Part shown: piece by piece, positions 1 through 64,000 of the stretch
Numbering within the stretch: position 1 is the stretch's first letter
How the letters are laid out: each line of letters starts with the position of its first letter
From: Nemertoderma westbladi
Taxonomy: Eukaryota > Animalia > Xenacoelomorpha
DNA: 64,000 nt
Assembly: GCA_032718475.1 (NCBI GenBank)
Contig: JAUCBJ010003330.1
Coordinates: forward strand, 31,259 to 95,258
Reading direction: 5' to 3'
The notes under the pieces: model-generated
The model's database searches: none
The model's input: the letters and a program-made list of their open reading frames with translations, nothing else
Told to the model about the DNA's origin: nothing
Made by a program: the position numbers and the translations under genes

Positions 1-990
1 TTGGCGGACCGATCTCCCCAAACAAGCGTTGTCTGTTCGGCCTCTCCCCTCGCACTGCAGGTCTCGGACTGCGGAACCCGGTGTCCGAGGCGGCCCACTC
101 GTTCGACATATCGCGAGCTGGAACCTGGACTATCGCTATTGGGAGATCGGCAGTTCTCGCTCACGGACCACCGTAACTGTTTACAGCGAGCGCGGAAAGA
201 AAGACGGGACCAACAGCTCGGAAGGGAGAAGGCCAGTCTGGAGGCTGTGCTGGATGAGTTCCCACAGGCCCGCCGTCGGACGGTCGATCGCGCCGCCAAC
301 TTCCGCTCCAGTGGGTGGATTTCCTCCCTCCCGATAGCCGAACACCAACTTGATCTCTCCCCCATGTGCCGAGTCGGTGCGACGGGTGCGGGGCCGCCTT
401 CGATTTAAACCACGATATAAATTGTAAAAAAGGCGGCCTCGTAATCCAAAGACATAACGAGCTCCGGGATGTGGTCGGCGATCTCGCGGCGCGCGCGTTC
501 GGGCCCAGGAACGTCACCCTCGAGCCGGTGGTCCGCGAACAGCAGGGAGTAGACGGAACATCAGGCCATCGGTGTGATGTGGGGATTCGGGGTGCGCTAA
601 ACCCGCAGACCCAGGCGTTGATCGATATTCGGGTTGTAAACCTTGACGCCGGGTCATATGCGGGTCGCACCCCAATGTCTGTCCTCGAGTCGGCCGAAGA
701 CCAGAAGAAGAGGCTGTACGCGGACGCAGTGACGGCCCGACGGGGCGACTTCTCGCCGTTCGTCGCCTCCTGCGACGGAGTTCTCGCGCCGCAAGCGAAC
801 CATCTTCTCCGTGTGGTGGCAGACCGGCTGCACCGATCGTGGGGGCGGCCCTAAAGCGTCACAATGGGCTGGATCCGTACGCGGGTTCAGTTGGCTATTA
901 TTAGAGGGGCCACCCACTGTCTGCGGGGCTGCCGCACTAAGTGGAGGAGCGCTCAGGGGCCGGATGATGGCGCAGGGTTACCAGAAAGCT
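1..990 (+). mobile_element. 3' part of a CRE-clade non-LTR retrotransposon (zinc finger plus restriction-like endonuclease), degenerate
   Basis: ORFs 1..408 and 366..854 give SSGWISSLP, CDGCG..F...H...CKKGGLVIQRHNELRD, CDVGIRG, IDIRVVN, AEDQKKRLY and FSPFVASCDG. After TAA 852-854 the frame continues WIRTRVQLAIIRG...CRTKWRS...DDGAG, the usual C-terminus of animal CRE-like RLE elements. Confidence 0.85.
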
Positions 991-3201
991 TGCAACCGGT
1001 ATAGTACTGTAGTACAAGCGCTGCTTTATACAGCGGCGTGTTAATAGGTATGAATTTTGTAAATAGTGTTGCCTGGCAACGATATTGGTGTAGGTAGGAT
1101 GTGGTGGAGGTGTATAGACTGTATAGTGTATATTTATGCTGATATATACATCTAAAGTTAATATACGGACTATATCACTTAAAAAAAAATATATAATATA
1201 CATGATGTACATTATATAGTAACCTATACAAATTTAACTTATTCAACAAATAATTTATAGGCCTTGCGAAATCATCTTACACGTATTTGTAAAAGTCATT
1301 CAGTACCTTTTAGAGCTACTGCGGCCGTATCAATCCTTAATACCAAAACCTAACGAGAAATTAATAACAACGACAACGGAGTGAATACTAGAGGTCTCGG
1401 ACCTAAAAAGTCGATATCGCTCACGATATCGCAAATTTTTCATGATTCTGCCACTCGCTTTTGGTTGTATGAAATTGAATCGGTAGGTTTGTACTATGTA
1501 TTTTAGTTTTGTTCTGTACTTAATTCTATAATCAAATTTGTTTAGTAGCAAATCTATATGCAGATTGACTTTATTCGTTTCGTTTCAACGCAACAATGTT
1601 GTGCCTTACAAAAACAATTATTCATCAATATTTATGAGAGACCGTAAAGAAGCAGATCCAAGTTATAGTATAGTAAGTTATAGTAAGTTAGAATGCATCA
1701 GTGGGTTGTAGCAACGGAAGCAGCAACCATAGGATTACCAAAAGAATTAAAATCTTGAAATCCCTAACTAACCTTTGAAATATCTTTTATAAGTTAACTA
1801 TTAACCGGAACTGCTAGCTTTCCAACATATCATACATGTGATAATGAACTTTTTATCCTCATTTATTCAGGCATTTTATTCCGGCTTGCTTTTATACAGT
1901 ATTTTGTAGCACGAAAACTCTTATTAGCAGATAGGGAATGAAGTTGGTGGGACTCTTGAGGCCATTAAAGTTAAATAGAATATTGATTTCTAAACTTATA
2001 CGTTCTCAGTTGCATCCATTTATTCAACAGTTAAACCAGTTAATTAAGCCGATATTCTGTTTATTTATTATTACCAAATCTATATGAATATGTACAGTAT
2101 AATCACCATGTATGTATGTACAATATGTTGCACGTCGTCAGATTTCACTCGCGTAGACTGCTTTTGGGCTCAATTAAAGGATTTAATGAAGGCAAGGAAG
2201 GGTCTTTCACCACGTGGATATAAAAATGGAAGTTAATTATTTACCGTATGGCCATTTCACCCTCGCGGGCGTCTTCAGCGGTAAAATCAATTAAAATAGT
2301 GTTAAAATATAATTAAATTTAAAAAATAGTTCACAATTTAAAAGTTTAGGGTACCTATCAAGCAGCATTTACAGTTAATTAATGGGAAATTTACATTGAA
2401 ATATTAATTAGGGCCTAATTAGAACAGTGAAACGTTGTGAGTACCGGTAGTGCAGTTGCATAGTTGTGGTGGGGCTACAACCTTAGCACTGACTGCCGGT
2501 CAGCAGGTTGCATCCGTGTACCGTGTGTACGATACTGTTGCAATTTTACAGTAGATGCTAAAAAAATATCCAAGTAAACATAATTTATACAGTAGGTAGT
2601 TAATGATAAGGAATGATTGATAATATTGATGGGATGACTGATAAGGATATCTTAGAAATAGAGTTGCAGCTAAATGCAAACCAGATATGTACTAAAGCCG
2701 AACAGCGGGAACATGTACATGTACAACTTTACCGAGAGCGTGACAATGTCCGACTCAACGATAAAGATGTAATGTACAGAACAATTCATTATAAAACGTA
2801 ATTACAGTATAAATAGTAAATAGTTAATAAACTAATAACTTACTGTAGGACTATTGTACCTATTTTTACATTGCACACGGAGGTGAGATTTAACTGCAGA
2901 TTTAAAAGAATGTTGATTATTTAGGTTTTTAATTTCATTAGGCAGAGCGTTCCAATTTTTAATGCCTTTAAAAAATAAAGTATCAGATTCGAAGGATTTA
3001 CAATTAGAGTGGTATTGCCAGACCTGCCTATATAATAGAGACAGGGTACCCCCAAAGCAGACTGATTCGGATCATCCGAGACCGTTAGACTCGCGGCCCC
3101 CCATGGGTAGGTTACAGGAAGAAGATGAGCCAAACGATCCCGGGTTCGAGATCTATATAGATCGAGGTCTGTAGACAGTTCGACTGGTTGGGTAAGTCTC
3201 A

Positions 3202-4310
3202 TGTAAAAGCTTTTGCGGACATATCAAGTCATTTTCACGCAATGCGCAGAATACTCTAAAATAGTCCTCAAATTGTTCAGCTACGCATCGGAAAGAAGTT
3301 AGAACCAAGATGACGAAATCTGTCAGCTGATTCTCTGTGTACGTGGAGGTTTCTTTGTTCTGTCTTATTCAGCCAATCAGAGCAATTTTCACTTTACGGC
3401 TAACAGAGACCTACCTGAGAAACTCGCGCAATGCATGATGGTCATTATTTTTCTGAGAATTAGATTCAGCTCAGAATTCTGGGCTTCTGTACCGAAGTTT
3501 CAGACTTTGGCCCGGGAATATCTGATGGCCTTGGTTATAGGAACGTAAATCTATTAACTGAATCATCACTGAACATAACTGCATCATACTGGTCATACAT
3601 TTCATATGACTCTCATTTCACATCTGTTCACCGCACTGTTTTACTTCTGTTTTATATAGTATTAATTGTTGTTTATACTAATGGATGTTATATTTGGAGA
3701 ATAACGATAAATAATCATAAACCCCTCAATCTTATTGATTACTGAGGTAAGAGGAAAAGAGTATACCGGTAGCAACTGCGACTTAAATTATAGTGGTTTT
3801 TGTGAATTAAATGCTATTTCATAATCCCTACGTGTGTCAGTTGCAATTATATATGATCAAATTCAGTGACGGTCGGCAAATTAGTGTGAAGTAGTGTAAA
3901 GTATTGTGAAGTCGTGTGAAGTAGTGTGAAGGTTAATAAAGCATCTCCTAAAGAATGCGCTATTTACGAAACTCTGTGGCCATCTAGTTGTGATTAGTAT
4001 AAGTCATAACTCTGTTTTTATACTTAAAGCGCCACGTCCTAAAGGAACTGTTAATATTTCCCCGAAAGTAAATATAGTTGTCAGAGATTATATAGTAGCG
4101 ATCAATCGAATAATACAGAGTAGTCTACACTGCAATACTTCCTAAGGAACCCAAATCCAGTCTCCCACACCGTGGGTCATACGCATGGACTGGCTTCGGC
4201 AGATGTAACTTCAGTATACCAGGTAATTGGTAAGGGCTAAAGTCGATTTATAAACAAAAGGACAATTAAAATTGGCAGGTTAAACTGCTAAAGGTCTAAA
4301 AGCACGAACA
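3202..4310 (+). repeat. 5' LTR of BEL-1 (~1.1 kb)
   Basis: Starts TGTAAAAGCTTTTGCGGACA and ends AAAAGCACGAACA. Colinear but visibly diverged copy starts at 16223. Confidence 0.9.
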
Positions 4311-6068
4311 TTAATAGATTTTGTTCTTTATTGTGCAGTAGGCAATAAAGTCGAATGTACCGGTAGGACGGTAAACTGTAGGCCTAATAACCCGAACCGG
4401 TACTTACCTAGTATTATTTCGATTGTGATATATTAGTAGGCTGTTTAAGAGAGTAGGGACTGTACACCCCTTATTTCTTTTAGAGCTTACATATTTCTGT
4501 CAGTTTTATTTTCAGTTTTATTTCTGTCAGTATAATATTCAGCAGAAGGCGTGTAAGCCTGCTCAGATTGTATAAATAATTTGTAGGTCGGATTGTTGTC
4601 TAACTGTTGTTAGGTCTGAGGCGATTGCAGTGTATGTAGAGTGTCTGTCCGATAAAGTGCTAGTTAGGAAGGTGGAGGCATCCAGTGCTGTAAGGTAAAT
4701 CCTCCCCGAAAGAATAAGCCGTACTACTTGGTTAGAACGCCTACTAACTAACCATTTCGGAGTTTGCATATACTGTAGTTTATTTAGGCTTGACAGTAGT
4801 CTGCCAGCATTTGGTCTGTGTTTTATTTGAATAGTCTGTACGGGTAGCGTAATATTTATTAATCAGAGTTTATGCGAGTATTCGCAACCTCCAACTCCCC
4901 AAGTTAATTCCTTACAGTAATTGTGCTTGTTATACATACCGTTATAGTTAAAATACCCCAGTACTACATCAGGGCTGCTTGGCGTAGGTAAAGACTGGTG
5001 ATTTTGTGCTCCGGTCACTCCAGCAGATACCGTGGTTCTTTTGGCTGTTCACGTATATTTAACTGCTGGTTATTTGTTGTATAAGTACTTGTACCTAATT
5101 TAGGGTTTAGAGTACAGTGCTTTCCGAAAGTAATTTAGTGTATTGGCGGTATATTTGTGTTGTAACGTAGTTAATAGGTCCGTTACCTCTGGTTGGCTTC
5201 GATAATTAACCTCTAGGTATAGGACACTCCGGGTACATAATGTAGTACTTATAGTTTAAGACTATAAGTCGTCAGACGGTGGCATTTCCTTATCTGGACA
5301 ACGCAACTTACTTACTACTAATTTATTGGTTTCAAATACCGTAATTTCCTGTCAGTTAGTAAGAACCAGAAATTCTAACTCCTTGTTAGGCTGGTTTGTA
5401 GATTTCTTGTTAAATTACCCTAAAAAATTGTACATGTAACTTGTTTATTGTTTATTTAGAGATTGTGTAATCTCAACCCGATTCGTAAGTAATTGTAGTG
5501 ATAAGTAACTTAGTTAAGTAGAATTATCAGTATCAGTGTCTAACAAGTAGCACTCCACTGAAAGCGTTCAGCTTCTGTGTAGTGACTTCTTACACAGAAA
5601 TAATAACATTTATTTCAAATATTGACAAAACCCATTACGGGTATATATATATTTATAAATCAACTCAACCAGATTTATAAAATAGTAGGCCTGTTATACA
5701 TCAATTAGGTCTTAATATCAGTTGAACTACTGCTTAATATCAGTAATAAAGTAAAGGGAAGTAATCCCTAAAATTCAGAAAATCAGTTATTATTAAATAA
5801 TTGACATTACCGGTATTTACGGAAAGCTTTATTATATTTTTTATAAATTAGGCTAAACTTATATGCCGGTATTCTGTGACTGATCCTTAGTCTGTAATAA
5901 TACTTATATATATACTATAAGTGTATACTGGTATTCTAATATTAAATATATACCACTTTACATTGAGTAGCGATATCGGTAACTACTAGGCTGACAGTTG
6001 ATACTGCTTTCCCCTAGACTTGCTTTAACTGTTATTATAGTAGTAGGCATTCAACTGTAAAATAAATC

Positions 6069-9000
6069 ATGTCTGACACAAAACAAACACTGTCAGATAG
6101 TCTCTTAGAAAGTGTTAGAATGAGTGTCAGAAAGTGTCTTAAAAAGATCTGTGACCCAGATCAAAGTATAGAACATCCTAGAACGATGGAAGAACTAAGG
6201 TCTATTGTAGAGACGCAATGGAACTTCCCCGGACCCAGACTCCCGTTTAACTTATCAGAAGCTGCCTGGGAAGACTTATACCGAATGGGGATAGTAAGGG
6301 ACACTCGAGATCCAGCTGTATGGAAGAGGTCAGCAGCAGGATATGTCCAGGGATTCTTCAACTCCTTGGAACGACTAGAAGAACATTTATTTCAACAACC
6401 ACAAGGACCTCAAGAGCAGGGAGAGCTGCTTTATCAAGTGAGAGAACGTATCTTGCGGATCAGATTAATCCTTTCCGCCTTTGAGGAAGCCTCGAAGAGA
6501 AGCCAAGACACGTCGTTGCAAGTGGCTGTAAAGACTTGGTTCCAACGAGTGAATGTTAAAGTCCAGGGAACAACACGATGGAGGGTTCAGCTAACTGAAC
6601 GAGCAACCCACGGAGAATCGACAGATACAACCTTTTCTCATGTGGAAGGTAAGGCAGTATCTGAAAGACCTAAGAAGAAGGATGCTTTTGACATCTATCT
6701 GTCAGATTATCAACGATTTATAGATGACAAAGAGCCAAGAAGACGTCTAGCTGGCTTTCATCCCAATAGTGAGGGAGCCAAATTCGTGTTGGACTCTTTA
6801 GATGCGGAAATATTAGCTGCGGAGCAGGCTAAATTTGATGAAAGCATCCTCATCGCAATGGACCAAGAAGAACAAATAAAGAAAAGGCAAATAGAAGACT
6901 GAAAGTTAGCAGCAGCGGCGGCAGCGGCAGCGGAGGAAGCTGAAAGAAAAGTGTCAGTGGCAGCGGCAGCGGAAGAAGCTGAAAGAAAGGCGGCAGTAGC
7001 AGAAGCTGAAAGAAAAGCGGCAGTAGCAGAAGCTGAAAGAAAAGCGGCAGTGGCAGAGGCCGAAAGAAAGGCGGTAGCGGCAGTGGCAGAGGCCGAAAGA
7101 AAAGTGGTAGCGGCAGCGACAGTGGCAGAAGCAGAACGGAGAGCATCTGAAGCGACAGCCCAACTAGAGTTGGAGAACCTTCAGGCGAAACAAGATTACT
7201 TGAATAAACTAAGGGCGGCTACTCAGATGCAACTACTGATTCGATCTACTCCCAAAAGACAGGGATTTACCTCCTCTGATGAAGGTGATACAACGGATCT
7301 CGAGGGTAAAGGTAATAAATCTCGCTCAAGCGGATGTAGAAGAGTGCCACACCGGCAGAAGTTACCTAATTTACCTCCTGCAGTAAGAAGGGAACTAGCT
7401 AATGTAGACTTAAGTAATCAAGAACCTACAGACCAAATTACTAGGGTAGAAAGACTCCCTACTATAGTAGATGAACCCGAAATAATTAGGCCTGTTAGCG
7501 AAGCCACCCCTGTGATAGAGCCCCTTTATTTATTCATTTCCACTACGTTCCAGAACCTAACTCTAAATTCCCTTTGCACAGTACCAAACTACCTGTGCCC
7601 AGTAGACAACTGCTGGAATCCCAAACAGTCCTGGACGCCGAGCAAGACATTATTAACAAATTGTCTCCCGTCGTCCCGATGCGCCATCCAGCTACTACGT
7701 TGGCGACTCCCGCCTCTGCGGTTGAGTGGATGGACGAAGGACGACGGGGGATGGAGCAATTGCTCGGACAGCTGGAAAGTAATAAAATTAAGTCTTCCAA
7801 GCAAGTCCGAGAATTGGAAGGGACTGTTCAACTGTTAAAGGGAACAGTGAGAGAGAGTAGGTCAGAGCTGCAAGAAGTACAGCAAAATATCGCTCTAGAG
7901 CGCGATAAATTAGCAAACATACAAATGGGTATACCACCACCCCCTGTAACAATGTGTCAGCCCGTTAGGTCTGAAGTATTTCATGCGCAAGGTGTGGAGC
8001 CTACACGCATCTATACTGCTAGCAAAGTAGAAACTCCCATAGTAAACCCTATTAAGGGTATTTATAAACCTGTTGATAATGATATTCCATACAGATCTGA
8101 TAATAATCCGAGAAATTTATATACCGATAATTCGATATTAAATAATACGATGGCTCAAGAAAGTTTTATACGTCAAATGGCTAGAACCGAAGCCCGTCAA
8201 GCGGTAAAAGTTGGAGAGGTCGTCAAGTTCAATGGAGATGAGATGAAATGGTTACCTTTTAATGAATATTACAAGGATAACATACAGAACTCCATACTAT
8301 CTAATGGAGAGAAACTAACATTCCTCATCGAGTGCTTGGAAGGACCTCCCAAGTTAATGGCGTTAAAGTTTATTGGACATCCAGACGGATTGAGACAAGT
8401 TTGGGATACATTAAACATCAGGTATGGTAATAGGACTAACATAGCTAGGTATCTGTATGCGAAATTAGTAGCGCCCCGAAAGTTTCTTAGCAGCAGGATT
8501 ATAGAGTTTTCCGATGAGATTCAGGAGATCTGTAGACAGCAAGACTGGTTAGGTAAGTCTCCGGAATACCAGAGTTCTATGGTCGTTGGAGCCGTAGCAT
8601 CAACTTTGCCAAAGGGTGGAGTAGGTACTCGCTGGGACAAAAAGGTTCTCTATATGATGGACCAGCAACAAAGAGACCCTACCATGGCTGATCTCATGTC
8701 ATTCTTAAATGGAGTGGTAAGATTACAGCTCCTAAAGCAGTCCAGAGAGAAGACACTGGAAAGTAAGGTAAGTGAAAAACCCGTTACTAGGAGAAAGGTA
8801 ACACCAGTGTGTTATACGGGCGATGGTGAAAGCCAAACTTCCTACGACGAGAACAGCGGCAAGGACACCGAAAGATCTTATTATGTCAATAAAATAAAGA
8901 AAGACGTAAGTAAATCTAAGTCTCGAACCAGTGACAGGAGAGAACAGGTAACAACTCCCCCTATGTATCCTAAGAGAATTCATGGAAGAAAGCCCGAAGA

Positions 9001-9478
9001 AAGAGCAAGTGTACACAACACGACGCAGGTTAAGGTAAGTAACATCAAACCTAAATGTGTATTGTGCGACGGGCCATATCGCTTGAGTGGGTGTGATGAA
9101 TTCTTAAAGAAATCCCTGAAGGATAGACGTGATGTCATGTGGGATAAGCGGTTGTGTTATAATTGCCTCAGACGAGGACATCAACGACGGACCTGTTACT
9201 CAGACGCGAGGTGTGCTAAGTGCGGCACGAAACATCATATCTTGCTGCACACAGAATTTGACAGGACCCGTATGAGTCAGGTAAGTGAACCCGAACTACA
9301 TGTCCAATTCAGTGATGTGAACGAAACTGACCACAGTTCGGAGATGGAAGGATTCTACACGGACGAATTCTCAGACGAAAATGAATCCTGTTATATGATC
9401 AACACAACTGTGTTTCGAGCGCTTACGTATGAGACCGAAACAGAAGGAGAAGATCCTCGACTGTCTATTCCAGATTGA
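6069..9478 (+). pseudogene. gag: BEL-1 gag (in-frame TGA at 6900, frameshift near 7550-7600)
   Basis: ORFs 6069..6902 and 6951..7838 share a frame. ORF 7574..9478 has VKFNGDEMKWLPF...LSNGEKLTFLIECLEGPP (DUF1759-like) and CVLCDGPYRLSGC / CYNCLRRGHQRRTC / CAKCGTKHHILLH, the BEL gag knuckle triplet. Confidence 0.88.
6905..7140 (+). repeat. Coding minisatellite (~27 bp units, AEAERKAAV) inside BEL-1 gag
   Basis: Repeated GCAGAAGCTGAAAGAAAAGCGGCAGT units; translation is coiled-coil-like. Confidence 0.85.
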
Positions 9479-11935
9479 CAGCCCTCTTGGAAAGCGCCAA
9501 CTTCATCTGTTGGTATCCGAGAATTCCCGGTGGTGCAACTGAGGGTGCATGGAATAGGGAGGAGCTTAATAGTAAACGCCCTCCTTGACTCCGGCAGTAC
9601 AGGCACCTTTATCGACAAAGACCTAGCCGAAGATATCTTTGCTGGTCAACCAAAGTTCCGAACCAAACTGAACCTTTCCGGAATTATGCAGGTTTGGAAA
9701 TCCGCAGTAGCCACAGATTACTACGTGGGTGCGTCGTCCACTCCCCAGGATTAACTAGGAGAAAATAGTGTAAGGTCAGTCAAGATGGTGGCGATAAAGA
9801 ACTTTGCTATTAGCCAAGTGGAGCCTTACAACTGGGATGAAGATCATTTTATCCAGAAACACGACATACCTAGATTCAGGACCGATTATCCAGGGGTACA
9901 GATTTTGCTCGGCCAAAATGCGCACGAGGCGCTTGAGACATTAGAAAAACGACCTGCTCGACCGCGACCACTCCAGACGTATGCGGGAAGAACAAGAGTA
10001 GGTTGGTACTTCACTGGACCTTCCCATAGGACTTTACTGGAAAGACTCCCAAGTGAACGAGTCCACCAGGTGAGTGAATGGGAGGAAAATATAAGTGAAG
10101 AAGGAATTCCAGCCGAGGAAACCCCATACCCCTCAGATAACGAAGATAAACATATACTCAGTCGCTCTAATATAAATCAATGGAGACATTGCCCTGGGAC
10201 GATCAATCCAGCTGACATCGCTTCCAGAGGAGCAACTCCTCAAAAATTGATAGATACTCCAGACTGGTTAGGTGGACCCGACTTCCTGAGTAAAGAAGAG
10301 GAGGAATGGCCCCCTCATCTCACCACGGCGGAGATTAGACAAGCCAAGGGAGGAGAGAAAGTCAAACCTAAAACCCGGACGAGTAAATCAAAGTTATTTA
10401 AACCCGTGATAGATCTGTCTATACTACACACCTCCGGTGACGACGCTGTGGATTTAAACACACCCACGGATGTTACAAGAAATACGAATAAATCCGTTAT
10501 AGAAATCAGGGAAAGAGACGGGAAATCTGGAACACCAGACGTCTCGCAAGGACTCTCCCCTCTCCTACAAAGAGCAACAGATCATTATAGCTCCTGGGAT
10601 TGACTTTGCAAGGCCGTTGTGTACCTAAAAAGATGTTTCCATCATCACTATTCCAGGACGAAGATCACTAATGATACTGCTCCAATAGTATCTGAAAAGG
10701 TCCATGCTACTGAAGATCTTCCCACTTATAGAGTGTCTGATAGGTTTCTGACTGAGAAGATCAGTTACCAAGAACATGATGATACCAATAAGCAGATACT
10801 GAGACTCCTGCAATGTTACGAAGATTCCAATAAGTATTTCCTGTTGTGGAGAAATCCACAGATGCGCTTAAGGGATCGATTCTCTAGTACAATGATAGAT
10901 GGGTTAATACGTGTCGGAGGGAGATTAACCAATGCTCCATTGTCCTTTGACACTAAGTTTCCCATACTCATTAGAAATCTTGAAATACAAATCAAGATGA
11001 TTGTAGATGTTCACAGTAGGCTTTACCATGCTGGTAGAGAACGAGTTCTTAGCGAAATTCGAACTCGCTATTATTTCCACAAGCCCCGTAGAGCTCTGAA
11101 CCAAGTTCTTAGGAACTGTATACCCTGTAGGAAAGCATTTAGTAGGCCTTTAACACAGCGAGAGGCAGAATTACCTAGGGAACGAGTAAGCTGTTATGAA
11201 CCACCCTTTACTAATACCGGTGTGGATTTATTTGGCCCTATTGAAGTATATCGTGCTAGGACTATAGACGAGCGATGGTGTGTCATCTTTGTCTGTATGA
11301 CTTGTAGAGCGATCCATCTAGATATGGTGAACGATCTATCTACCAACAGCTTCATACTGAGTTTATGCCGACAGATCGCTCGTTTTGGGACTAGCAACAC
11401 TATGAGATCCGACAAAGGAACAAACTTCATTGGCGCCAATAATGCTTACGTGAAAGATTGGAACCAAAGACAGGTGGACGATCAGCTAAGGGTAACAGCA
11501 TCTAGCTGGACCTTCAACGCCACCGACGCCCCTTGGTGGGGAGGAAGTTGGGAGAGCCTAATACGAAGCGTGAAGACCGCATTTCACTTTATAGTGCTGT
11601 GCCGCTTGTATCTCACCGACGAACTTTTGCGGACGTTAATGGAAGAAATCTCCGCCTATCTTAATGAGAGACCGCTTATGCCAGTCTCATCGAGTCCCGA
11701 CTCCCTAGAAGCGCTAACCCCCGCGCATTTCCTACTAAAGAAACCTGTAGCCATGCTCCCTCAATCGGAAATCACAGACGGAGACGAATACTGCCGACAA
11801 ACTTGGCAGCTTATGCAGTTATTATCCTGTCGTTTCGCTGACCATTTTGAAAAACATTACCTCGAGACTCATATATCCGATGATGGTTTAGTGCGATCGG
11901 TAGCCTGGAATTGTATTCGAAACACAACAACTTAA
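9479..11935 (+). pseudogene. pol: BEL-1 pol remnant: aspartic protease, RNase H C-terminus, integrase (RT absent)
   Basis: Same frame as 7574..9478, with stops at 9476, 9752 and 10601. Motifs: ALLDSGSTGTFI; QWRHCPGTINPADIASRG; H...H...CIPC; TGVDLFGP; SDKGTNF; APWWGGSWESLIRSVK; LNERPL; LTPAHFL. No YVDD motif. Confidence 0.9.
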
Positions 11936-12649
11936 TCGCCCAGTTGGTCGTTTATGTTTACTGGAAAGAGACCGAGAGTTGTCCGGTATCTATGGAAGGC
12001 AAGAGACTCTTCCCACGACCACCTCCCTAATCCAACAAACATCTAGGGACTCCCCAACGTAACAGTGTTTGGAGTGGGTGTGTGACTACATTATTTTATT
12101 TTTTTTATTTTTATACTTATGTATGCATTATTATGTAATTTTAATATTATAATCATTTTCTTTAATTTTATTTCGTAGAATAATATTTTAACGATTATTC
12201 AGTAGATTAGTGCAATATATTCGTGTTTTATTACTTAATTACTTAGTATAATATATTTCGTTTACCGGCGAGAAATAATTCATGTTCTCATTCCTTACTG
12301 TCCGTATCATACTATAAATAAGTGACTACAGTAAGATGAAATGTCCGTACTTATTAAAAGTACAATATACCGCCCCTACTATACTCAAGTATTATTGGTA
12401 AGTAGAGTATTAGGAATGCAAAGTTCAGATCCTCGTGTCTCGGCTAAACCAAGCTCTGGGTAGACCTTGGAAACGACTTGCCTCTTCTCACTGACATTGC
12501 TTCTTGCAATATTGCTCTCATACCATATCTTAAATAATACATATAGTAGAATGATGTCCATTTAACAGTAGCGTTGAAGCTCAAAATATTAACAAATATT
12601 ATTAATATTAATAATGTTATCAAAAAAAATATGTTAATAAATCTTCAAA

Positions 12650-13020
12650 TAAATCTGTTAAACCCTTTGACCATCTGAAATTCTAGTCGATTAAGATATC
12701 GCGGCACCCACTGATATACTTGAAAGACAAAATTCTAGAATCAGTGGTTAACGTCCCCAGACATGTTCTGGAATAAATCGGTGCCCATCTTAAATATTAA
12801 ATATTTAATAAATATTTATAACGTTTGTTGTAACAAATGTTAAAATAGAGGAAATGCTAACAAATTAACTCTAGAAAATCTATAAATCAAATATGTTAAA
12901 ATTTTTGATCCTCTAAAATTCTAGTCAATTAAGATATCGTAGTACTTACCGATACTCTTAAAAGACAAACTTCTGGAATTAAGGATCCTAGTACCCAGAC
13001 ATATTCTGGAATAAAACTGT
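12650..13020 (+). repeat. Two diverged tandem copies (~240 bp period) in the BEL-1 post-pol spacer
   Basis: AAATTCTAGTC.ATTAAGATATCG...AAAGACAAA.TTCT.GAAT...CCCAGACAT.TTCTGGAATAAA at ~12678-12777 and ~12916-13014. Confidence 0.7.
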
Positions 13021-13837
13021 GTCTATTTTAATACCAAATAATAAAATTCACGGGAATAAATTTTAAATTCATATCCTCTCATGAATTTGATAAATTGTTA
13101 TTTTATACAATTTATAACATTCCCAAAATTCCATTGATTAATAGATCATGGGAGTGGAGATTCACCCTATTAAGTATATTAGTGTGAGAGAATCTCCAGT
13201 GTACAGTCAATAGCCGATAAAATTCATAAAATCATGTATAAGGGGAATATTGACAATTAAAGAATCACTATTAAATAGCATCCCAGATCTGTATACATGA
13301 GAATTACCCTAATTCTACCGCTAGCTTTCCATAATGTCACCATAGTAACAACCACGCTAGAATTAGAAGCGAGTTAAAAGAACAATAGAAAACTTTCCCC
13401 ATTGAATAGCATGCGGAATAAATAGCACCTTGCTAGTATCCAGGGATACATAATAATAACGTGGCATTCTGGAAGGCATTTGACTAACGGACAAATGGCC
13501 CTAATTTGTACAAATTGTGACAGGAATGTGGAATTTGTGTATTTATAGGTGAATGTTACTACTAAAGTGTGTTTACAGTAGCGAGTTGCAGTTGTGAAAG
13601 TAGCCCTACCTCTGCAGTAAGAACCTGAAGTAAATCTAAGCCCTTGGGACGGACAGTGGAGTGACTCGCGCTGGTTATTGTTGTCGTTGTGTAGCTACTA
13701 CATTGGCGAGAGGCACAGAGACGACTGTACATCAGCGCTGAGGATCTTGCGCTGTCCGGGGGCACTGAGGGGGAGGCAGCGACGACCGCTAGCCTGATTA
13801 TTATTAATTATAATATTGATAAACTCATATAGCAGCT

Positions 13838-14197
13838 ATGACTGAGTTGATAGAAGATGAGCTTGGTATCAGTGAGCGATATACCCTACCACTGCAAGCG
13901 TTTGTTGATAGTTTGATAAGCGGCGACGCTAGTCAACATACGATGGAAGACGATGGCCGTTATATCAAACCGCCAATGTCAAAAGAACAGCTCAAGCGTG
14001 AATTGGACTATAGGAAATTCACCGCTTGCTATACGCATCGTAATGTTACGTATATGGACTTCTTAACTACTGGTCATCCTGTCGATTTACACGATATGGA
14101 CGATGTAGACACCGAAAGGGAAATGATTCTATTTAAATATCATACCCAGCGAAGTCGGAACGATAAACTGAGCATTGAACATGAAAATTCTCTTTGA
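13838..14197 (+). CDS. Hypothetical accessory ORF inside BEL-1 (119 aa, no recognised domain)
   Basis: ATG-initiated, protein-like composition, sense to the element, between integrase and the 3' LTR. Confidence 0.4.
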   Translation: MTELIEDELGISERYTLPLQAFVDSLISGDASQHTMEDDGRYIKPPMSKEQLKRELDYRKFTACYTHRNVTYMDFLTTGHPVDLHDMDDVDTEREMILFKYHTQRSRNDKLSIEHENSL

Positions 14198-15327
14198 AAC
14201 CGATTCAAAGGAGAGAATGTGGAAGAATGTTTTTAAAGACAAGCGGAGGAAAATTAGCTGGAGAAAAACCATACATTAATATCAAGGGTCCATTATGTGA
14301 ATAGTTTTCCCCGGGGCGCGGGTGCTCACGGGTGGTCTCCTTCGGGAGGCTGTAACTTCCTCTTTCCTCATCCTCTTCCTGCAATTATTGTGATCAGTGT
14401 CACAATAAAAGAGTAGGAATGAGTAATGACGTGAAAGGAAACATGTCCATTGTGGTATCTTATAGATACTACCCCCCATATCCTTCCTCCTTCCTACCAC
14501 TACTCTCCCTCTACCCCTCGCCATCGAGGATACCAGACGTTGATAGAGAAACCCTCTTCCTCCCATCTTCTCTACCCAACGCACTTGGAGCTTTCGGGAG
14601 AATATCGACCAATCATTGTCGTATCGTGGTATTGATCGTACCTCTTCCTAACAAACCTCCCCATCCTTTACTATTGATCTGGATGCTTATATTGGTATCC
14701 ATACCTCCTGTCTATGTACCACCATGTTGGTATTTATAATATCAACCTCTACCTCTCTTGTCGTTGATTGGATAATCAACTAACAATAACTTCCTCAAGT
14801 TCATGGCCATTGATACAAGGACTGAAAGGACACAATAATCTTCTGTGAACAACTGGTACCATTACGTGTCATAAATCTGGTTGTTCACATCTCTTAGTGC
14901 TTGGAACTAAACCCGCTAAGTTAGATGAACACAATAAATTCATCCGATTCGAATGCTTTAGGTGCTTTCTGACTCCGTTCCGTAACGTTGACAGTCAGTT
15001 TAAAGACCGCGCTTTGACCAAACTCAGCCTGAGAGATTCCGCTGCTGAGAAGTTGGACAGCGCTGGATTTGCCATTTTTAAGGACGTTTGTATACAGAAT
15101 CTACATTCATCTGTTATACAAAGACCCCAAATCCCCACAGGTTATTCTATTGTGGAAGTTCAAATGGTGGGTTCCCTTGAGAAAAACAGCTACGTCTATC
15201 GCAGCTATGCAAGTTGAAGAAGAACCAATTTGCTTGGAATCTGAAGAAATTCAAACTACAGCATCCAGGAGTAGCGATAATGATTATGTGTTAGAGTAGT
15301 ATCAAGGTCCACAATGTCTTACGGCAT

Positions 15328-15915
15328 ATGATTATCGGCATGCCAATTACATATATACAATACATTAATATACTTGAAATACTTGACCAACCTATTATGG
15401 AGATTTATTGTGCTTATTGTAGACTCAACAATCTACACATTTTCGCAGTTTGTCCTCAATTTATGACTCAATGTCACCACTGTCAATTCAAAGGACATGC
15501 CAGTTTCGATTGCCCTTTCAATCAAGATCAAGAAGGAGTTTATGCGTTTCACCCATACCTCTCTTCCTCCGTTGAACAAAAATCTCGCTCCCCCAGTTAC
15601 GAACTGATGAAACGTGTTGGCGAGAACATTTCAACCAAATACGTTCGCAAATATCTGAGGAATATTAATCCCAATAACTCGGATTCTTATAACTTGATCA
15701 ACTTCATCCATCAAGATCCGGAATATGGTGACTTGTTCATAAACTCACATCCTGAGTTACAAGAAGTTCATAGAAGACCATATGAATATAAAGCCAGAGA
15801 ACGCGAATTAGAGAGAATAATCAAACCGACGAAATTTCTCACTACACACGGTCAACCTACCACTGTCGTGCAAACGACCCATCAAGGACCAGTAAAAGCT
15901 GCCCTGCCGTCTTGA
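15328..15915 (+). CDS. BEL-1 accessory zinc-knuckle protein (likely start ATG 15397)
   Basis: CAYCRLNNLHIFAVC-PQFMTQ-CHHCQFKGHASFDC has the same knuckle pair and 6-aa linker as the accessory ORFs of BEL-2 and BEL-3. Confidence 0.7.
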   Translation: MIIGMPITYIQYINILEILDQPIMEIYCAYCRLNNLHIFAVCPQFMTQCHHCQFKGHASFDCPFNQDQEGVYAFHPYLSSSVEQKSRSPSYELMKRVGENISTKYVRKYLRNINPNNSDSYNLINFIHQDPEYGDLFINSHPELQEVHRRPYEYKARERELERIIKPTKFLTTHGQPTTVVQTTHQGPVKAALPS

Positions 15916-16222
15916 AATGAGCTCTAAAGGTTGTTCGCCCTCGATCCACCGATGTCGACATCGATCAACCGGGTACCTCGACCGGCGGATACACCGATCG
16001 TAATCCAAAACCTTCTGATGCTATTGTATTGCACCCTTCCCCCAGGAGTTATAGCCCTCCTAGTAAAGTGGCTCACTCCAAAGAGAAAAAGACTCTTACT
16101 AGTCTTAAAAAACTCCGTAAACGCCGTTCGAGAAAGAAGGACTGATAGTTAGAGTATTTTTATATATTAGAAACTGTGATTTTTTATATTTTATAGACTT
16201 AAATCCCATTTTCTGGGAGCGG

Positions 16223-18844
16223 TGTAAAAGCTTTTGCGGACATAACAAGTCGTTTTTACGCAATGCGCTGAATACTCTAAAAAGGCCTAAAATTGTTCAA
16301 CTACGCGTCGGTCAGAAATTAGAACCAAGATGACGAAATCTGTCAGCTGATTCTTTGTGTACGTGGAGATTTCTTTGTTTGGGCCTATTTCAGCCAATCA
16401 GAGCAATCTTCCCAGTTATGCCAATAGAGACCTACCTGTGGAAATTGGCGCATGCGCAGTTTTAAGTTTTTCTGAGAATCCAATTCCTTTCTGGATTCTG
16501 TACTAAGTACAGACGTTTCAGACTTTGGCCCAAGAACATCTGATGGCTGGAGTTATAAGAACGTAAATCTATTAATCGCATTTCATGCGGCATCTTAACA
16601 CTCTTATAAGACATACTGACTCTGTTCACCGCACTGTTTTAATGCTGTTTATATTGTTGTTAATTGCTGTTTATATTAATGGATGTTATATTTGGAGAAT
16701 ACCTATAAATAATCGTAAACCCCTCAACTTTCTTAATTACTGAGGTAAGCAGAAGGGTCTACCGGTAGCAACTGCGACTCAAATTATAGTGGTTTTTGAG
16801 TGGATTAAATGCTATTTCATAATCCCTACGTGTGTCAGTTGCAATCCTCCATATATATGATCAAAATCAGTGACGGTCGGCAAATTAGTGTGAAGTCGTG
16901 TGAAAGTTAATAAAGCATCTCCTAAAGAATGCGCTATTTACAAGATTCCATAGCCATCTAGTTGTGATTAGTGTAAGTCATAACTCTGTTTTATACTTAA
17001 AGTGCCACATCCTAAAGGAACTGTTAATATTTCCCCAAAAGTAGATATAGTTGTCGGAGATCATATAGTACCGATCAATCGAATAATACAAAGTAGCCTA
17101 CACCGCAATAACTTTCTCTGGACCCGAATCCAGTCTCCCACACAGTGGGTCATACGCCGCGCACGGACTGGCTACGGCGGATGTAAATTCAGTACACCAG
17201 GTAATTGGTAAGAGCAAAAGTCGATTTATAATTAACCCTATTAGTACCGGGCTATAAAATGTTGTACAAATACCGGGGAGGGGTCATATTGACCCCCCCC
17301 TCTAAAATCTACAAATATTTACGAAAACGTCTGATTTTTTGTTTGTACGTAGGTATCACTTGTCTGGATCCGACCGAAAAAAAAAATTTTCGAAAAAATG
17401 TACTGCGGTGGTTATATTGCAGCACCAAAATTACAAGTAGTGCACAATTTTCACCAAATTTGAAAGTTACATTTTCGGCTAATTATTTTTCAATACAGGT
17501 TTTCTGGGGTGCAAAATACATTGGAAAATATTAAAAAATGATATGATTACTATAAATGGCTGTTTAGTCCTCTCTGCGTAGGAAAAAAATGAAAAAAACA
17601 AGTAACCAGCACTTTTCAGTTAGAACACAAAATTTGTAATTCACTTATACGATGCTATAAATTCACATTTTCAGGTTTTCGAGGGCGCTGATTCTAATGG
17701 AATACATTTCTAATATGCCAGATCATTGCTACTTGTATTTTTCGGCGTAATTTGGCAAATTTTGGTGCTAGCACCAAATTTCGTACCCATCACCAAAAAG
17801 TACAAGTTTGCGATGTTCAGTGCTGTTTTTATTGATTCCATAGGATTCAGGACCCTCATAAACCCGTATAACGCAAGAAACAAGGTGATACTATCTACTT
17901 ATCAATTTGCATATTTTCCAAAATTTGGTGCTGGCACAACAATTTTCACCCACCGGCGAAAAATACAAGTTTGAGAACTCTTATGAAATTTTTACTGATT
18001 CCATTGAATTCAGAACCATCACAAACCCGTATAACGCAAGAAACAAGGTGACACAATAAATTGATATATTTGCTGGTTTTCAAAATTTGGTGCTAGCACC
18101 AAATTTTGCACCCACATCCGAAAAATACAAGTTTGAGATGTCTAGATCGATAATTATATTTTCCATTGAATTCAGAACAGCCATAAACCTTTAAAACGCA
18201 AGAAATAAATTGTCACAAGCAATTTTATCTATTGAATGGATTTTCAAAATTTCGTGCTAGCACCAAAATTTGCACACAGCACCGAAAAATACAAGTTTGA
18301 TACGCTTGGTGCAACTCGTATATATTTCATCGAATCCAGAAACCCAAAAAACCCCAATTGCGTAAAAAACAAGTTTCAAACGATCAATTTACAAAATTGA
18401 CTTATTTCGAAATTTGGTGCTGGCACCAAAATTTGGCACCCACCGAAAAAAACAAGTTTGAAATTTCTAAATCAATTTATATGAATTCCATCAAATTTCT
18501 AACACCAAAAAACCGGTGTAAATCAAAAATAGAGATGTTACAATCATATTTAATGAAATGTAATTTTCAAAAAACGTCTCAAAAAAAGTGCCAAAAGTAG
18601 GGTTAAAAAATGGTGCTATAACTCGAAAAGTACCCAATATTTTTGAAAACGGTTTTCACTACTAGGAAGACAATAGATTTTTAGGAAAAGTCATAAAATT
18701 TCAGATTCCCAACTGCGTTTGTTTCAGAATTATAATAAAAAAACCACGGGGGGGGGGTCATATTGACCCCCCCCCGGGTTTAATAGGGTTAAAGGGACAT
18801 TTAAATTGGCAGGTTAACTGCTAAAAGGTCTAAAAGCGCGAACA
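16223..18844 (+). repeat. 3' LTR of BEL-1, interrupted by a piggyBac-like insertion
   Basis: Matches the 5' LTR from 16223 to ~17231, resumes at 18793 (AGGGACATTTAAATTGGCAGG) and ends GCGCGAACA at 18844. Confidence 0.9.
17236..18788. mobile_element. Non-autonomous piggyBac-like DNA transposon
   Basis: TTAA target duplication (17232-17235, 18789-18792). Termini CCCTATTA...TAATAGGG. Subterminal palindromes GGGGTCATATTGACCCC at both ends. Internal ~165 bp repeats built on AAATTTGGTGCTAGCACCAAATT. No transposase. Confidence 0.9.
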
Positions 18845-18980
18845 ATCTTAAGCCTGTTACGAGTCATGTAACTAGCAGGACCTATGATATTTCACTTTGC
18901 TTGATTGCTTATTGCATTGCATCATTAACTTGCCGTGCGTATTAAATCTTATTGTTATAGTTATTATTATTGCTTTACCA

Positions 18981-19121
18981 TGTTGATGAATATACAAGAC
19001 CAGAGATCACACCAACTTGATTTCCACACGGTTAGTGCGCGACTGCGCCCTGTCTGTAATAGATTCGGTTCATTTAGTGCGAGTGTGTGCGTCCATAGTA
19101 CTGCAATATTATTCCCCAACT
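18981..19121. repeat. Dispersed repeat, second copy at 61723-61863
   Basis: TGTTGATGAATATACAAGACCAGAGATC...GCAATATTATTCCCCAACT is near-identical in both places, with weaker similarity ~120 bp further upstream. Confidence 0.85.
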
Positions 19122-19800
19122 AGTTACTATAATCTATTGCAGCGGATGTGGGGTTAGCCTCCCGTAAAAGCCTTGACACTTCCTATATTAGCCCCCTGTT
19201 TACCACATTCCCTTTCATTGTTTAATTTTTATTGTCAGAAAGTTTTTGTTGTTTTTCTTGTAAAAGCATATATTTATTTATTTCCTAAAACGAGTTACCT
19301 ATTCACTATGGCACAAATGGAAATCAGCTTTTCAAACAACGAGATAGTTTGCAGCGAGAATCAGTTTATACACTACTAAAGAACTCGTTTGGTTTTTATT
19401 TCGAATTGTGAAACAAACTCTTTCCGTTAATGATAAATACAACTTTAAACCAACCCGTTCCAATTCTGGAAAACTACGCTCACTTTATATTAGTATATAT
19501 ATTATATCAACGCTGCATAAAACCATCCCTTTTTTTAAGTCCTTTGCTCCCCGCAGAAGAGCTGAGCTGTGGCTTGTCAGATGGTCAGTAAATTATGCGC
19601 CACTAGCAGACTAGGGAGTTTACGATCGACACCAGCCTTAAAGGCAATATAACTAGCTAATTGACCATATAGGCGAATAATGATAACGCATGGTTTATCG
19701 GAACCGGTAGGTCTGGACTTTTTCGGCCCTTGTCTATGAACGGTATTTTTCCGGTATCTATGGTATTTTTCCGGTTTTGGGCAAAAGACTAGAAGTTAAA

Positions 19801-20520
19801 AGAGCTTAGTAGAGTGTTTATTTAGTGAATCCGGTAATTTGTGCACCATACGCCATGCCATATAAGGTAATAACAGTAAGTCAGAATCAGCACCTTTGAA
19901 AACCTATACATAACCGAAAATAGCACAATTATTTGAAGCTTTAGCAATTTCGATATTTTTTGCAATGCCAAACAAAAGTGCCATGTGCCACATGGTAAAA
20001 AGTGGCACTTCTGTACCACTAGAGCGTTCTAAACCATTTGTTTACGCTTCAGCACCCTGTTAAAACCTAGTGGAACCATAATCTTCGCTATTCTGCCTGT
20101 ATTTGTGCCAAATATGCAAATTTTGGCAGGTGCCAGTGCCAGAAATGGCACAAAGGCACCCTTTGAGAATTTGAGACCCATCTCTGAAGATTCACCGCTG
20201 CCGAAAACCCGTATAGGTGAAAAATTGTGCACAAACTATGAATATTGCAATAATATGAATATGCAGATTAAAAGGTTGAAAATGTTTAAGTGGTGGAAAT
20301 TGTCCCTCTTATTTGATTGATTGGCGGTTTGGTATAATTTCTTACATACCGTTTTGGTGATAGAATCGCTCAATAATAAATTTATGTTTCATAATTATGA
20401 TCAACAAATTAAACCGAATCATCTCTGAATGAATCATCTCTGAAGCATCCCGATCCCACATCAAAGGAGGTTTCCAGTTAAGTAGGATAAAGCAAAGGAT
20501 ACTTTAGTCTACTAAACTCT
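19801..20520. mobile_element. Probable MITE / non-autonomous DNA transposon
   Basis: Inverted ends AGAGCTTAGTAGA (19801) and TCTACTAAACTCT (~20508-20520), internal GTGCCA/TGGCAC motifs, no credible ORF. Confidence 0.5.
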
Positions 20521-21357
20521 AAAAATTGGTTAAAATGTCAGAAAATAGTGTCCGTCTAACCGAGACTCGTGCTGCGCGAAGGCCCCACGAACGTGTAAGT
20601 TACTGTATCTCAAGTTTTATAATTACAAAATTATGTTATTATCAGTCAATCCTTACTGATGGCGATAGAGGCAACACAGAAAACAATTATTACTGAATCC
20701 GTTACTTCTCAGAAAGTACCTACAGCAACAGAATCCATACCGGAGAAACAGTTGATGATAAAATCAACACAATATTGTAATTATGTCAACAAACTAATGA
20801 ACTAATCATATTGTTATACTGTATATCATTATGATAAAGTACGGGTTTCTTACTGTATATCTACTGGTCAGGCAGTGAACTGCCATAATAGAAGTCCCTA
20901 CAATTAACTCGATCCGTTTACTCGATCCACAAGAAGTGGTAGAACAAACTTGAAAGTATGGTAAACACTAGGCCTACACCTATGCTTACTTTGCAGAAGA
21001 TAGGCGGGTTAAATGATTGTTGCTTCATAATCAATTATCAGATGTATAGGCGTACCAGCTGACCGGTACATGTGTAGGCGTAGATGTAGGCGTATGTGTG
21101 GGCGTCATGTTAACAACCCCCGGAATGTTCACATTCTTACATTAAAGTTGAAATAAATGGACCGAGATATCAAAAATATATGGTATATGCTGAATGAAAT
21201 AGTAATGAATAGAATGTGGGAATTTATTTATTCTGCACGTCGTCGCTATCATTAATAAATAAGATTTAGAACGAGAAATTCACGAACAATATAGCTCATG
21301 GGTGTAAAATTGTCGACTCGATTTTTCGTTACCTAAATTTATTTACCGGACTAATTG

Positions 21358-21592
21358 CGGGTGAGTACAAAACAAAGATCCAAGACACAATGCACAGACA
21401 CTGCATGATCTTCTATCATGTGTTAACTTTCGTTTATTGTTTTGGTTCCCCCCAACACGCATCTGTAACCTGCTCCTTTAAATGGCAATGGGACCTAACG
21501 CCCTTTGGGACCTTAAGTGAATTTACCTCTTTGTTTTGTACAGAACGGGCAGTAAAGTCTTGAGTCTTTGGTCTTTGTTTTCTGCTCACCCG
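21358..21592. mobile_element. MITE (235 bp) with ~29 bp imperfect TIRs
   Basis: Left end CGGGTGAGTACAAAACAAAGATCCAAGAC versus reverse complement of right end CGGGTGAGCAGAAAACAAAGACCAAAGAC. Flanks ACTAATTG / ACTAAATA may be a decayed 8 bp TSD. Confidence 0.75.
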
Positions 21593-22607
21593 ACTAAATA
21601 CTGTTCATAGGTTCACGGTTTGACAAATTTTACGTTTCGGGGAAAAAATACGATATTATTTGTTTTTCATGTAAACCGTTTCACAAAATTGCCTCGTCAC
21701 CACACTTTTGCTCGCAATAAATGAAATCATTGTTCTGGTAGAGCATCCCTGCTTTACCACTAATGCATTCACGGAAGACGTTATGGCGCCACACGTTGCG
21801 GAGTGTCTGATACTCACAGTACTGGTAATTCCAAAATACCACCACTACAACAACGTGTACGGACACTCAGTTATACTTAGGGCTATTTATGGGGGGATTT
21901 ATTCACGATTAATTCATAATGAATTTCGTGATAGAAGAAATAATAGTGAGCATAAGCAGTATTTTCTTGCCCTGTCTTCTACAAATTTTGTGAGAGAAGT
22001 GGACTTTTCAGATAAAATATATTTATCCAATAGAAACCATTGTTATGAGCAGAGTAATATTTCTAACATCATTCCACTATACCTCAACCAATCAGACACA
22101 ATGAGTACTTTTACCTTCATCCAGTGATTGGTTGATTTCATTCCTTCAGTTCATTCAGTGATTGGTTGGTGATTTTTGTTGATTTTGTTTCTATATTACA
22201 GTAGAAGTAGGAATAACCAACATTATTATTGTTATTTATTCAGGGCGATACAACCCATATTACTATCCGGGTTAAATAAACATATTGCAAATAAATCTTT
22301 ATAAAATCTTGAACTAAACCAATACTGTAATATACAAAAAGAGGAGGTACAGTATAATTATTTATAGTAAAGCATTAAATTCTAGGATAGGTTGGAAGGA
22401 GTTCTGAAGTATCTTGTGTATTGAAATTAACTGTCCAGGCCAACTACGTGGCCTGGTAGGCCACGTAGTTGGTAGGCAGGGTGCAGAGGGCCTGGTAGGC
22501 CACGTAATAGCAGAGGGAGAGGCGGGGGTGAATAGACCCGACCGTGATAGGGTTGATGTGTCGACTAGAGAGGGATATAGTAGCGGGGTGAGAGATAGCG
22601 AAGTTAG

Positions 22608-24913
22608 ATGTGGCGAGTGGGGGGGGGGGGGGCTACAGGGGCCCCACAACAGCGAGTTAGCGGCGAAAGGGGGGGGGCAGAGAGTGACCCACAGCCGTCA
22701 GCGGATAATGCGCGGGCCAAAATAGGTAAACCGCAACAACCGGTGACGGAAAGTAATAGGGGGATTGCGAGTATCCCCAGCGGCGTGCGACCGAGCAGAA
22801 AGAGACAGGTTGACGTCGTAAGAGGGCGGACGAAGCGTCGAGCCCGATCAGAAGAGGGAAGAAGAACAGTGGGGTTTAACCGGGAGGTCGACGAGAGATC
22901 TCACGAGCGGGAATACTCCACTGAAAGGAGAAGAAGAGAAGACAGTAGTAGAGATATCGCCGCGAACGATAGAAGAGCGAGGACGGATAGCGAGCCGTCG
23001 GTAGTTGAGATGAGGACGGAGAGTCAGTGGGGTCGGACTCCGGGAGATTGCCGTCGCCCCGGAGAGATGCGACCCGGCGAGGCGCACTACGCGCCGATGG
23101 AGGGGTACGCGATGTACCGGTACGAAGACGAGAACAGTAGAGGGGGGGGTCGAAGAGAAACTTTCAGACGGAATACACCTATCGATCGAGAATACGGTAG
23201 CCGCGGGGAGGATTATTCGAGAAGAATAAACTTCGATCCCGAACAACACATGCAGACTGTAGGACATACTGTAGGCCTTACTGCACATACCATAGGCCAT
23301 ACTGAGAGAGGCAATGTAGGCGATAGGATAGCGTGGACAACGGGATTAAACCCGGAAGTCGCGGAGTACATACCGGCGGGTAGGCCAGAAGCTGATAAGC
23401 CTATACCGGTACCAGTACAGCAGTATGACTACAGCATGCAGGGACATAACATATACCCAGGGGAGGGGGGAATTATTGCGGATAGGTGCATGGGCCCCAA
23501 CATATTAACATCAACCCCAGTACCAAACATACCGGTGGGGGGGGGGGACAGGGTGACATTCCCCCATCACAATATCAACAATATATCCCGATAGGAGCAA
23601 GAACAACGAGACCCTTGGATGAGAATAGGTCGTGTGACACAGAAATATGGAGGGGGCCGCTACCCCCGATGACATACCCAAGTCAGAGAAGATCGAGAAA
23701 TAGGACGGACGAACCGCACCAGACAGGAGAAACTATACAGCACCCGTCGAATCCATTGGAAGCGCAGGCGATGGGGATGGACACGTTGATCGATGCGTTG
23801 AAAACGAGGATCGAGCTACCACCCGTGGAACCATTCAAATTCGATGGGAGCAGGCCGGAAGAATATCTACAGTTTCGGCGCATGTATAGTAACGAAATAC
23901 TAACAAAAAACTTGACGCAGGCAGAGTGCCTATAGTATCTGCAAGTGTACACGGGAGGCCCAGCATACGATATCGTGAGGCAATATCAAGGAATAGAGGG
24001 CGGCTTCACGACAGCATGGCGGGCACTGGATAGGGAATACGGGCACCCGGCCAAGATCATCAGGCAGACGCTGAGAGGCATAACATCGGGTGGCCTACAG
24101 GATAATCCCGTTAGCATTAAGACGTTCGCTAACAAAGTCGAAAAGGCGCTAATCGTGCTGAAGACGCTAGACGCGCCGTACGAGCTCAATGCGTCCAACA
24201 ACATCACCACGATAGCGCAGGCACTACCAAACTGGCTGCGCAACAAGTGGAGGAAAATCGCCTTCTCCACTCGAGATAAGAAGGGTGCGGAACCGGGTTT
24301 AGAAGAAATGTCAAACTTCTTAAACTACGAGGCTGAACTAATAACTGACCCAGTCTATAGCGAAGACAGCCTGGGAAAGGGACCGAAGACAGACTACCAT
24401 AGACCGAAACCAGAGCACAACACATCAAATGCATTACCGAGACTCAGGCAATCATTGCCATATGCAGCGACGCAGGGGACTGCAAGTCCACAGCTAGCCG
24501 AGGATAAGACAACACCATGGAACGGACAGGGAAACAATAACAACACGAATAAACATAACCCCAGTACGTCCAGTAGGCTAAATCCAAACAATAAGAATAG
24601 TAGGGACTTTGGTACAAACGCAACTGCGATACGCAATGCACTGTATAAAGATGGCTACGACCCAAAGAGCAAATGCCAGCTACACGCAAATGCGCTTCAT
24701 CAAACCATGAACTGCAGGTACTGGCAGGCGCTACCTAGGCAAGATCAGATAGATTATGCGTTCAGCAATAAAATCTGCTCGCGATGTGTAATAAGTGGAC
24801 ATAGAGCAAGGGAGTGCAAGGAGAAGCCAATAAAATTTGGTCAGAGGAGAGGCCAAACGATGGTGACGAGCACAGTAGGGGCGAAGAGAGAGGAACGGTG
24901 TTACTTGGAGTAG
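22608..24913 (+). pseudogene. gag: BEL-2 gag (frameshifts at G-runs, in-frame TAG at 23933)
   Basis: LPPVEPFKFDGSRPEEYLQF, YTGGPAYDIV, AWRALDREYG, LPNWLRNKWR, CQLHANALHQTMNC, CSRCVISGHRAREC. Confidence 0.88.
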
Positions 24914-27900
24914 TACCAGTGCGAGTGATCGGGGAAGGCAATCGATCAGTAACAACACTAATGCTGGTTGATAGTGGAGCTGCCTTCACATTAGTCGAGG
25001 AATGGGTGGCCGAGGAGATAGGATTGAGAACAAGGCCAAGCAGAATGGTGGTAACAACCATCTCTAGCAAAGATGAGATCCTGGAGATGAGAACAGGACG
25101 GTGCGCAATTGCAGCAGTGGCACCAGGATGCGACTATGGGGCAACCATCGACCCCATCCAAGTGATAGAGTCAATTAATATTAATGCCAGGCGACCAACC
25201 AACATCGAGGTCGAGCAGTATAAATTCTTGGACGACATTGACTTCTCAATCCCAGACGTGGACGTTAGGAAGGTGTCCATCATAGTAGGCATGGACTGCC
25301 CAACGGCCCACGAAAGAATGCAAACGGTCTTCGGCGAAGACAAGCAGAGTGACCCGGTGGCCATATTAACACCATTCAGGTGGACGCTGAGTGGTCCAAT
25401 TAAGAGCAAGATACCATTTAGGATGTCGGAGACATCAGGATGCATGTTCGCGGGAACAATGCAGGAAATGGGTGACGAGGGAGCAGAGGAGCAGCTTAAA
25501 AGACTGCTCAGACAGGATTTCGAGGGATTGAAAGAAAACGGGGTCGGGACCTCAGTAGAAGACAAGCAGGCTTTACAAAGCGTGGAGGAATCGATGACAT
25601 GCAATGAGGGGCGGTATACTATAGGAATGGTATGGAAACTACCGAAGATACCGCTGCCCGACAATAGGGGGATGGTACTCACGAGACTCCGCAAGCTGAA
25701 ACAAACACTAAAACGGAGCCCCGAGAAGAATGAGTACATCCACAGAACAATTAAGAAGTACGTCGAGAAAGGATGGGCCGTGGAGTTACCGGTCGATGAG
25801 CCGAACACGGACAGGACATATTACCTGCCACTACACGTGGCTTTAGATCCAAAGAAAGGTAAACTACGGATGGTAGTCGACGCATCGGCAAAGACCGACG
25901 GAAAGTGCTTAAAAGACTACCTGTTAGAAGGCCCAAACATATACAATTCGGGCATAGAGGTGTTACTTAGATTTAGAAATGGGAAACACGCCTTCACGTG
26001 TGACATAGAAGGCATGTTCAACCAAGTCCGTGTAACGGAAGAAGATAGCGACAGTCAACGCTTCTTATGGTATAACGGCGAGGAATAACCGTCGATAATA
26101 CCGGCATATAAGATGGTAGTACAGAACATGGGGGCCAAGTCGTCTTCATTTACGACGACTATGGCAGTGAGAGACACAGTAAAGGGGAAGGAAGATAGAT
26201 ACAGCAGTAGGGCCGTCGATATTATTCGACGCGGCTTCTACGTAGACGACGGAATGGAGTCTGGAAATACGGTTAAGGAGATACTGGATACAGGGCGCGA
26301 GGTTCGCGACATCCTAAAAGGATCCGGCTTTAACCTGACCAAATTCCAATCCAGTTCGGAAGAATTTATCAAGGCGATAGAGGACAAGAGGCCAGAATCG
26401 ACCATGGATAATCCCACAACAGCCAAAGGGCAGGACATGGCGATTAAGAGAACAGAATCTCAACAGAAGGCATTGGGAATCGTGTGGGATAGAGAGACAG
26501 ACGAACTGAAGTATCAGCTGAGCCAGGAGGGCGCAGACATCCACACGAAGAGGGGCTATGTATCGTATATAGCAAGGATATACGATCCCCTAGGCCTAGC
26601 ATCCCCATTATTAGTCACGGGGAAACAGATACTCAAGAGAGTATACAAACTGAAGGATGAGTGGGACGTAGAGGTACCAGAGGAAATCAAGAAACAGTGG
26701 AGCAAGTGGACAGGAGACTTGGAGAAGATGGGAACATACAACATGCCACGGGTGTATTTCCCGGATGGGAACATGACGAATCTGGACCTACACATGTTCT
26801 CCGACGCGTCGTTGGAAGCGTACGGAGCGGCACTCTACTTAGTACAACGAGAGGGGGCTCATAAGCCAAGATTAGCCTTTAGCAAAGCAAAGTCAACGCC
26901 ACCAGATACAGCATCAGTTCCTAAGTTAGAATTGACAGCCGCGAGACTAGGAGTAAGAGCCACAGCCTACCTAGTGGATACTATTCCCAACATAGTGGAG
27001 ACACACTACTGGACGGACTCCATGGTAGTGCTTGGTTGGCTACACAACGAAAGGACGAGATACCCGATATTCGTCGCGAATAGAGTGGACGAAATAAGGG
27101 CGAGTACAGAACTGGAAAGGTGGCACTACTGCCCAACAGACGATAACCCAGCGGACTTGTTGTCGAGGGGCGTGGTACGCCACACTTTCTTGAAGAAGGA
27201 AGTATTGTGGCAACATGGGCCACAATTTCTGAGTGATAAGGAAGCCTGGCCGCCGATGAGAAAGGTGGACCCGGGCTCGGAAGTAGTATCAGAAGGAGAA
27301 GAGGGAGATTCAGAGGGAGAAGAGATATACTCCCAGATGGTGAGGGAGATTAGGGACGTGCAACCAGGACGGGAACTGTGCAATAACCCGACGGATAAAC
27401 TCCTCAGCTACAGTTCTAGTTGGTATAAGACCAAGAAACTAGTGGCGTACTGGAGAGCCTTCGGGAATTTCCTTGCGGGAGTTGGCAAGGACAAGAAGAT
27501 CAGGACAACCATAGATCTGGAAGGAGCGGCCAAGGCAGTGATCCGCTATGAACAACGGAAGAACTATGGCGACGAGGTGGAACGCGTCGGTAACCAACAG
27601 CACCTCCGACGGGACAGCGAGCTGATTACGCTGTCGCCACAACTCAATGACGACGGGATTCTAGTAATGAATTCTAGGGTGGGATACAACAACAGCATAG
27701 TCGTACCACCGAAACCCATCATCATTCCCACAGGATCGCCAATAGTCCACCAGATTATCTGGGACTCCCACAAATCGATATTGCATGGGGGCACCAACCG
27801 AACCCTCACAGAAATAAGGAGGACCTATTGGGTCAAACAATTGAGGAAGAAGGTAAAAGCGGTAGTGGGGCAGTGTCAGACCTGCCGACGAGCGAAGAAG

Positions 27901-28878
27901 GAGCGAGCCATACAAGAGATGGCGCCACTACCAGCAAGTAGAGTAAGACAGCACGACCCGCCATTTACGCATTGCGGTGTGGACATGTTCGGGCCGATAA
28001 AGATCAAAGTGATGCGACACACGGAGAAACACTACGGCATTATCTTCGTATGCAACAATACGCGGGCGGTAGGGATAGAACTCGCCCAAGATGCAACCGC
28101 ATCAGCGTTCATTAACGCCTTAGAAAGGTTTAGGGACCGCAAAGGTGGGACGATCGCAGTGATATACAGCGACAACGGCACCAAATTTGTGGGCGCAGAG
28201 AGTGAGATGGCAGAGGCCTTGGACATCTTGGAGGGAGAAGAAGTCAGGGCAGCCATGAGGCGACGACAAGTAAAGTGGGAGAGAAGGACGCCGTATGCAC
28301 CACATACACTAGGGTGCGTCGAGAGACTGGTGGGCAGTTCAAAGCGTCTAATGACGAAGCTAATGAACACCCACATGGTCACTGAGGACGTCTTACGGAC
28401 AGTACTTGCGAAGTGCGGGGGGATCATTAATAGCAGACCGCTATATCCGGAGAATGATGACCCTGAGTCATTAGACGTGCTGACGCCTAGCCATTTCCTG
28501 ATGGAAAGGCCAGCGACCATCGATATGCGGGGTGTAGACCCAGATGACATACACTCCCGCCAAAGTTGGAAAGTCGCTAAAGCAATAAGCGCAGAGTATT
28601 GGAGGAGGTGGGTCGAGGAATACCTACCCACACTCCATAAACGAAGCAAGTGGAGGAAGTCAAACAGGGAGTTAAGAGAGGGAGATCTCGTAATCGTTAC
28701 GGATGATACTATCATCAACAACCAATGGCAGTTGGCGAGAGTTGTAGGCACCTACTCCGACGAGGACGGAAGAGTCCGATCGGTAGAAGTGCGGATAGGT
28801 GGAAAGATATGTGCGAAGGACAGAAAAACCTACAGGAGAGCTGTAGGCAAATGCTGTCTGTTAGAAGGGGCACCTTAG
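24814..28878 (+). pseudogene. pol: BEL-2 pol (PR-RT-RNase H-IN; one in-frame TAA at 26086)
   Basis: LVDSGA; YYLPLH...KLRMVVDASAK; DIEGMFNQV; FYVDD; YDPLGL; LHMFSDAS; YWTDS; NPADLLSRG; GVDMFGP; SDNGTKF; INSRPL; GDLVIV...W.LARV (DUF5641-like tail). Confidence 0.95.
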
Positions 28879-29012
28879 TAGAGTTAAAGAAAAGTTTAGT
28901 CGTCCAAGTTTTGGACTGAGGGGGGTGGGATTGAGGGCGAGAAGCCCTTCCCACAAACAAAATAAAAAAAAAATAAAATAAAATAATAGTACATGGTAGG
29001 TACGCAGTTAGT

Positions 29013-29630
29013 ACGAGAGAGTTAGTTAGAAGGTACATAGTACCTAGTTAGTTAGTTAGTTAGAAGGTACGTAGTACCTAGTTAGTTAGAGAGTTAGAGG
29101 GTACGTAGTACCGCTAGTTAGTTAGAGTTAGAGGGTACGTAAGTACCTAGTTAGTTAGAGAGTTAGAGGGTACATAGTACTGCTAGTTAGTTAGAGTTAG
29201 AGGGTACGTAAGTACCGCTAGTTAGTTAGAGAGTTAGAAGGTACGTAGTACCGATAGTTAGTTAGAGAGTTAGAGGGTACGTAGTACCGATAGTTAGTTA
29301 GAGAGTTAGAAGGTACGTAGTACCGATAGTTAGTTAGAGAGTTAGAGGGTACGTAGTACCGATAGTTAGTTAGAGAGTTAGAAGGTACGTAGTACCGATA
29401 GTTAGTTAGAGAGTTAGAGGGTATGTAAGTACCGATAATTAGTTAGAGAGTTAGAGGGTACGTAGTACCCTCTAACTAGTTAGAGAGTTAGAGGGTACGT
29501 AAGTACCGCTAGTTAGTTAGAGAGTTAGAGGGTATGTAAGTACCGCTAGTTAGTTAGAGAGTTAGAGGGTACGTAAGTACCGTTAGTTAGTTAGAATTAG
29601 AGTTAGAGGGTACATAGTACCGTTAGTTAG
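29013..29630. repeat. Tandem minisatellite (~34-37 bp unit, roughly 17 copies) between BEL-2 pol and the accessory ORF
   Basis: Unit TAGTTAGTTAGAGAGTTAGAGGGTACGT(A)AGTACCG(C/A) repeated head to tail without unique spacers. Confidence 0.95.
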
Positions 29631-30118
29631 AAGAGAGAGAGTAAGAGGTAAAAAGGGGATATAGATATATATATTAGTTAGCAGTTAGTAGAGAGAGGGG
29701 GGCATATGAGTACAGCTGGGTAAATCGTGTGGCCACACGACGCATACTGCTGTACTGCATAGGCCCACAGAGTAGGCCAGAATGTGGATTAGAGAATAGA
29801 ATAATCCATAGGCAATAGTAAGTAGTAGGACAGTAGAATCAAAATTAAATAGATGAATAAATAGAATAGGGCTGAAAGTTACAAATAATGGCAACACAAG
29901 GAAAGTTATTCTAGAAAATAATAAAAGTAACGGACAGAAATTGTAAATTATGCCCATTTACTAGCTTCAAAATTAATTAGTAGTAATTTAGGTTAAAAGG
30001 CGCAGTTAAGTAAGAAATAGGCCATTATCGAACCGTACAGAACATCCTAGATACATCACTCATCTGTATTGCGCCTTGGTAAGGCACCACCCTGCAGGTG
30101 AGCGAGTGAGTGTTCGGA

Positions 30119-32667
30119 ATGGCGAGCAAGTTGATCAGGAAGAGAAAGGCGGAGTCAGGAGGAAAGGAGATACTGGTGGATTTCACCGAGAGGCATCCGG
30201 AAGAGAAGACGTGAGCATACTACGAGAGGTTGGAAAGGGGTCACGCGGCACGAGCGCTGCAGGATCACTTCAGGGAGATGCACGAACAGCGGCTGGTCGG
30301 GACCTACGGGACGCCGTCGCTGGACAACGCGATCTTCCAACACTTCCACTACGTGGTGAAAGGGGACGAGGCGAAGTTCAGGATTCCGAAGTACCCGAGG
30401 GAATCACCGAGGAAGGACTGGAAGAGATTCATAGAGTCCGTCAACAGAGGAGGATATATGATCCTAGACGACGAGGGAACCGTGGAAGACGAGGCGGGTT
30501 CGAGACGAGGATCGGCGGGGTCGGCCAGGACCATACTCCTACATTTGGCCGCGCCAAATGGGGACATCTTCTTATTCGATCTAGGAATGTATGGGAAGAA
30601 GGACGGGCCGAAATTAAACCGGTTACCGAAAGCGGTACAAGTCTTAGTAAGAGAGAAGTCGACGACGAAAGTGGGATCGGCGATTCGCGAGGACGCGGAG
30701 AGGATCATCGGTCCGGACGCCACCAACCTCCTGGATATGCAGAAAGTCTTTATGGCTATGACGGCACCGGATGGGTTGGGGGTAGTCGAAAACACAGGCC
30801 AATGCGGGGCGGTGGCAATGGGCCAATTATTGGGGCTCGTATGCCACAAACCGATGGACTGGGGGAAGTTTAGGGAAGAATACGGAGCAGAACTAGCGAA
30901 CTCGCTAAAGTGGGGAGCGAGACCGGGAAAGCAGGAGGTATATCAATTCCGCAGGGGAGCGATAAAGGTATATATCAGAAGCGATATATCCTGCAGGAGG
31001 ACTGGATGATGATAAGTTTGCTTAACTTATTCATGACCGTGGTTATCGAGAGGGAACCAGGGGCATTTCTGTTATCGGGATCACCCCTAAGCTACAGGAG
31101 AGCCTTTAAGACGGCCTTTGACGGTCTGGTAGACCACCCGGGGCTGAAGGGCGAGTCGGTGTACTACAACAGCCGGCATCTGGTAGACAGGGAGACAGAT
31201 ACACCGTATCAGAGATGGGAGCAGCTAGAGACGGATAGATGAGAAGCAAAGCGACTGGAAGAAGTCGCTAGACGGGAGAGGATAGAAGCAGAGGAGAGGG
31301 AAGAGGAGGCCAGGACACAGAGTTACGGCTTCGAGGAACAGGCAGGCCTAGACGAACTTCATTGGACTTCATCAGGGAGTTTGGGGGAGTCTCTACGGCG
31401 AGAACTGGGATGGACGGTGGGATCGCCGAAACAGTCGACGTCGGGGTTGTAATCGATGCCCATACCAGCGGGCGCCGAGGGCGACCAACCGCCAAGGAAG
31501 TTAAGGGAGCTAGAGGGATGGAGAGCTACGGGCGAGAGCCAAGGCGGGAAGGGACACAGTGGATCCATCGGGATACCGGGGTTGGAGACACTGCCAGAAG
31601 AGGAGGACGACGACGACGAGTTCGGAGAGATGCCGCCCATCGAGAGGATAGGCCACTCGGACACGGACTGGGTTGGCGGAAGGGTGGTGACGGCCAGTGG
31701 GGCGAGGGCCTTCTGGAACAGATCCGGCAAGCGGACCTGGGTGCACGAGGAGCCGGCGATGGATTTCGCGGGGAGCACTATCAGGTTGGGCGAGCAACCG
31801 GGGACGGCACCACGGATAGTATTCGGGGAGACGATGCCCGAGAGGGGCGGAGAGATCGACGTAGATAGAGAGCCCAACGTAGAGAAGTTCGCCTACCAGC
31901 GACTCCACAGACCGTGGAGATCGCTTGGGACGAAAGACGAGGTGGGACGGGAGACATTGGTACTCGGCTGCGACTACTGTGGGAGACAGACCCATCGGGA
32001 AAGGAGCTGCCTATACCGGTTCCAGAAGGGAACCTTCTGTCTCTACTGCCGAGAACCAAGCCACAGGATGGGGGCGTGTCCACGGTTGCATAACCGATGT
32101 CCAAAGTGCCACTTTTGGGGACACTACGGATGCGAGTGCGACTGGATGAACGACGAGGAGAAGTTTACAAGATTCGAGGAGTGGGCCGACGTCGGGGCCA
32201 TGACGCGCCAGCGCATGAAGGCCCAGGAGTTCAAGTGGGGTTTCTTCCTTATCAATCAGGAGACTCACATGGAGATCATAAAGCGGAGGCTACCGTTTAC
32301 CTACCAAGAGGTAGCAACGGCGGCGTCGTACGCCGGAGTGATGAACACGCAAAGATATTTGGACAGGTGGACGCCAGAGAACCGAAGGGAGTTTAGGGAT
32401 TTCTTGGCGGAGCACGTACCACAAGCAATGAAAATGATCCTATGGGACGCCACCAGAGGGAGACAACCGGGCCACTCTGAGGGGCCACTGGCGAAGCGAT
32501 ATCGGGCACTAATAACACCAGCGCCCAAGGAGCCAACGACCGGGATCAGCATGGAGGTGGCGGCGAAGGTCCGAAAGCAGAAAGCGGATCCCAGAGGAAC
32601 GGTGGTAACCAAGAAACGACCCAGGGAAGAGGACGCCAGGGGGGACTATCCCCAGAGGAACAGATAG
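30119..32667 (+). pseudogene. BEL-2 accessory ORF3: DEDDy 3'-5' exonuclease plus three CCHC zinc knuckles (3 stops, 1 frameshift)
   Basis: ATG 30119 is in frame with 30230..31009 across TGA 30212. ORFs 30910..31242 and 31456..32667 share a frame across TGA 31240 and TAA 31450. Motifs: MILDDEG, LLHLAAPNGDIFLFDL, LPKAVQVLVREKSTTKVGSAIREDA, LLDMQ, LKWGARP, RYILQED; three CX2CX4HX4C knuckles. Confidence 0.8.
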
Positions 32668-33380
32668 GTTCCCAGAGCCGAGGGAGAGAGACTGAGACTT
32701 GGACGTGGTGCGCCTGGAAGGCGCCGCGTGAGACGTACGAACTATTAAGTACAAATTTAATTAATGCAAATAATCATATAAGTGCAATTTGTATGTACGT
32801 ATGTAGTAATTAGTAATCTACGAATATATACGCTGGGAGTAAGTACTATAGTCATACAACCTTTCTCAATTAGCTACTGGGACTGGGGGATAACTGACTA
32901 TGGCACTATGGATGAGACACCAGACAATTTCACACTTCTTGAGTGCGACGGCACAAGAGGGGGGGGGGGGAGATTCGTCAGAAGGGATGAGGCAATCGAA
33001 ATGGGGTTGAGGGACGCAGTAATAGTGCGAAGTGCGGAGAGAGTGCGGACGCAATTCTAGTGTGGGGGGGGAGAATAAGAGGCTGAGTGAGGGACGAGGA
33101 GGTCCGAGTGTATGAGAGAGTTAGGATGAGAGTGAAGAAGAGATAGGGCGGAAGTGTTGGGGAAACAAAAGTTGCGTGAGAGGTGAGCGCGATCGGCCCG
33201 ACATGAGACGCCAGGCACACAGGGTAGCGTTATCATACCCATAGGGAGCGGCCTGGAAAGCCGGCTCCGAGAGAAAAGAATTCCACCCCACACCCGATGC
33301 TAGATCGGGATCCAGCGGGATTGTAGCGCACTTTTTTGGTTGATGCTATCTTCTTACCGGGAAGATAGCATGGGGGGGAG

Positions 33381-33889
33381 TGTTAGCTTATTCAATCCCG
33401 CCAACACCCCATAAAGTTAAGCCGATAAGCAATATTGGGAGCCACGAGATTGGGTAATTAACCAACTCGTGCCATCCCAATGAGAATGGGAAGGAGAAGC
33501 ACACAATGAGGGTCAGGGGCCAAACCCCTAACCCAGAGAGAATAGGTGGAGTGAACGGGAACACTCCAAAGGGCGCCAACAAGGGTATCAACCAATCAGA
33601 GGGGGGAAAGGCATCGATTAGGTAGAGTAACAAGGCCAACCGGGCAATATAGCCACTTGGCAGTAATCATATCAATTCAGTTATCTCAGTGCAATACCGG
33701 TGCTAGATTAGGTTACATAGTTTAGCTAGGGAAGGACCGGGACTTTAGTTACCGTATCCCGCCTTCCGTATACGACAATATTATCTCATATCTATATCTA
33801 TATCTATATCTGCATATCCAAATATTATATACGACAAACAGCACAAACTCATTCACTCCTTATACATGGCGGGGATGCGTGAACTAACA
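33381..33889 (+). repeat. 3' LTR of BEL-2 (509 bp)
   Basis: Directly after the PPT, with inverted termini TGTTAG...CTAACA. No second copy seen in the window. Confidence 0.7.
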
Positions 33890-34730
33890 ACGGATAAGCC
33901 GGGATCCCTCTTGGATCCCGTCACACTATCTAAGCATTCATAATTTAATCAAGCACACTTTAGCAACACACCAATCAGCGTAACAATCAATAGTCAATAC
34001 TTACCAATTTGTAGTTCCCAATGTACAATTTACAGTCTGCAGTTCGCAATATGCAGTTCGCAGTATAAAGTTCGCAACGTAAAGCACAAAGGCCTCTCCC
34101 GGGTACATGTAGGCTTCCTAACTAACCCGATTCCTGCCCCCCTAACACTAAAAAATAGAGACAAAATCTGGATCATCAGCCCCCTAATTACTGTACCAGC
34201 AATCAGTCTTCCCTCTACACTGCTAGCCCTCCGACCGCAACGGTGACCCACCGCCAGCGTTGCTCGCCTTTGAATCCTCCGCACTCCCTTCGTCGCTACC
34301 CCCCGGTGCGCCCGCCGCACCTACCGGTACCTTAGCCCTCCATTTAATGAGTAGCTACCGTAATGGCGCATGCAATCACACAGTCTGACAGTCTAAAGAA
34401 ATCCCGTGGGATTATCGCTGTCATGTCTCGTAGTGCGAGCGGAGGTTATGAAGTAAATAACATATATATATTTGAGTTCAATATAATACTAGCACACGTA
34501 TAATGTTACGGTATAATAGCATCAAACATGTTGCGCTGCAGCCATGCTGCATAAGTGGTTCGCGCATACAGCTGTACTGTGTACAGGGGGTCCTGGGGTC
34601 AGTATCTAGCAGTACTGCAGTAATAAGCAGTCTGGATGTACCGTTAAAGCCGTAAGTATGTATATCCTTAGTATATTCCCTTCACCCATGTTGCCTTATA
34701 ATACAGTATAAAGATTGGGGCGAGCCATGA

Positions 34731-35091
34731 CGATGGGCATGACGATGGGATGGCACCAGGTTGTGGGCCGATCGCCCACACGTTCGATGATGCCCTTTGC
34801 CTCCATATTCTCGATTTCGCGCTTCGCCTGTTCCGATAAGGGAACGGAATGGGGCGGGCTGCATAAATGCATAAAGGTACAAGCATTTTCCACCAACTCT
34901 ATTGACATTGGTGGGCCACACATTGTTTTGAGGTGTCCGTCCGTTTGGAAAACATCCTTAAACTCCTCTAGGAATTTGAGTTTAATTTTGTCGTTGTTTA
35001 TCGAAAGTTCGTGTTTAATTTCGTCAGAGTTTATCGAAAGTTCGTGTTTAATTTCATCAGAGTTTATCGAAAGTTTTGTGTTTAATTTCAT
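34731..35091 (-). pseudogene. pol: Gypsy RT N-terminal remnant fused to the LTR; includes 30 bp coding repeats
   Basis: LEEFKDVF...LKTMCGPPMSIEL...EIENMEAKGIIERVGDRPTTWCHPIV, then an abrupt join to the LTR. KHELSINSDEI repeats at ~34980-35120. Confidence 0.8.
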
Positions 35092-35114
35092 CAGAGTTTA
35101 TCGAAAGTTCGCGT

Positions 35115-36988
35115 TTAATTTCTTTGGATTCTGAGTTTATTGGTAGTCCCCGCCCGTTTTGTAGCTGCGGCGTATGATTGTTTGGGGGCGGGTTCAGCGT
35201 CTGATTTCGCGGAAACGCCCCGAACTTCCCGTTTGATGTCTGGGCGAATAGTTGAAATTGGTTTGGGGAAATCTTTATGTACTATTCCCAAACCTTTGCA
35301 GCCCTGTAGAGATATGTAGATATCTGTTCCCATATCCGGACATAATTATTATTATTATTATTTATTTATTCCATACCATAGGTACATATTAAAATACAGT
35401 AAAATATACCCAAAATACATAAATAAACCCACTCTTTATGAGTGTGGCCCCCTACAGAGAGTTCCATAAAAAGTTTACCCTCACACTCGATTTGGCAACC
35501 GTTTGCTGATTGCAGTGGAAAATCGGGAGGAATTATTTCAGTCGACTCTGGTAATTTCCACTCCGATTGTATCATGGAGCCGGCAACAGTGACCTGGGCT
35601 CCCGTATCAGCGATACACATGTTTTTTCCCACATATTTGCCCGATTTGTGGAAATCTACCGCGATAAGCGCACGTTTATTTGCGGCGGTGCGCTTGTGGA
35701 TGTCAGTGATAAGGACGGCGCCGGATGTTTTTGGAGGAATTTTGGATTTAGGTTGTAAACACTGTGCGCCGAAGTGTCCAGTCCTCCCGCAGTTACTGCA
35801 ATCCTTTCCTGCAGCTCTGCAGGGTGCATTGTTGCTGTGGGGAAACTTCCCTCCACAGTGAAGGCATTCCCCCCATTCTTTTGCCGTGTTGAGGAGTTCT
35901 AGGGCGCGGTTTGAGGAAGGACTCCGCCCCGTAGCGGAAGTTTCCTTCCCTTTCCGGTACCTACTCTTAGGGCGTCGACTACATCCCCTGGGTGGGGGTG
36001 TTTGCGGAGTCCGTACTGCATTCACACGCTGCCCTCTTATGAGTTTAGTATCCCTTGCTGCGATTTCGCGGCACCGGCAAAAATCGAGAGTTTCCAGTCG
36101 TGTTAGGGGTGGTCGTTTAGTAAAGAGTTCCTCCTGTGTTTCATCGTCATGGATACCTCGGATGAGGAGCGTATTAACCCAGTCGTCTGGGGTCATCGTT
36201 TCGAGACCAGCGTCGTCTGCCAGCTCGCACAGTCGTACGTAATAATCATCGAATGTCTGGTTCTCCGACTGTTTTAGTTGGACGAGTTGGTGGCGGTCGA
36301 CAATGAGGTTCCTCTCGGAACGGAGGTATAAGTGGATCTCCTCCATAACTTCCGCAAGAGTTTTGTCCGTGTTTACCGGGATGTTTAGGCGATGGTGGAT
36401 GCGGTTGAGGAACTCGGCAGAACAATTCGAAAAAAAGACTGCAAGTTGATCCTCCCGAGGTTTCTGGGATAAGTGGACAACGGTACAGTAGTTGCTCCAC
36501 TGGATCTCCCAGCATTTGTAGCGCTGAAACGTGATATCTACTTCGAGTTTCTCGGGGGCTCGAGCGTTTAGTTTTACGGTTTCGCCAGGTCCGGGGTTCC
36601 GGGGGGGGGGGGGTGCGCCTGCGGGTCCCTGTCGGAGAAATTCCGCCCTCTCTTCTGCACGGAGACCATCGCGATGTTCCTCGCGGCGTTCATCGTTCTC
36701 CCGGCGGTGTAGCTCCTCTTCCCGGCGGCGTTGTTCTTCCTCGGCACAGTCACGCTGAAGGTAGATCAGAAACTGCGTTAGGTCGGGCGGTTTATGTTTG
36801 TCACCCTGTTCCTGGTCGCCAAGCGCGCCCTTGAGTTGATTGCGTAGTTTGTTGGACGATGTTTTCGGATTGAATTGGATTCCAGCATTTGTACAGTGGA
36901 TCTTAAGTGTCTCCCGGTCGAGATTATCAATTTCCTCGAGCCGTAGATCGAGCCATTCGTCAGGTTGAATGGGTGTTGTCCTTGCCAT
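35115..36988 (-). pseudogene. gag: Gypsy gag-protease
   Basis: QLKQSENQTFDDYYVRLCELA, CSNCGRTGHFGAQC knuckle, IADTGAQVTV protease. The frame continues into 35115..35333 once the 77 bp insert at ~35340-35422 is removed. Confidence 0.88.
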
Positions 36989-37142
36989 CCTGGTCAGCTA
37001 GTGTTGTAAGTTCCACGTAGGTTAAATTCTACTGGCTCTGTTTGCCAGCTACACACTGACACACTGCGCCATGTCATGTCTCGTAGTGCCATGTCATGTA
37101 TCGTAAACTAAGAAATAGAAATCAATCAAGGGAAAAGGGCGC

Positions 37143-37953
37143 CTATCTAAGCATTCATAATTTAATCAAGCACACTTTAGCAACACACCAATCAGCGTAA
37201 CAATCAAAAGTCAATACTTACCAATTTGTAGTTCCCAATGTACAATTTACAGTCTGCAGTTCGCAATATGCAGTTCGCAGTATAAAGTTCGCAACGTAAA
37301 GCACAAAGGCCTCTCCCGGGTACATGTAGGCTTCGCTTCCTAACTAACCCGATTCCTGCCCCCCTAATACTAAAAAATAGAGACAAAATCTGGATGATCA
37401 GCCCCCTAATTACTGTACCAGCGATCAGTCTTCCCTCTACACTGTTAGCCCTCCGACCGCAATGGTGACCCCCCGCCAGCGTTGCTCGCCTTTGAATCCT
37501 CCGCACTCCCTTCGTCGCTACCCCCCGGTGCGCCTGCCGCGCCTACCGGTACCTTAGCCCTCCATTTAATGAGTAGCTACCGTAATGGCGCATGCAATCA
37601 CACAGTCTGACAGTCTAAAGAAATCCCGTGGGATTATCGCTGTCATGTCTCGTAGTGCGAGCGGAGGTTATGAAGTAAATAACATATATATATATTTGAG
37701 TTCAATATAATACCAGCACACGTATAATGTTACGGTATAATAGCATCAAACATGTTGCGCTGCAGCCGTGCTGCATAAGTGGTTCGCGCATACAGCTGTA
37801 CTGTGTACAGGGGGTCCTAGGGTCAGTATCTAGCAGTACTGCAGTAATAAGCAGTCTGGATGTACCGTTAAAGCCGTAAGTATGTATATCCTTAGTATAT
37901 TCCCTTCACCCATGTTGCCTTATAATACAGTATAAAGATTGGGGCGAGCCATG
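37143..37953. repeat. Direct repeat (~810 bp) of 33926-34730: ~495 bp flank plus Gypsy LTR
   Basis: CTATCTAAGCATTCATAATTTAATC...GGGGCGAGCCATGA is near-identical at both positions. Confidence 0.95.
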
Positions 37954-38309
37954 AACACAACAATCGCATCTTAATCACATAGAACCATTAATCAAAGGGT
38001 AGAAATCATAGTTCTGATTGTATTTGGCAGTAATCATTGAGATCGATTAAGAAACACAGCAAGAAATAAGCAGAAATTACAAATTTGCGAATTATTGCAA
38101 GAAAACAAATGGAAATACAGAATACACAGAATTATGCACAAAAACTGAGATTAGTGAGATGCACCTACCGGAAATACAGCCAATTTATAGGTGATTCATA
38201 AAGGATGATGCAATAATCCTCTGATTGGTTCCCCAATCCGCGCTACCATTAGACCAACCTGGAAGCAGCTAGGCCAATAAGGAAGCCGGATTGTGAACCT
38301 ATTCCTTCC

Positions 38310-38671
38310 AGAACCTTCCAGAGCATTCCATGGCCGCACATTGGAGCAATAAGATGTTCTATGCCCTATGATTGGCCCAACTCATCGTTCCATGTGTTGT
38401 ACGCACCTCATTGGTTTATCAAATTGTACCAAATGAAAATAAATTACCCCAAAATGCAAATTTCCCAACTGGGATTCGAACTCGTAACCTATCTGTAATG
38501 CAACCAACGCCTTAACCATCTGACCACTACGCCATGAGATTAACTACGGGTTTTATGTGTATTAATATGAATAGGCATATTACATTACTGTAACTTAATC
38601 AAAATGCGTCGGATTTTAGAAAGTTTTTACGTTAAACTACAAATGCTATCTTATAGTGAAATAATCCATCA
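38310..38671 (-). repeat. Shared (U3-side) part of the BEL-3 3' LTR
   Basis: Near-identical to 52092-52342 plus 53427-53537. Begins TG on the minus strand directly after the PPT-like TTTTCATGGAGCGG. Confidence 0.75.
38464..38533 (-). promoter_or_regulatory. tRNA-derived segment with Pol III A/B boxes inside the LTR (second copy 52247-52315)
   Basis: Minus strand GGCGTAGTGGTCAGATGGTTAAGGCG...GGTTACGAGTTCGAATCCC has an A box-like TGGTCAGATGG and a B box GTTCGAATCC. The acceptor stem does not pair. Confidence 0.65.
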
Positions 38672-40369
38672 CCGCTCCATGAAAACAGTAAGTAAGACTG
38701 TTTTCACCAATCGAAATATAAACTATTTACAAAATACTTCTAAATCTACTGGTGGGACCGAAAATATAAAATAATCACTACCTAATTATTACATACTTAA
38801 TATTGCAGGTACGGCGTAAATACAATCTATCATACATACAAAATACAAATTTACCAATTAACTTTAGTGCATAAAATACAAAAAAAGTTTTCGGTTATCA
38901 AGATAAGCAAATTAAACAAATCAGAACAAAACAAATCAGAACAAATCAAACAAATAATCTCAAGTTTTCAATCACTTGTGTCCTTCTGGGCTCCTCCCCG
39001 AGGCGCACCCACGAGGCGGACACCTTTCTACCACCCCTGGGGCCAGTCTGACTGCTTGTTATTATCAGACCGGGCCGGAGGGTGGCCCGATGCTTCCCGG
39101 GTTCAATTTTCAATTCCCCGATCACACCAGCACAGCTCTTCGAACGTGTAGCCAGATGGTCGGCTACTGTCAACTTACTGTGGCCTGACTGTACATTGAG
39201 CCAACTCAAAGTATAACAAAGAGTCAACCGGCAGGTGGACCAGTCGATAGCGATAGAGCACCAAGGTCGCCCTTGGGCCTAACCGACGGTCTTGTCCCAA
39301 GCGGGCTTGCGCTACCCAACATGGAATTTTGACTCATTTTCACCTGCCTCGCCAGCAGTATTGAAAAGACAATACTGTCTGTAGCTCAAAAGCTACTGAA
39401 CAAGTAACCACTTACCAGTCACTCAACAGATGTTCACAAAATCAAGTACACAACGGTAAGCACAAAATCGAACACATACCATGCACACACAGAAGACATA
39501 ATCAGGTAAGACAAAATCGGTGACAAATCAGAGGGGACAAAATTGTATCGACTCATAAAGAGTCGAGAGTACCTTATTTTGCCGTCAGGGCAAAATAACT
39601 TTGTGTGCACAAAGTATGCTGGGGCGCAGTAAAGATATGGTCCTACTAATACCAGCGGCGTCTGGACCAACTGGCAAGGGTTCCCATACTTACTCGCAGT
39701 GGCCACACATACAATCACGTGTACTCACGTACCCACAGCAACAGAAAGCTCAAAGACCCGAACAAATCCCAAAGACCAATCAGCTGAACATGGAGACAAT
39801 AACATATAGTATCAAAAAAACGGAACAGCTGATGGCCAAAGGAACCCATCCAAGCCCCAAGCAAACTGCCACTGATCGCCCACATACAAAACATAGTTCA
39901 CACCACATGAACCACAAATCACACCATGCCACCACCCCTACTGTGTACAGGACTGGCAGTACGGCAACATGCCGACTAGACGGTACCACGGCACCATGGC
40001 AATTCATGGTTCGTTAGACACGAGGGCCTTCAGTGACTCCCTAGCACTATATATATGATTTAACGTGCCCCCAGACCCTCACGAGTCCGCCGCCGCCTGT
40101 TAAGATTACCCATATAGAGACCTCACCTCTTTAGGTAATCTTTATATATTGCAAATATACATAATAAATTAACCAAATTAAATCAGTCTTATAAAATAAA
40201 CATAATTGCTATTATCTTTCAAATAAGTCTTAAAGTGTCCTCCTGACGAGCTAAAAAGATCGTCCTGCTGGTCTGGATATCTTCTCCTGAGCACTAATTG
40301 CAAACGGTAGGCTCGCAAGCCTTCCTTCTCCTTCGCAAGCCTTCCTTCGCTCCTCCAAAACCAACGTCC

Positions 40370-40477
40370 GAAATAAATACCCAAATATAATATCCAAATA
40401 TAAATATCCAATATAAATATCCAATATAAATATCCAATATAAACATCCAAATAAAATATCTGAATATAATATCCAAT
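40370..40477. repeat. Short tandem repeat (~14 bp AAATATCCAATATA) just 3' of BEL-3 ORF3
   Basis: About 7 degenerate units, bracketed by two hairpin motifs (40306, 40479). Confidence 0.8.
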
Positions 40478-40537
40478 CGGTAGGCTCGAAAGCCTTCCTT
40501 TCTTCATCTCGCCCTCCTATTCCTTGGCCGAACGGGC

Positions 40538-43500
40538 TCATCCACGCCCTCTAATACGATTGGGTGGTGGTCGGGATCGAACTGGACTCGGACTTCGGTG
40601 TCGAGCTGTCGGTGGTTCCAAAACGCTAGGAAAGGGGACGACGGGAGTTTCGCACATCCGTCGTGCGCTCAGTCCTCTAAATCCTCGTCCGATTCCAATT
40701 GTTGGCTTAACATCGGATCGAGTCTCCACAACGCTGGGAGGAAGTCGAAAGGGTGGGACTGTTCCGTCCGCTGACACCTTGCTCTCTGACGTCGTCTGAA
40801 TTCTAATGGGTTCCGGCAAAGCGTATCCTGTCCCTCCGCGTGGTTCTCTAGTGAGGGAAACTGTGCCCCAAGTCATCCGGATTTGCGACTTCGATGTCGT
40901 CCTCTCGGCGACATTTACTACCTTCTCTATCTCTTGTCCGGCCTTCTGGTCTCTAAGTATACGAAGTTGCAGATCATCCTGTGAGTGACGCGTCTTTTCG
41001 GCTAACGGCGTGGCCTTGAAGCCAGTCTCACACAAAACGTCCGTCTCGTCTAAAATACACGAGGTTACGTGTTTGTGATAAAATGCGCTCCTGTATGCCC
41101 AAGCTATCGAATGCCAGGCTCCTCGATTCTGCTGTTTGACTCGCAATTTGTCGAATTCCCCGGCGGTAATCTTGTTCACCACAGTTTGAAAGTTCCAAGT
41201 GTTCTTGTTGTCAGGGTGTACCTGTAGAAAGTAGTCCCGTCCCGCACAACCTTAAATCCGCTATCCAATGGCAATATATCCAGCACCTCCAAGAGTTCAT
41301 TGTATTGAGGCATAGCTGACACGTATCCTTCCTTCGACTTTATGAGAGGGTTTACGGCCCAAAATCCCAAGTGTGCTCTCATAGGGAAATGGCGTCGCTG
41401 TGTCGATACATGCTCGTCTGCTAGATTCTCCCAATGGTCGAATAGCTGTCGAATGATTTTAACTGACATGTGCTCATAGGGGATGTCCCTAAGTTGACAT
41501 TCGGATGCCCTATGACCTTTAATATTACAATACGTGCACTGCACCACGAAACGCCAGCAAGTGTAGAAAGTGTGCGAACGTTGATCCCCGCACCAGTTAC
41601 ATACTAAGTCTGGTAGAGATATATGTTTCGCTCCGCATTTCTTTGCGTGGGGGCCAGTTGCCCCGCATCTGCCACAAATAGTGTTGGCAGGGTACCAAAC
41701 TCGCTCATAGATAAGATCTCCGATGGGGCGAGCGCTACCGTCCACATGATAATTCTCATCATCCGGGTCAGTCAGTATGTTCGTCTCTGTAGGTTGTACA
41801 CAAACCATGGCATCGCTTTTCTCCAACTCGCGTATCTCAGTTCGTGTCTTCCTCGGAAGGTTCTCCTCTATCTCTATGAGTTGCCGCAACGGTTCGTCTA
41901 TTATCGCAAACTCGGTCGGATCCACATCGTCGTGATGGGTGGTAGGCTCGCGAGCCTTCCAGGATCCTTCCGGGCCTTTGAATTCCGCGTGGCGTTCCCT
42001 GTTGTAGGGTGCTAACGTAAACATCGACGGTCTGTCGACTAGGCTTCCCACGTGAGTGAGATAGATGTCCCTGAAAACGCTAAGTCCCGCTCACGTGAAA
42101 ACTTCGCAGTGCGCATCGGTGTTGTAAAAGGGTTGGAGAAATCGTCGGAATACATCAGTATGCGTCCTTCCTCTGTCGTAAAAGGTATGTCCTTCACCGA
42201 GACATAACGGATGTCGCTTTAGAGTCCTAGACACTACATCGGCGATGAAACAAACGTTTACCGAAGATTCTATCGCCAAATAGTATTGCAAGATTATTCG
42301 TGGAGGTGAAGTAATCGCCCAGTACACGCAACCTCGCCACTTTAGCTGTGACTCGAACTCGTTTATGCTGGGAGTATCTCCCTCTCCGTATACGTCCGTG
42401 TATTTGCTCATCTTACTCTCCTTATAATCCCAACTAAACATTAGGTATGAGATATAACCCGTTCCAGTTTTTAGCGTGTTATACTCCCTAAAATATCCTT
42501 GCTCAATAGCCCAAAGCAACAATGGTCTAGTATCCACGTATGGCATAGGCAATCGATCCTCATCCGTGGGCATTCCTGCGAAATCGCTAATAAGGTCATC
42601 CCGTACACCGGATCCGATCTTGACGATGCTCTTGTCAAGCACAACGTCTCGTATGGCCTTTGGCAACATTCTAGCTTCTATGCTACAAGCCAGGTCCATG
42701 GATTTAACTATCCGTTTTATCATCGCCTGTCTTTGCGTCATTCCTTCCGGCATAGGCATCTTTCTGTTGCTCCTCTGTCGGCTGAAGACATGTAACACGC
42801 CATCTGGTGCTCGAATCTGTATGGTCTTCGAAGTGAGGCTTTGCTGATGGCTTCGTCCTTCATTATCGTAAAATATATAACCATTCTCCTTCAGAGATCG
42901 GCTAGTCGCATCCCAATCGTCGAGTAAATCGTCGGTAGGGTTCCAAATTCTCCCAATTGACTTTTCATCATCGAAACTAATAGGTTTACCGGTCCAATTG
43001 GTCGCAATATTGGTGTCGGTTTCAAACGTTCCGACTCCAATCCATAATCGAATCGTTTTCGTCAGATATCCTCGCAAGATACAAGGTGCGATATCCGTCC
43101 CCGCGCGATCCACTTCCTTAAAGTCTGTAATATGTGGAGGCACATTGCGTACGATTTTCTGAACTATCGTTCTACGCAACTCGGCTGACTCTAACACATC
43201 ACCAAAGGTAACCGATAGGAGGAAATCCAGGTTCAAAATGATCTCCGGGTGTTCAACTATAGGAATCTCATAAGTTGTCTCCTCTCGGGTCGGTATACTA
43301 ATAGGAAAGCTGGTTGGTCTCGCGACCGGTACTATCGCTTTAGTAGGATGGGGCTGAGGTTCTCGCGTCATCTCGACATGAGGTATCTGTAGTCTCTGCG
43401 ACAAACGCTGAGCAAATGTGATACTATAGAAGAGCTTGGGTGTCATCTCCTTAGGTTCGGTTTGATCTTGGGATATCCAGTAAAATGGTAGGCTCGCGAG

Positions 43501-44262
43501 CCTTCCGCCGAACTCCTCGATCTCGCTTTTCTCGTACGCCTTGTATGCCCTGTAGAGGCTCAAAGCTTCCCATTTTTCTTGCGTCGACTTATTAGACTCG
43601 TCCACTACCATATTGTAGACGTCTGGTTCGACTAATTTGGGTTCGTAAATAACGATCTCACCCGCGTTCGGTCCACTCATCTTGAACGAATGGTACGGTA
43701 CGCCTTCTTGGTAACGCAGACTTTTGTGGTATGAGCATCGCGCTAATATCGGCTCGGGGTTCTCCGAGTTCAATCGCATAGGAATCGCGTTGTCTTGCTC
43801 GCGCATACATGCTCCACATTTGTAAAACAGTTTGTATATAGAGAACGCGTCCTTTGTCTCTGAATCCGCTCCTCGAGCGCGTCTATAAAGATGCATTCCA
43901 TCAAATTCGTCCCTAGCTGCAGGCAAGGGTTCGTTCACCGTCAAATATTGCAGCGTATGATATAATCGGCGTATCTCCGTGTCTGGATCCTCGCAAATGT
44001 CACTGGCGTCGCATAACGCATCGTAAGGATACAACGCATTGAACTCTGTGCGTAATTCCTCCGCTCTTTTGTTATAAGCATCCAATCGCTGTTTTGTAAC
44101 ATTCGGGTCCGCCTTGGATTTAGCGAGCTTGGCTGTACTCCTAGCCATACTCTCCACTCCAAACACGCTAAAGTTTTTAGCTCCATAACGATTAAACGGC
44201 GCCTAGTGCTCCTGTTCCTGGGTAAACCCCTGACGTAACTCCTTATAAATCTTCTCCGCCAT
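40538..44262 (-). pseudogene. BEL-3 accessory ORF3 (~1240 aa reconstructed): N-terminal unknown domain, DEDDy 3'-5' exonuclease, three zinc knuckles, Arg/Pro-rich tail
   Basis: ATG 44262 is in frame with 42091..44166 across one TAG. ORF 41176..42051 is in the same frame across TGA 42093-42091. ORF 40538..41182 overlaps by frameshift. Motifs: YIFYDNEG, TIQIRAPDGVLHVF, LPKAIRDVVLDKSIVKIGSGVRDDL, YVDTR, LKWRG, YYLAIES; knuckles CGRC..H..C, CNWC..H..C, CTYC..H..C. Confidence 0.8.
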
Positions 44263-44813
44263 TGTATACGCGTATATATGGTTACATATCGTTACGTTTC
44301 TACTAGATGAAGCACAAATAGAGGTTAGATGTGAGGTGACTTAGAGTTTGTTGGCTTTTGGCTCAACTTTTCGGATTCGCGTGATTTCGCATTGGCTCCT
44401 AATCCAAAAAATTGTGCCGATAAAAAACGATTTCCGGGTAAACTAGCCGCGAGTCTAAAAAACTCACCTTTTAATTTCCCAAACTACATTCCCAAAGAAA
44501 TAATGCAGTCGAGAATTAGTTTGGTCTAAATAATAGTAGACACGACTACGTAGAACAAGGCCGATTTTCTTTTCCAAAAAAATTTATCGGTAGGCTCGCA
44601 AGCCTTCCATCTGCTCTTGTCCTCCCCAATTTTAATTTTTATCTAGCTGTATTCTAGAATTCGCATTCACTGGAGAATCATTTTTCTTAAATTTAAATCC
44701 AACTAAATGGATTTGTCTAATAATTTTTGAAAAATTGTCTCACTTGTGGGTTCCAAGTGGAATTCCATTCCTACTGTACACACAATCCCGCTCCTATGTG
44801 ATACATAAGGGTA

Positions 44814-46436
44814 CTACCGTCCATGTTCACATATAAAGACAATGGTTGAAATAGAGGGCAAATAATACTTCTGCCATATTTCCCAGAATTTATTTGCAAG
44901 TAGCTGAGTGATTTTCCAATCTTTGTTGCCGTATCCGTCGCTATTAACGGGTACCGAAATGGGCAACAATGTCGTTGGCGCCTGCATAAGCAGGTGCGCT
45001 GGTGTCAAGGCAAATTGTGCGTCGTTATTGTCTGGGATCAAAGCGATCGGTCGAGTGTTCAAAATCGCTTCGATTTCTATTAACAACGTCGTCAGTTGGT
45101 TGTCTGTCAAAATGTGTTGCGTCGGTATTACTTTAGCCATAGCTGGTTTGATTGAGCCAATCAGCCTTTTCCAAACGCCGCCTCTCCACGGACTGTCTGG
45201 AGTGTTGAAGTTCCAAACAATACGATGAGGACGTAGTTCCTTGGAAATCTGGTTTTGGTCCAACTTTCTTAAAGCTCTGGTTATTTCGTTCCGTGCACCC
45301 ACAAAGTTTGTCCCTTGGTCACAATAAATGGATTTGACCAATCCACGTCTAGCGATAAATTGCCGTAAGGCTAGGATAAAGGCATTGGTGGTCAAATCTG
45401 TCACACGCTCAATATGGACAGCTCTGCTGGCCATGCAAATGAAGATTAATCCCCAACGTTTTACCTGTACCCTTCCGCGTTTCGCGATTATAGGTCCAAA
45501 ACAGTCTATCCCTGTCTCAGTGAAAGGGGGTCTAAACGCCTGTAATCTTGCAAGTGGTAGTTCACTCATTTCTTGGTGTCCTATCCTCGCGTGCACCTTC
45601 TTACAAATCATACAGTTCCGTGTTACCGAACTCAGTGCCTTGCTAAGCCTAATCAGTACAAACCTCGATCATAAGTGTGATAGGCAGTGATGTCTACCCA
45701 CGTGTTTGAGTTGTACATGTGCGTCCAGTATCATAGCGCGCTGTAACTCATGGTGTTGCGGTATGATGATAGGATACCTAAAGTCTAGTGCAAAGTCAAT
45801 GTTCTGGAGTCTGGACTTGTGACAAAGTAAGCCCCTATAAATAATCGGACTCCAACTCAAAATCGGTGAAGACTTGATCTGTTTACCTTGATTGATCGCT
45901 GTGAACTCTCGTGCGAAATATCGCAATTGATAATGTCTTATAATATCAACTTCACAATGACCAACTTCCTCTAAGGTAAGTCTTCTAGGAAAGTCGCGTT
46001 TGCCTCTGGCATATTGTCTCAAACGTTTGAGCCATGCTAACTTGCGGCACGCGTCAGTCCATGATCTAGTTAGGTTTACTATCCTGTCAATGTAAGTGTT
46101 AGTGACGTCATCAGGTAAGGTATAGTCATAATGTGGATACTTGTTTGGACTTGGTAGGCCCACGGGCCTTCCGGTAGGTTTGTCTGAGTCCCCAAGTATG
46201 TCAATCTCCACGGTCTTACCTTTACTGTCCGCACCTAGTGAATCGACTGGCAGTAACGGTTTCAACTCTACAATGTTAGTGTGTTCCTGTGAGTCTGTAA
46301 GTTTCCTAACCTTAGTCACACGCTTAACTGTAGGTGGTAAGTCAAGTATTTTCTTTGAGCGGAGTGTGATTGCTATGGCCACACCTTTGTCGTCCAAAGA
46401 AGTCAAATTCGGTAAGTTTTTAATAGTCCGCTCCAA
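44814..46436 (-). pseudogene. pol: BEL-3 integrase region (pre-IN linker, HHCC finger, DDE core; frameshifted)
   Basis: RYPIIIP...AHVQLKHVG; LPLARL...PFTETGIDCFGP; WGLIFICMASRAVHIE; CDQGTNFVGA; SPWRGGVWKRLIG; LNTRP; LTPAHLL. Confidence 0.92.
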
Positions 46437-46581
46437 TGGGTCTTCTACTGGAGTGTCTAGTAGACAGTCTGGTGAAATGTCTAGTAGACAGTCTGGTGAG
46501 ACATAGCGCGGAACATCCGGCGAAATGTCCTGTCGTCGGTCCCAAAGAAAGTCAAGCGTAGTTTCTGTCAGAAAGTCTGGT

Positions 46582-48114
46582 CTAAAGTCTGGTGGGACAG
46601 TCTGTTGAGATGTCTGGTGGAAAGGCTGGTGAGACGTCCGGTAGACAATCCGTCGAGAGTTCCATAAAACAATCTGGTGAATAATCCGGAGAACAATCTG
46701 GTGTCGCTTCTGGTGAATAATCTGGCGAGTAATCTCCTCGATCTATCGCTCCCACACTTCCTTCCTCGATTTGCTTCTGTATCCCGCGATATCGAGCTTC
46801 CATGCGATCCAGGGCAGACAAGTCGTGTCCAGCTCGCGATCTTATAGATCTATCTCTCGCGTCGAGTTCGAGGTCCGCCTGCGCGTTCGCTGCCTCGCGC
46901 TATCTACGATTTAGTTTGAATTATAGTTGAATCTCCCTTTCGCGTCGATCTGCTACTTGTTGTTATGCCGCTAACTCCGCTTCTTGTATAGCTAGCGTTA
47001 ATTTGTCTCACTTCCAACTTGGCGCCTGCGTCAGATGCCGCTTTCTTCCGAGCTAACTCCGCTGCGTTTACTGTCGCAACTCGTGCTAATTCGTCGGCTG
47101 CAGCTTCTTGTGTCAAATCTTCCTCCAGTCTTCTTAGTTCCAAGGCTTCGAATTCTGCTTGCGCTTTGAGTTGCACAATCCTTGCCTCGTCTTCTCTTTG
47201 TTATTTCTCTCCCTCGATGGCAATCTGTGCCATCTGCCGTTACGCTTCTTCCTCGACAACTTGTTGTCGGTGTGCAACTTCCTGTTGTTGTCGAGTAATT
47301 ACAGATGCTGTTCTACTAACGTTGCCAACGTCGCTCCGCATGCTAACGAATGATCTATCCAGTGGTGGATTTTGGTAGGTTCGCGAGCCTTCCGTAGTAA
47401 GAACTTCCGTCGTCCCTCGCAGTTCGACTTCCGGTTCTTCGGTACGCCGTTTCTACGAAGAAAATTGGTGAGCGTCTCTAACCTCCTGTCCAGGCAGTAT
47501 AGTTCTTCTTCCTCTTCGGGTTGTAACAACGCGTCCGAAACTGACTCACCTAGCAGTTGGTCGAACTGCTCCTGTTGAGCCAATCTTATTACTGACTTAA
47601 ACTGGATAAGGCTTTCCCTCACACTTACCAACTTATCTATTATCTTTACCTGAGTAAAGTTGTCGCCACACAACTCTGCAAGTTCGTGTAAACCTTTAAG
47701 TTTATCTACGGAGGCATGTACCCTACTTTCTATCCTTACCTGTAAGGTGTAGAACTCGTATCTCGACATCGGGGCGGTTAACTCGCGTAAAACGCGAAAA
47801 CCTTCTCCGAGGTTTCGAGTAATCTGGGCCATGTGTCCTCCTATACTTCTAATGACATTTTCTTGGCTTCCCGCCAAGCTTACCATGTCTGGTTCCCGTG
47901 ACCTGGTCTGCGGGACTGTAAGGAAATCCTCGATCCTGCCGTCGCCATGCATTGTGGCTTCCGGTATTTCCATTCGGGGTACCGGCGACACATGCGGTGT
48001 GACATCGGTGGAATCTCGGGTTCTCCTTCTCGGTTCGTCTACTGTTGATCTGTCTGGGTCGCACGAGTCATAGTCGGTAGGTGGGTATCGAGTCAAATGT
48101 GGTGTGTCACTCAT
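46582..48114 (-). pseudogene. gag: BEL-3 gag N-terminal part (fragmented; remainder of gag, PR, RT and RH missing)
   Basis: ATG 48114 ORF followed by coiled-coil-like Ala/Glu-rich fragments, in the position upstream of integrase and resembling the BEL-1 gag N-terminus. No knuckles or catalytic motifs remain. Confidence 0.6.
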
Positions 48115-50732
48115 GTCTTATTATATACGTCAAGTACAGGTAATAAAATGTCAAAGTATCAGAATGTCGAAATGTCAAACTTACCTTGGTATATATAGTA
48201 TATATATACCCTAACCGGTACAAATAAATCAACAAAGTCAGAATGTCGAAATGTCAAAATGTCGAAATGTCCAAATGTCAAATTACCTTGATATATATAT
48301 ATATCATATATATACCCTAACCGGTACAAATAAAACTAACAAAGTATATAATAAAATATGTAATAATCTAGCCTACCGGCTAAATTTGTACGAATAAGTG
48401 AGATAACGGTACATGTTACCAAAATGTAGATCAACAAGTACAAATAATAGGCAAAACAGCAACGTCTAATGGGAAATAAGTACCAACAACACTACTAATT
48501 AGACAGTGAAACCAACAAATTTTGAGTACTACTGTGCTTTTAAGTTTGAATGACACGAGTCGTAAAACTTACGCTCCTTTGATCTTCCAGTCGTGCAAAT
48601 TCCCAAATACAAACCGGACGTGGGTCGTTCCGTTTTTCGGCGTCGCGGACGAATTTTGTGTCTCCCAAACTTTGCGAAAATCGGTCTAATCCTCGAAGCG
48701 GTCCAGAAATTAGTCCTGAAAAGTCGAAGGTGAGAGTTTTACTTCTACTCTACGAAAAATCTTCCTAGGTACCGATACAACTTGGTCTTTAAACCCTATG
48801 TACCTTTTCAAGTACCGAAAAGTAACACCGCACACACACTAACTATTGCTACAAACAAACTATTAGCTAGTCAAATATTAAATACGAAACTACTAGCTAC
48901 CCTAAAGCCTACTGAAGCAGGGGACGTTCTACAAATTACTAATTTTACTAATTTTAAATTGTAAATATCTCCTACCTTTACAATAGCTAACAATATATTT
49001 ATATCTCACTTTAGGTAAGATATATCTACCATTTGCAAATTACAATTGGCAAAATAAACAATAAATATACCTCACTTTGAGATCCTCTATCGTAAGGGCT
49101 ATCCTACGGCCTACAAATCTACTAGTATGAAGCTATAGAATATCTCTAACCGTAAAGTCCAGTAGTATACCGCTTACCAGATCCTAGTAACGATGTATCT
49201 TACCGTAAGATCTCGTAATGAAACGGGCTCGTACAGTATCTGACAACAAATCCCAGTCCAGGGTATCTAAACAAACAGATACAATACACAAACGACTACT
49301 GGCGAGGAGCAGAGCCTAGTGTCTATTCTATGTACGTGAGCGGGTCTAATGCCTACGAACTACACAAAAGGAAACCTGTCCTCTAACCGGTATGGCAGAT
49401 GTACAGTTATAGTAACAGACCAAACTCACGGGAAAACAATCCCCACGCAGCGAATCCTAACTATCGCTGACAGTCCTAAATACCGTAACTTGCCACGGTG
49501 TGATTTATATGGTTTATATACGAGCTAGTGGGTTAACAGACCTAGAGTAACAATACTGATCCCCCTGTACGAAATCAGTCTAAAGAGGGTCGTGCCTAAT
49601 GTAACAATACCGCTGCTCTGACAAAACAACAGTTTAATACCGAAATAAATACTCCTTCTTGCCGTAACTAAATATCAGATCCTAAAATTACAAAATACCA
49701 ACAGTGAGTTATATATATATTCTGCCTAATGTAATCTAAAGTGCGCTATCTAGTAGAACTCTAAGGGTAAATATGTTTTAGGGCGTGTGTGTGTGGGTGT
49801 GTTACAATAAAACAATTTTGGTGTATATCATTTTACTAGGTTTTATTGATTTTCTGACCAAAACAATACCGTGCGCTAGCTACGAAAATAAGCTAGTCGC
49901 GTTTTGTAGAACTTTATACTTACAAATGACGTCAAAGCTCTCTCCTTCCTATCCACAACTCAACCGGGCAACCACGGTGTCAGTAACTACACCCGTGATC
50001 GGCACAAATACCAGATTCTGGTTGTAAGATAAGAAATAGGGGTTAATTGCTACCATACGTTAGCTGATCTGGTATACAAATTTGATTCTAGAACTTTGTT
50101 GCCGCGGTGGTTAGCAGCAATACCTATCAGTACGTGGCAAGGTGCGGTAGGATATTAATAAACCTCCCTAGGCCAAGCGGTGTGCCGGTAGCAGAAATAC
50201 TCCTTGCCTGATCAAATAACTAAGGTTCAGACAGGGGGTGGGGGGTACTAATGTATATTCTACAAAGCGAACCGGTACCAAACGGTCAGTAGTACGAATC
50301 ACTAAATTATGGAACATATGCTGTCCGTACCTAATGTGTACTCGCATACTTACGAACGGCAATAACTCGCACCTGTGAGGTATACAGGTTAACCCAGGGA
50401 TTTGTAGTACTGAGGGGGGGGGGGGGTTCTGTCAGAATATAATTATTTGATCCTAAATTTTGCGGCATCCCAGAAAGGCGTCACGCTTACCCTGATCTAT
50501 AGGTCTTACGTTGGGCAAGGGCGTCAAACAAAGTCTTACCTTCCTCGGAAATCGGGTGCTGCATGGCAAAGGTGGAGTATTTCGAAGGGCGAAGGGGGTG
50601 CGCGGTCTAATCTAATGTGGGCGCTAGCGTGTTGTGGACATCATTCCCTGCGTTGCTGACGGCCTAACGGTCTAGGTGGCCATCTTCCCAATGCTTGGCT
50701 GTCCCAAAGGTGGACGTTTGGAAATATACATG

Positions 50733-51875
50733 ATCAAGGCCTTTGATTCAGTCTCTCGCTCACGTATGTTCAGCATACTTTCATTATATGGGATTCCTGA
50801 TGAAATTATTGCAGCAATCAGATCAGTATACGATGGTTCGACAACATTTGTGTCTACTGTTGACGGTGACACAGAACAATTTGAAGTGTTATGGGGCGTC
50901 CTCCAAGGAGACACACTTGCACCATTCTTGTTCATTATTGTGGTTGACTATGTTCTACGCATGTCCTTAGATCATCATAATGATGATGGGGTGATGATAA
51001 CTCCACCTACTGGCTCCAGAAGTCGAGGAAATCCTGCCAAGTACCTAACTGATCTAGACTTTGCTGATGACTTAGGAGTACTCTCAGAATCATTAGAGGG
51101 AGCCCAGCGGCTCCTCAGCTCATTAGAACATGCTGCTTCTAGTGTTGGTCTTTTTATTAACTCCAGAAAGACCAAAATTCTGACTGTTAACTTTGAAAGT
51201 CCTCAGCAAGTCTCTGATCGGATGAGCATAAGCTCAAAGGATGGTATGCTTGAGCATGTGGACGACTTCTGTTACCTGGGATCATGGATCCGGAAGTCAG
51301 GTGAGGACCTTCGAATACGTAAGGGAAAGGCATGGGCAGCCTTGAATAGGCTTTCCAGGATTTGGAAGTCACCTAGAATTAATCGGAAACTTAAGGTCCG
51401 ATTATTTAGAGCAGCAGTAGTTCCAGTACTCCTCTACGGGAGTCCATGCTGGGCTCTAACTGCTGAGGACACCAAATCTCTGGATGGCACATTCACAAGA
51501 ATGCTACGCCGGGTACATTGTGTCAAGTACAAGGCACACATCTCCAACCAGACACTATATAACATTGGAGGTGTCTCATTGGTTCCCCCAAGCTTGACAC
51601 TAGAACAAAATCGCCTCCGCTTTGCAGGACATTGCTTTCGCCGTGAGGACCAGCCAGTGCATAATCTTGTACTTTGGCAGCCTCATGGAGTGAATAAGCA
51701 TGGTGGACAGCCCATGACTTTCTTGAGACGCATCTTAAAGGACACTGGCCTTAAAGATGCGGATGATCTAGCAAATGTCATGGGTGATAGGGAGTTGTGG
51801 CGGTGCAATTTTGTTGACAAGCCGGCACAGCATTCTTAAAAATGCAGCTGCAATGCAGCATGCCGATCCTAGTAG
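50733..51875 (+). mobile_element. 5'-truncated RTE-clade LINE (RT C-terminal part)
   Basis: KAFDSV, GVLQGDTLAPFLFIIV, DLDFADDL, FCYLGSWI, LLYGS..W.LT, RLRFAGHC. Tail CCTAGTAG. TSD TACATG at 50727-50732 and 51876-51881. Confidence 0.92.
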
Positions 51876-52091
51876 TACATGTTCAGAAGTTTACAGTATA
51901 TTTACAGTTTACAAAGATTTGTCAAACAGATTTATAACAAAACAATACTAGAGTAATCCAACAAGTGACAACTAAAGTATAACGAAGTTATACGCAAATG
52001 ATTAGTGTGACAAGTGAAGAGATTAGTAAGCAAGTGATAACCGAAGGCAAACCAGCCCTTTATATACTAAATCTGGGACATAGAATCAGCT

Positions 52092-53537
52092 AGAACCTTC
52101 CAGAGCATTCCATGGCCTCACATTGGAGCAATAAGATGTTCTATGCCCTATGATTGGCCCAACTCATCGTTCCATGTGTTGTACGCACCTCATTGGTTTA
52201 TCAAATTGTACCAAATGAAAATAAATTGCCCCAAAATGCAAATTTTCCAACTGGGATTCGAACTCGTAACCTATCTGTAATGCAACCAACGCCTTAACCA
52301 TCTGACCACTACGCCATGAGATTAACTATGGGTTTTATGTGTTTTATAAGTTTAACCCATAGAGGACTATCTTGATTTTTATTCAGAAAGGAATGGTACT
52401 TGGAAACATGTTTTGCCTTCTCTTTGGACTGCAAAACAAACTTGTCATGACATCCTGTTGCTTGAACTCGGTCGCCCGTCTCCAAAGGCGGTTATCCTTA
52501 ATAGACAGTGGAAATTCCTACAGAAAATTTCTTCCAATCCGGAAAGACACTCGCCTGTTATTTTCGCCTTAGGTCTTGTCCGACAAGCTGGTACCACTAT
52601 GGGAAGAGCCGTGGATTCCATTCTGAATAACCCCGAATCCTGCAGTTTAAACTTCTATAGTGATAAACTAAGGAACGATGTTTTAATTAGTACCTCAACC
52701 CGTCGAGTTATCTACACTCAAATGAACCCGGATTTCACTACTCTACCTTGTTATATATCCAGAGAAGCTCTGGCCGAGCGCAAACGTGTAGCTCTAACTC
52801 GTTTTCGTTTGATGTCCACCCATTTAGCGGTTGAAACAGGGCGTTGGTCCAGAATTCCCCCCGATAATAGACGCTGTAAATGCGGGAGTATACAAACAGA
52901 GATACACGTGATCCGAGACTGTCCGCTTTTGGATGAGCTTCGTTCGGCTCACCCGTCCCTTAATTTCAACTCTTTTACGACCTTTTTTTATTCCAACCGC
53001 TTGGAGGAGTGCGGTTCATTCTTAGTTAGATGCTTGAACACACTTGAAATAATTTAAAACATATCTCCGTGTAATTAACTTATTAAATTATTTATTTGTA
53101 TATATATATATATATATATATATTAGGTAGTATTAATCATACTTAAATACGCGTTTGAGCCTTTGTTTAAATATTATTTTCTTGGACGATTGTTGCGACT
53201 CATAGCCCACTGCCCAATTTCACACAAATTAATTAAAGCTTATATTTGTCCCGGTATTTTGCCTGTCGGTTAATGTACCGTCATTTTAATATTATCCGTC
53301 CATTTGGCTATTGTTTTGTTTGTTTTTGTTACATTGTTTTCCGTTGTTACGTCTCTTCTTGTCAGTTGCTTGTGGCTATTTACTGGTAATTTTTATCGTC
53401 AATAAACTTAATAATAAAATAATAATATTAATATGAATAGGCATATTACATTACTGTAACTTAATCAAAATGCGTCGGATTTTAGAAAGTTTTTACGTTA
53501 AACTACAAATGCTATCTTATAGTGAAATAATCCATCA
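52092..53537 (-). repeat. Shared (U3-side) part of the putative BEL-3 5' LTR, split by a LINE insertion
   Basis: 52092-52342 and 53427-53537 together match 38310-38671. Confidence 0.72.
52343..53426 (+). mobile_element. 5'-truncated non-LTR retrotransposon 3' end (RTE-X-like C-terminal zinc finger)
   Basis: ORF 52413..53057 has LTRFRLMSTHLAVETGRWSRIP...RCKCG..QTEIHVIRDCP. The 3' UTR ends AATAAAC(TAA)-rich. It is absent from the other LTR copy, which defines its boundaries. Confidence 0.8.
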
Positions 53538-53571
53538 GTGATGTTATTATTATTTTATATTTTTAATATCT

Positions 53572-54448
53572 AATGTCAGTTCAGGTGGGTTTTCTTCTGA
53601 AAACCTTCCATCTCCATACAGCATGATGGAGGTGCCATCTTTGGTTGCCTAGATCCTATTTTACTAAGGACATAATCTGGTTCTGTGATTAGGACCACCT
53701 TCGTTCTGGGATAGGGACGCCATTGGTCCTTAATGTATGTATATGGCCTGGCCAGGCCTATGGTGATCTACCAATGGCTTGTCAGGAGTAGAGTGCTCTC
53801 ATCTCCAATTTGAGTGCACTCCACTGCTTCCTAAACCTGGCAGCAGGTGTACAGGACATGGCCCGGCAGATGAGATGCATAGCCAATTATGGTGGGTGAG
53901 GTGTTTCAGAGTAGATATGGGCTCCATATCTGGCTCAACTGCGACACCCTCCCTGTGGAATGGAAACCAGGGTGCGGTATTTGCCATGAGAGCTGACTCG
54001 TCAAAAAAGCGTCCCCAACCCCCACTATGGATTACATAAGTAATGCGGAAGTCCGGCCACTACTGTAGAAGCCAGTGGAACTACAGGACGCAATAATAAG
54101 CCTCACAGGCGTCAGTTATAGGCGCCAATAATTCTGTGAGTCCCTTACCTGATGACCTTTCTTGTCCAAACCCAGGGTAACCAGGGAGGCCAGATTGCGA
54201 GGTGGAGAGTGATTCTGGAATTGGAGGCTATTCTCACGTCCCACCCCGACCAACCTGCGGCAAGTAACTTGACTAGCCTCAGCCTCAGTTAATACCCTAA
54301 CACTCGGGTCCCCAATGCGACAAGGCGAGCTGACTGCCCTGGCAGATAAGCTTCCCATTAGCGCAGTGGGTATTCAAGGTGGTGGTACACAAGTCATATC
54401 ACATCTATGTGCAGCTGCAATGCAGCTGGCCGATTATAGTAGTAGTAT
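53572..54448 (+). mobile_element. Possible non-autonomous RTE derivative (non-coding body plus RTE 3' end)
   Basis: A GC-richer island ending GCAGCTGCAATGCAGCTGGCCGATTATAGTAGTAGTA, matching the 3' terminus of the RTE at 51844-51877. Confidence 0.5.
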
Positions 54449-54604
54449 TAATTTTTTAATATGATTATGATCGGAAATGGAAAAAATGAGGAAGCGTGTC
54501 GCTATTCAATTATAAAATGCGTTAGTTAATTATCACATACCATGATTATTTATTTTTTAGGAAAAAATGAAAATGTTATAATAAATACAATTCAATTTAT
54601 TAAA

Positions 54605-55903
54605 ATGGCGGAATTCTCTATTGTTAATGACAATAATGCTACAGCATATGATTATATTTGCGCAAAAGAAAGGAATGCATGGGAACTGGCTCTGAAAATC
54701 TTCCTATATGGTTCTGTGTCAGTTGGGGGAATATGTGCCAATATATTGGGTTTGATTGTTATTGCTACAATACCAAAACAGCAACTGAAAATGATTGACG
54801 TGATAGCTGGTAATCTTCTAATGTCTGACTTAATCTACGTTACAGGCAGTCCCTTTCTTCTAGCTTCTCTTGTAAAGAAAACGTGGTTGTTTGGTGATTT
54901 AGGATGCAGAATAATATTCGCTTTGGATGCGCTAACAATGTCAGCAAGTGTATTTACTTTGGTAAAAATGAGTTTCGAGAGATACCAAGTAATGAACAAG
55001 AAACGTCGAGCGAGTTATATCAACAAGCGACATTTAGTTTACATTTGGATTCCGAGTATATTATTCGCATTACCATTCGCCATATTCACCTGGAAATCTT
55101 CTACCCCTTGTGGAGAAACATACTGTGGAGGTTCTTGGCCAAATTTTTCGGAAACAATAAATTCGTTTACAGTTTATATTGTTTTCCTCAGCTTTGTTCT
55201 CTACATCATCCCCTTGTGTGTCATCGCAGTTGCTTACAGAGCTATGATCAAGAGCATCAATAGCCAGCTTCGATTGGCCCTTGGCAACAATGGGCCGCGG
55301 CTTCTGGCTGAGAGTGCAATGGTCAACTCAGAAAATTCTGAGGACACAGCAGAAAGGCCACTGCTCATGGATAAAAGCTCACAGTTAACAACAGAAAGTT
55401 CAATAGCACTGGTCAATATCACAACGGACAATCAATCGATCGTCGATGGAGGAAATAGAATAGTCTCTCCTGGAGATACAGATACCCCTGAATCACCCCA
55501 ACCCTTAATGATCGCATACCCCGGTAAGGATGCCGTTCACCAAGTCCCAACGCCCAGACATGACAAAAGCAAAGCAAGAGATAGCATGCATCGGATAAAT
55601 ATACAAATTACACGAATGGTAATAGCTGTAATCTTGGCGTTTACATTTTGCTACTTACCTTTTTGGACCTGGCAATTATCTTTGCATTTGATCAAAATTC
55701 ATAAATATATTCAGATACCTGGTGCGACAATGAAGGTAATTCAAATGGTGGTGGTTTTTTCTTCTTATATGAATGCCATAGCGGACCCAGTTCTTTGTTT
55801 CATTCTTTGCAGCAAGTATCGTGCAAGATTGAAGTTATTGATGGGATCGATATTTTGCAAACACCAGGAATCAGTGGAACTACCCAGTTTTCAAGGTCCA
55901 TAG
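54605..55903 (+). CDS. Class A (rhodopsin-like) peptide GPCR, somatostatin/urotensin-II/MCH/allatostatin-C receptor-like, single coding exon
   Basis: Seven hydrophobic segments. GICANIL (TM1), NLLMSDL (TM2), WLFGDLGC, MSFERY, WIPS..FALP, YIIPL, CYLPFWTWQL (TM6), NAIADPVL (TM7). The ORF opens at 54542, but ATG 54605 has better context and follows a possible acceptor at 54560. Confidence 0.93.
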   Translation: MAEFSIVNDNNATAYDYICAKERNAWELALKIFLYGSVSVGGICANILGLIVIATIPKQQLKMIDVIAGNLLMSDLIYVTGSPFLLASLVKKTWLFGDLGCRIIFALDALTMSASVFTLVKMSFERYQVMNKKRRASYINKRHLVYIWIPSILFALPFAIFTWKSSTPCGETYCGGSWPNFSETINSFTVYIVFLSFVLYIIPLCVIAVAYRAMIKSINSQLRLALGNNGPRLLAESAMVNSENSEDTAERPLLMDKSSQLTTESSIALVNITTDNQSIVDGGNRIVSPGDTDTPESPQPLMIAYPGKDAVHQVPTPRHDKSKARDSMHRINIQITRMVIAVILAFTFCYLPFWTWQLSLHLIKIHKYIQIPGATMKVIQMVVVFSSYMNAIADPVLCFILCSKYRARLKLLMGSIFCKHQESVELPSFQGP

Positions 55904-57586
55904 AAATGTAAGATAATGTAATTGTAATGATAGTGCTGTAAAGTGTATAATTGTCAACACGCAACATTTAGGCGTATGTCAATGTTGATAAATGTTCCTG
56001 TGCGTCATCCAATGGAAGCAAGATGTCTATATGTCTAGAGAGAAGAACAGAAACAGCATCAATATCCGTAGAAGAGATGTCGTATTCATTTAAAATGTTT
56101 GAAAGATGATAACTCGAAGAAAATTATAATGAATTTATTGAATTCACCTTAAGGTTCTCATTTTATATTCAAAGTTGCCTCCATCACGAAATAATATGGC
56201 AATTTAATCAAATGGTATGAATAGCTATTTGTGGTTGCTTTAGACATCTATCTTCAAAGGGAGTACTTGCTTTAATGTGAATAAATAGACTTGTGATTAT
56301 GTCATTATATATAATATATAATATTTTGTATTGTATATTGTAATGTGAGATACCTATATAAATTATGTTGTTATGTGAATGATATCATTAAATTTAATGG
56401 TTATTACTGGATATCATCATGGGGGACAGTCTATATACGTTTCTTGAGCCGTCTGTTAAAAATTCATAGTGGATATGGTGTTGTGGTGGCGCAATTTTGT
56501 TTATAAGTATTCTTCATAGTATTCATAATGCAGCATGCCGATTATACTTATACATTGATGTCAATGTAAATTCATGAAGTTTTCTGGATTTTATCTTTGA
56601 CGATGGAATGTTATCTTGTGGAGCACAGTGAAGCCATGATACTTACCTTAAATCCGCCCTCAGTGATTATAAGTACAAAATCGATCAGATGTTACATCAT
56701 AAGAAGTACAGTAACTGGTACTCAGTCCATGACTGTGAATGTCTCATATTGCAACCTTTCCAAACTGATCTTCATCGTCTTGTCTGCAGAACTAAACTCA
56801 GTCTTCGTTCAAACTTGTGCAGAAATTATCTGCACGGCATGAAGCTTTAGGAGGGTATAACTAAGATTTGTATGTACATAACTAATTACCTTAAATGTTA
56901 GTGGTAAAGATAAAATTGTTGCGATTGCATCATTTACCAAAAGGTCCAACAAATATTATTCTAGAATAGTCTAAATCATGAATATTATCAATTACTCATA
57001 GAAATTATTACTAATAGAGGTTAGTAGCTGTCCTTGTGTGGTAATTGTCCAGGGGTCAATTGTCATGTACCTCCTAAAATTATTCTAACAGGTGCACCAT
57101 AAATGTTCTTACCCCAAATAAATGTGTTTATTTACAAATCGCACCGATTTTTGCTATAAATTGGCGTTAAACTTTCGGGAATTCATGACATTTTTATAAA
57201 ATAATGGATAGAGATTGAGGGCATATAATATGTTATTCCTTGGTGTCAAATTTGTCTTTCCACTCCAGTCATCCTTAAATTATCTTCAAAGTTAAACACA
57301 TACAAATCTCTCTGCCATATCCTCGAATACACAGTTGCCCGTCCCACCATCTATTGAATAAAGTTGTTTTGGAAATATCGTAGGTTTAACTATATTGTTT
57401 CTATAAGATATAGTCAGATATTGCATTGTGATAATTATATTTAATCGAATTGTATTGTTGTTATTTGGTGATCTATTTATGTAAATTATTAAGTACTTAT
57501 GTGAGTACTTACTTGTGTTACTTATATTATACAGCATGTTATTGTCTTATGATGATTATATATTTATTGTAGTTGGTTGTGCTCTC
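55901..57586. repeat. Local duplication copy A (GPCR 3' flank); copy B at 58347-60070
   Basis: Near-identical ~1.7 kb; the identical 81-aa ORFs at 56597 and 59078 result from it. Confidence 0.95.
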
Positions 57587-58346
57587 TGGTTTAATCGCCC
57601 AGTACTGTTGTCCCCTTAGACTCCCGTTAGATCGCCGTTAGAATAAAGGTATTAAAATGTTAAAAACTTTTAAAAAATGAATAGTAAATAAAAACTAAAC
57701 CAATGGTGTACCAATTAACAATATTTCCGTTATTAACAATTAACAATATTAACTATTAATAATACTGATAACTTCATAGTCGAACCAATCTTAATTTCAT
57801 TTTCATTCACATTCATCAATTTAATTATTATAGCTTCACCAGTTACTAGCCAATGAGAGGCCAGGATTTCAAATTACAATGACGTGTCTGTTGTCATATC
57901 TCAATCAAGACAAAGGCCTACGTGCGTTAGTTATTATTGCTTACTTTAACCTGCGTTTCAGACATGTCTGGTGTTATAAACTGCAAAAAATAATTTCTGC
58001 AATGCAAAGAAATTAAAGCTGTTAATTAAGTGAAAATAGCAAATGTTTGTTTATTTTCTAGTATAAGATTTAAATAATTATACTTAACAATTATACAGAG
58101 CTGTATTCCCCATACCCCATTCCGTTATTGTTTTTATTGAGTTCAAGAGATGATTTGCTTTAAGAAATGTGTTTTTAATTGATCTAAACGTAATAACTTA
58201 TTAAAATTCCCTGTCTCCAGCTGTACTTCCATAGCTCCCTCATTCCTTTGGCATATGCATGCTAGCATAGCTGGGAATTGGTACCAGTCTGTTTAGGCTT
58301 TTTCGTTTAGGCTGTTTAGTCAGTTTAGGAACCCTTCGCATAGAAA

Positions 58347-60070
58347 TAGAAATGTAAGATAATGTAATTGCAATGATAGTGCTGTAAAGTGTATAATTGT
58401 CAACACGCAACATTTAGGCGTATGTCAATGTTGATAAATGTTCCTGTGCGTCATCCAATGGAAGCAAGATGTCTATATGTCTAGAGAGAAGAACAGAAAC
58501 AGCATCAATATCCGTAGAAGAGATGTCGTCTTCTTTTAAAATGTTTGAAAGATGATAACTCGAAGAAAATTATAATGAATTTATTGAATACACCTTAAGG
58601 TTCTCATTTTATATTCAAAGTTGCCTCCATCAAGAAATAATATGGCAATTTAATCAAATGGTATGAATAGCTATTTGTGGTTGCTTTAGACATCGATCTT
58701 CAAAGGGAGTACTTGCTTTAATGTGAATAAATAGACTTGTGATTATGTCATTATATATAATATATAATATGTTGTATTGTATATTGTAATGTGAGATACC
58801 TATATAAATTATGTTGTTATGTGAATGATATCATTAAATTTAATGGTTATTACTGGATATCATCATGGGGGACAGTCTATATACGTTTCTTGAGCCGTCT
58901 GTTAAGGGACACTGGCCTTAAAGATTCGGCTAATCTCGCAAAATTCATAGTGGATATGGTGTTGTGGTGGCGCAATTTTGTTTATAAGTATTCTTCATAG
59001 TATTCATAATGCAGCATGCCGATTATACTTATACATTGATGTCAATGTAAATTCATGAAGTTTTCTGGATTTTATCTTTGACGATGGAATGTTATCTTGT
59101 GGAGCACAGTGAAGCCATGATACTTACCTTAAATCCGCCCTCAGTGATTATAAGTACAAAATCGATCAGATGTTACATCATAAGAAGTACAGTAACTGGT
59201 ACTCAGTCCATGACTGTGAATGTCTCATATTGCAACCTGTCCAAACTGATCTTCATCGTCTTGTCTGCAGAACTAAACTCAGTCTTCGTTCAAACTTGTG
59301 CAGAAATCATCTGCACGGCATGAAGCTTTAGGAGGGTATCAACTAAGATTTGTATGTACATAACTAATTACCTTAAATGTTAGTGGTAAAGATAAAATTG
59401 TTGCGATTGCATCATTTACCAAAAGGTCCAACAAATATTATTCTAGAATAGTCTAAATCATGAATATTATCAATTACTCATAGAAATTATTACTAATAGA
59501 GGTTAGTAGCTGTCCTTGTGTGGTAATTGTCCAGGGGTCAATTGTCATGTACCTCCTAAAATTATTCTAACAGGTGCACCATAAATGTTCTTACCCCAAA
59601 TAAATGTGTTTATTTACAAATCGCACCGATTTTTGCTATAAATTGGCGTTAAACTTTCGGGAATTCATGACATTTTTATAAAATAATGGATAGAGATTGA
59701 GGGCATATAATATGTTATTCCTTGGTGTCAAATTTGTCTTTCCACTCCAGTCATCCTTAAATTATCTTCAAAGTTAAACGCATACAAATCTCTCTGCCAT
59801 ATCCTCGAATACACAGTTGCCCGCCCCACAATCTATTGAATAAAGTTGTTTTGGAAATATCGTAGGTTTAACTATATTGTTTCTATAAGATATAGTCAGA
59901 TATTGCATTGTGAGAATTATATTTAATCGAATTGTATTGTTGTTATTTGGTGATCTATTTATGTAAAATTATTAAGTACTTATGTGAGAACTTACTTGTG
60001 TTACTTATATTATACAGCATGTTATTGTCTTATGATGATTATATATTTATTGTAGTGGGTTATGCTTCTC
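58347..60070. repeat. Local duplication copy B; contains an old RTE 3'-end relic at ~58866-59030
   Basis: Matches 55901-57586 and retains GGGACACTGGCCTTAAAGAT (shared with RTE 51739-51758), which is deleted in copy A. Confidence 0.93.
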
Positions 60071-60381
60071 TTGTTACTTTGTTTTGTGGCAATGCAATGA
60101 CTTCTTTGTGTGTATACCTGATTTAATTTAATGTGTGATTTGTCATGTGCGTACTTCTTTGAATCTGTTTTAATCATAATTGAGCACTTACAGTTGTCTT
60201 ACAACAGATTAAGAAAGTAAATCTGAAGTTGAAACAAAAGAAATGTAAGTTTAGTCAGATAGAAATAAAATATCTGGGACATGTTATTTCACAAAATGGG
60301 ATTAGTCCTGTTCCAGCAATAATATCGAAAAAGTTCTAAATTACCCTGAACCTCGAAATATAAAAGAAGAGTGAATGCTTC

Positions 60382-60488
60382 TTTTGTGGCAATGCAATGA
60401 CTTCTTTGTGTGTATACCTGATTTAATTTAATGTGTGATTTGTCATGTGCGTACTTCTTTGAATCTGTTTTAATCATAATTGAGCACT
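60382..60488. repeat. Short direct repeat of ~60082-60188
   Basis: TTTTGTGGCAATGCAATGAC...CATAATTGAGCACT occurs twice. Confidence 0.9.
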
Positions 60489-62007
60489 GGAAATAATTAT
60501 ATTCGTCAAGTTCTTATTTGATTAATTCGTTGAGAACAAACAAGGTTCAATTTAACTCTAAAAAATTCATTAACTATAAAGCTTCTGCAAGAATCCAGCT
60601 TGCATTTTTGCTTGCTACTTTTTATGTAGGCCTACTTTGTTGAGTTGTGGAGCTTTGGTAGGCGTCAATTACAAAATTGCCCGGTTTCCTCAGGTATACA
60701 GACTCGGTCCAGGACGTTTCGGCCCGGAATATTCAGCCTGGACGAAAAGGATGAAAGGCCAAACTGTTTTTTAGTTTATAGACATTTTGGGGGGAAAGTA
60801 CAGTAAAATAGTGCGAGAATATTTTTTGGGAAAATAAATAACGGTACTTTTAGTACTTTTTCGATATTTATTGCAATTCGTTTGGTGCATTTGCTTCTGA
60901 GATACGTACACAGTTAATATATAAAAAGCCAGCAAGCTGGCTATAAGAAGTCCATAGACAAACATAGTGTAGTTGGGTCCCTCTCCATTCATTATTATTA
61001 TCCTACAGTACAGTACTACAGTTGAAAGCTGACATTATTACTAAAATTCATTCACCTGGAATTAGTAATAAATTCACATTCGCCCATACCTTTACTGAGA
61101 AGGCTATCAGCTGTATAAAATATTTAACACACATTGGCAACCTCATTGATTTATACTCAGCCTGTGTAGAAATCCATCACATAAGCCACTTTTCATCATG
61201 AACACCAGTTGTTATTGGTGTTATTTTACCATTAAGTCTATGGCACTTTTTGTTTATTTAAATTTTTGCAAAAACTAATGACTGTATTTTTATGAAAATT
61301 GCTTTATACACCCATTAAGACCATACACTACACTCAGACAGACAAACAGACACGATTTTCTTACAGTAAGGATATCTGAAGATTTACAAATAAAACATTT
61401 GAACGACCCAGTGCTTAGAATTCAATCAGCTGGCCTTTATTACCTTATTTATTAATTTATTAATTACCTTTATGGCCTTATTACTGAACTCTCATTGGTA
61501 ACTACCGAAACCGGTATTCTTGCGTCTTATTGGCTGTTCTATTCCATAAGCCATTATTTTGTGCCTTTATATAGCCGGTGCCCATCCTACTACTGTAGGC
61601 GAAACCTTCATATTAGCTACTTGCGAGTTATTGTAACTATCGGACTCGCAGTGTTTCACCTTGCTGCATGCATTTTAACATCTTGCTGTGTGCATAGTTA
61701 TTTACTATTGTTGCTCTACTATTGTTGATGAATATACAAGACCAGAGATCAAACCAACTCGATTTCCACACGGTTAGTGCTGACTGCGCCCTGTCTGTAA
61801 CAGATTCGGTTCATTTTAGTGCGAGTGTGTGCGTCCATAGTACTGCAATATTATTCCCCAACTGGTAAATATCATCTACTAACACTATGTATGCAGTACG
61901 AGTGAACTGGGTGCTTACCACGCACCGAGTCGACATAGTGTCCTACCTGTAATATATGTAAGTCACGCGTACATTTACTTGCCAACAACACAACATAAGG
62001 GAATGGT

Positions 62008-63019
62008 TTACACGTAACTATCACCCCCCTTGAAGCAGTTTGTAAGCGCCGAAGCCTTATACTTACAGTAATTGATTCTACATTCAGTTAGATATATATA
62101 TATTATATGCTCCCAAACTTTCGTGAGTGTTCCTGCTGTGCGGCAGGTACCCCAAGGGCTCCAACAAGAATCCAGCGGACGGATCTGGAGTCTTCTCTCC
62201 TCCACTCCGAGATCTCTGAAGGCACGACATCTGCGCAACTTGTGTCCGCTATACCGTCCGCCGTTCTTTTCACAAAACTGGCATCCGTTTAAGTCTGCAG
62301 ACAATTTCTGTCGCAGCTGCTTGGCTCCAATGGGCGTCAAAACCTTGGAGGTATCCGTCCGGGTCGCATAGGTCACGGCCTTTGCGTTTGTCGGGAGTTG
62401 TTTGGTCCGAGTCAGCGCCGCGATCGTGATCCCTTCTGCCGCTATATGATGGTCCGTGTAGTTTGACCATGTCTCCGCTACCACCTCTCGTGAGATCAGC
62501 TGGTAGACGTCTGTTAGCTGCAGTAATCCACCAGCCTCTTTGCGCTGATACTCCACCTTACGCCATTCTCGACGCAGTTGATGATGTAGCCGGCCGATAA
62601 TCCTAATCAGAACAGTCGGCGCGTTGGCGTATTCTAGTTGACCGATAGACCGCCAAGTTCCTTCGTCGGCTAATCGCAGAAGATCTATAGGCTTCGAGAT
62701 GGATCCGCCTCTACAGAGGTATTTTCTAATGGATTTAGCCATCACTGCATTACCACCGGGAAAATACGCGGTCGTACGCTAGCTCGAAAACGTCCGCAAC
62801 TCCAATGAAGGTTTCCGCTAACCTTTTCGGCTCACCTGAGAGTAGTTGAAGTAGGTAGTTGAATTTTTCCGTAGAGTTGAAGGCACACATGGCGATTTGA
62901 GACTCGACATAGTCCACCAACGTACGCCAATGTTTCGCGTTGCCTGAGAACTTCGGTGGTTGTTGTGCCAGTAATCCATGTCTGGCCGAGAATTTAGCGA
63001 TCTCGTTGACTAAATCCAA
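62008..63019 (-). pseudogene. gag: BEL/Pao gag remnant (fourth element)
   Basis: PPKFSGNAKHW...STEKFNYLLQLLSGEPK (DUF1759-like), LRREW and CQFC...HKLRRCRAF knuckle. Truncated on both sides. Confidence 0.8.
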
Positions 63020-63113
63020 CTGTCCAGACGATGTTTAGTGGCACAAAAATAATTTTCATCCTATTTTAGGATCCAGAGACACAGAAATGTGAGGTTCAAT
63101 TTGGGGGAACTAT

Positions 63114-63144
<31 letters not shown>

Positions 63145-63614
63145 CTTAATATTATGTAATTTGGCATAATTTTAATCTCTTGGTCAATAAATAAGGCCTT
63201 TTAATTTAACTGTTTTTAATGTGTTAATTCTATAGTAATAATTAAATACCAGCTTGACTGGTGCTGTGCGAATCTACGCGAGACTACACTTATCGGTTGT
63301 GGGGCGAGCCACGAAAGTAAGCGATCGTAGCATATAAGGGTACCACTAACTCAATCGGTGTGTCTGTTGTTCTGTTGCTCTGTTGATCTGTTGTGTCCTA
63401 CTTTAAACGTTAATAACTCAGCCAAATGTTAATTAAATTTAACTAAACTTGGTACACATGCGTAGTCTGGCAAAAGTTTAGAAATTTTCCATGTGGAATT
63501 TCCGTGTGCCTTCGAGAAGCTAAGCCTAAGATAATAGCAGTTAATTAGTTAATTAAGTTGATTAGGGTAAAAACAGCATTTTCAACATGCCTCTTAAAGG
63601 ATATTAATTATTTT

Positions 63615-63992
63615 CTAGTATACGATTTAAATAATTATACTTAAAAATTATACAACTGTATTCCCCATACCCCATTCCGTTATTGTTTTTATTGAGTTCA
63701 AGAGATGATTTGCTTTAAGAAATGTGTTTTTAATTGATCTAAACGTAATAACTTATTAAAATTCCCTGTCTCCAGCTGTACTTCCATAGCTCCCTCATTC
63801 CTTTGGCATATGCATGCTAGCATAGCTGGGAATTGATAACTCGAAGAAAATTATAATGAATTTATTGAATACACCTTAAGGTTCTCATTTTATATTCAAA
63901 GTTGCCTCCATCAAGAAATAATATGGCAATTTAATCAAATGGTATGAATAGCTATTTGTGGTTGCTTTAGACATCGATCTTCAAAGGGAGTA
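63615..63992. repeat. Composite copy of 58058-58277 joined to 58553-58711
   Basis: CTAGTATA.GATTTAAATAATTATAC...GCTGGGAATTG joined directly to ATAACTCGAAGAAAATT...CAAAGGGAGTA. Confidence 0.9.
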
Positions 63993-64000
63993 TGTAAAAT

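Follow-up and report, generated by a model that had tools for sequence, protein, structure and literature searches.

A BEL/Pao retrotransposon in the 64-kb window (the whole stretch of Nemertoderma westbladi DNA that was analysed) carries an accessory gene, ORF3, between the end of pol and its 3′ LTR. The gene is kept by purifying selection, and it very probably encodes a domain with a WRN/EXD/RNase D-like (DnaQ-type) fold, followed in the same frame by three zinc knuckles. The nuclease ORF3 as a theme of retroelements is known, if little studied, whereas the combination of a BEL/Pao host, a WRN/EXD-like domain and a probable triple-knuckle fusion appears to be new.

The element, BEL-2, has a gag-pol region at 22608..28878 (+), identified with Pfam and the ORF list, which is broken by stops and frame changes. 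Its Pfam matches (DUF1759, Asp_protease_2, Peptidase_A17 at E 1e-40, Integrase_H2C2, rve and DUF5641) follow the BEL/Pao order of a DUF1759 gag, protease-RT-RNase H (Peptidase_A17)-integrase and a DUF5641 tail; the RT core is without a Pfam match, yet lies in the expected place. The spacer between pol and ORF3 holds an unstranded tandem array of ~36-bp units (29024..29650; repeat listing and translation), and the array length differs among copies in contigs from public runs. Beyond ORF3, the sequence shows a polypurine tract (33372..33380, +) and a complete 509-bp 3′ LTR (33381..33889, +) with a 6-bp terminal inverted repeat, TGTTAG/CTAACA, and TG...CA ends (TGTTAG...CTAACA). The boundary of this LTR is also visible in the contigs, many of which have loose ends at 33891. 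Within the 64-kb window there was no second copy of it, whether as a 5′ LTR, as paired LTRs or with a target-site duplication. The window copy is therefore 5′-incomplete and, given its broken gag-pol as well, dead.

Three-frame translation of 30000-33400 and the ORF list place ORF3 at 30119..32667 (+), from an ATG at 30119, with ~848 codons between the pol end (28878) and the polypurine tract and LTR. The frame is broken by three stops (30212, 31240, 31450) and one frameshift near 30970. The earlier note had described just such a sense frame of about 850 codons, with this number of breaks and a set of motifs, and all of it was recovered where noted. MILDDEG contains the DxE at 30467-30475; it is followed by LLHLAAPNGDIFLFDL and then LPKAVQVLVREKSTTKVGSAIREDA, whose last D is at 30692, by LKWGARP at 30905, by RYILQED at 30982 after the frame change, and by three CX2CX4HX4C knuckles. 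The segment LPKAVQVL...KVGSAIREDA ends at the same ExoII D, 30692. Coding-strand purine fraction is 0.62 in ORF3 and 0.61 in pol, against 0.51 in the one host gene of the window, a GPCR. A CAG/GTGAG at 30095-30102, 17-24 bases 5′ of the ORF3 ATG, resembles a splice acceptor plus donor and may mark a spliced ORF3 message.

In the BEL/Pao (Belpaoviridae) elements roo, Tas and Cer7, the ORF3 position is taken by an env. BEL-2 shares with them the type of gag-pol and the place of ORF3 before the polypurine tract and LTR, but its ORF3 has no transmembrane stretch (the best 19-residue hydropathy is 1.2-1.5) and no glycoprotein match in Pfam. Since it has no membrane segment, it is not an env.

BEL-2 is a multi-copy family. 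We compared 28000-34000 with four public sequencing runs, two of them from one sample, which yielded 19725, 8822, 250 and 43 contigs. These cover 30 of 30 bins of the interval in three runs and 22 of 30 in the fourth, and no contig among the four runs joins pol, ORF3 and LTR. The breaks in ORF3 were compared over 40 of 808 variant rows, among which neither of the stops at 31240 and 31450 appears; the figures express contig depth and not copy number. In each of the four runs, nearly the whole contig depth has another letter at the first stop (30212), and a length difference is present near 30970 in 79% (run X1) and 69% (run X3) of contig depth. Other copies thus seldom have either of these two breaks, which are mostly private to the window copy or its assembly. 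Run X6, labelled organism B, contains pol, ORF3 and LTR pieces of BEL-2 with few differences; these may represent the family in a second species, or a mislabelled or mixed sample.

ORF3 is kept by purifying selection. Among the best-supported 40 of 79 variable sites in the exonuclease region (30400-30960, selected by the tool), 28 lie at the third position of a codon; 32 are synonymous, where changes of the same kinds would be expected to yield 12.2. This excess was reached in 0 of 200,000 simulations, and the crude pN/pS for these 40 of 79 sites is 0.11. Neutral dN/dS, which the earlier note had named as an outcome that would count against its proposal, is not what this region displays. Read in the other two frames, the same 40 variants give 9 and 3 synonymous changes. 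All three of the listed variants within DDEG and LKWG are synonymous. In the knuckle-bearing piece, 5 of the 10 listed sites are synonymous, too few for a rate, and by position none of the 10 alters a zinc ligand.

The domain at 30440..31030 (+) was assigned to the WRN/EXD/RNase D group, as a likely 3′-5′ exonuclease, because several weak tests are concordant: the ESM Atlas, a PDB profile search and profile-profile alignment, read together with the motifs. In the ESM Atlas, 25 of the 30 listed matches to the BEL-2 domain fall in PF01612 clusters (best 0.94, 185 shared features), as do 24 of the 30 for the corresponding domain of a second element, BEL-3 (best 0.90). The best BEL-3 match shares 152 features, below the guide value of 170, and the PF01612 share of members in the matched clusters is 11-79%. 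The PDB profile search with both domains returned seven sequences at E up to 10, in which the only natural proteins are mouse WRN, human WRN and EXD2 (E 0.07, 0.65 and 1.1) and the other four are designed TIM barrels. Finally, hhalign against 12 RNase D/PolA-type domains aligned ExoI and ExoII in register, along with the DT motif that follows, with a score of 22.9 compared with 12.8 ± 2.1 in 60 shuffles (max 20.3), at E 0.013-0.016 and a probability of only 3%; the alignment ends before ExoIII.

The ExoI DxE (30467-30475) is in register in hhalign and lies on a predicted strand in a low-confidence BEL-3 model, and the ExoII D (30692) aligns with the D85 column of RNase D and with WRN (PDB profile, hhalign). 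The candidate ExoIII, and with it the fourth ligand, reads Y-x3-E in both elements (30985-30999 in BEL-2), at a point that the profile alignment falls short of. From ExoII to the candidate E there are ~100 residues in ORF3, compared with 70 in E. coli RNase D and, in the available part of PMC7797062, 85 in the Trypanosoma brucei RNase D, TbRND. If Y-x3-E provides the fourth ligand, the site would depart from DEDDy. Catalytic activity through the resulting D-E-D-E site is reasonably likely, as judged from sequence.

Other methods place limits on this assignment. The Pfam search that the earlier note had proposed for the repaired protein found no PF01612 match to the domain at E up to 0.05 or 10, and the domain is therefore likely a remote relative of that family, not a member by profile. 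ORF3 has in common with WRN, EXD2, EXD1 and Mut-7/Nibbler (PF01612) the DxE and the segment LP..(V/L)..L...KS..K.G...(E/D)D; it differs from this group in falling below Pfam detection, in its long insertions and in a candidate ExoIII with E. The DNA_pol_A_exo1/RNase D-like pattern proposed at the outset is supported by the Atlas, by the PDB profile and, for ExoI and ExoII, by hhalign, but not by Pfam or by an alignment of ExoIII. ORF3 showed no sign of a helicase, an HRDC or any other partner domain. AlphaFold gave a low-confidence model from a single sequence (pLDDT 33); on three rows it gave another weak one (pLDDT 40), with a helix, three strands and helices in the order of the N-terminal half of the DnaQ fold. 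Models of this quality neither support nor count against that fold. Foldseek returned no match to them at E 0.001, and VIA gave none above background.

Homology searches of sequence collections returned no relatives. None of 2485 candidates for the BEL-2 piece among longer proteins, none of 815 for the BEL-3 region and, at E 10, none of 2724 for the BEL-2 plus BEL-3 domain alignment was a homolog. Neither phmmer against 1.84 billion representative proteins (E 0.001), single-sequence PDB searches with ORF3, nor phage records gave a match. Among metagenome contigs, none of the 47 pattern matches to the exonuclease piece held up; for pol, 1 of 142 did, and this 3.4-kb contig (L001) has neither a post-pol region nor an exonuclease match.

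The window itself holds a related gene. BEL-3 ORF3 (41179..44166, −; 996 codons, in-frame stop at codon 692), delineated by translation and alignments, lies ~650 bp after a BEL integrase at 44814-45668. On the same strand it has a DxE at 42867, ExoII near 42600, Y-x3-E at 42282 and three knuckle-like motifs at 41676-41497. Its exonuclease-like domain is 32% identical to that of BEL-2 (68 of 211 columns; Smith-Waterman score 93, against 30 ± 5 and a maximum of 55 in 2000 shuffles), and the DxE, ExoII D, LKW and Y-x3-E are common to both. The C-terminal half of pol is 31% identical between the two elements; that pol and ORF3 have diverged to the same extent is consistent with long inheritance together, which two elements cannot prove. 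The N-terminal ~420 residues of BEL-3 ORF3 (42913-44166, −) contain Cys/His clusters, are absent from BEL-2 and have no Pfam match. No LTR pair of BEL-3 was found in the window; a two-copy repeat of ~360 bp (38310-38671 and 52092-53537, one copy split by an insertion) was considered for this role, lacks TG...CA ends and is left unassigned.

A third element, BEL-1 (3202-17231), is an old full element with paired LTRs (3202-4253 and 16223-17231, 81% identical), an alanine-rich gag repeat (6903-7200), a duplicated stretch in its pol-ORF3 spacer (12639-13040) and a 4-kb decayed post-pol region. Between its pol and 3′ LTR, this region retains a knuckle pair (15403..15606, +) homologous to the ORF3 knuckles (tblastn E 5e-6, blastp E 4e-9), and no exonuclease domain was detected in this badly decayed stretch by HMM or tblastn. 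The place after BEL pol therefore recurs in both other elements of the window, with domain and knuckles in BEL-3, for which no LTRs were found, and with the knuckles only in BEL-1.

The three CX2CX4HX4C knuckles of BEL-2 ORF3 (31969-32010, 32038-32079 and 32098-32139, +) are exact matches to the motif, of which there are eight in the six frames of the whole window. Shuffling the 404-aa piece produced three motifs in 0 of 20,000 trials and at least one in 3 of 20,000. Exonuclease and knuckles share one frame without a gap in both BEL-2 and BEL-3, and we consider it probable that they are fused in a single protein. Two in-frame stops in BEL-2 and one in BEL-3 intervene, with a Met soon after the stop in each element. 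Because ORF3 has other breaks, decay is the simplest reading of these stops; two genes, or read-through, are possible. A six-residue linker separates the knuckle pairs of BEL-2 (32038-32139), BEL-3 (41497-41600) and BEL-1 (15400-15513), differs from the BEL gag knuckles and recurs in a Ty3 gag pair at 35759-35860. The ORF3 knuckles could have come from a Gypsy-type gag; they have no significant sequence match to the Ty3 gag knuckles.

Published nuclease ORF3s are confined, within the literature searched, to rotifer retroelements. The precedent that the earlier note had named proved correct: DEDDy ORF3s occur in the bdelloid rotifer LTR elements Juno1/2 and Vesta2/5 and in Athena/Terminon Penelope-like elements, with a DEED motif and unproven activity (PMC5408684; for Athena/Terminon also the available part of PMC6431247). 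Like BEL-2 ORF3, they are non-env genes after pol, RNase D-like and without a transmembrane segment, and their catalysis is putative. Their host families (Juno, Vesta, Athena), unlike that of BEL-2 ORF3, are not BEL/Pao; their motif is DEED instead of D-E-D plus a candidate E; and no knuckle array is reported for them, only a Cys-His-Cys motif in Vesta2/5 (PMC5408684). The BEL ORF3s are ~850-1000 codons long; homology searches with ORF3 returned no Juno, Vesta or Athena sequence. The high-copy BEL-2 family and the distant BEL-3 place probable exonuclease cargo in another LTR superfamily, which suggests an old and repeated solution.

The earlier note knew of neither a BEL example nor a knuckle fusion. 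The first point stands in the literature searched, where no exonuclease ORF is reported for BEL/Pao, including the available parts of PMC6338049, PMC5718144 and PMC7998251; Repbase, Dfam, subscription papers and supplements lay outside this search and may hold some. The second does not, since TbRND (PDB 7C42/7C45) is, in the available part of PMC7797062, a DEDD exonuclease followed by CCHC fingers that trims small guide RNAs. In ORF3 the probable exonuclease domain likewise precedes an array of CCHC knuckles, in one frame but across intervening stops. TbRND, however, is cellular and bears four fingers on a 28-residue linker, as opposed to three knuckles ~310 codons after the domain in BEL-2. 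The knuckles of the two match weakly (E 0.35-0.39), and the exonuclease domains have no significant match.

We tentatively favor a role for ORF3 as an accessory counter-defence exonuclease of the WRN/EXD/RNase D type, with knuckles, that would degrade or trim RNA. To our knowledge, most BEL/Pao elements replicate without such an ORF3; for this reason we regard it as accessory, and from the same generalization we infer that counter-defence ranks above processing of the element's own intermediates. ORF3 would be expressed apart from gag-pol, as is usual for ORF3s, and its product would be soluble. Its knuckles would act like ZF1-2 of TbRND, gripping single-stranded RNA a few bases before the 3′ terminus and feeding that terminus into a two-metal site. 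The likeliest targets would be the small RNAs that direct silencing, their unmethylated precursors, or tailed RNAs. TbRND offers a concrete model for the likely knuckle fusion, as well as an assay: in that enzyme, the CCHC fingers bind nucleotides 5-9, counted from the 3′ end of the RNA, and trimming takes place at the DEDD site (available part of PMC7797062). A narrower version, in which an old BEL/Pao lineage uses its own knuckle-bearing exoribonuclease with a D-E-D-E site to destroy or mis-trim host piRNAs or siRNAs, having acquired it separately from the cases in rotifers and Gypsy elements, is possible but doubtful. A small-RNA target would settle whether the retrotransposons of animals code for enzymes that counter piRNA silencing.

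It is somewhat unlikely, though a serious contender, that the enzyme instead acts on the element's replication intermediates, trimming genomic RNA, primer or cDNA at the 3′ end inside the particle or proofreading for the RT, with the knuckles as a second nucleocapsid. WRN/EXD2/PolA-type domains work on DNA as well as RNA. The knuckles weakly resemble retroviral NC (PDB E 0.03-0.6), and their six-residue linker is that of the Ty3 gag pair. For the rotifer DEDDy ORF3s, Rodriguez et al. 2017 doubt a role in silencing and prefer 3′-end processing (PMC5408684). Against such a role in BEL-2, the element retains gag knuckles and an RNase H of its own, most BEL/Pao elements manage without such an ORF3, and a product made outside the gag-pol polyprotein would need its own packaging signal.

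We consider it unlikely that the domain keeps the DnaQ fold in a catalytically weak or dead form and that its role, comparable to that of EXD1 or Maelstrom, is to bind RNA as a scaffold or decoy. Inactive DEDD derivatives do function in piRNA biogenesis (PMC5408684), and the fourth site of ORF3 is Y-x3-E, in an ExoIII that no profile aligns. The DxE, the ExoII D and the acidic residue of Y-x3-E are nevertheless kept between BEL-2 and BEL-3 at ~32% identity, and listed variants at the catalytic motifs are synonymous or absent, both of which argue for an active site over a scaffold.

Distinctly improbable is a pair of separate accessory genes, one for a nuclease-like ORF and one for a knuckle protein, or an RNase H-like fold other than DEDDy. 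The stops between the two parts, each with a Met soon after, and the knuckles-only remnant in BEL-1 would suit two genes, but the shared, gapless frame recurs in both BEL-2 and BEL-3. As for another fold, Hermes transposase, integrase and endonuclease V are among the matches to the low-confidence models; EXD2 (Z 4.1-4.2, rmsd 3.5-3.7 over 80-82 residues of the N-terminal half) ranked below ribosomal L38 and Hermes transposase, and a Z of ~4 is within background. Three sequence-based methods, on the other hand, converge on the WRN/EXD/RNase D group. Least credible of all is that ORF3 is of no use to the element, being a neutrally carried piece of host or foreign DNA or an insertion of its own: the four breaks in the window copy, and the fact that no contig from other copies runs from pol through ORF3 to the LTR, would allow it, but the strong synonymous excess largely refutes it, and the position and layout repeated in distant elements, the pol-like purine richness and the contigs filling all 30 bins in three runs speak against it as well.

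The remainder of the window contains further repeats and the single host gene that we saw. A young Ty3/Gypsy-like element (33927-37954, −) has LTRs of 805-812 bp that are 97.7% identical, an ACAC target duplication and ends that are not TG...CA. It encodes a single gag-protease ORF (35366-36997) and no RT; it is thus non-autonomous, and its insertion point lies 37 bp past the BEL-2 LTR. A 163-bp tandem array occupies 17750-18570, and Pfam identifies a LINE-type RT fragment at 50676-51839 (+). The host gene, which points to animal DNA, is an intronless rhodopsin-family GPCR frame at 54530-55903 (+), with a Pfam 7tm_1 match at E 2e-37.

What the first reader, a model, noticed from the sequence alone, without database searches (positions are those of the whole stretch)
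40306..47393. Six co-oriented copies of a 20-nt hairpin with YNCG tetraloop spread through BEL-3, conserved across reading frames
Seen: GGTAGG(C/T)TCG(C/A)(G/A)AGCCTTCC at 40306, 40479, 41941, 43487, 44589 and 47374, plus a partial copy at ~40333. On the element's sense strand it is GGAAGGCU-[UGCG/UUCG/CGCG]-AGCCUACC: an 8 bp stem with a constant A.A mismatch, and variation almost only in the loop. It lies in gag (KAREPT), in ORF3 in two different frames (GRLASLP, WKAREPT), in the pol-ORF3 spacer and in the 3' UTR, so the constraint is on nucleotides. I did not see it outside BEL-3. Known: UNCG-type tetraloops are stable RNA motifs and CCHC knuckles bind stem-loops. Inference: a dispersed cis-acting RNA signal (packaging, export or self-marking), possibly read by Gag or the ORF3 knuckles. 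A palindromic DNA-binding site is the alternative.
Basis: partly seen in the sequence, partly recalled or inferred. Interest (0 to 1): 0.8.

Follow-up and report, generated by a model that had tools for sequence, protein, structure and literature searches.

The report
Evenly spaced hairpin tags in retrotransposon
A decayed BEL/Pao-type jumping gene that lacks its own copying enzyme carries seven same-direction, nearly evenly spaced copies of one 20-base self-complementary word, across coding and non-coding parts, which likely act as RNA hairpin tags that mark its transcript for pickup by element-family proteins.

Summary
The motif is real. All six copies are at the stated places (chance mean 0.01). 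A seventh, missed copy at 46153 swaps the loop-closing pair U-A to C-G. All seven face the same way and none lies outside the element in this window. Gaps are 1221, 1564, 1102, 1546, 1462 and 173 nt, more even than random (p=0.004 largest gap). Four copies sit in coding linkers, probably using all three frames, so the constraint is on nucleotides. The host is a multi-copy BEL/Pao-type family. This copy lacks protease, RT and RNase H but has an ORF3 with a likely DEDDy exonuclease-like domain and three CCHC knuckles. Corrections: 7 pairs plus an A.A mismatch; not a canonical UNCG loop; one copy is mispaired on the sense strand. Best reading (0.4): dispersed RNA hairpin tags read by element-family protein so the RT-less RNA is packaged in trans. 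Rivals: RNA dimer zipper, DNA binding site, host-factor signal, neutral copying. Covariation is not significant with seven copies. Per-base conservation among family copies, genome-wide counts and expression are untested. My literature searches found no such array in an LTR retrotransposon.

The parts
47374..47393 (-). Hairpin copy 1 (5'-most on the element's sense strand), in the gag linker; loop CGCG; one arm mismatch (C.A) on the sense strand
46153..46172 (-).
44589..44608 (-). Hairpin copy 3, in the integrase-ORF3 spacer, upstream of the predicted ORF3 splice acceptor; loop UGCG
43487..43506 (-). Hairpin copy 4, in the N-terminal part of ORF3 (reads GRLASLP); loop CGCG
41941..41960 (-). 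Hairpin copy 5, in the ORF3 linker between the exonuclease-like domain and the knuckles (reads WKAREPT); loop CGCG
40479..40498 (-). Hairpin copy 6, 3' UTR; loop UUCG
40306..40325 (-). Hairpin copy 7, 3' UTR; loop UGCG; in this copy the neighbouring partial duplicate competes with the local fold
40333..40345 (-). Partial duplicate (one arm plus loop); replaced by other letters in a contig of run X4
   Evidence: tables 5, 5c
46750..48117 (-). gag-like region: helical N-terminus, linker, coiled coil; broken by stops and frame changes; no DUF1759 or zinc knuckle detected
44814..46742 (-). Low-complexity repeats, linker and BEL/Pao-type integrase; no protease, RT or RNase H between gag and integrase; broken
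44260..44330 (-). Predicted branch point, pyrimidine tract and AG acceptor (44304-44303), and ORF3 start codon (44262-44260)
   Evidence: sequence inspection; inference
40538..44262 (-). ORF3, in three pieces in this copy: likely WRN/DEDDy exonuclease-like domain (about 42930-42200) and three CCHC knuckles (about 41675-41495)

Best explanation
The seven same-direction, evenly spaced 20-base words are likely RNA hairpin tags on the element's transcript, predicted to be bound by an element-family protein (most plausibly the CCHC knuckles of ORF3, or a helper's Gag) so that this RT-less RNA would be recognised, compacted and packaged in trans. Shown: the sequence, number, orientation and spacing of the copies, their position in linkers and non-coding stretches, one double change that keeps pairing, and the lack of protease, RT and RNase H in this copy. 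Predicted: the hairpin with an A.A internal mismatch, and the exonuclease-like identity of ORF3. Inferred: that the strand used is the sense RNA, that a protein reads it, which protein, and that the outcome is packaging. The copies probably spread by short template switches during reverse transcription and were kept where the proteins tolerate them.
For: Seven copies against at most two by chance. All are co-oriented, and the A/T asymmetry at arm position 3 is the same in 7 of 7, as expected if a strand-specific internal mismatch is read. 14 of 20 columns are invariant. Changes fall mostly in the loop (p=0.008-0.03), and the element shows no CpG depletion to explain that (CpG o/e 1.13). Copy 46153 changes both sides of one pair. 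Spacing is more even than random: largest gap p=0.004, CV p=0.033 for all seven; p=0.0007 if the two 3' copies are merged, which is a post hoc choice. In 220-nt context the sense hairpin has pairing probability 0.97-0.99 for four copies, about 0.5 for two and 0 for one. The element lacks RT yet belongs to a multi-copy family (13671, 8831, 6707 and 379 contig pieces laid in four runs), so it would depend on trans packaging if that lack is family-wide. ORF3 carries three CCHC knuckles while gag has none. Spacing and shared motifs of dispersed packaging signals matter for assembly in RNA viruses (PMC6281560, passages).
Against: Covariation is not significant (404 of 500 shuffles reach one double change). 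The sense-strand folding preference is matched by a planted-motif null. The 47374 variant pairs on the antisense strand, not the sense strand. Local folds are unremarkable (z -0.3 to -2.8). No copy lies in the 2.4 kb upstream of gag, where retroelement packaging signals usually sit (usual position recalled, and see PMC5874298 passages). Four copies fall downstream of the predicted ORF3 splice acceptor, so they would not separate genomic from spliced RNA. BEL-2 in the same window has a homologous ORF3 with three knuckles but no dispersed hairpin, and BEL-1 also lacks RT and has none. So neither ORF3 nor RT loss requires the array. Whether the RT loss is family-wide is unknown.
Confidence: 0.4

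Rival explanations
1. RNA-RNA zipper: each word is a near-perfect palindrome, so copies on two RNAs would convert from hairpins to an 18-pair duplex and join two genomes, or an RT-less RNA and a helper RNA, at regular intervals.
For: Duplexes beat two hairpins for all 28 copy pairs (mean -13.5 kcal/mol on sense, -10.9 on antisense). Six of seven sense loops stay self-complementary with G.U pairs, against three of seven antisense loops. Retroviral dimer sites are palindromic stem-loops that switch to extended duplexes (PMC5874298, passages).
Against: Any hairpin gains energy as a duplex. The UUCG copy breaks central pairing. The 46153 double change weakens its pairing with the other copies (-4.5 to -10.6), which fits selection on the hairpin rather than on cross-pairing. 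A four-base loop closed by a stem is a poor kissing loop (recalled).
Confidence: 0.15
2. DNA site: an inverted pair of 8-bp half-sites 4 bp apart, bound as double-stranded DNA by an element-encoded or host protein, for example to keep the element free of silencing along its length, as VANC proteins do for VANDAL transposons.
For: The palindrome with a variable centre fits a dimeric binder. The double change keeps DNA symmetry too. Even spacing would suit a chromatin-wide effect. TE-encoded sequence-specific anti-silencing exists (PMC5735166, abstract and section list).
Against: A symmetric dimer site should occur in both orientations and with mixed A/T at arm position 3; 7 of 7 are identical in both respects. 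VANC targets are described as non-coding and often tandem, while four of seven copies here are in coding sequence. No DNA-binding domain was detected in the element's extra ORF.
Confidence: 0.15
3. Host-read RNA signal: the hairpins recruit a host RNA-binding protein for transport to the germ line, nuclear export or stability, or they stall 3'-5' exonucleases, the element's own ORF3 nuclease included.
For: The copies lie in both the predicted genomic and spliced RNA. BEL-2 has a homologous ORF3 but no array, which weakens a strict ORF3 partnership. An exonuclease-homology domain helps bind stem-loop localisation signals in Egl (PMC13186709, passages).
Against: Egl signals have two helices and lack overt sequence identity (same paper), whereas this word is short and nearly invariant. 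There is no Rfam match to any copy. At -7.6 kcal/mol the hairpin is a weak nuclease block.
Confidence: 0.15
4. No function: one small palindrome was copied around inside the element by template switching at an RT pause site, or is the footprint of a tiny mobile unit, and survived where it did no harm.
For: Copying within one RNA gives co-orientation for free. Local partial duplicates exist at 40333 and next to 46153. With the pyrimidine that precedes every copy on the + strand, the unit is 21 nt, a whole number of codons. Seven copies give little statistical power.
Against: No target-site duplication at six of seven copies, and 3 bp at one. No copy in the other 52 kb of the window. Neutral copying does not predict even spacing, loop-biased change or a pairing-preserving double change.
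Confidence: 0.12

Closest known systems
Multiple dispersed packaging signals of ssRNA viruses (MS2, HBV pregenome, picornaviruses; PMC6281560, passages read)
   Same: Many short stem-loops with a shared motif along the whole RNA; spacing and motif both matter for assembly.
   Different: Those signals are degenerate in sequence and read by a coat protein. Here 14 of 20 bases are invariant, there are only seven copies about 1.4 kb apart, the host is an LTR retrotransposon, and no binding is shown.
Retroviral and Ty1 dimerisation/packaging hairpins (HIV-1 SL1, MuLV SL-A to SL-D with GACG loops; PMC5874298 passages; Ty1 papers PMC6844567 and PMC5454406 seen as search listings only)
   Same: Palindromic stem-loops with an internal loop, able to form extended duplexes, bound by CCHC nucleocapsid.
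   Different: Known ones cluster at the 5' end. These start 0.7 kb inside gag, run to the 3' UTR, repeat one sequence and are absent from the leader.
VANC proteins and their target motifs in Arabidopsis VANDAL transposons (PMC5735166, abstract and section list)
   Same: A family-specific short motif repeated within a transposon that also encodes an accessory protein.
   Different: DNA transposons and DNA-level binding, with non-coding, often tandem targets. Here the motif is a dispersed palindrome, four of seven copies in coding sequence.
DEDDy exonuclease ORF3 of rotifer Juno/Vesta LTR retrotransposons (PMC5408684, passages read)
   Same: A third ORF downstream of pol with a DEDDy-type 3'-5' exonuclease-like domain.
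   Different: The rotifer families named there are Juno and Vesta (Ty3/gypsy group, recalled), not BEL/Pao. This ORF3 is about 1200 residues with three CCHC knuckles. The words 'hairpin' and 'stem-loop' do not occur in that paper's main text.
Egalitarian-BicD recognition of stem-loop localisation signals (PMC13186709, passages read)
   Same: An exonuclease-homology domain contributes to binding structured RNA without using its catalytic residues.
   Different: A host adaptor, with longer two-helix signals of little sequence identity. It is an analogy only; no homology to Egl was tested.

Membership tests
BEL/Pao LTR retrotransposon (host element) | BEL/Pao-type integrase | tested here: met
   186 homologues at E<=0.001 among 876 candidates; most of the 120 listed carry DUF5641 (PF18701); best 44% identical. 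37% identical to the integrase of BEL-2, whose pol has Peptidase_A17 and DUF5641.
BEL/Pao LTR retrotransposon (host element) | Protease, RT and RNase H in pol; DUF1759 and knuckles in gag | tested here: not met
   No Pfam hit and no room between gag and integrase in this copy. It is a deleted or non-autonomous derivative.
BEL/Pao LTR retrotransposon (host element) | Paired LTRs | tested here: inconclusive
   No LTR pair by self-BLAST. Depth rises below about 40000 and at 49044-50225. An RTE-like RT fragment lies at 50676-51839 where a 5' LTR might be.
UNCG extra-stable tetraloop | Loop U-N-C-G | tested here: not met
   3 of 7 sense loops (UGCG x2, UUCG); the others are CGCG x3 and CGUG.
UNCG extra-stable tetraloop | C-G closing pair (recalled requirement) | tested here: not met
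   U-A in 6 of 7; C-G only in the copy with the CGUG loop. The UUCG copy folds at the same -7.6 kcal/mol as the others.
Dispersed packaging signals | Multiple stem-loops with a shared motif spread along the RNA | tested here: met
Dispersed packaging signals | Specific binding by capsid or nucleocapsid protein and an effect on assembly | not testable with these tools
   needs binding and packaging assays
Retroviral-type dimer initiation site | Palindromic loop able to form an extended duplex | tested here: inconclusive
   Duplex favoured in silico for all 28 pairs; 6 of 7 sense loops self-complementary; any palindrome would do this.
Retroviral-type dimer initiation site | Location in the 5' leader | tested here: not met
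   No copy upstream of 47393.
Micro-transposon / MITE footprint | Target-site duplications | tested here: not met
   0 bp at six copies, 3 bp at one.
Micro-transposon / MITE footprint | Copies outside the host family, in both orientations | tested here: inconclusive
   None in the rest of the 64 kb window; no whole genome is held.
VANC-type DNA target motif | Non-coding, often tandem motifs bound as DNA by an element protein | tested here: not met
   4 of 7 copies are in coding sequence and dispersed; binding not testable.
DEDDy exonuclease ORF3 | WRN/RNase D-like fold with ExoI-III acidic motifs | tested here: inconclusive
   ESM Atlas: 24 of 30 feature hits are DNA_pol_A_exo1 clusters at 0.90 with 154-157 shared features (4-10% of shuffles reach 0.9). 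The only PDB hit of the two-sequence profile is the WRN exonuclease at E=0.89. D-x-E and a later D align between BEL-3 and BEL-2. No Pfam hit. The model was unusable (pLDDT 32).
Any Rfam family | Covariance-model match | tested here: not met
   Four sub-threshold hits in 38500-50700, none on a motif copy.

The most novel reading that the evidence does not exclude
A self-marking system inside an LTR retrotransposon: one family-specific hairpin is laid down about every 1.4 kb through coding and non-coding RNA and read by the element's own exonuclease-knuckle ORF3 protein. The protein would spare, compact or deliver tagged RNA, letting an RT-less family ride on helper machinery. This would be an RNA-level counterpart of VANC/VANDAL and would give the unexplained DEDDy ORF3s a cognate target.
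Probability: 0.18. Interest if true: 0.88.

Novelty: new variant of a known kind. Interest (0 to 1): 0.66.

Why it matters
Known retroelement packaging and dimer signals sit together near the 5' end. A single near-invariant hairpin repeated at regular intervals through gag, the integrase linker, ORF3 and both non-coding stretches would show that an LTR retrotransposon can use the dispersed-signal logic described for RNA viruses. It also offers a short, defined ligand with which to test what the exonuclease-type third ORFs of retrotransposons do, which is an open question (PMC5408684 states their activity is undemonstrated). If it proves neutral, it is still an unusual record of short-patch copying within a retroelement.

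Tried and rejected
No whole genome is held, so no genome-wide count could be made.

ORF3 homologue searches were empty: 0 of 6693 candidates, 0 in 1.84 billion representatives, 0 of 4987 with the two-sequence profile, and 0 of 32 stretches in metagenome contigs. The single-sequence AlphaFold model had pLDDT 32 and was not used for a fold search. The Atlas gave no answer for the knuckle part.

Motif scans of public collections gave 10 metagenome loci and 68 viral loci, each with one exact match. Three of the 78 have a second, looser, non-hairpin match, and none encodes anything like BEL-3. I read these as chance.

No RNA holder was listed, which says nothing on expression. In one search only 40 of 1645 difference rows were shown. 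None of the 40 falls in the 140 motif bases, but only about 0.5 would be expected, so this is uninformative.

Sense-versus-antisense folding was rejected as evidence after the planted-motif null. The covariation statistic is not significant. CpG decay as the cause of loop variation is not favoured (o/e 1.13 in the element), although the RTE fragment nearby is CpG-poor (0.46), so methylation may act in this genome. A small-RNA target-site reading was set aside because the double change keeps self-pairing rather than sequence. BEL-1 and BEL-2 have no dispersed hairpin of their own.

Literature: ten full-text searches found no report of a regularly spaced hairpin array in an LTR retrotransposon; one search returned 0 papers. 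The library lacks most subscription papers, and no supplements were read. PMC10309623 (CERV of Cer1) was seen as a listing; a word search for stem-loop, RRE and cis-acting in it found 0 passages.
Full report
1. Observation. At up to three mismatches chance gives 0.01 matches and 0 of 100 shuffles reach the count. A weight-matrix scan of the whole window scores the seven at 31-38 bits and the best unrelated site at 12, so there is no further copy in the element and none outside it in these 64 kb. Markov resamples of the element never repeat a comparable spaced word more than twice (0 of 200; observed 7). On the element's sense (-) strand every copy is a 2-pair plus 5-pair stem with an A.A mismatch and a four-base loop. 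14 of 20 columns are invariant. Five copies fold at -7.6 kcal/mol, the seventh at -9.6 and the gag copy at -3.1, because one arm base mispairs on the sense strand.

2. What varies. Loops are UGCG twice, UUCG, CGCG three times and CGUG. Changes are 5 of 28 loop positions against 3 of 112 arm positions (p=0.008; 0.03 if the shared variant is counted once), and the element is not CpG-depleted (o/e 1.13). Two of the three arm changes are in copy 46153 and turn the closing U-A into C-G. With seven rows this is not significant against the tool's shuffle (404 of 500). The closing pair is U-A in six of seven, so these are not canonical UNCG loops (requirement recalled). The sense strand folds the hairpin better than the antisense strand in six of seven 220-nt contexts, but a motif planted at random does so in two of three cases; I do not count this.

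3. Spacing. From the 5' end the gaps are 1221, 1564, 1102, 1546, 1462 and 173 nt. With the end copies fixed, the largest gap is smaller than random at p=0.004 and the CV at p=0.033. Merging the two 3' copies (post hoc) gives a mean of 1379 nt and p=0.0007. The test does not cover the 2.4 kb upstream of gag, which has no copy.

4. Host element. The - strand carries a gag-like region, low-complexity repeats and then directly an integrase of BEL/Pao type (186 homologues among 876 candidates, most of the 120 listed with DUF5641). Protease, RT and RNase H are absent, gag has no knuckle, and all frames are broken. A predicted splice acceptor at 44304-44303 precedes an ORF3 start at 44262 (inference). 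ORF3 has no database homologue but matches the ORF3 of BEL-2 in the same window (E=1.6e-4). Three weak lines point to a WRN/DEDDy exonuclease-like domain: Atlas features (24 of 30 hits, score 0.90), a lone PDB hit to the WRN exonuclease (E=0.89) and aligned acidic motifs. Three CCHC knuckles follow. Four copies of the word are in coding linkers: two in phase 0 (GRLASLP, GRPVGLP), one in phase 1 (WKAREPT), and the gag copy probably in the third phase (EGSRTY), since that frame continues into the coiled coil (inference). None lies in the integrase core or the exonuclease-like domain.

5. Family. Contigs of four DNA runs (at most three samples, three studies) cover all 30 bins of 38800-50600, with 13671, 8831, 6707 and 379 pieces from 80 to 100% alike. 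The family is therefore multi-copy and diverged. The output lists only 40 of 1645 differences, too few to test the motif. There are three hints. Among 15 of 151 joints shown, three rows rejoin the window at 44585-44586 with 21-27 letters on the shorter side, the stretch that is mostly the spacer copy; one of these rows is in three runs, and the tool warns that such short joints often come from repeats. A contig of X4 fits up to 40327 and then replaces the partial duplicate. The base beside copy 41941 reads C in nearly all laid depth, as it does beside the three non-coding copies, so the unit may be 21 nt. Per-base conservation across copies remains untested, and no genome was held for a global count. 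Public collections hold only isolated single matches (78 loci), and Rfam has nothing on the copies.

6. Mechanism. I commit to dispersed RNA hairpin tags read by an element-family protein, with packaging in trans as the likeliest outcome (0.4). The fixed orientation, fixed asymmetry, loop-biased change, double change and even spacing are shown. RNA-level action, the reader protein and the outcome are inferred. Against it: no copy in the leader; four copies would also be in the spliced ORF3 message; BEL-2 has the ORF3 without the array and BEL-1 lacks RT without the array; the gag copy pairs better on the antisense strand. Rivals are an RNA dimer zipper (0.15; duplexes favoured for 28 of 28 pairs and six of seven sense loops self-complementary, but the double change weakens cross-pairing), a DNA site of VANC type (0.15), a host-read transport or stability signal (0.15) and neutral copying (0.12; no target-site duplication at six of seven copies).

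7. Comparison. It works most like the dispersed packaging signals of RNA viruses (PMC6281560, passages) and resembles retroviral palindromic dimer hairpins in shape (PMC5874298, passages), but it fails their 5'-leader location and repeats one near-invariant word. VANC/VANDAL (PMC5735166, abstract and section list) is the closest motif-plus-accessory-protein system, at DNA level. DEDDy ORF3s are described in rotifer LTR elements (PMC5408684, passages), with no mention of hairpins in the main text. Egl shows that an exonuclease-homology domain can help bind stem-loops (PMC13186709, passages). Ten full-text searches found no regularly spaced hairpin array in an LTR retrotransposon. The library is incomplete and no supplements were read. 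Four look-ups of earlier findings returned one unchecked note on a similar ORF3 in another genome and nothing on the motif.

8. Verdict. The feature is real, non-random and stronger than first reported (seven copies, even spacing, one pairing-preserving double change), with its function unproven. I rate it a new variant of a known kind, interest 0.66. The boldest reading not excluded, a self-marking hairpin read by the element's exonuclease-knuckle protein, has probability 0.18 and would merit 0.88.

Noticed in passing
window 30076-32667 (+) and 40538-44262 (-): BEL-2 and BEL-3 share a homologous third ORF (24% over 206 residues, E=1.6e-4) with a likely WRN/DEDDy exonuclease-like domain and three CCHC knuckles. 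The paper I read describes DEDDy ORF3s in rotifer Juno/Vesta elements only, so this may extend them to BEL/Pao.
   Followed up: partly
window 6066-11935 (+): BEL-1 keeps gag, a protease-like motif and integrase but shows no RT or RNase H: a second RT-less, integrase-retaining BEL/Pao element in the same window.
   Followed up: partly
window 33926-37954: An element with 98% identical direct repeats of about 810 bp (33926-34730, 37143-37954) encloses only one 543-codon gag-like frame with a zinc knuckle on the - strand.
   Followed up: no
window 38310-38671 and 52092-53537: Two 98-100% identical copies of a short repeat with a tRNA-like A-box/B-box head (probable SINE); the second is split by an insertion of about 1.1 kb.
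   Followed up: no
window 50676-51839 (+): RTE-like non-LTR RT fragment (RVT_1 and DUF6451) at the 5' end of BEL-3, CpG-depleted (o/e 0.46).
   Followed up: no
window 17728-18572: Tandem 163-bp units, each containing a palindrome of about 27 bp.
   Followed up: no
window 28996-29648: Array of 34-37 bp units between the integrase and ORF3 of BEL-2.
   Followed up: no
window 54530-55903 (+): Uninterrupted rhodopsin-family GPCR frame (7tm_1, E=1.7e-37), followed by a 1.7 kb direct duplication (55900-57591 / 58346-60075).
   Followed up: no
window 49044-50225 and 38800-39981: Raised contig depth at both ends of BEL-3, although the two stretches do not resemble each other; the LTR structure is unresolved.
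   Followed up: partly

Follow-up and report, generated by a model that had tools for sequence, protein, structure and literature searches.

Juno and Vesta are Gypsy-like elements. In the available excerpts of the paper describing them in bdelloid rotifers (PMC5408684), these LTR elements, together with Athena/Terminon, encode an ORF3 with a DEDDy exonuclease. As predicted for BEL-3, the retrotransposon analysed here, Juno and Vesta place a non-env ORF3 with a DEDDy 3'-5' exonuclease after pol; the rotifer exonuclease ORF3s are also spread over distant element lineages, having been acquired at least twice, and the carriers considered here are likewise distant. However, the excerpts call the rotifer domain RNase D-like with a DEED motif, whereas the BEL ORF3 appears WRN/EXD2-like and the favoured motif in BEL-3 is DEDD. 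A Cys-His-Cys motif is mentioned for the rotifer ORF3, whereas BEL-3 combines three knuckles in tandem with an N-terminal region some 420 aa long. Compared by description, the rotifer carriers Juno and Vesta fall in clades listed with TelKA and Mag, whereas those described here are BEL/Pao.

Within BEL/Pao elements, env is the only extra gene in the portions of the literature examined. The Tas and Cer7 elements have an envelope-like coding region after the integrase (PMC554778, PMC3118150, both in excerpt), which resembles BEL-3 in adding coding sequence past the integrase, but this region is env-like, whereas BEL-3 ORF3 has no membrane segment. Dada DNA transposons, in the excerpted description, contain a DEDDy domain for which 3'-end processing was proposed (PMC3706591); as in ORF3, the exonuclease is transposon-encoded, but it lies within the DDE transposase of a DNA transposon and not in a separate ORF3. 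Searches confined to the published literature returned no BEL/Pao exonuclease ORF3 and none with knuckles. Because nematode Cer/Tas elements may have additional domains close to env, an earlier record may exist. DEDDy ORF3s are familiar from rotifer Gypsy-like LTR elements, while their carriage by BEL/Pao and their fusion to knuckles appear to be without known report.

Outside mobile elements, the T. brucei RNase D (TbRND, PDB 7C42) joins a DEDD exonuclease to CCHC fingers at its C terminus, which bind single-stranded RNA; its overexpression depletes small guide RNAs, and the combination of exonuclease and CCHC fingers is called very unusual in the available part of the report (PMC7797062). 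It resembles the predicted ORF3 product in placing CCHC fingers in tandem behind a DEDD exonuclease, and was matched by the knuckle profile and, separately, by a circular fold search. However, TbRND is a cellular enzyme of the RNase D group with four fingers, whereas the ORF3 exonuclease is predicted to be WRN/EXD2-like and is element-borne, so the relationship is likely an analogy of architecture and not orthology.

The BEL-3 Element and Its ORF3

The window, a 64-kb stretch (64,000 nucleotides) of the Nemertoderma westbladi genome, holds the elements BEL-1, BEL-2, and BEL-3. The features of BEL-3 are as follows.

46900..48117, minus strand: gag-like 5' remnant, named by position, without a Pfam match
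44814..46100, minus strand: integrase region, with one internal stop
44262-40538, minus strand: ORF3, downstream of the integrase
43006..44262, minus strand: N-terminal region of ORF3, starting with the ATG at 44262 and about 420 codons long
42250..42930, minus strand: predicted WRN/EXD2-type DEDDy 3'-5' exonuclease domain of ORF3
42016..42159, minus strand: post-exonuclease segment common to BEL-3 and BEL-1, spanning the stop at 42091-42093
41497..41676, minus strand: three tandem CCHC-type zinc knuckles of ORF3 (individually 41676-41635, 41601-41557, and 41538-41497)
41359..41442, minus strand: post-knuckle segment, weakly similar to BEL-2
40538..41251, minus strand: C-terminal frame of ORF3 past the frame change, with an R/P-rich end

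By its coding regions, BEL-3 is classified as a BEL/Pao LTR retrotransposon, having a BEL-type integrase with a C-terminal DUF5641 region. Its integrase region aligned with BEL-2 pol (tblastn, E 3e-58, 31% over 426 aa), which matches Peptidase_A17 (E 1e-40) and DUF5641 (E 9e-25) in Pfam; the DUF5641 match of BEL-3 itself is weak (E 0.03). Protease, RT, and RNase H are missing between the gag-like remnant and the integrase; lacking the complete gag-PR-RT-RH-IN order, this copy has either suffered a deletion or represents a non-autonomous form. An LTR pair is present in BEL-1 (81% identity) and was not found for BEL-3 or BEL-2.

ORF3 begins 552 bases after the end of the integrase frame. Where the original prediction had an ORF, the frame is in fact not open: stop codons interrupt it at 44203-44205 and again at 42091-42093, and it changes near 41,250. 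The exonuclease domain itself lies in an uninterrupted stretch (about 42094-43005). Even so, the ORF3 frame has only 2 stops in 1028 codons, whereas the two remaining frames have 45 and 65. The N-terminal region, which includes CGAC (43818-43807) and CSYH (43737-43726) on the minus strand, has no Pfam match and no counterpart in BEL-1 or BEL-2; an apparent resemblance of the BEL-3 N-terminus to that of BEL-1 was dismissed, since 960/2000 shuffles scored as high. The addition of some 450 N-terminal residues was upheld in so far as ExoI starts some 460 codons downstream of the ATG. In BEL-2, however, ExoI is itself preceded by 80 codons or more, which makes the extension over BEL-2 shorter than 450. 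The tail, described earlier as RS/RG-rich, does contain 6 S and 6 G in its last 60 aa but is richer in R and P (12 and 11, respectively), and it lies past the frame change. No membrane segment was found in ORF3 (best 19-residue hydropathy, 1.48), so the product is not env-like, and Pfam gave no match to env-like or fusion proteins.

Related ORF3s in BEL-2 and BEL-1

BEL-3 and the distant BEL-2 each carry a broken copy of a shared accessory gene predicted to encode an exonuclease and three knuckles, and a further remnant occurs in BEL-1.

30215..31009, plus strand: BEL-2 ORF3 exonuclease frame
31453..32667, plus strand: BEL-2 ORF3 triple-knuckle frame
14948..15915, plus strand: BEL-1 ORF3 remnant, with the post-exonuclease segment at 14948-15139 and two knuckles within 15295-15915

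The exonuclease-bearing ORFs of BEL-3 and BEL-2 gave a Smith-Waterman score of 93, which none of 1000 shuffles equalled (mean 35, maximum 65), and pairwise BLASTP aligned them with E 8e-07 and 23% identity over 213 columns. The knuckle-bearing ORFs scored 70, again with 0/1000 shuffles as high. Homology of the diverged ORF3s, proposed from alignments by eye, is therefore borne out against shuffled controls, and the position downstream of the integrase, the sense orientation, and the domain order also agree between the two elements. The motifs underlying the proposal were all located on the minus strand of BEL-3: GYIFYDNEG at 42882-42856, IQIRAPDGVLHVF at 42822-42784, LPKAIRD...RDD at 42666-42595, LKW at 42345-42337, FDHWENLADEHVSTQRR at 41442-41392, and GFW at 41367-41359. 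The post-knuckle motifs are thus present, but their match taken alone (FDHW...GFW vs FTRF...GFF) is borderline, with 41/1000 shuffles as high. No exonuclease was detected in the BEL-1 remnant.

At the DNA level, the local score between the BEL-3 and BEL-2 ORF3s was 24, compared with a mean of 26.6 for 30 shuffles, so the two are without DNA similarity, as had been anticipated. The persistence of protein similarity after DNA similarity has gone points to past purifying selection, in line with the long-term selection originally proposed. That the window holds two or three copies with an identity of only about 23% likewise suggests a gene kept by selection. Unbroken copies probably encode one protein, on which this past selection would have acted.

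Exonuclease Family and Catalytic Motifs

Like WRN, EXD2, and MUT-7/Nibbler (PF01612), the predicted domain has an ExoI DxE, a Q-L-A strand, an LP..L..ll...i.K.G..i..D segment, and, at the favoured ExoIII of BEL-3, Y-x3-D spacing. It differs from them in its low identity (about 20%), in inserts after the third strand, and in its knuckles, and no helicase, HRDC, or HNH-like partner was seen. The top ESM Atlas clusters were PF01612/WRN-like for both copies (BEL-2, 0.95 with 194/256 features; BEL-3, 0.90 with 147 features, where true members of the family typically share 170). A WRN/EXD2-like HMM built from 58 sequences placed the ORFs of the two elements in the top two ranks (E 0.13 and 0.21) among 684 six-frame ORFs and scored each ORF3 above all 2000 of its shuffles, whereas a control HMM, built from a bacterial set of 32 short RNase D-like sequences (one in the wrong frame) that had given no signal, did not. 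The two-sequence profile had a single PDB match at E<=10 among 177,635 sequences, the mouse WRN exonuclease (E 0.79); the single-sequence search of PDB was blank. These lines are several, individually weak, and partly independent.

A single-sequence structure model had no usable fold (pLDDT 33), and an alignment-guided model (pLDDT 66) matched EXD2 with Z 7.5 over 105 residues (rmsd 3.8), a circular comparison in which ExoIII was unmodelled. Homologues of ORF3 were not found among 5.8 billion proteins (794 and 2,485 candidates examined), at E<=0.001 among 1.84 billion representatives (0 matches), or in phages, E. coli (an uninformative target), or metagenome, viral, or prokaryote contigs. The domain has no Pfam or NCBIfam exonuclease match, did not reach the curated cut-off of PF01612, and obtained an HHalign probability of only 4.6% (E 0.009), as would be expected if it were not a DEDDy exonuclease and its motifs matched by chance. 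The likelihood of such a coincidence is nevertheless very small, with the Atlas clusters, HMM ranks, shuffles, and lone PDB match all leading to the same WRN/EXD2 subfamily. In both fold and family, the ORF3 domain is very probably a WRN/EXD2-type DEDDy 3'-5' exonuclease. The putative catalytic motifs of BEL-3 are listed below.

42859..42867, minus strand: ExoI D-x-E (D446, E448 of the 703-aa frame)
42595..42621, minus strand: ExoII K-x-G...D (D536)
42376..42390, minus strand: favoured ExoIII Y-x3-D (Y605, D609; YGEGD)

The ExoI D-x-E follows a beta strand in both copies and occupies invariant columns of the alignment, and HMM alignments placed an ExoII K-x-G-x5-D. YGEGD is the best PSSM site for ExoIII in BEL-3, and its Asp lies 69 residues past the ExoII Asp (references 62-83); an alternative is the Y-x3-E at 42282-42268. 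FYNTD, the MAFFT placement of ExoIII, was rejected, being 157 residues from ExoII and within the segment shared with BEL-1. In BEL-2, the putative catalytic residues are D85/E87 for ExoI and D160 for ExoII, and the ExoIII candidates are YGAEL at 30881, favoured by spacing, or YIRSD at 30971, 30 residues later. Retention of the catalytic acidic residues in both copies, as first described, therefore applies to the ExoI D/E and the ExoII D; the full set is not established in both, because BEL-2 has YGAEL where BEL-3 has YGEGD.

This ambiguity at ExoIII would also agree with a catalytically weak or dead exonuclease fold that, in the manner of EXD1 or Maelstrom, would bind RNA as a scaffold or decoy, a role to which the BEL-1 remnant, with knuckles and no detectable exonuclease, and the third to fourth place of EXD1 in the (circular) Foldseek list could likewise point. 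However, the maintenance of the ExoI and ExoII residues at 23% identity and the complete Y-x3-D of BEL-3 at reference spacing make a scaffold quite unlikely.

Copies of the Family and Relationships among the Elements

ORF3 belongs to the multi-copy BEL-3 family and not to one insertion only: in four runs from three studies, 12,330, 7,974, 5,974, and 337 contigs aligned to BEL-3, covering 30/30 bins, including ORF3. The central stop (42091-42093) is not common to the other family copies, and the 12 best-supported of 190 indels among copies all lie outside ORF3. All ORF3 copies in the 64-kb window are broken, and no relative was found outside Nemertoderma westbladi.

The integrases of BEL-1, BEL-2, and BEL-3 share 33-41% identity. 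An integrase profile recovered 20 metagenome loci, most with little DNA past the integrase and one (L018) Gypsy-like in appearance; none of the 20 had an ORF3 match better than E 0.02, and viral contigs held no relatives by BEL-2 pol or the integrase profile. In a tree of 11 rows, which included 8 of these 20 loci and left out near-duplicates, short matches, and L018, the BEL-3 integrase grouped with BEL-1 (89/84). The data rejected BEL-2 and BEL-3 as an exclusive clade (p-AU 0.041), and grouping all three elements was neither supported nor rejected (p-AU 0.10; 2 changes on the 11-row tree). The original view of a BEL lineage defined by ORF3 is not established by this result, and transfer of the extra ORF from one lineage to another, which the excerpts of PMC5408684 propose for rotifer elements, would fit equally well as a single lineage.

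The separation of BEL-2 and BEL-3 in the integrase tree could also mean that the elements twice independently captured a host gene for an exonuclease with knuckles, carried as a passenger without benefit to them. This origin is very improbable, given the shared position, domain order, and LKW motif, the third homologous remnant in BEL-1, the spread of ORF3 over a multi-copy family, and protein searches that returned no host-like protein close to either copy.

Zinc Knuckles and Possible Function of ORF3

In PDB, the knuckle profile best matched the RNA-decay adaptor Air2 (E 0.0015) and, at E 0.0016, T. brucei RNase D; retroviral nucleocapsids followed at E 0.07 or weaker. The rank of Air2 is not specific, since knuckle arrays match many CCHC proteins. 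As for a possible Gag origin, comparison of the ORF3 knuckles with gag had 0/300 shuffles as high for BEL-2 and 158/300 for BEL-1.

On balance, the ORF3 product would act on an RNA substrate, the somewhat favoured option by analogy. Its message would be its own or a spliced one, as the 552 non-coding bases between pol and ORF3 suggest; candidate splice acceptors lie at 44526 and 44303. The exonuclease domain would use two-metal catalysis, with the knuckles holding single-stranded RNA during degradation of its 3' end, as in the trypanosome RNase D. We tentatively propose an RNA-gripping, RNA-trimming enzyme, with host small silencing RNAs as its likeliest target; the element would benefit if piRNA/siRNA-type RNAs, or the precursors of these, were shortened or destroyed. 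Nibbler/MUT-7 and EXD1 are established components of small-RNA pathways. DNA is likewise a substrate of WRN and EXD2, which was counted against this reading, as were the Leu of BEL-2 at the favoured ExoIII Asp and the lack of a detectable exonuclease in BEL-1. In the available excerpts, mut-7 and EXD1 are named in the rotifer-element paper (PMC5408684). The exonuclease and knuckle layout has a solved cellular analogue acting on small guide RNAs, which offers a concrete assay. It is unlikely that the full extension of this proposal holds, namely that an old BEL/Pao branch encodes an anti-silencing WRN/EXD2-type ribonuclease with Air2-like knuckles, which destroys piRNA-type guides and has been kept since the BEL superfamilies separated, even by high-copy RT-less forms.

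Guided by its knuckles to the genomic RNA or the particle, the same enzyme could instead act on the nucleic acid of the element itself and trim RNA 3' ends, the tRNA primer, or, ahead of integration, ragged cDNA ends, a possible but doubtful use. CCHC knuckles are the RNA-binding module of nucleocapsids, and 3'-end processing, whether of element RNA or of cut DNA ends, was proposed for the rotifer ORF3s as well as for Dada (PMC5408684 and PMC3706591, in excerpt). However, the ORF3 array is closer to Air2 than to nucleocapsids, and metagenome BEL elements with readable downstream DNA show no such ORF, so BEL replication does not need it. A repeated 20-nt hairpin-like motif in BEL-3 could be a cis signal for such processing, but it was not found in BEL-1 or BEL-2 and has folding z-scores of only -0.5 to -2.0; an Rfam search of 38-54 kb gave no match. 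The motif occurs in six copies on the minus strand (chance expectation 0), spanning 40306..47393, with copies at 40306, 40479, 41941, 43487, 44589, and 47374, two of them inside ORF3.

Three BEL Elements and the ORF3 Reading Frame

The window is animal DNA rich in repeats, within which three BEL/Pao-type elements are located.

Location of the BEL elements
3202-4253 and 16223-17231, plus strand: LTRs of BEL-1 (81% identity)
24805-28878, plus strand: pol of BEL-2, with Peptidase_A17 and DUF5641
about 46100-44814, minus strand: integrase of BEL-3

Neither BEL-2 nor BEL-3 yielded an LTR pair. BEL-3 (44814-48117) is devoid of protease, reverse transcriptase (RT) and RNase H, and BEL-1 (3202-17231) lacks RT, its protease passing directly into the end of RNase H; both retain the integrase and parts of ORF3, the extra gene that follows it. 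One public-run contig parts from the window at position 46,733 and carries on for roughly 1.1 kb, a faint indication that further sequence lies there in other BEL-3 copies. Just past the BEL-3 5′ side, at the expected 5′ LTR site, lies a non-LTR retrotransposon RT fragment (50676-51839; RVT_1, E 8e-14). At the 3′ end of BEL-2 sits an inserted LTR element (33926-37954) whose LTRs are 97.7% identical and whose coding capacity is confined to a gag-protease frame (35366-36997, minus strand); tandem units of 34-37 bases occupy 28996-29648, between BEL-2 pol and ORF3.

The ORF3 of BEL-3 is a real, diverged accessory gene borne by the element. It starts at an ATG at 44262, 552 bases past the end of the integrase frame, and shows two stops over 1028 codons (44203-44205 and 42091-42093) versus 45 and 65 in the other frames, with a frame change near 41,250. 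The original prediction regarded this gene (40538..44262, minus strand) as a diverged second copy of the BEL-2 ORF3; the motifs it quoted were all found in place, and the tail, described as RS/RG-rich, is chiefly R/P-rich. The homology held against shuffled controls, as the exonuclease-bearing frames (23% identity) scored 93 versus a shuffle maximum of 65 (0/1000). The knuckle-bearing frames agreed as well (score 70, 0/1000), the post-knuckle part alone being borderline (41/1000). DNA likeness was at chance level, as had been noted.

Identity of the Predicted Exonuclease Domain

Curated families (Pfam, NCBIfam) and sequence searches returned no match for the exonuclease of either ORF3. Four weaker lines agree on a WRN/EXD2-type DEDDy exonuclease. 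The ESM Atlas assigned PF01612 clusters to BEL-2 (0.95, 194/256 features) and BEL-3 (0.90, 147), and an HMM of 58 WRN/EXD2-like domains ranked their frames first and second among 684 six-frame ORFs (E 0.13 and 0.21), each outscoring all of its own 2000 shuffles; a control RNase D-like HMM gave no signal on the ORF3 frames. The sole PDB match of a two-sequence ORF3 profile was mouse WRN exonuclease (E 0.79), and HHalign of the domain was weak (probability 4.6%, E 0.009). A BEL-2 model guided by WRN-like rows (pLDDT 66), circular and covering ExoI-II only, best matched EXD2 (Foldseek E 1.4e-03, Z 7.5, rmsd 3.8, 105 aligned). An erroneous fold call is very unlikely.

The motif line-up, the fourth of these lines, placed ExoI at D446/E448 in BEL-3 (703-aa frame) and D85/E87 in BEL-2, and ExoII at D536 and D160, respectively. 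ExoIII, found 62-83 residues past ExoII in the references, was placed by PSSM and spacing, the candidates being YGEGD at 69 residues in BEL-3 and YGAEL at 63 or YIRSD at 93 in BEL-2. Judged by these sites, the catalytic set is likely complete in BEL-3 and doubtful in BEL-2. That ORF3 is a dead RNA-binding scaffold is unlikely.

Zinc Knuckles and the BEL-1 Remnant

BEL-3 and BEL-2 each carry three CCHC-type motifs in tandem. The profile of the three arrays matched yeast Air2 (E 0.0015) and T. brucei RNase D (E 0.0016) best in the PDB, with LIN-28 and retroviral nucleocapsids ranking below, and the BEL-3 knuckles alone gave the same outcome (E 0.17). The closest working model for this layout is T. 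brucei RNase D, described in the available text as a DEDD exonuclease with C-terminal CCHC fingers binding single-stranded RNA, whose overexpression leaves fewer guide RNAs (PMC7797062).

In BEL-1, two knuckles match those of BEL-3 and BEL-2 (scores 88 and 93; 0/1000 shuffles), and a segment is homologous to the stretch directly after the BEL-3 exonuclease (score 62; 0/2000 shuffles for the chosen stretch, 1/500 for the whole region). Neither HMM detected an exonuclease in this remnant, which may have lost it by deletion or decay. Between integrase and remnant (13600-13750) lies a Cys/His-rich stretch (CSYY...H...C...C) matching nothing.

BEL-3 Family in Public DNA Runs

Four public DNA runs (one organism, three studies; one run may be the window's source) contained BEL-3, with 12,330, 7,974, 5,974 and 337 contigs aligned at 80% likeness, covering all 30 bins of the element, ORF3 included, at identities from below 90 to above 99%. 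So many distinct records indicate a multi-copy family including ORF3, although depth gives no copy number. None of the four runs showed other copies sharing the stop between exonuclease and knuckles, and both parts are thus likely a single protein in those copies. The 12 best-supported of 190 indels all lie outside ORF3. Among 30 rows from the best 40 of 1,296 differences, 11 of the 17 listed at 42094-44262 fall on the third codon position and 8 are synonymous, versus 0/13 in the other coding segments classed, which is only a hint that this may be a selected, diverged subfamily segment.

One Lineage or Exchange

Integrase identity among the three elements is 33-41%, within the between-superfamily range in the available text of PMC3118150 (27-39%, from longer consensus proteins) or that inside the most diverse superfamilies. 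A small, unrooted tree with eight metagenome integrases grouped BEL-1 with BEL-3 (support 89/84). As for the predicted BEL lineage defined by ORF3, an exclusive BEL-2 and BEL-3 clade was rejected (p-AU 0.041), and a clade of all three was neither rejected (p-AU 0.10) nor demonstrated. No ORF3 was seen at 20 metagenome integrase loci, few of which reach far enough. Ancient gain with losses and swapping between lineages are both possible; that the ORF3s are passenger captures is very unlikely.

DEDDy ORF3s, as described in the available text, are known from Terminons and from the rotifer elements Juno and Vesta, having been acquired more than once (PMC5408684; PMC6431247; PMC6338049), and Dada DNA transposons carry a DEDDy domain (PMC3706591). 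The only extra BEL/Pao gene in the portions available of PMC3118150, PMC554778 and PMC11662393 is env; no membrane segment was found in ORF3. No BEL/Pao exonuclease ORF was found in the literature searched, Repbase, Dfam, GyDB and subscription papers lying outside it. The BEL/Pao carrier, the predicted WRN/EXD2 type and the triple knuckles would be new relative to the known DEDDy ORF3s.

Possible Role of ORF3

Beyond its demonstrated anatomy, homology, acidic residues and family membership, ORF3 would be made as a separate protein, whose knuckles would grip single-stranded RNA while the two-metal exonuclease cut back the 3′ end. Host small silencing RNAs are a plausible, tentative target, since BEL replication can do without the gene, the nearest cellular kin and the architectural analogue work on small RNAs, and the knuckles appear nearer to RNA-decay adaptors than to nucleocapsid. 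The fuller reading, an old anti-piRNA ribonuclease belonging to a BEL branch, is doubtful.

A lesser possibility is that ORF3 processes RNA or cDNA of the element itself, which would suit a near-palindromic 20-nt motif present six times in BEL-3 in a single orientation (40306, 40479, 41941, 43487, 44589 and 47374; 40306-47393). One copy lies in gag, two in ORF3 coding sequence in differing codon phases, one in the integrase-ORF3 spacer and two in 3′ non-coding sequence; the motif is absent elsewhere in the window, and none is expected by chance (100 shuffles). It folds into a short hairpin with a bulge (z -0.5 to -2.0), and is possibly a packaging or protein-binding signal.

Other Features of the Window

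A short repeat, likely a SINE, occurs in two copies (38310-38671 and 52092-52346 plus 53426-53537; 98-100% identical). Box A/B motifs of tRNA-like type are visible in it by eye, and Rfam gave no match; the second copy is interrupted by about 1.1 kb with a LINE-like 3′ frame (52356-53057). An intronless rhodopsin-family GPCR frame of 457 aa (54530-55903; Pfam 7tm_1, E 2e-37) is probably the sole host gene in the window.
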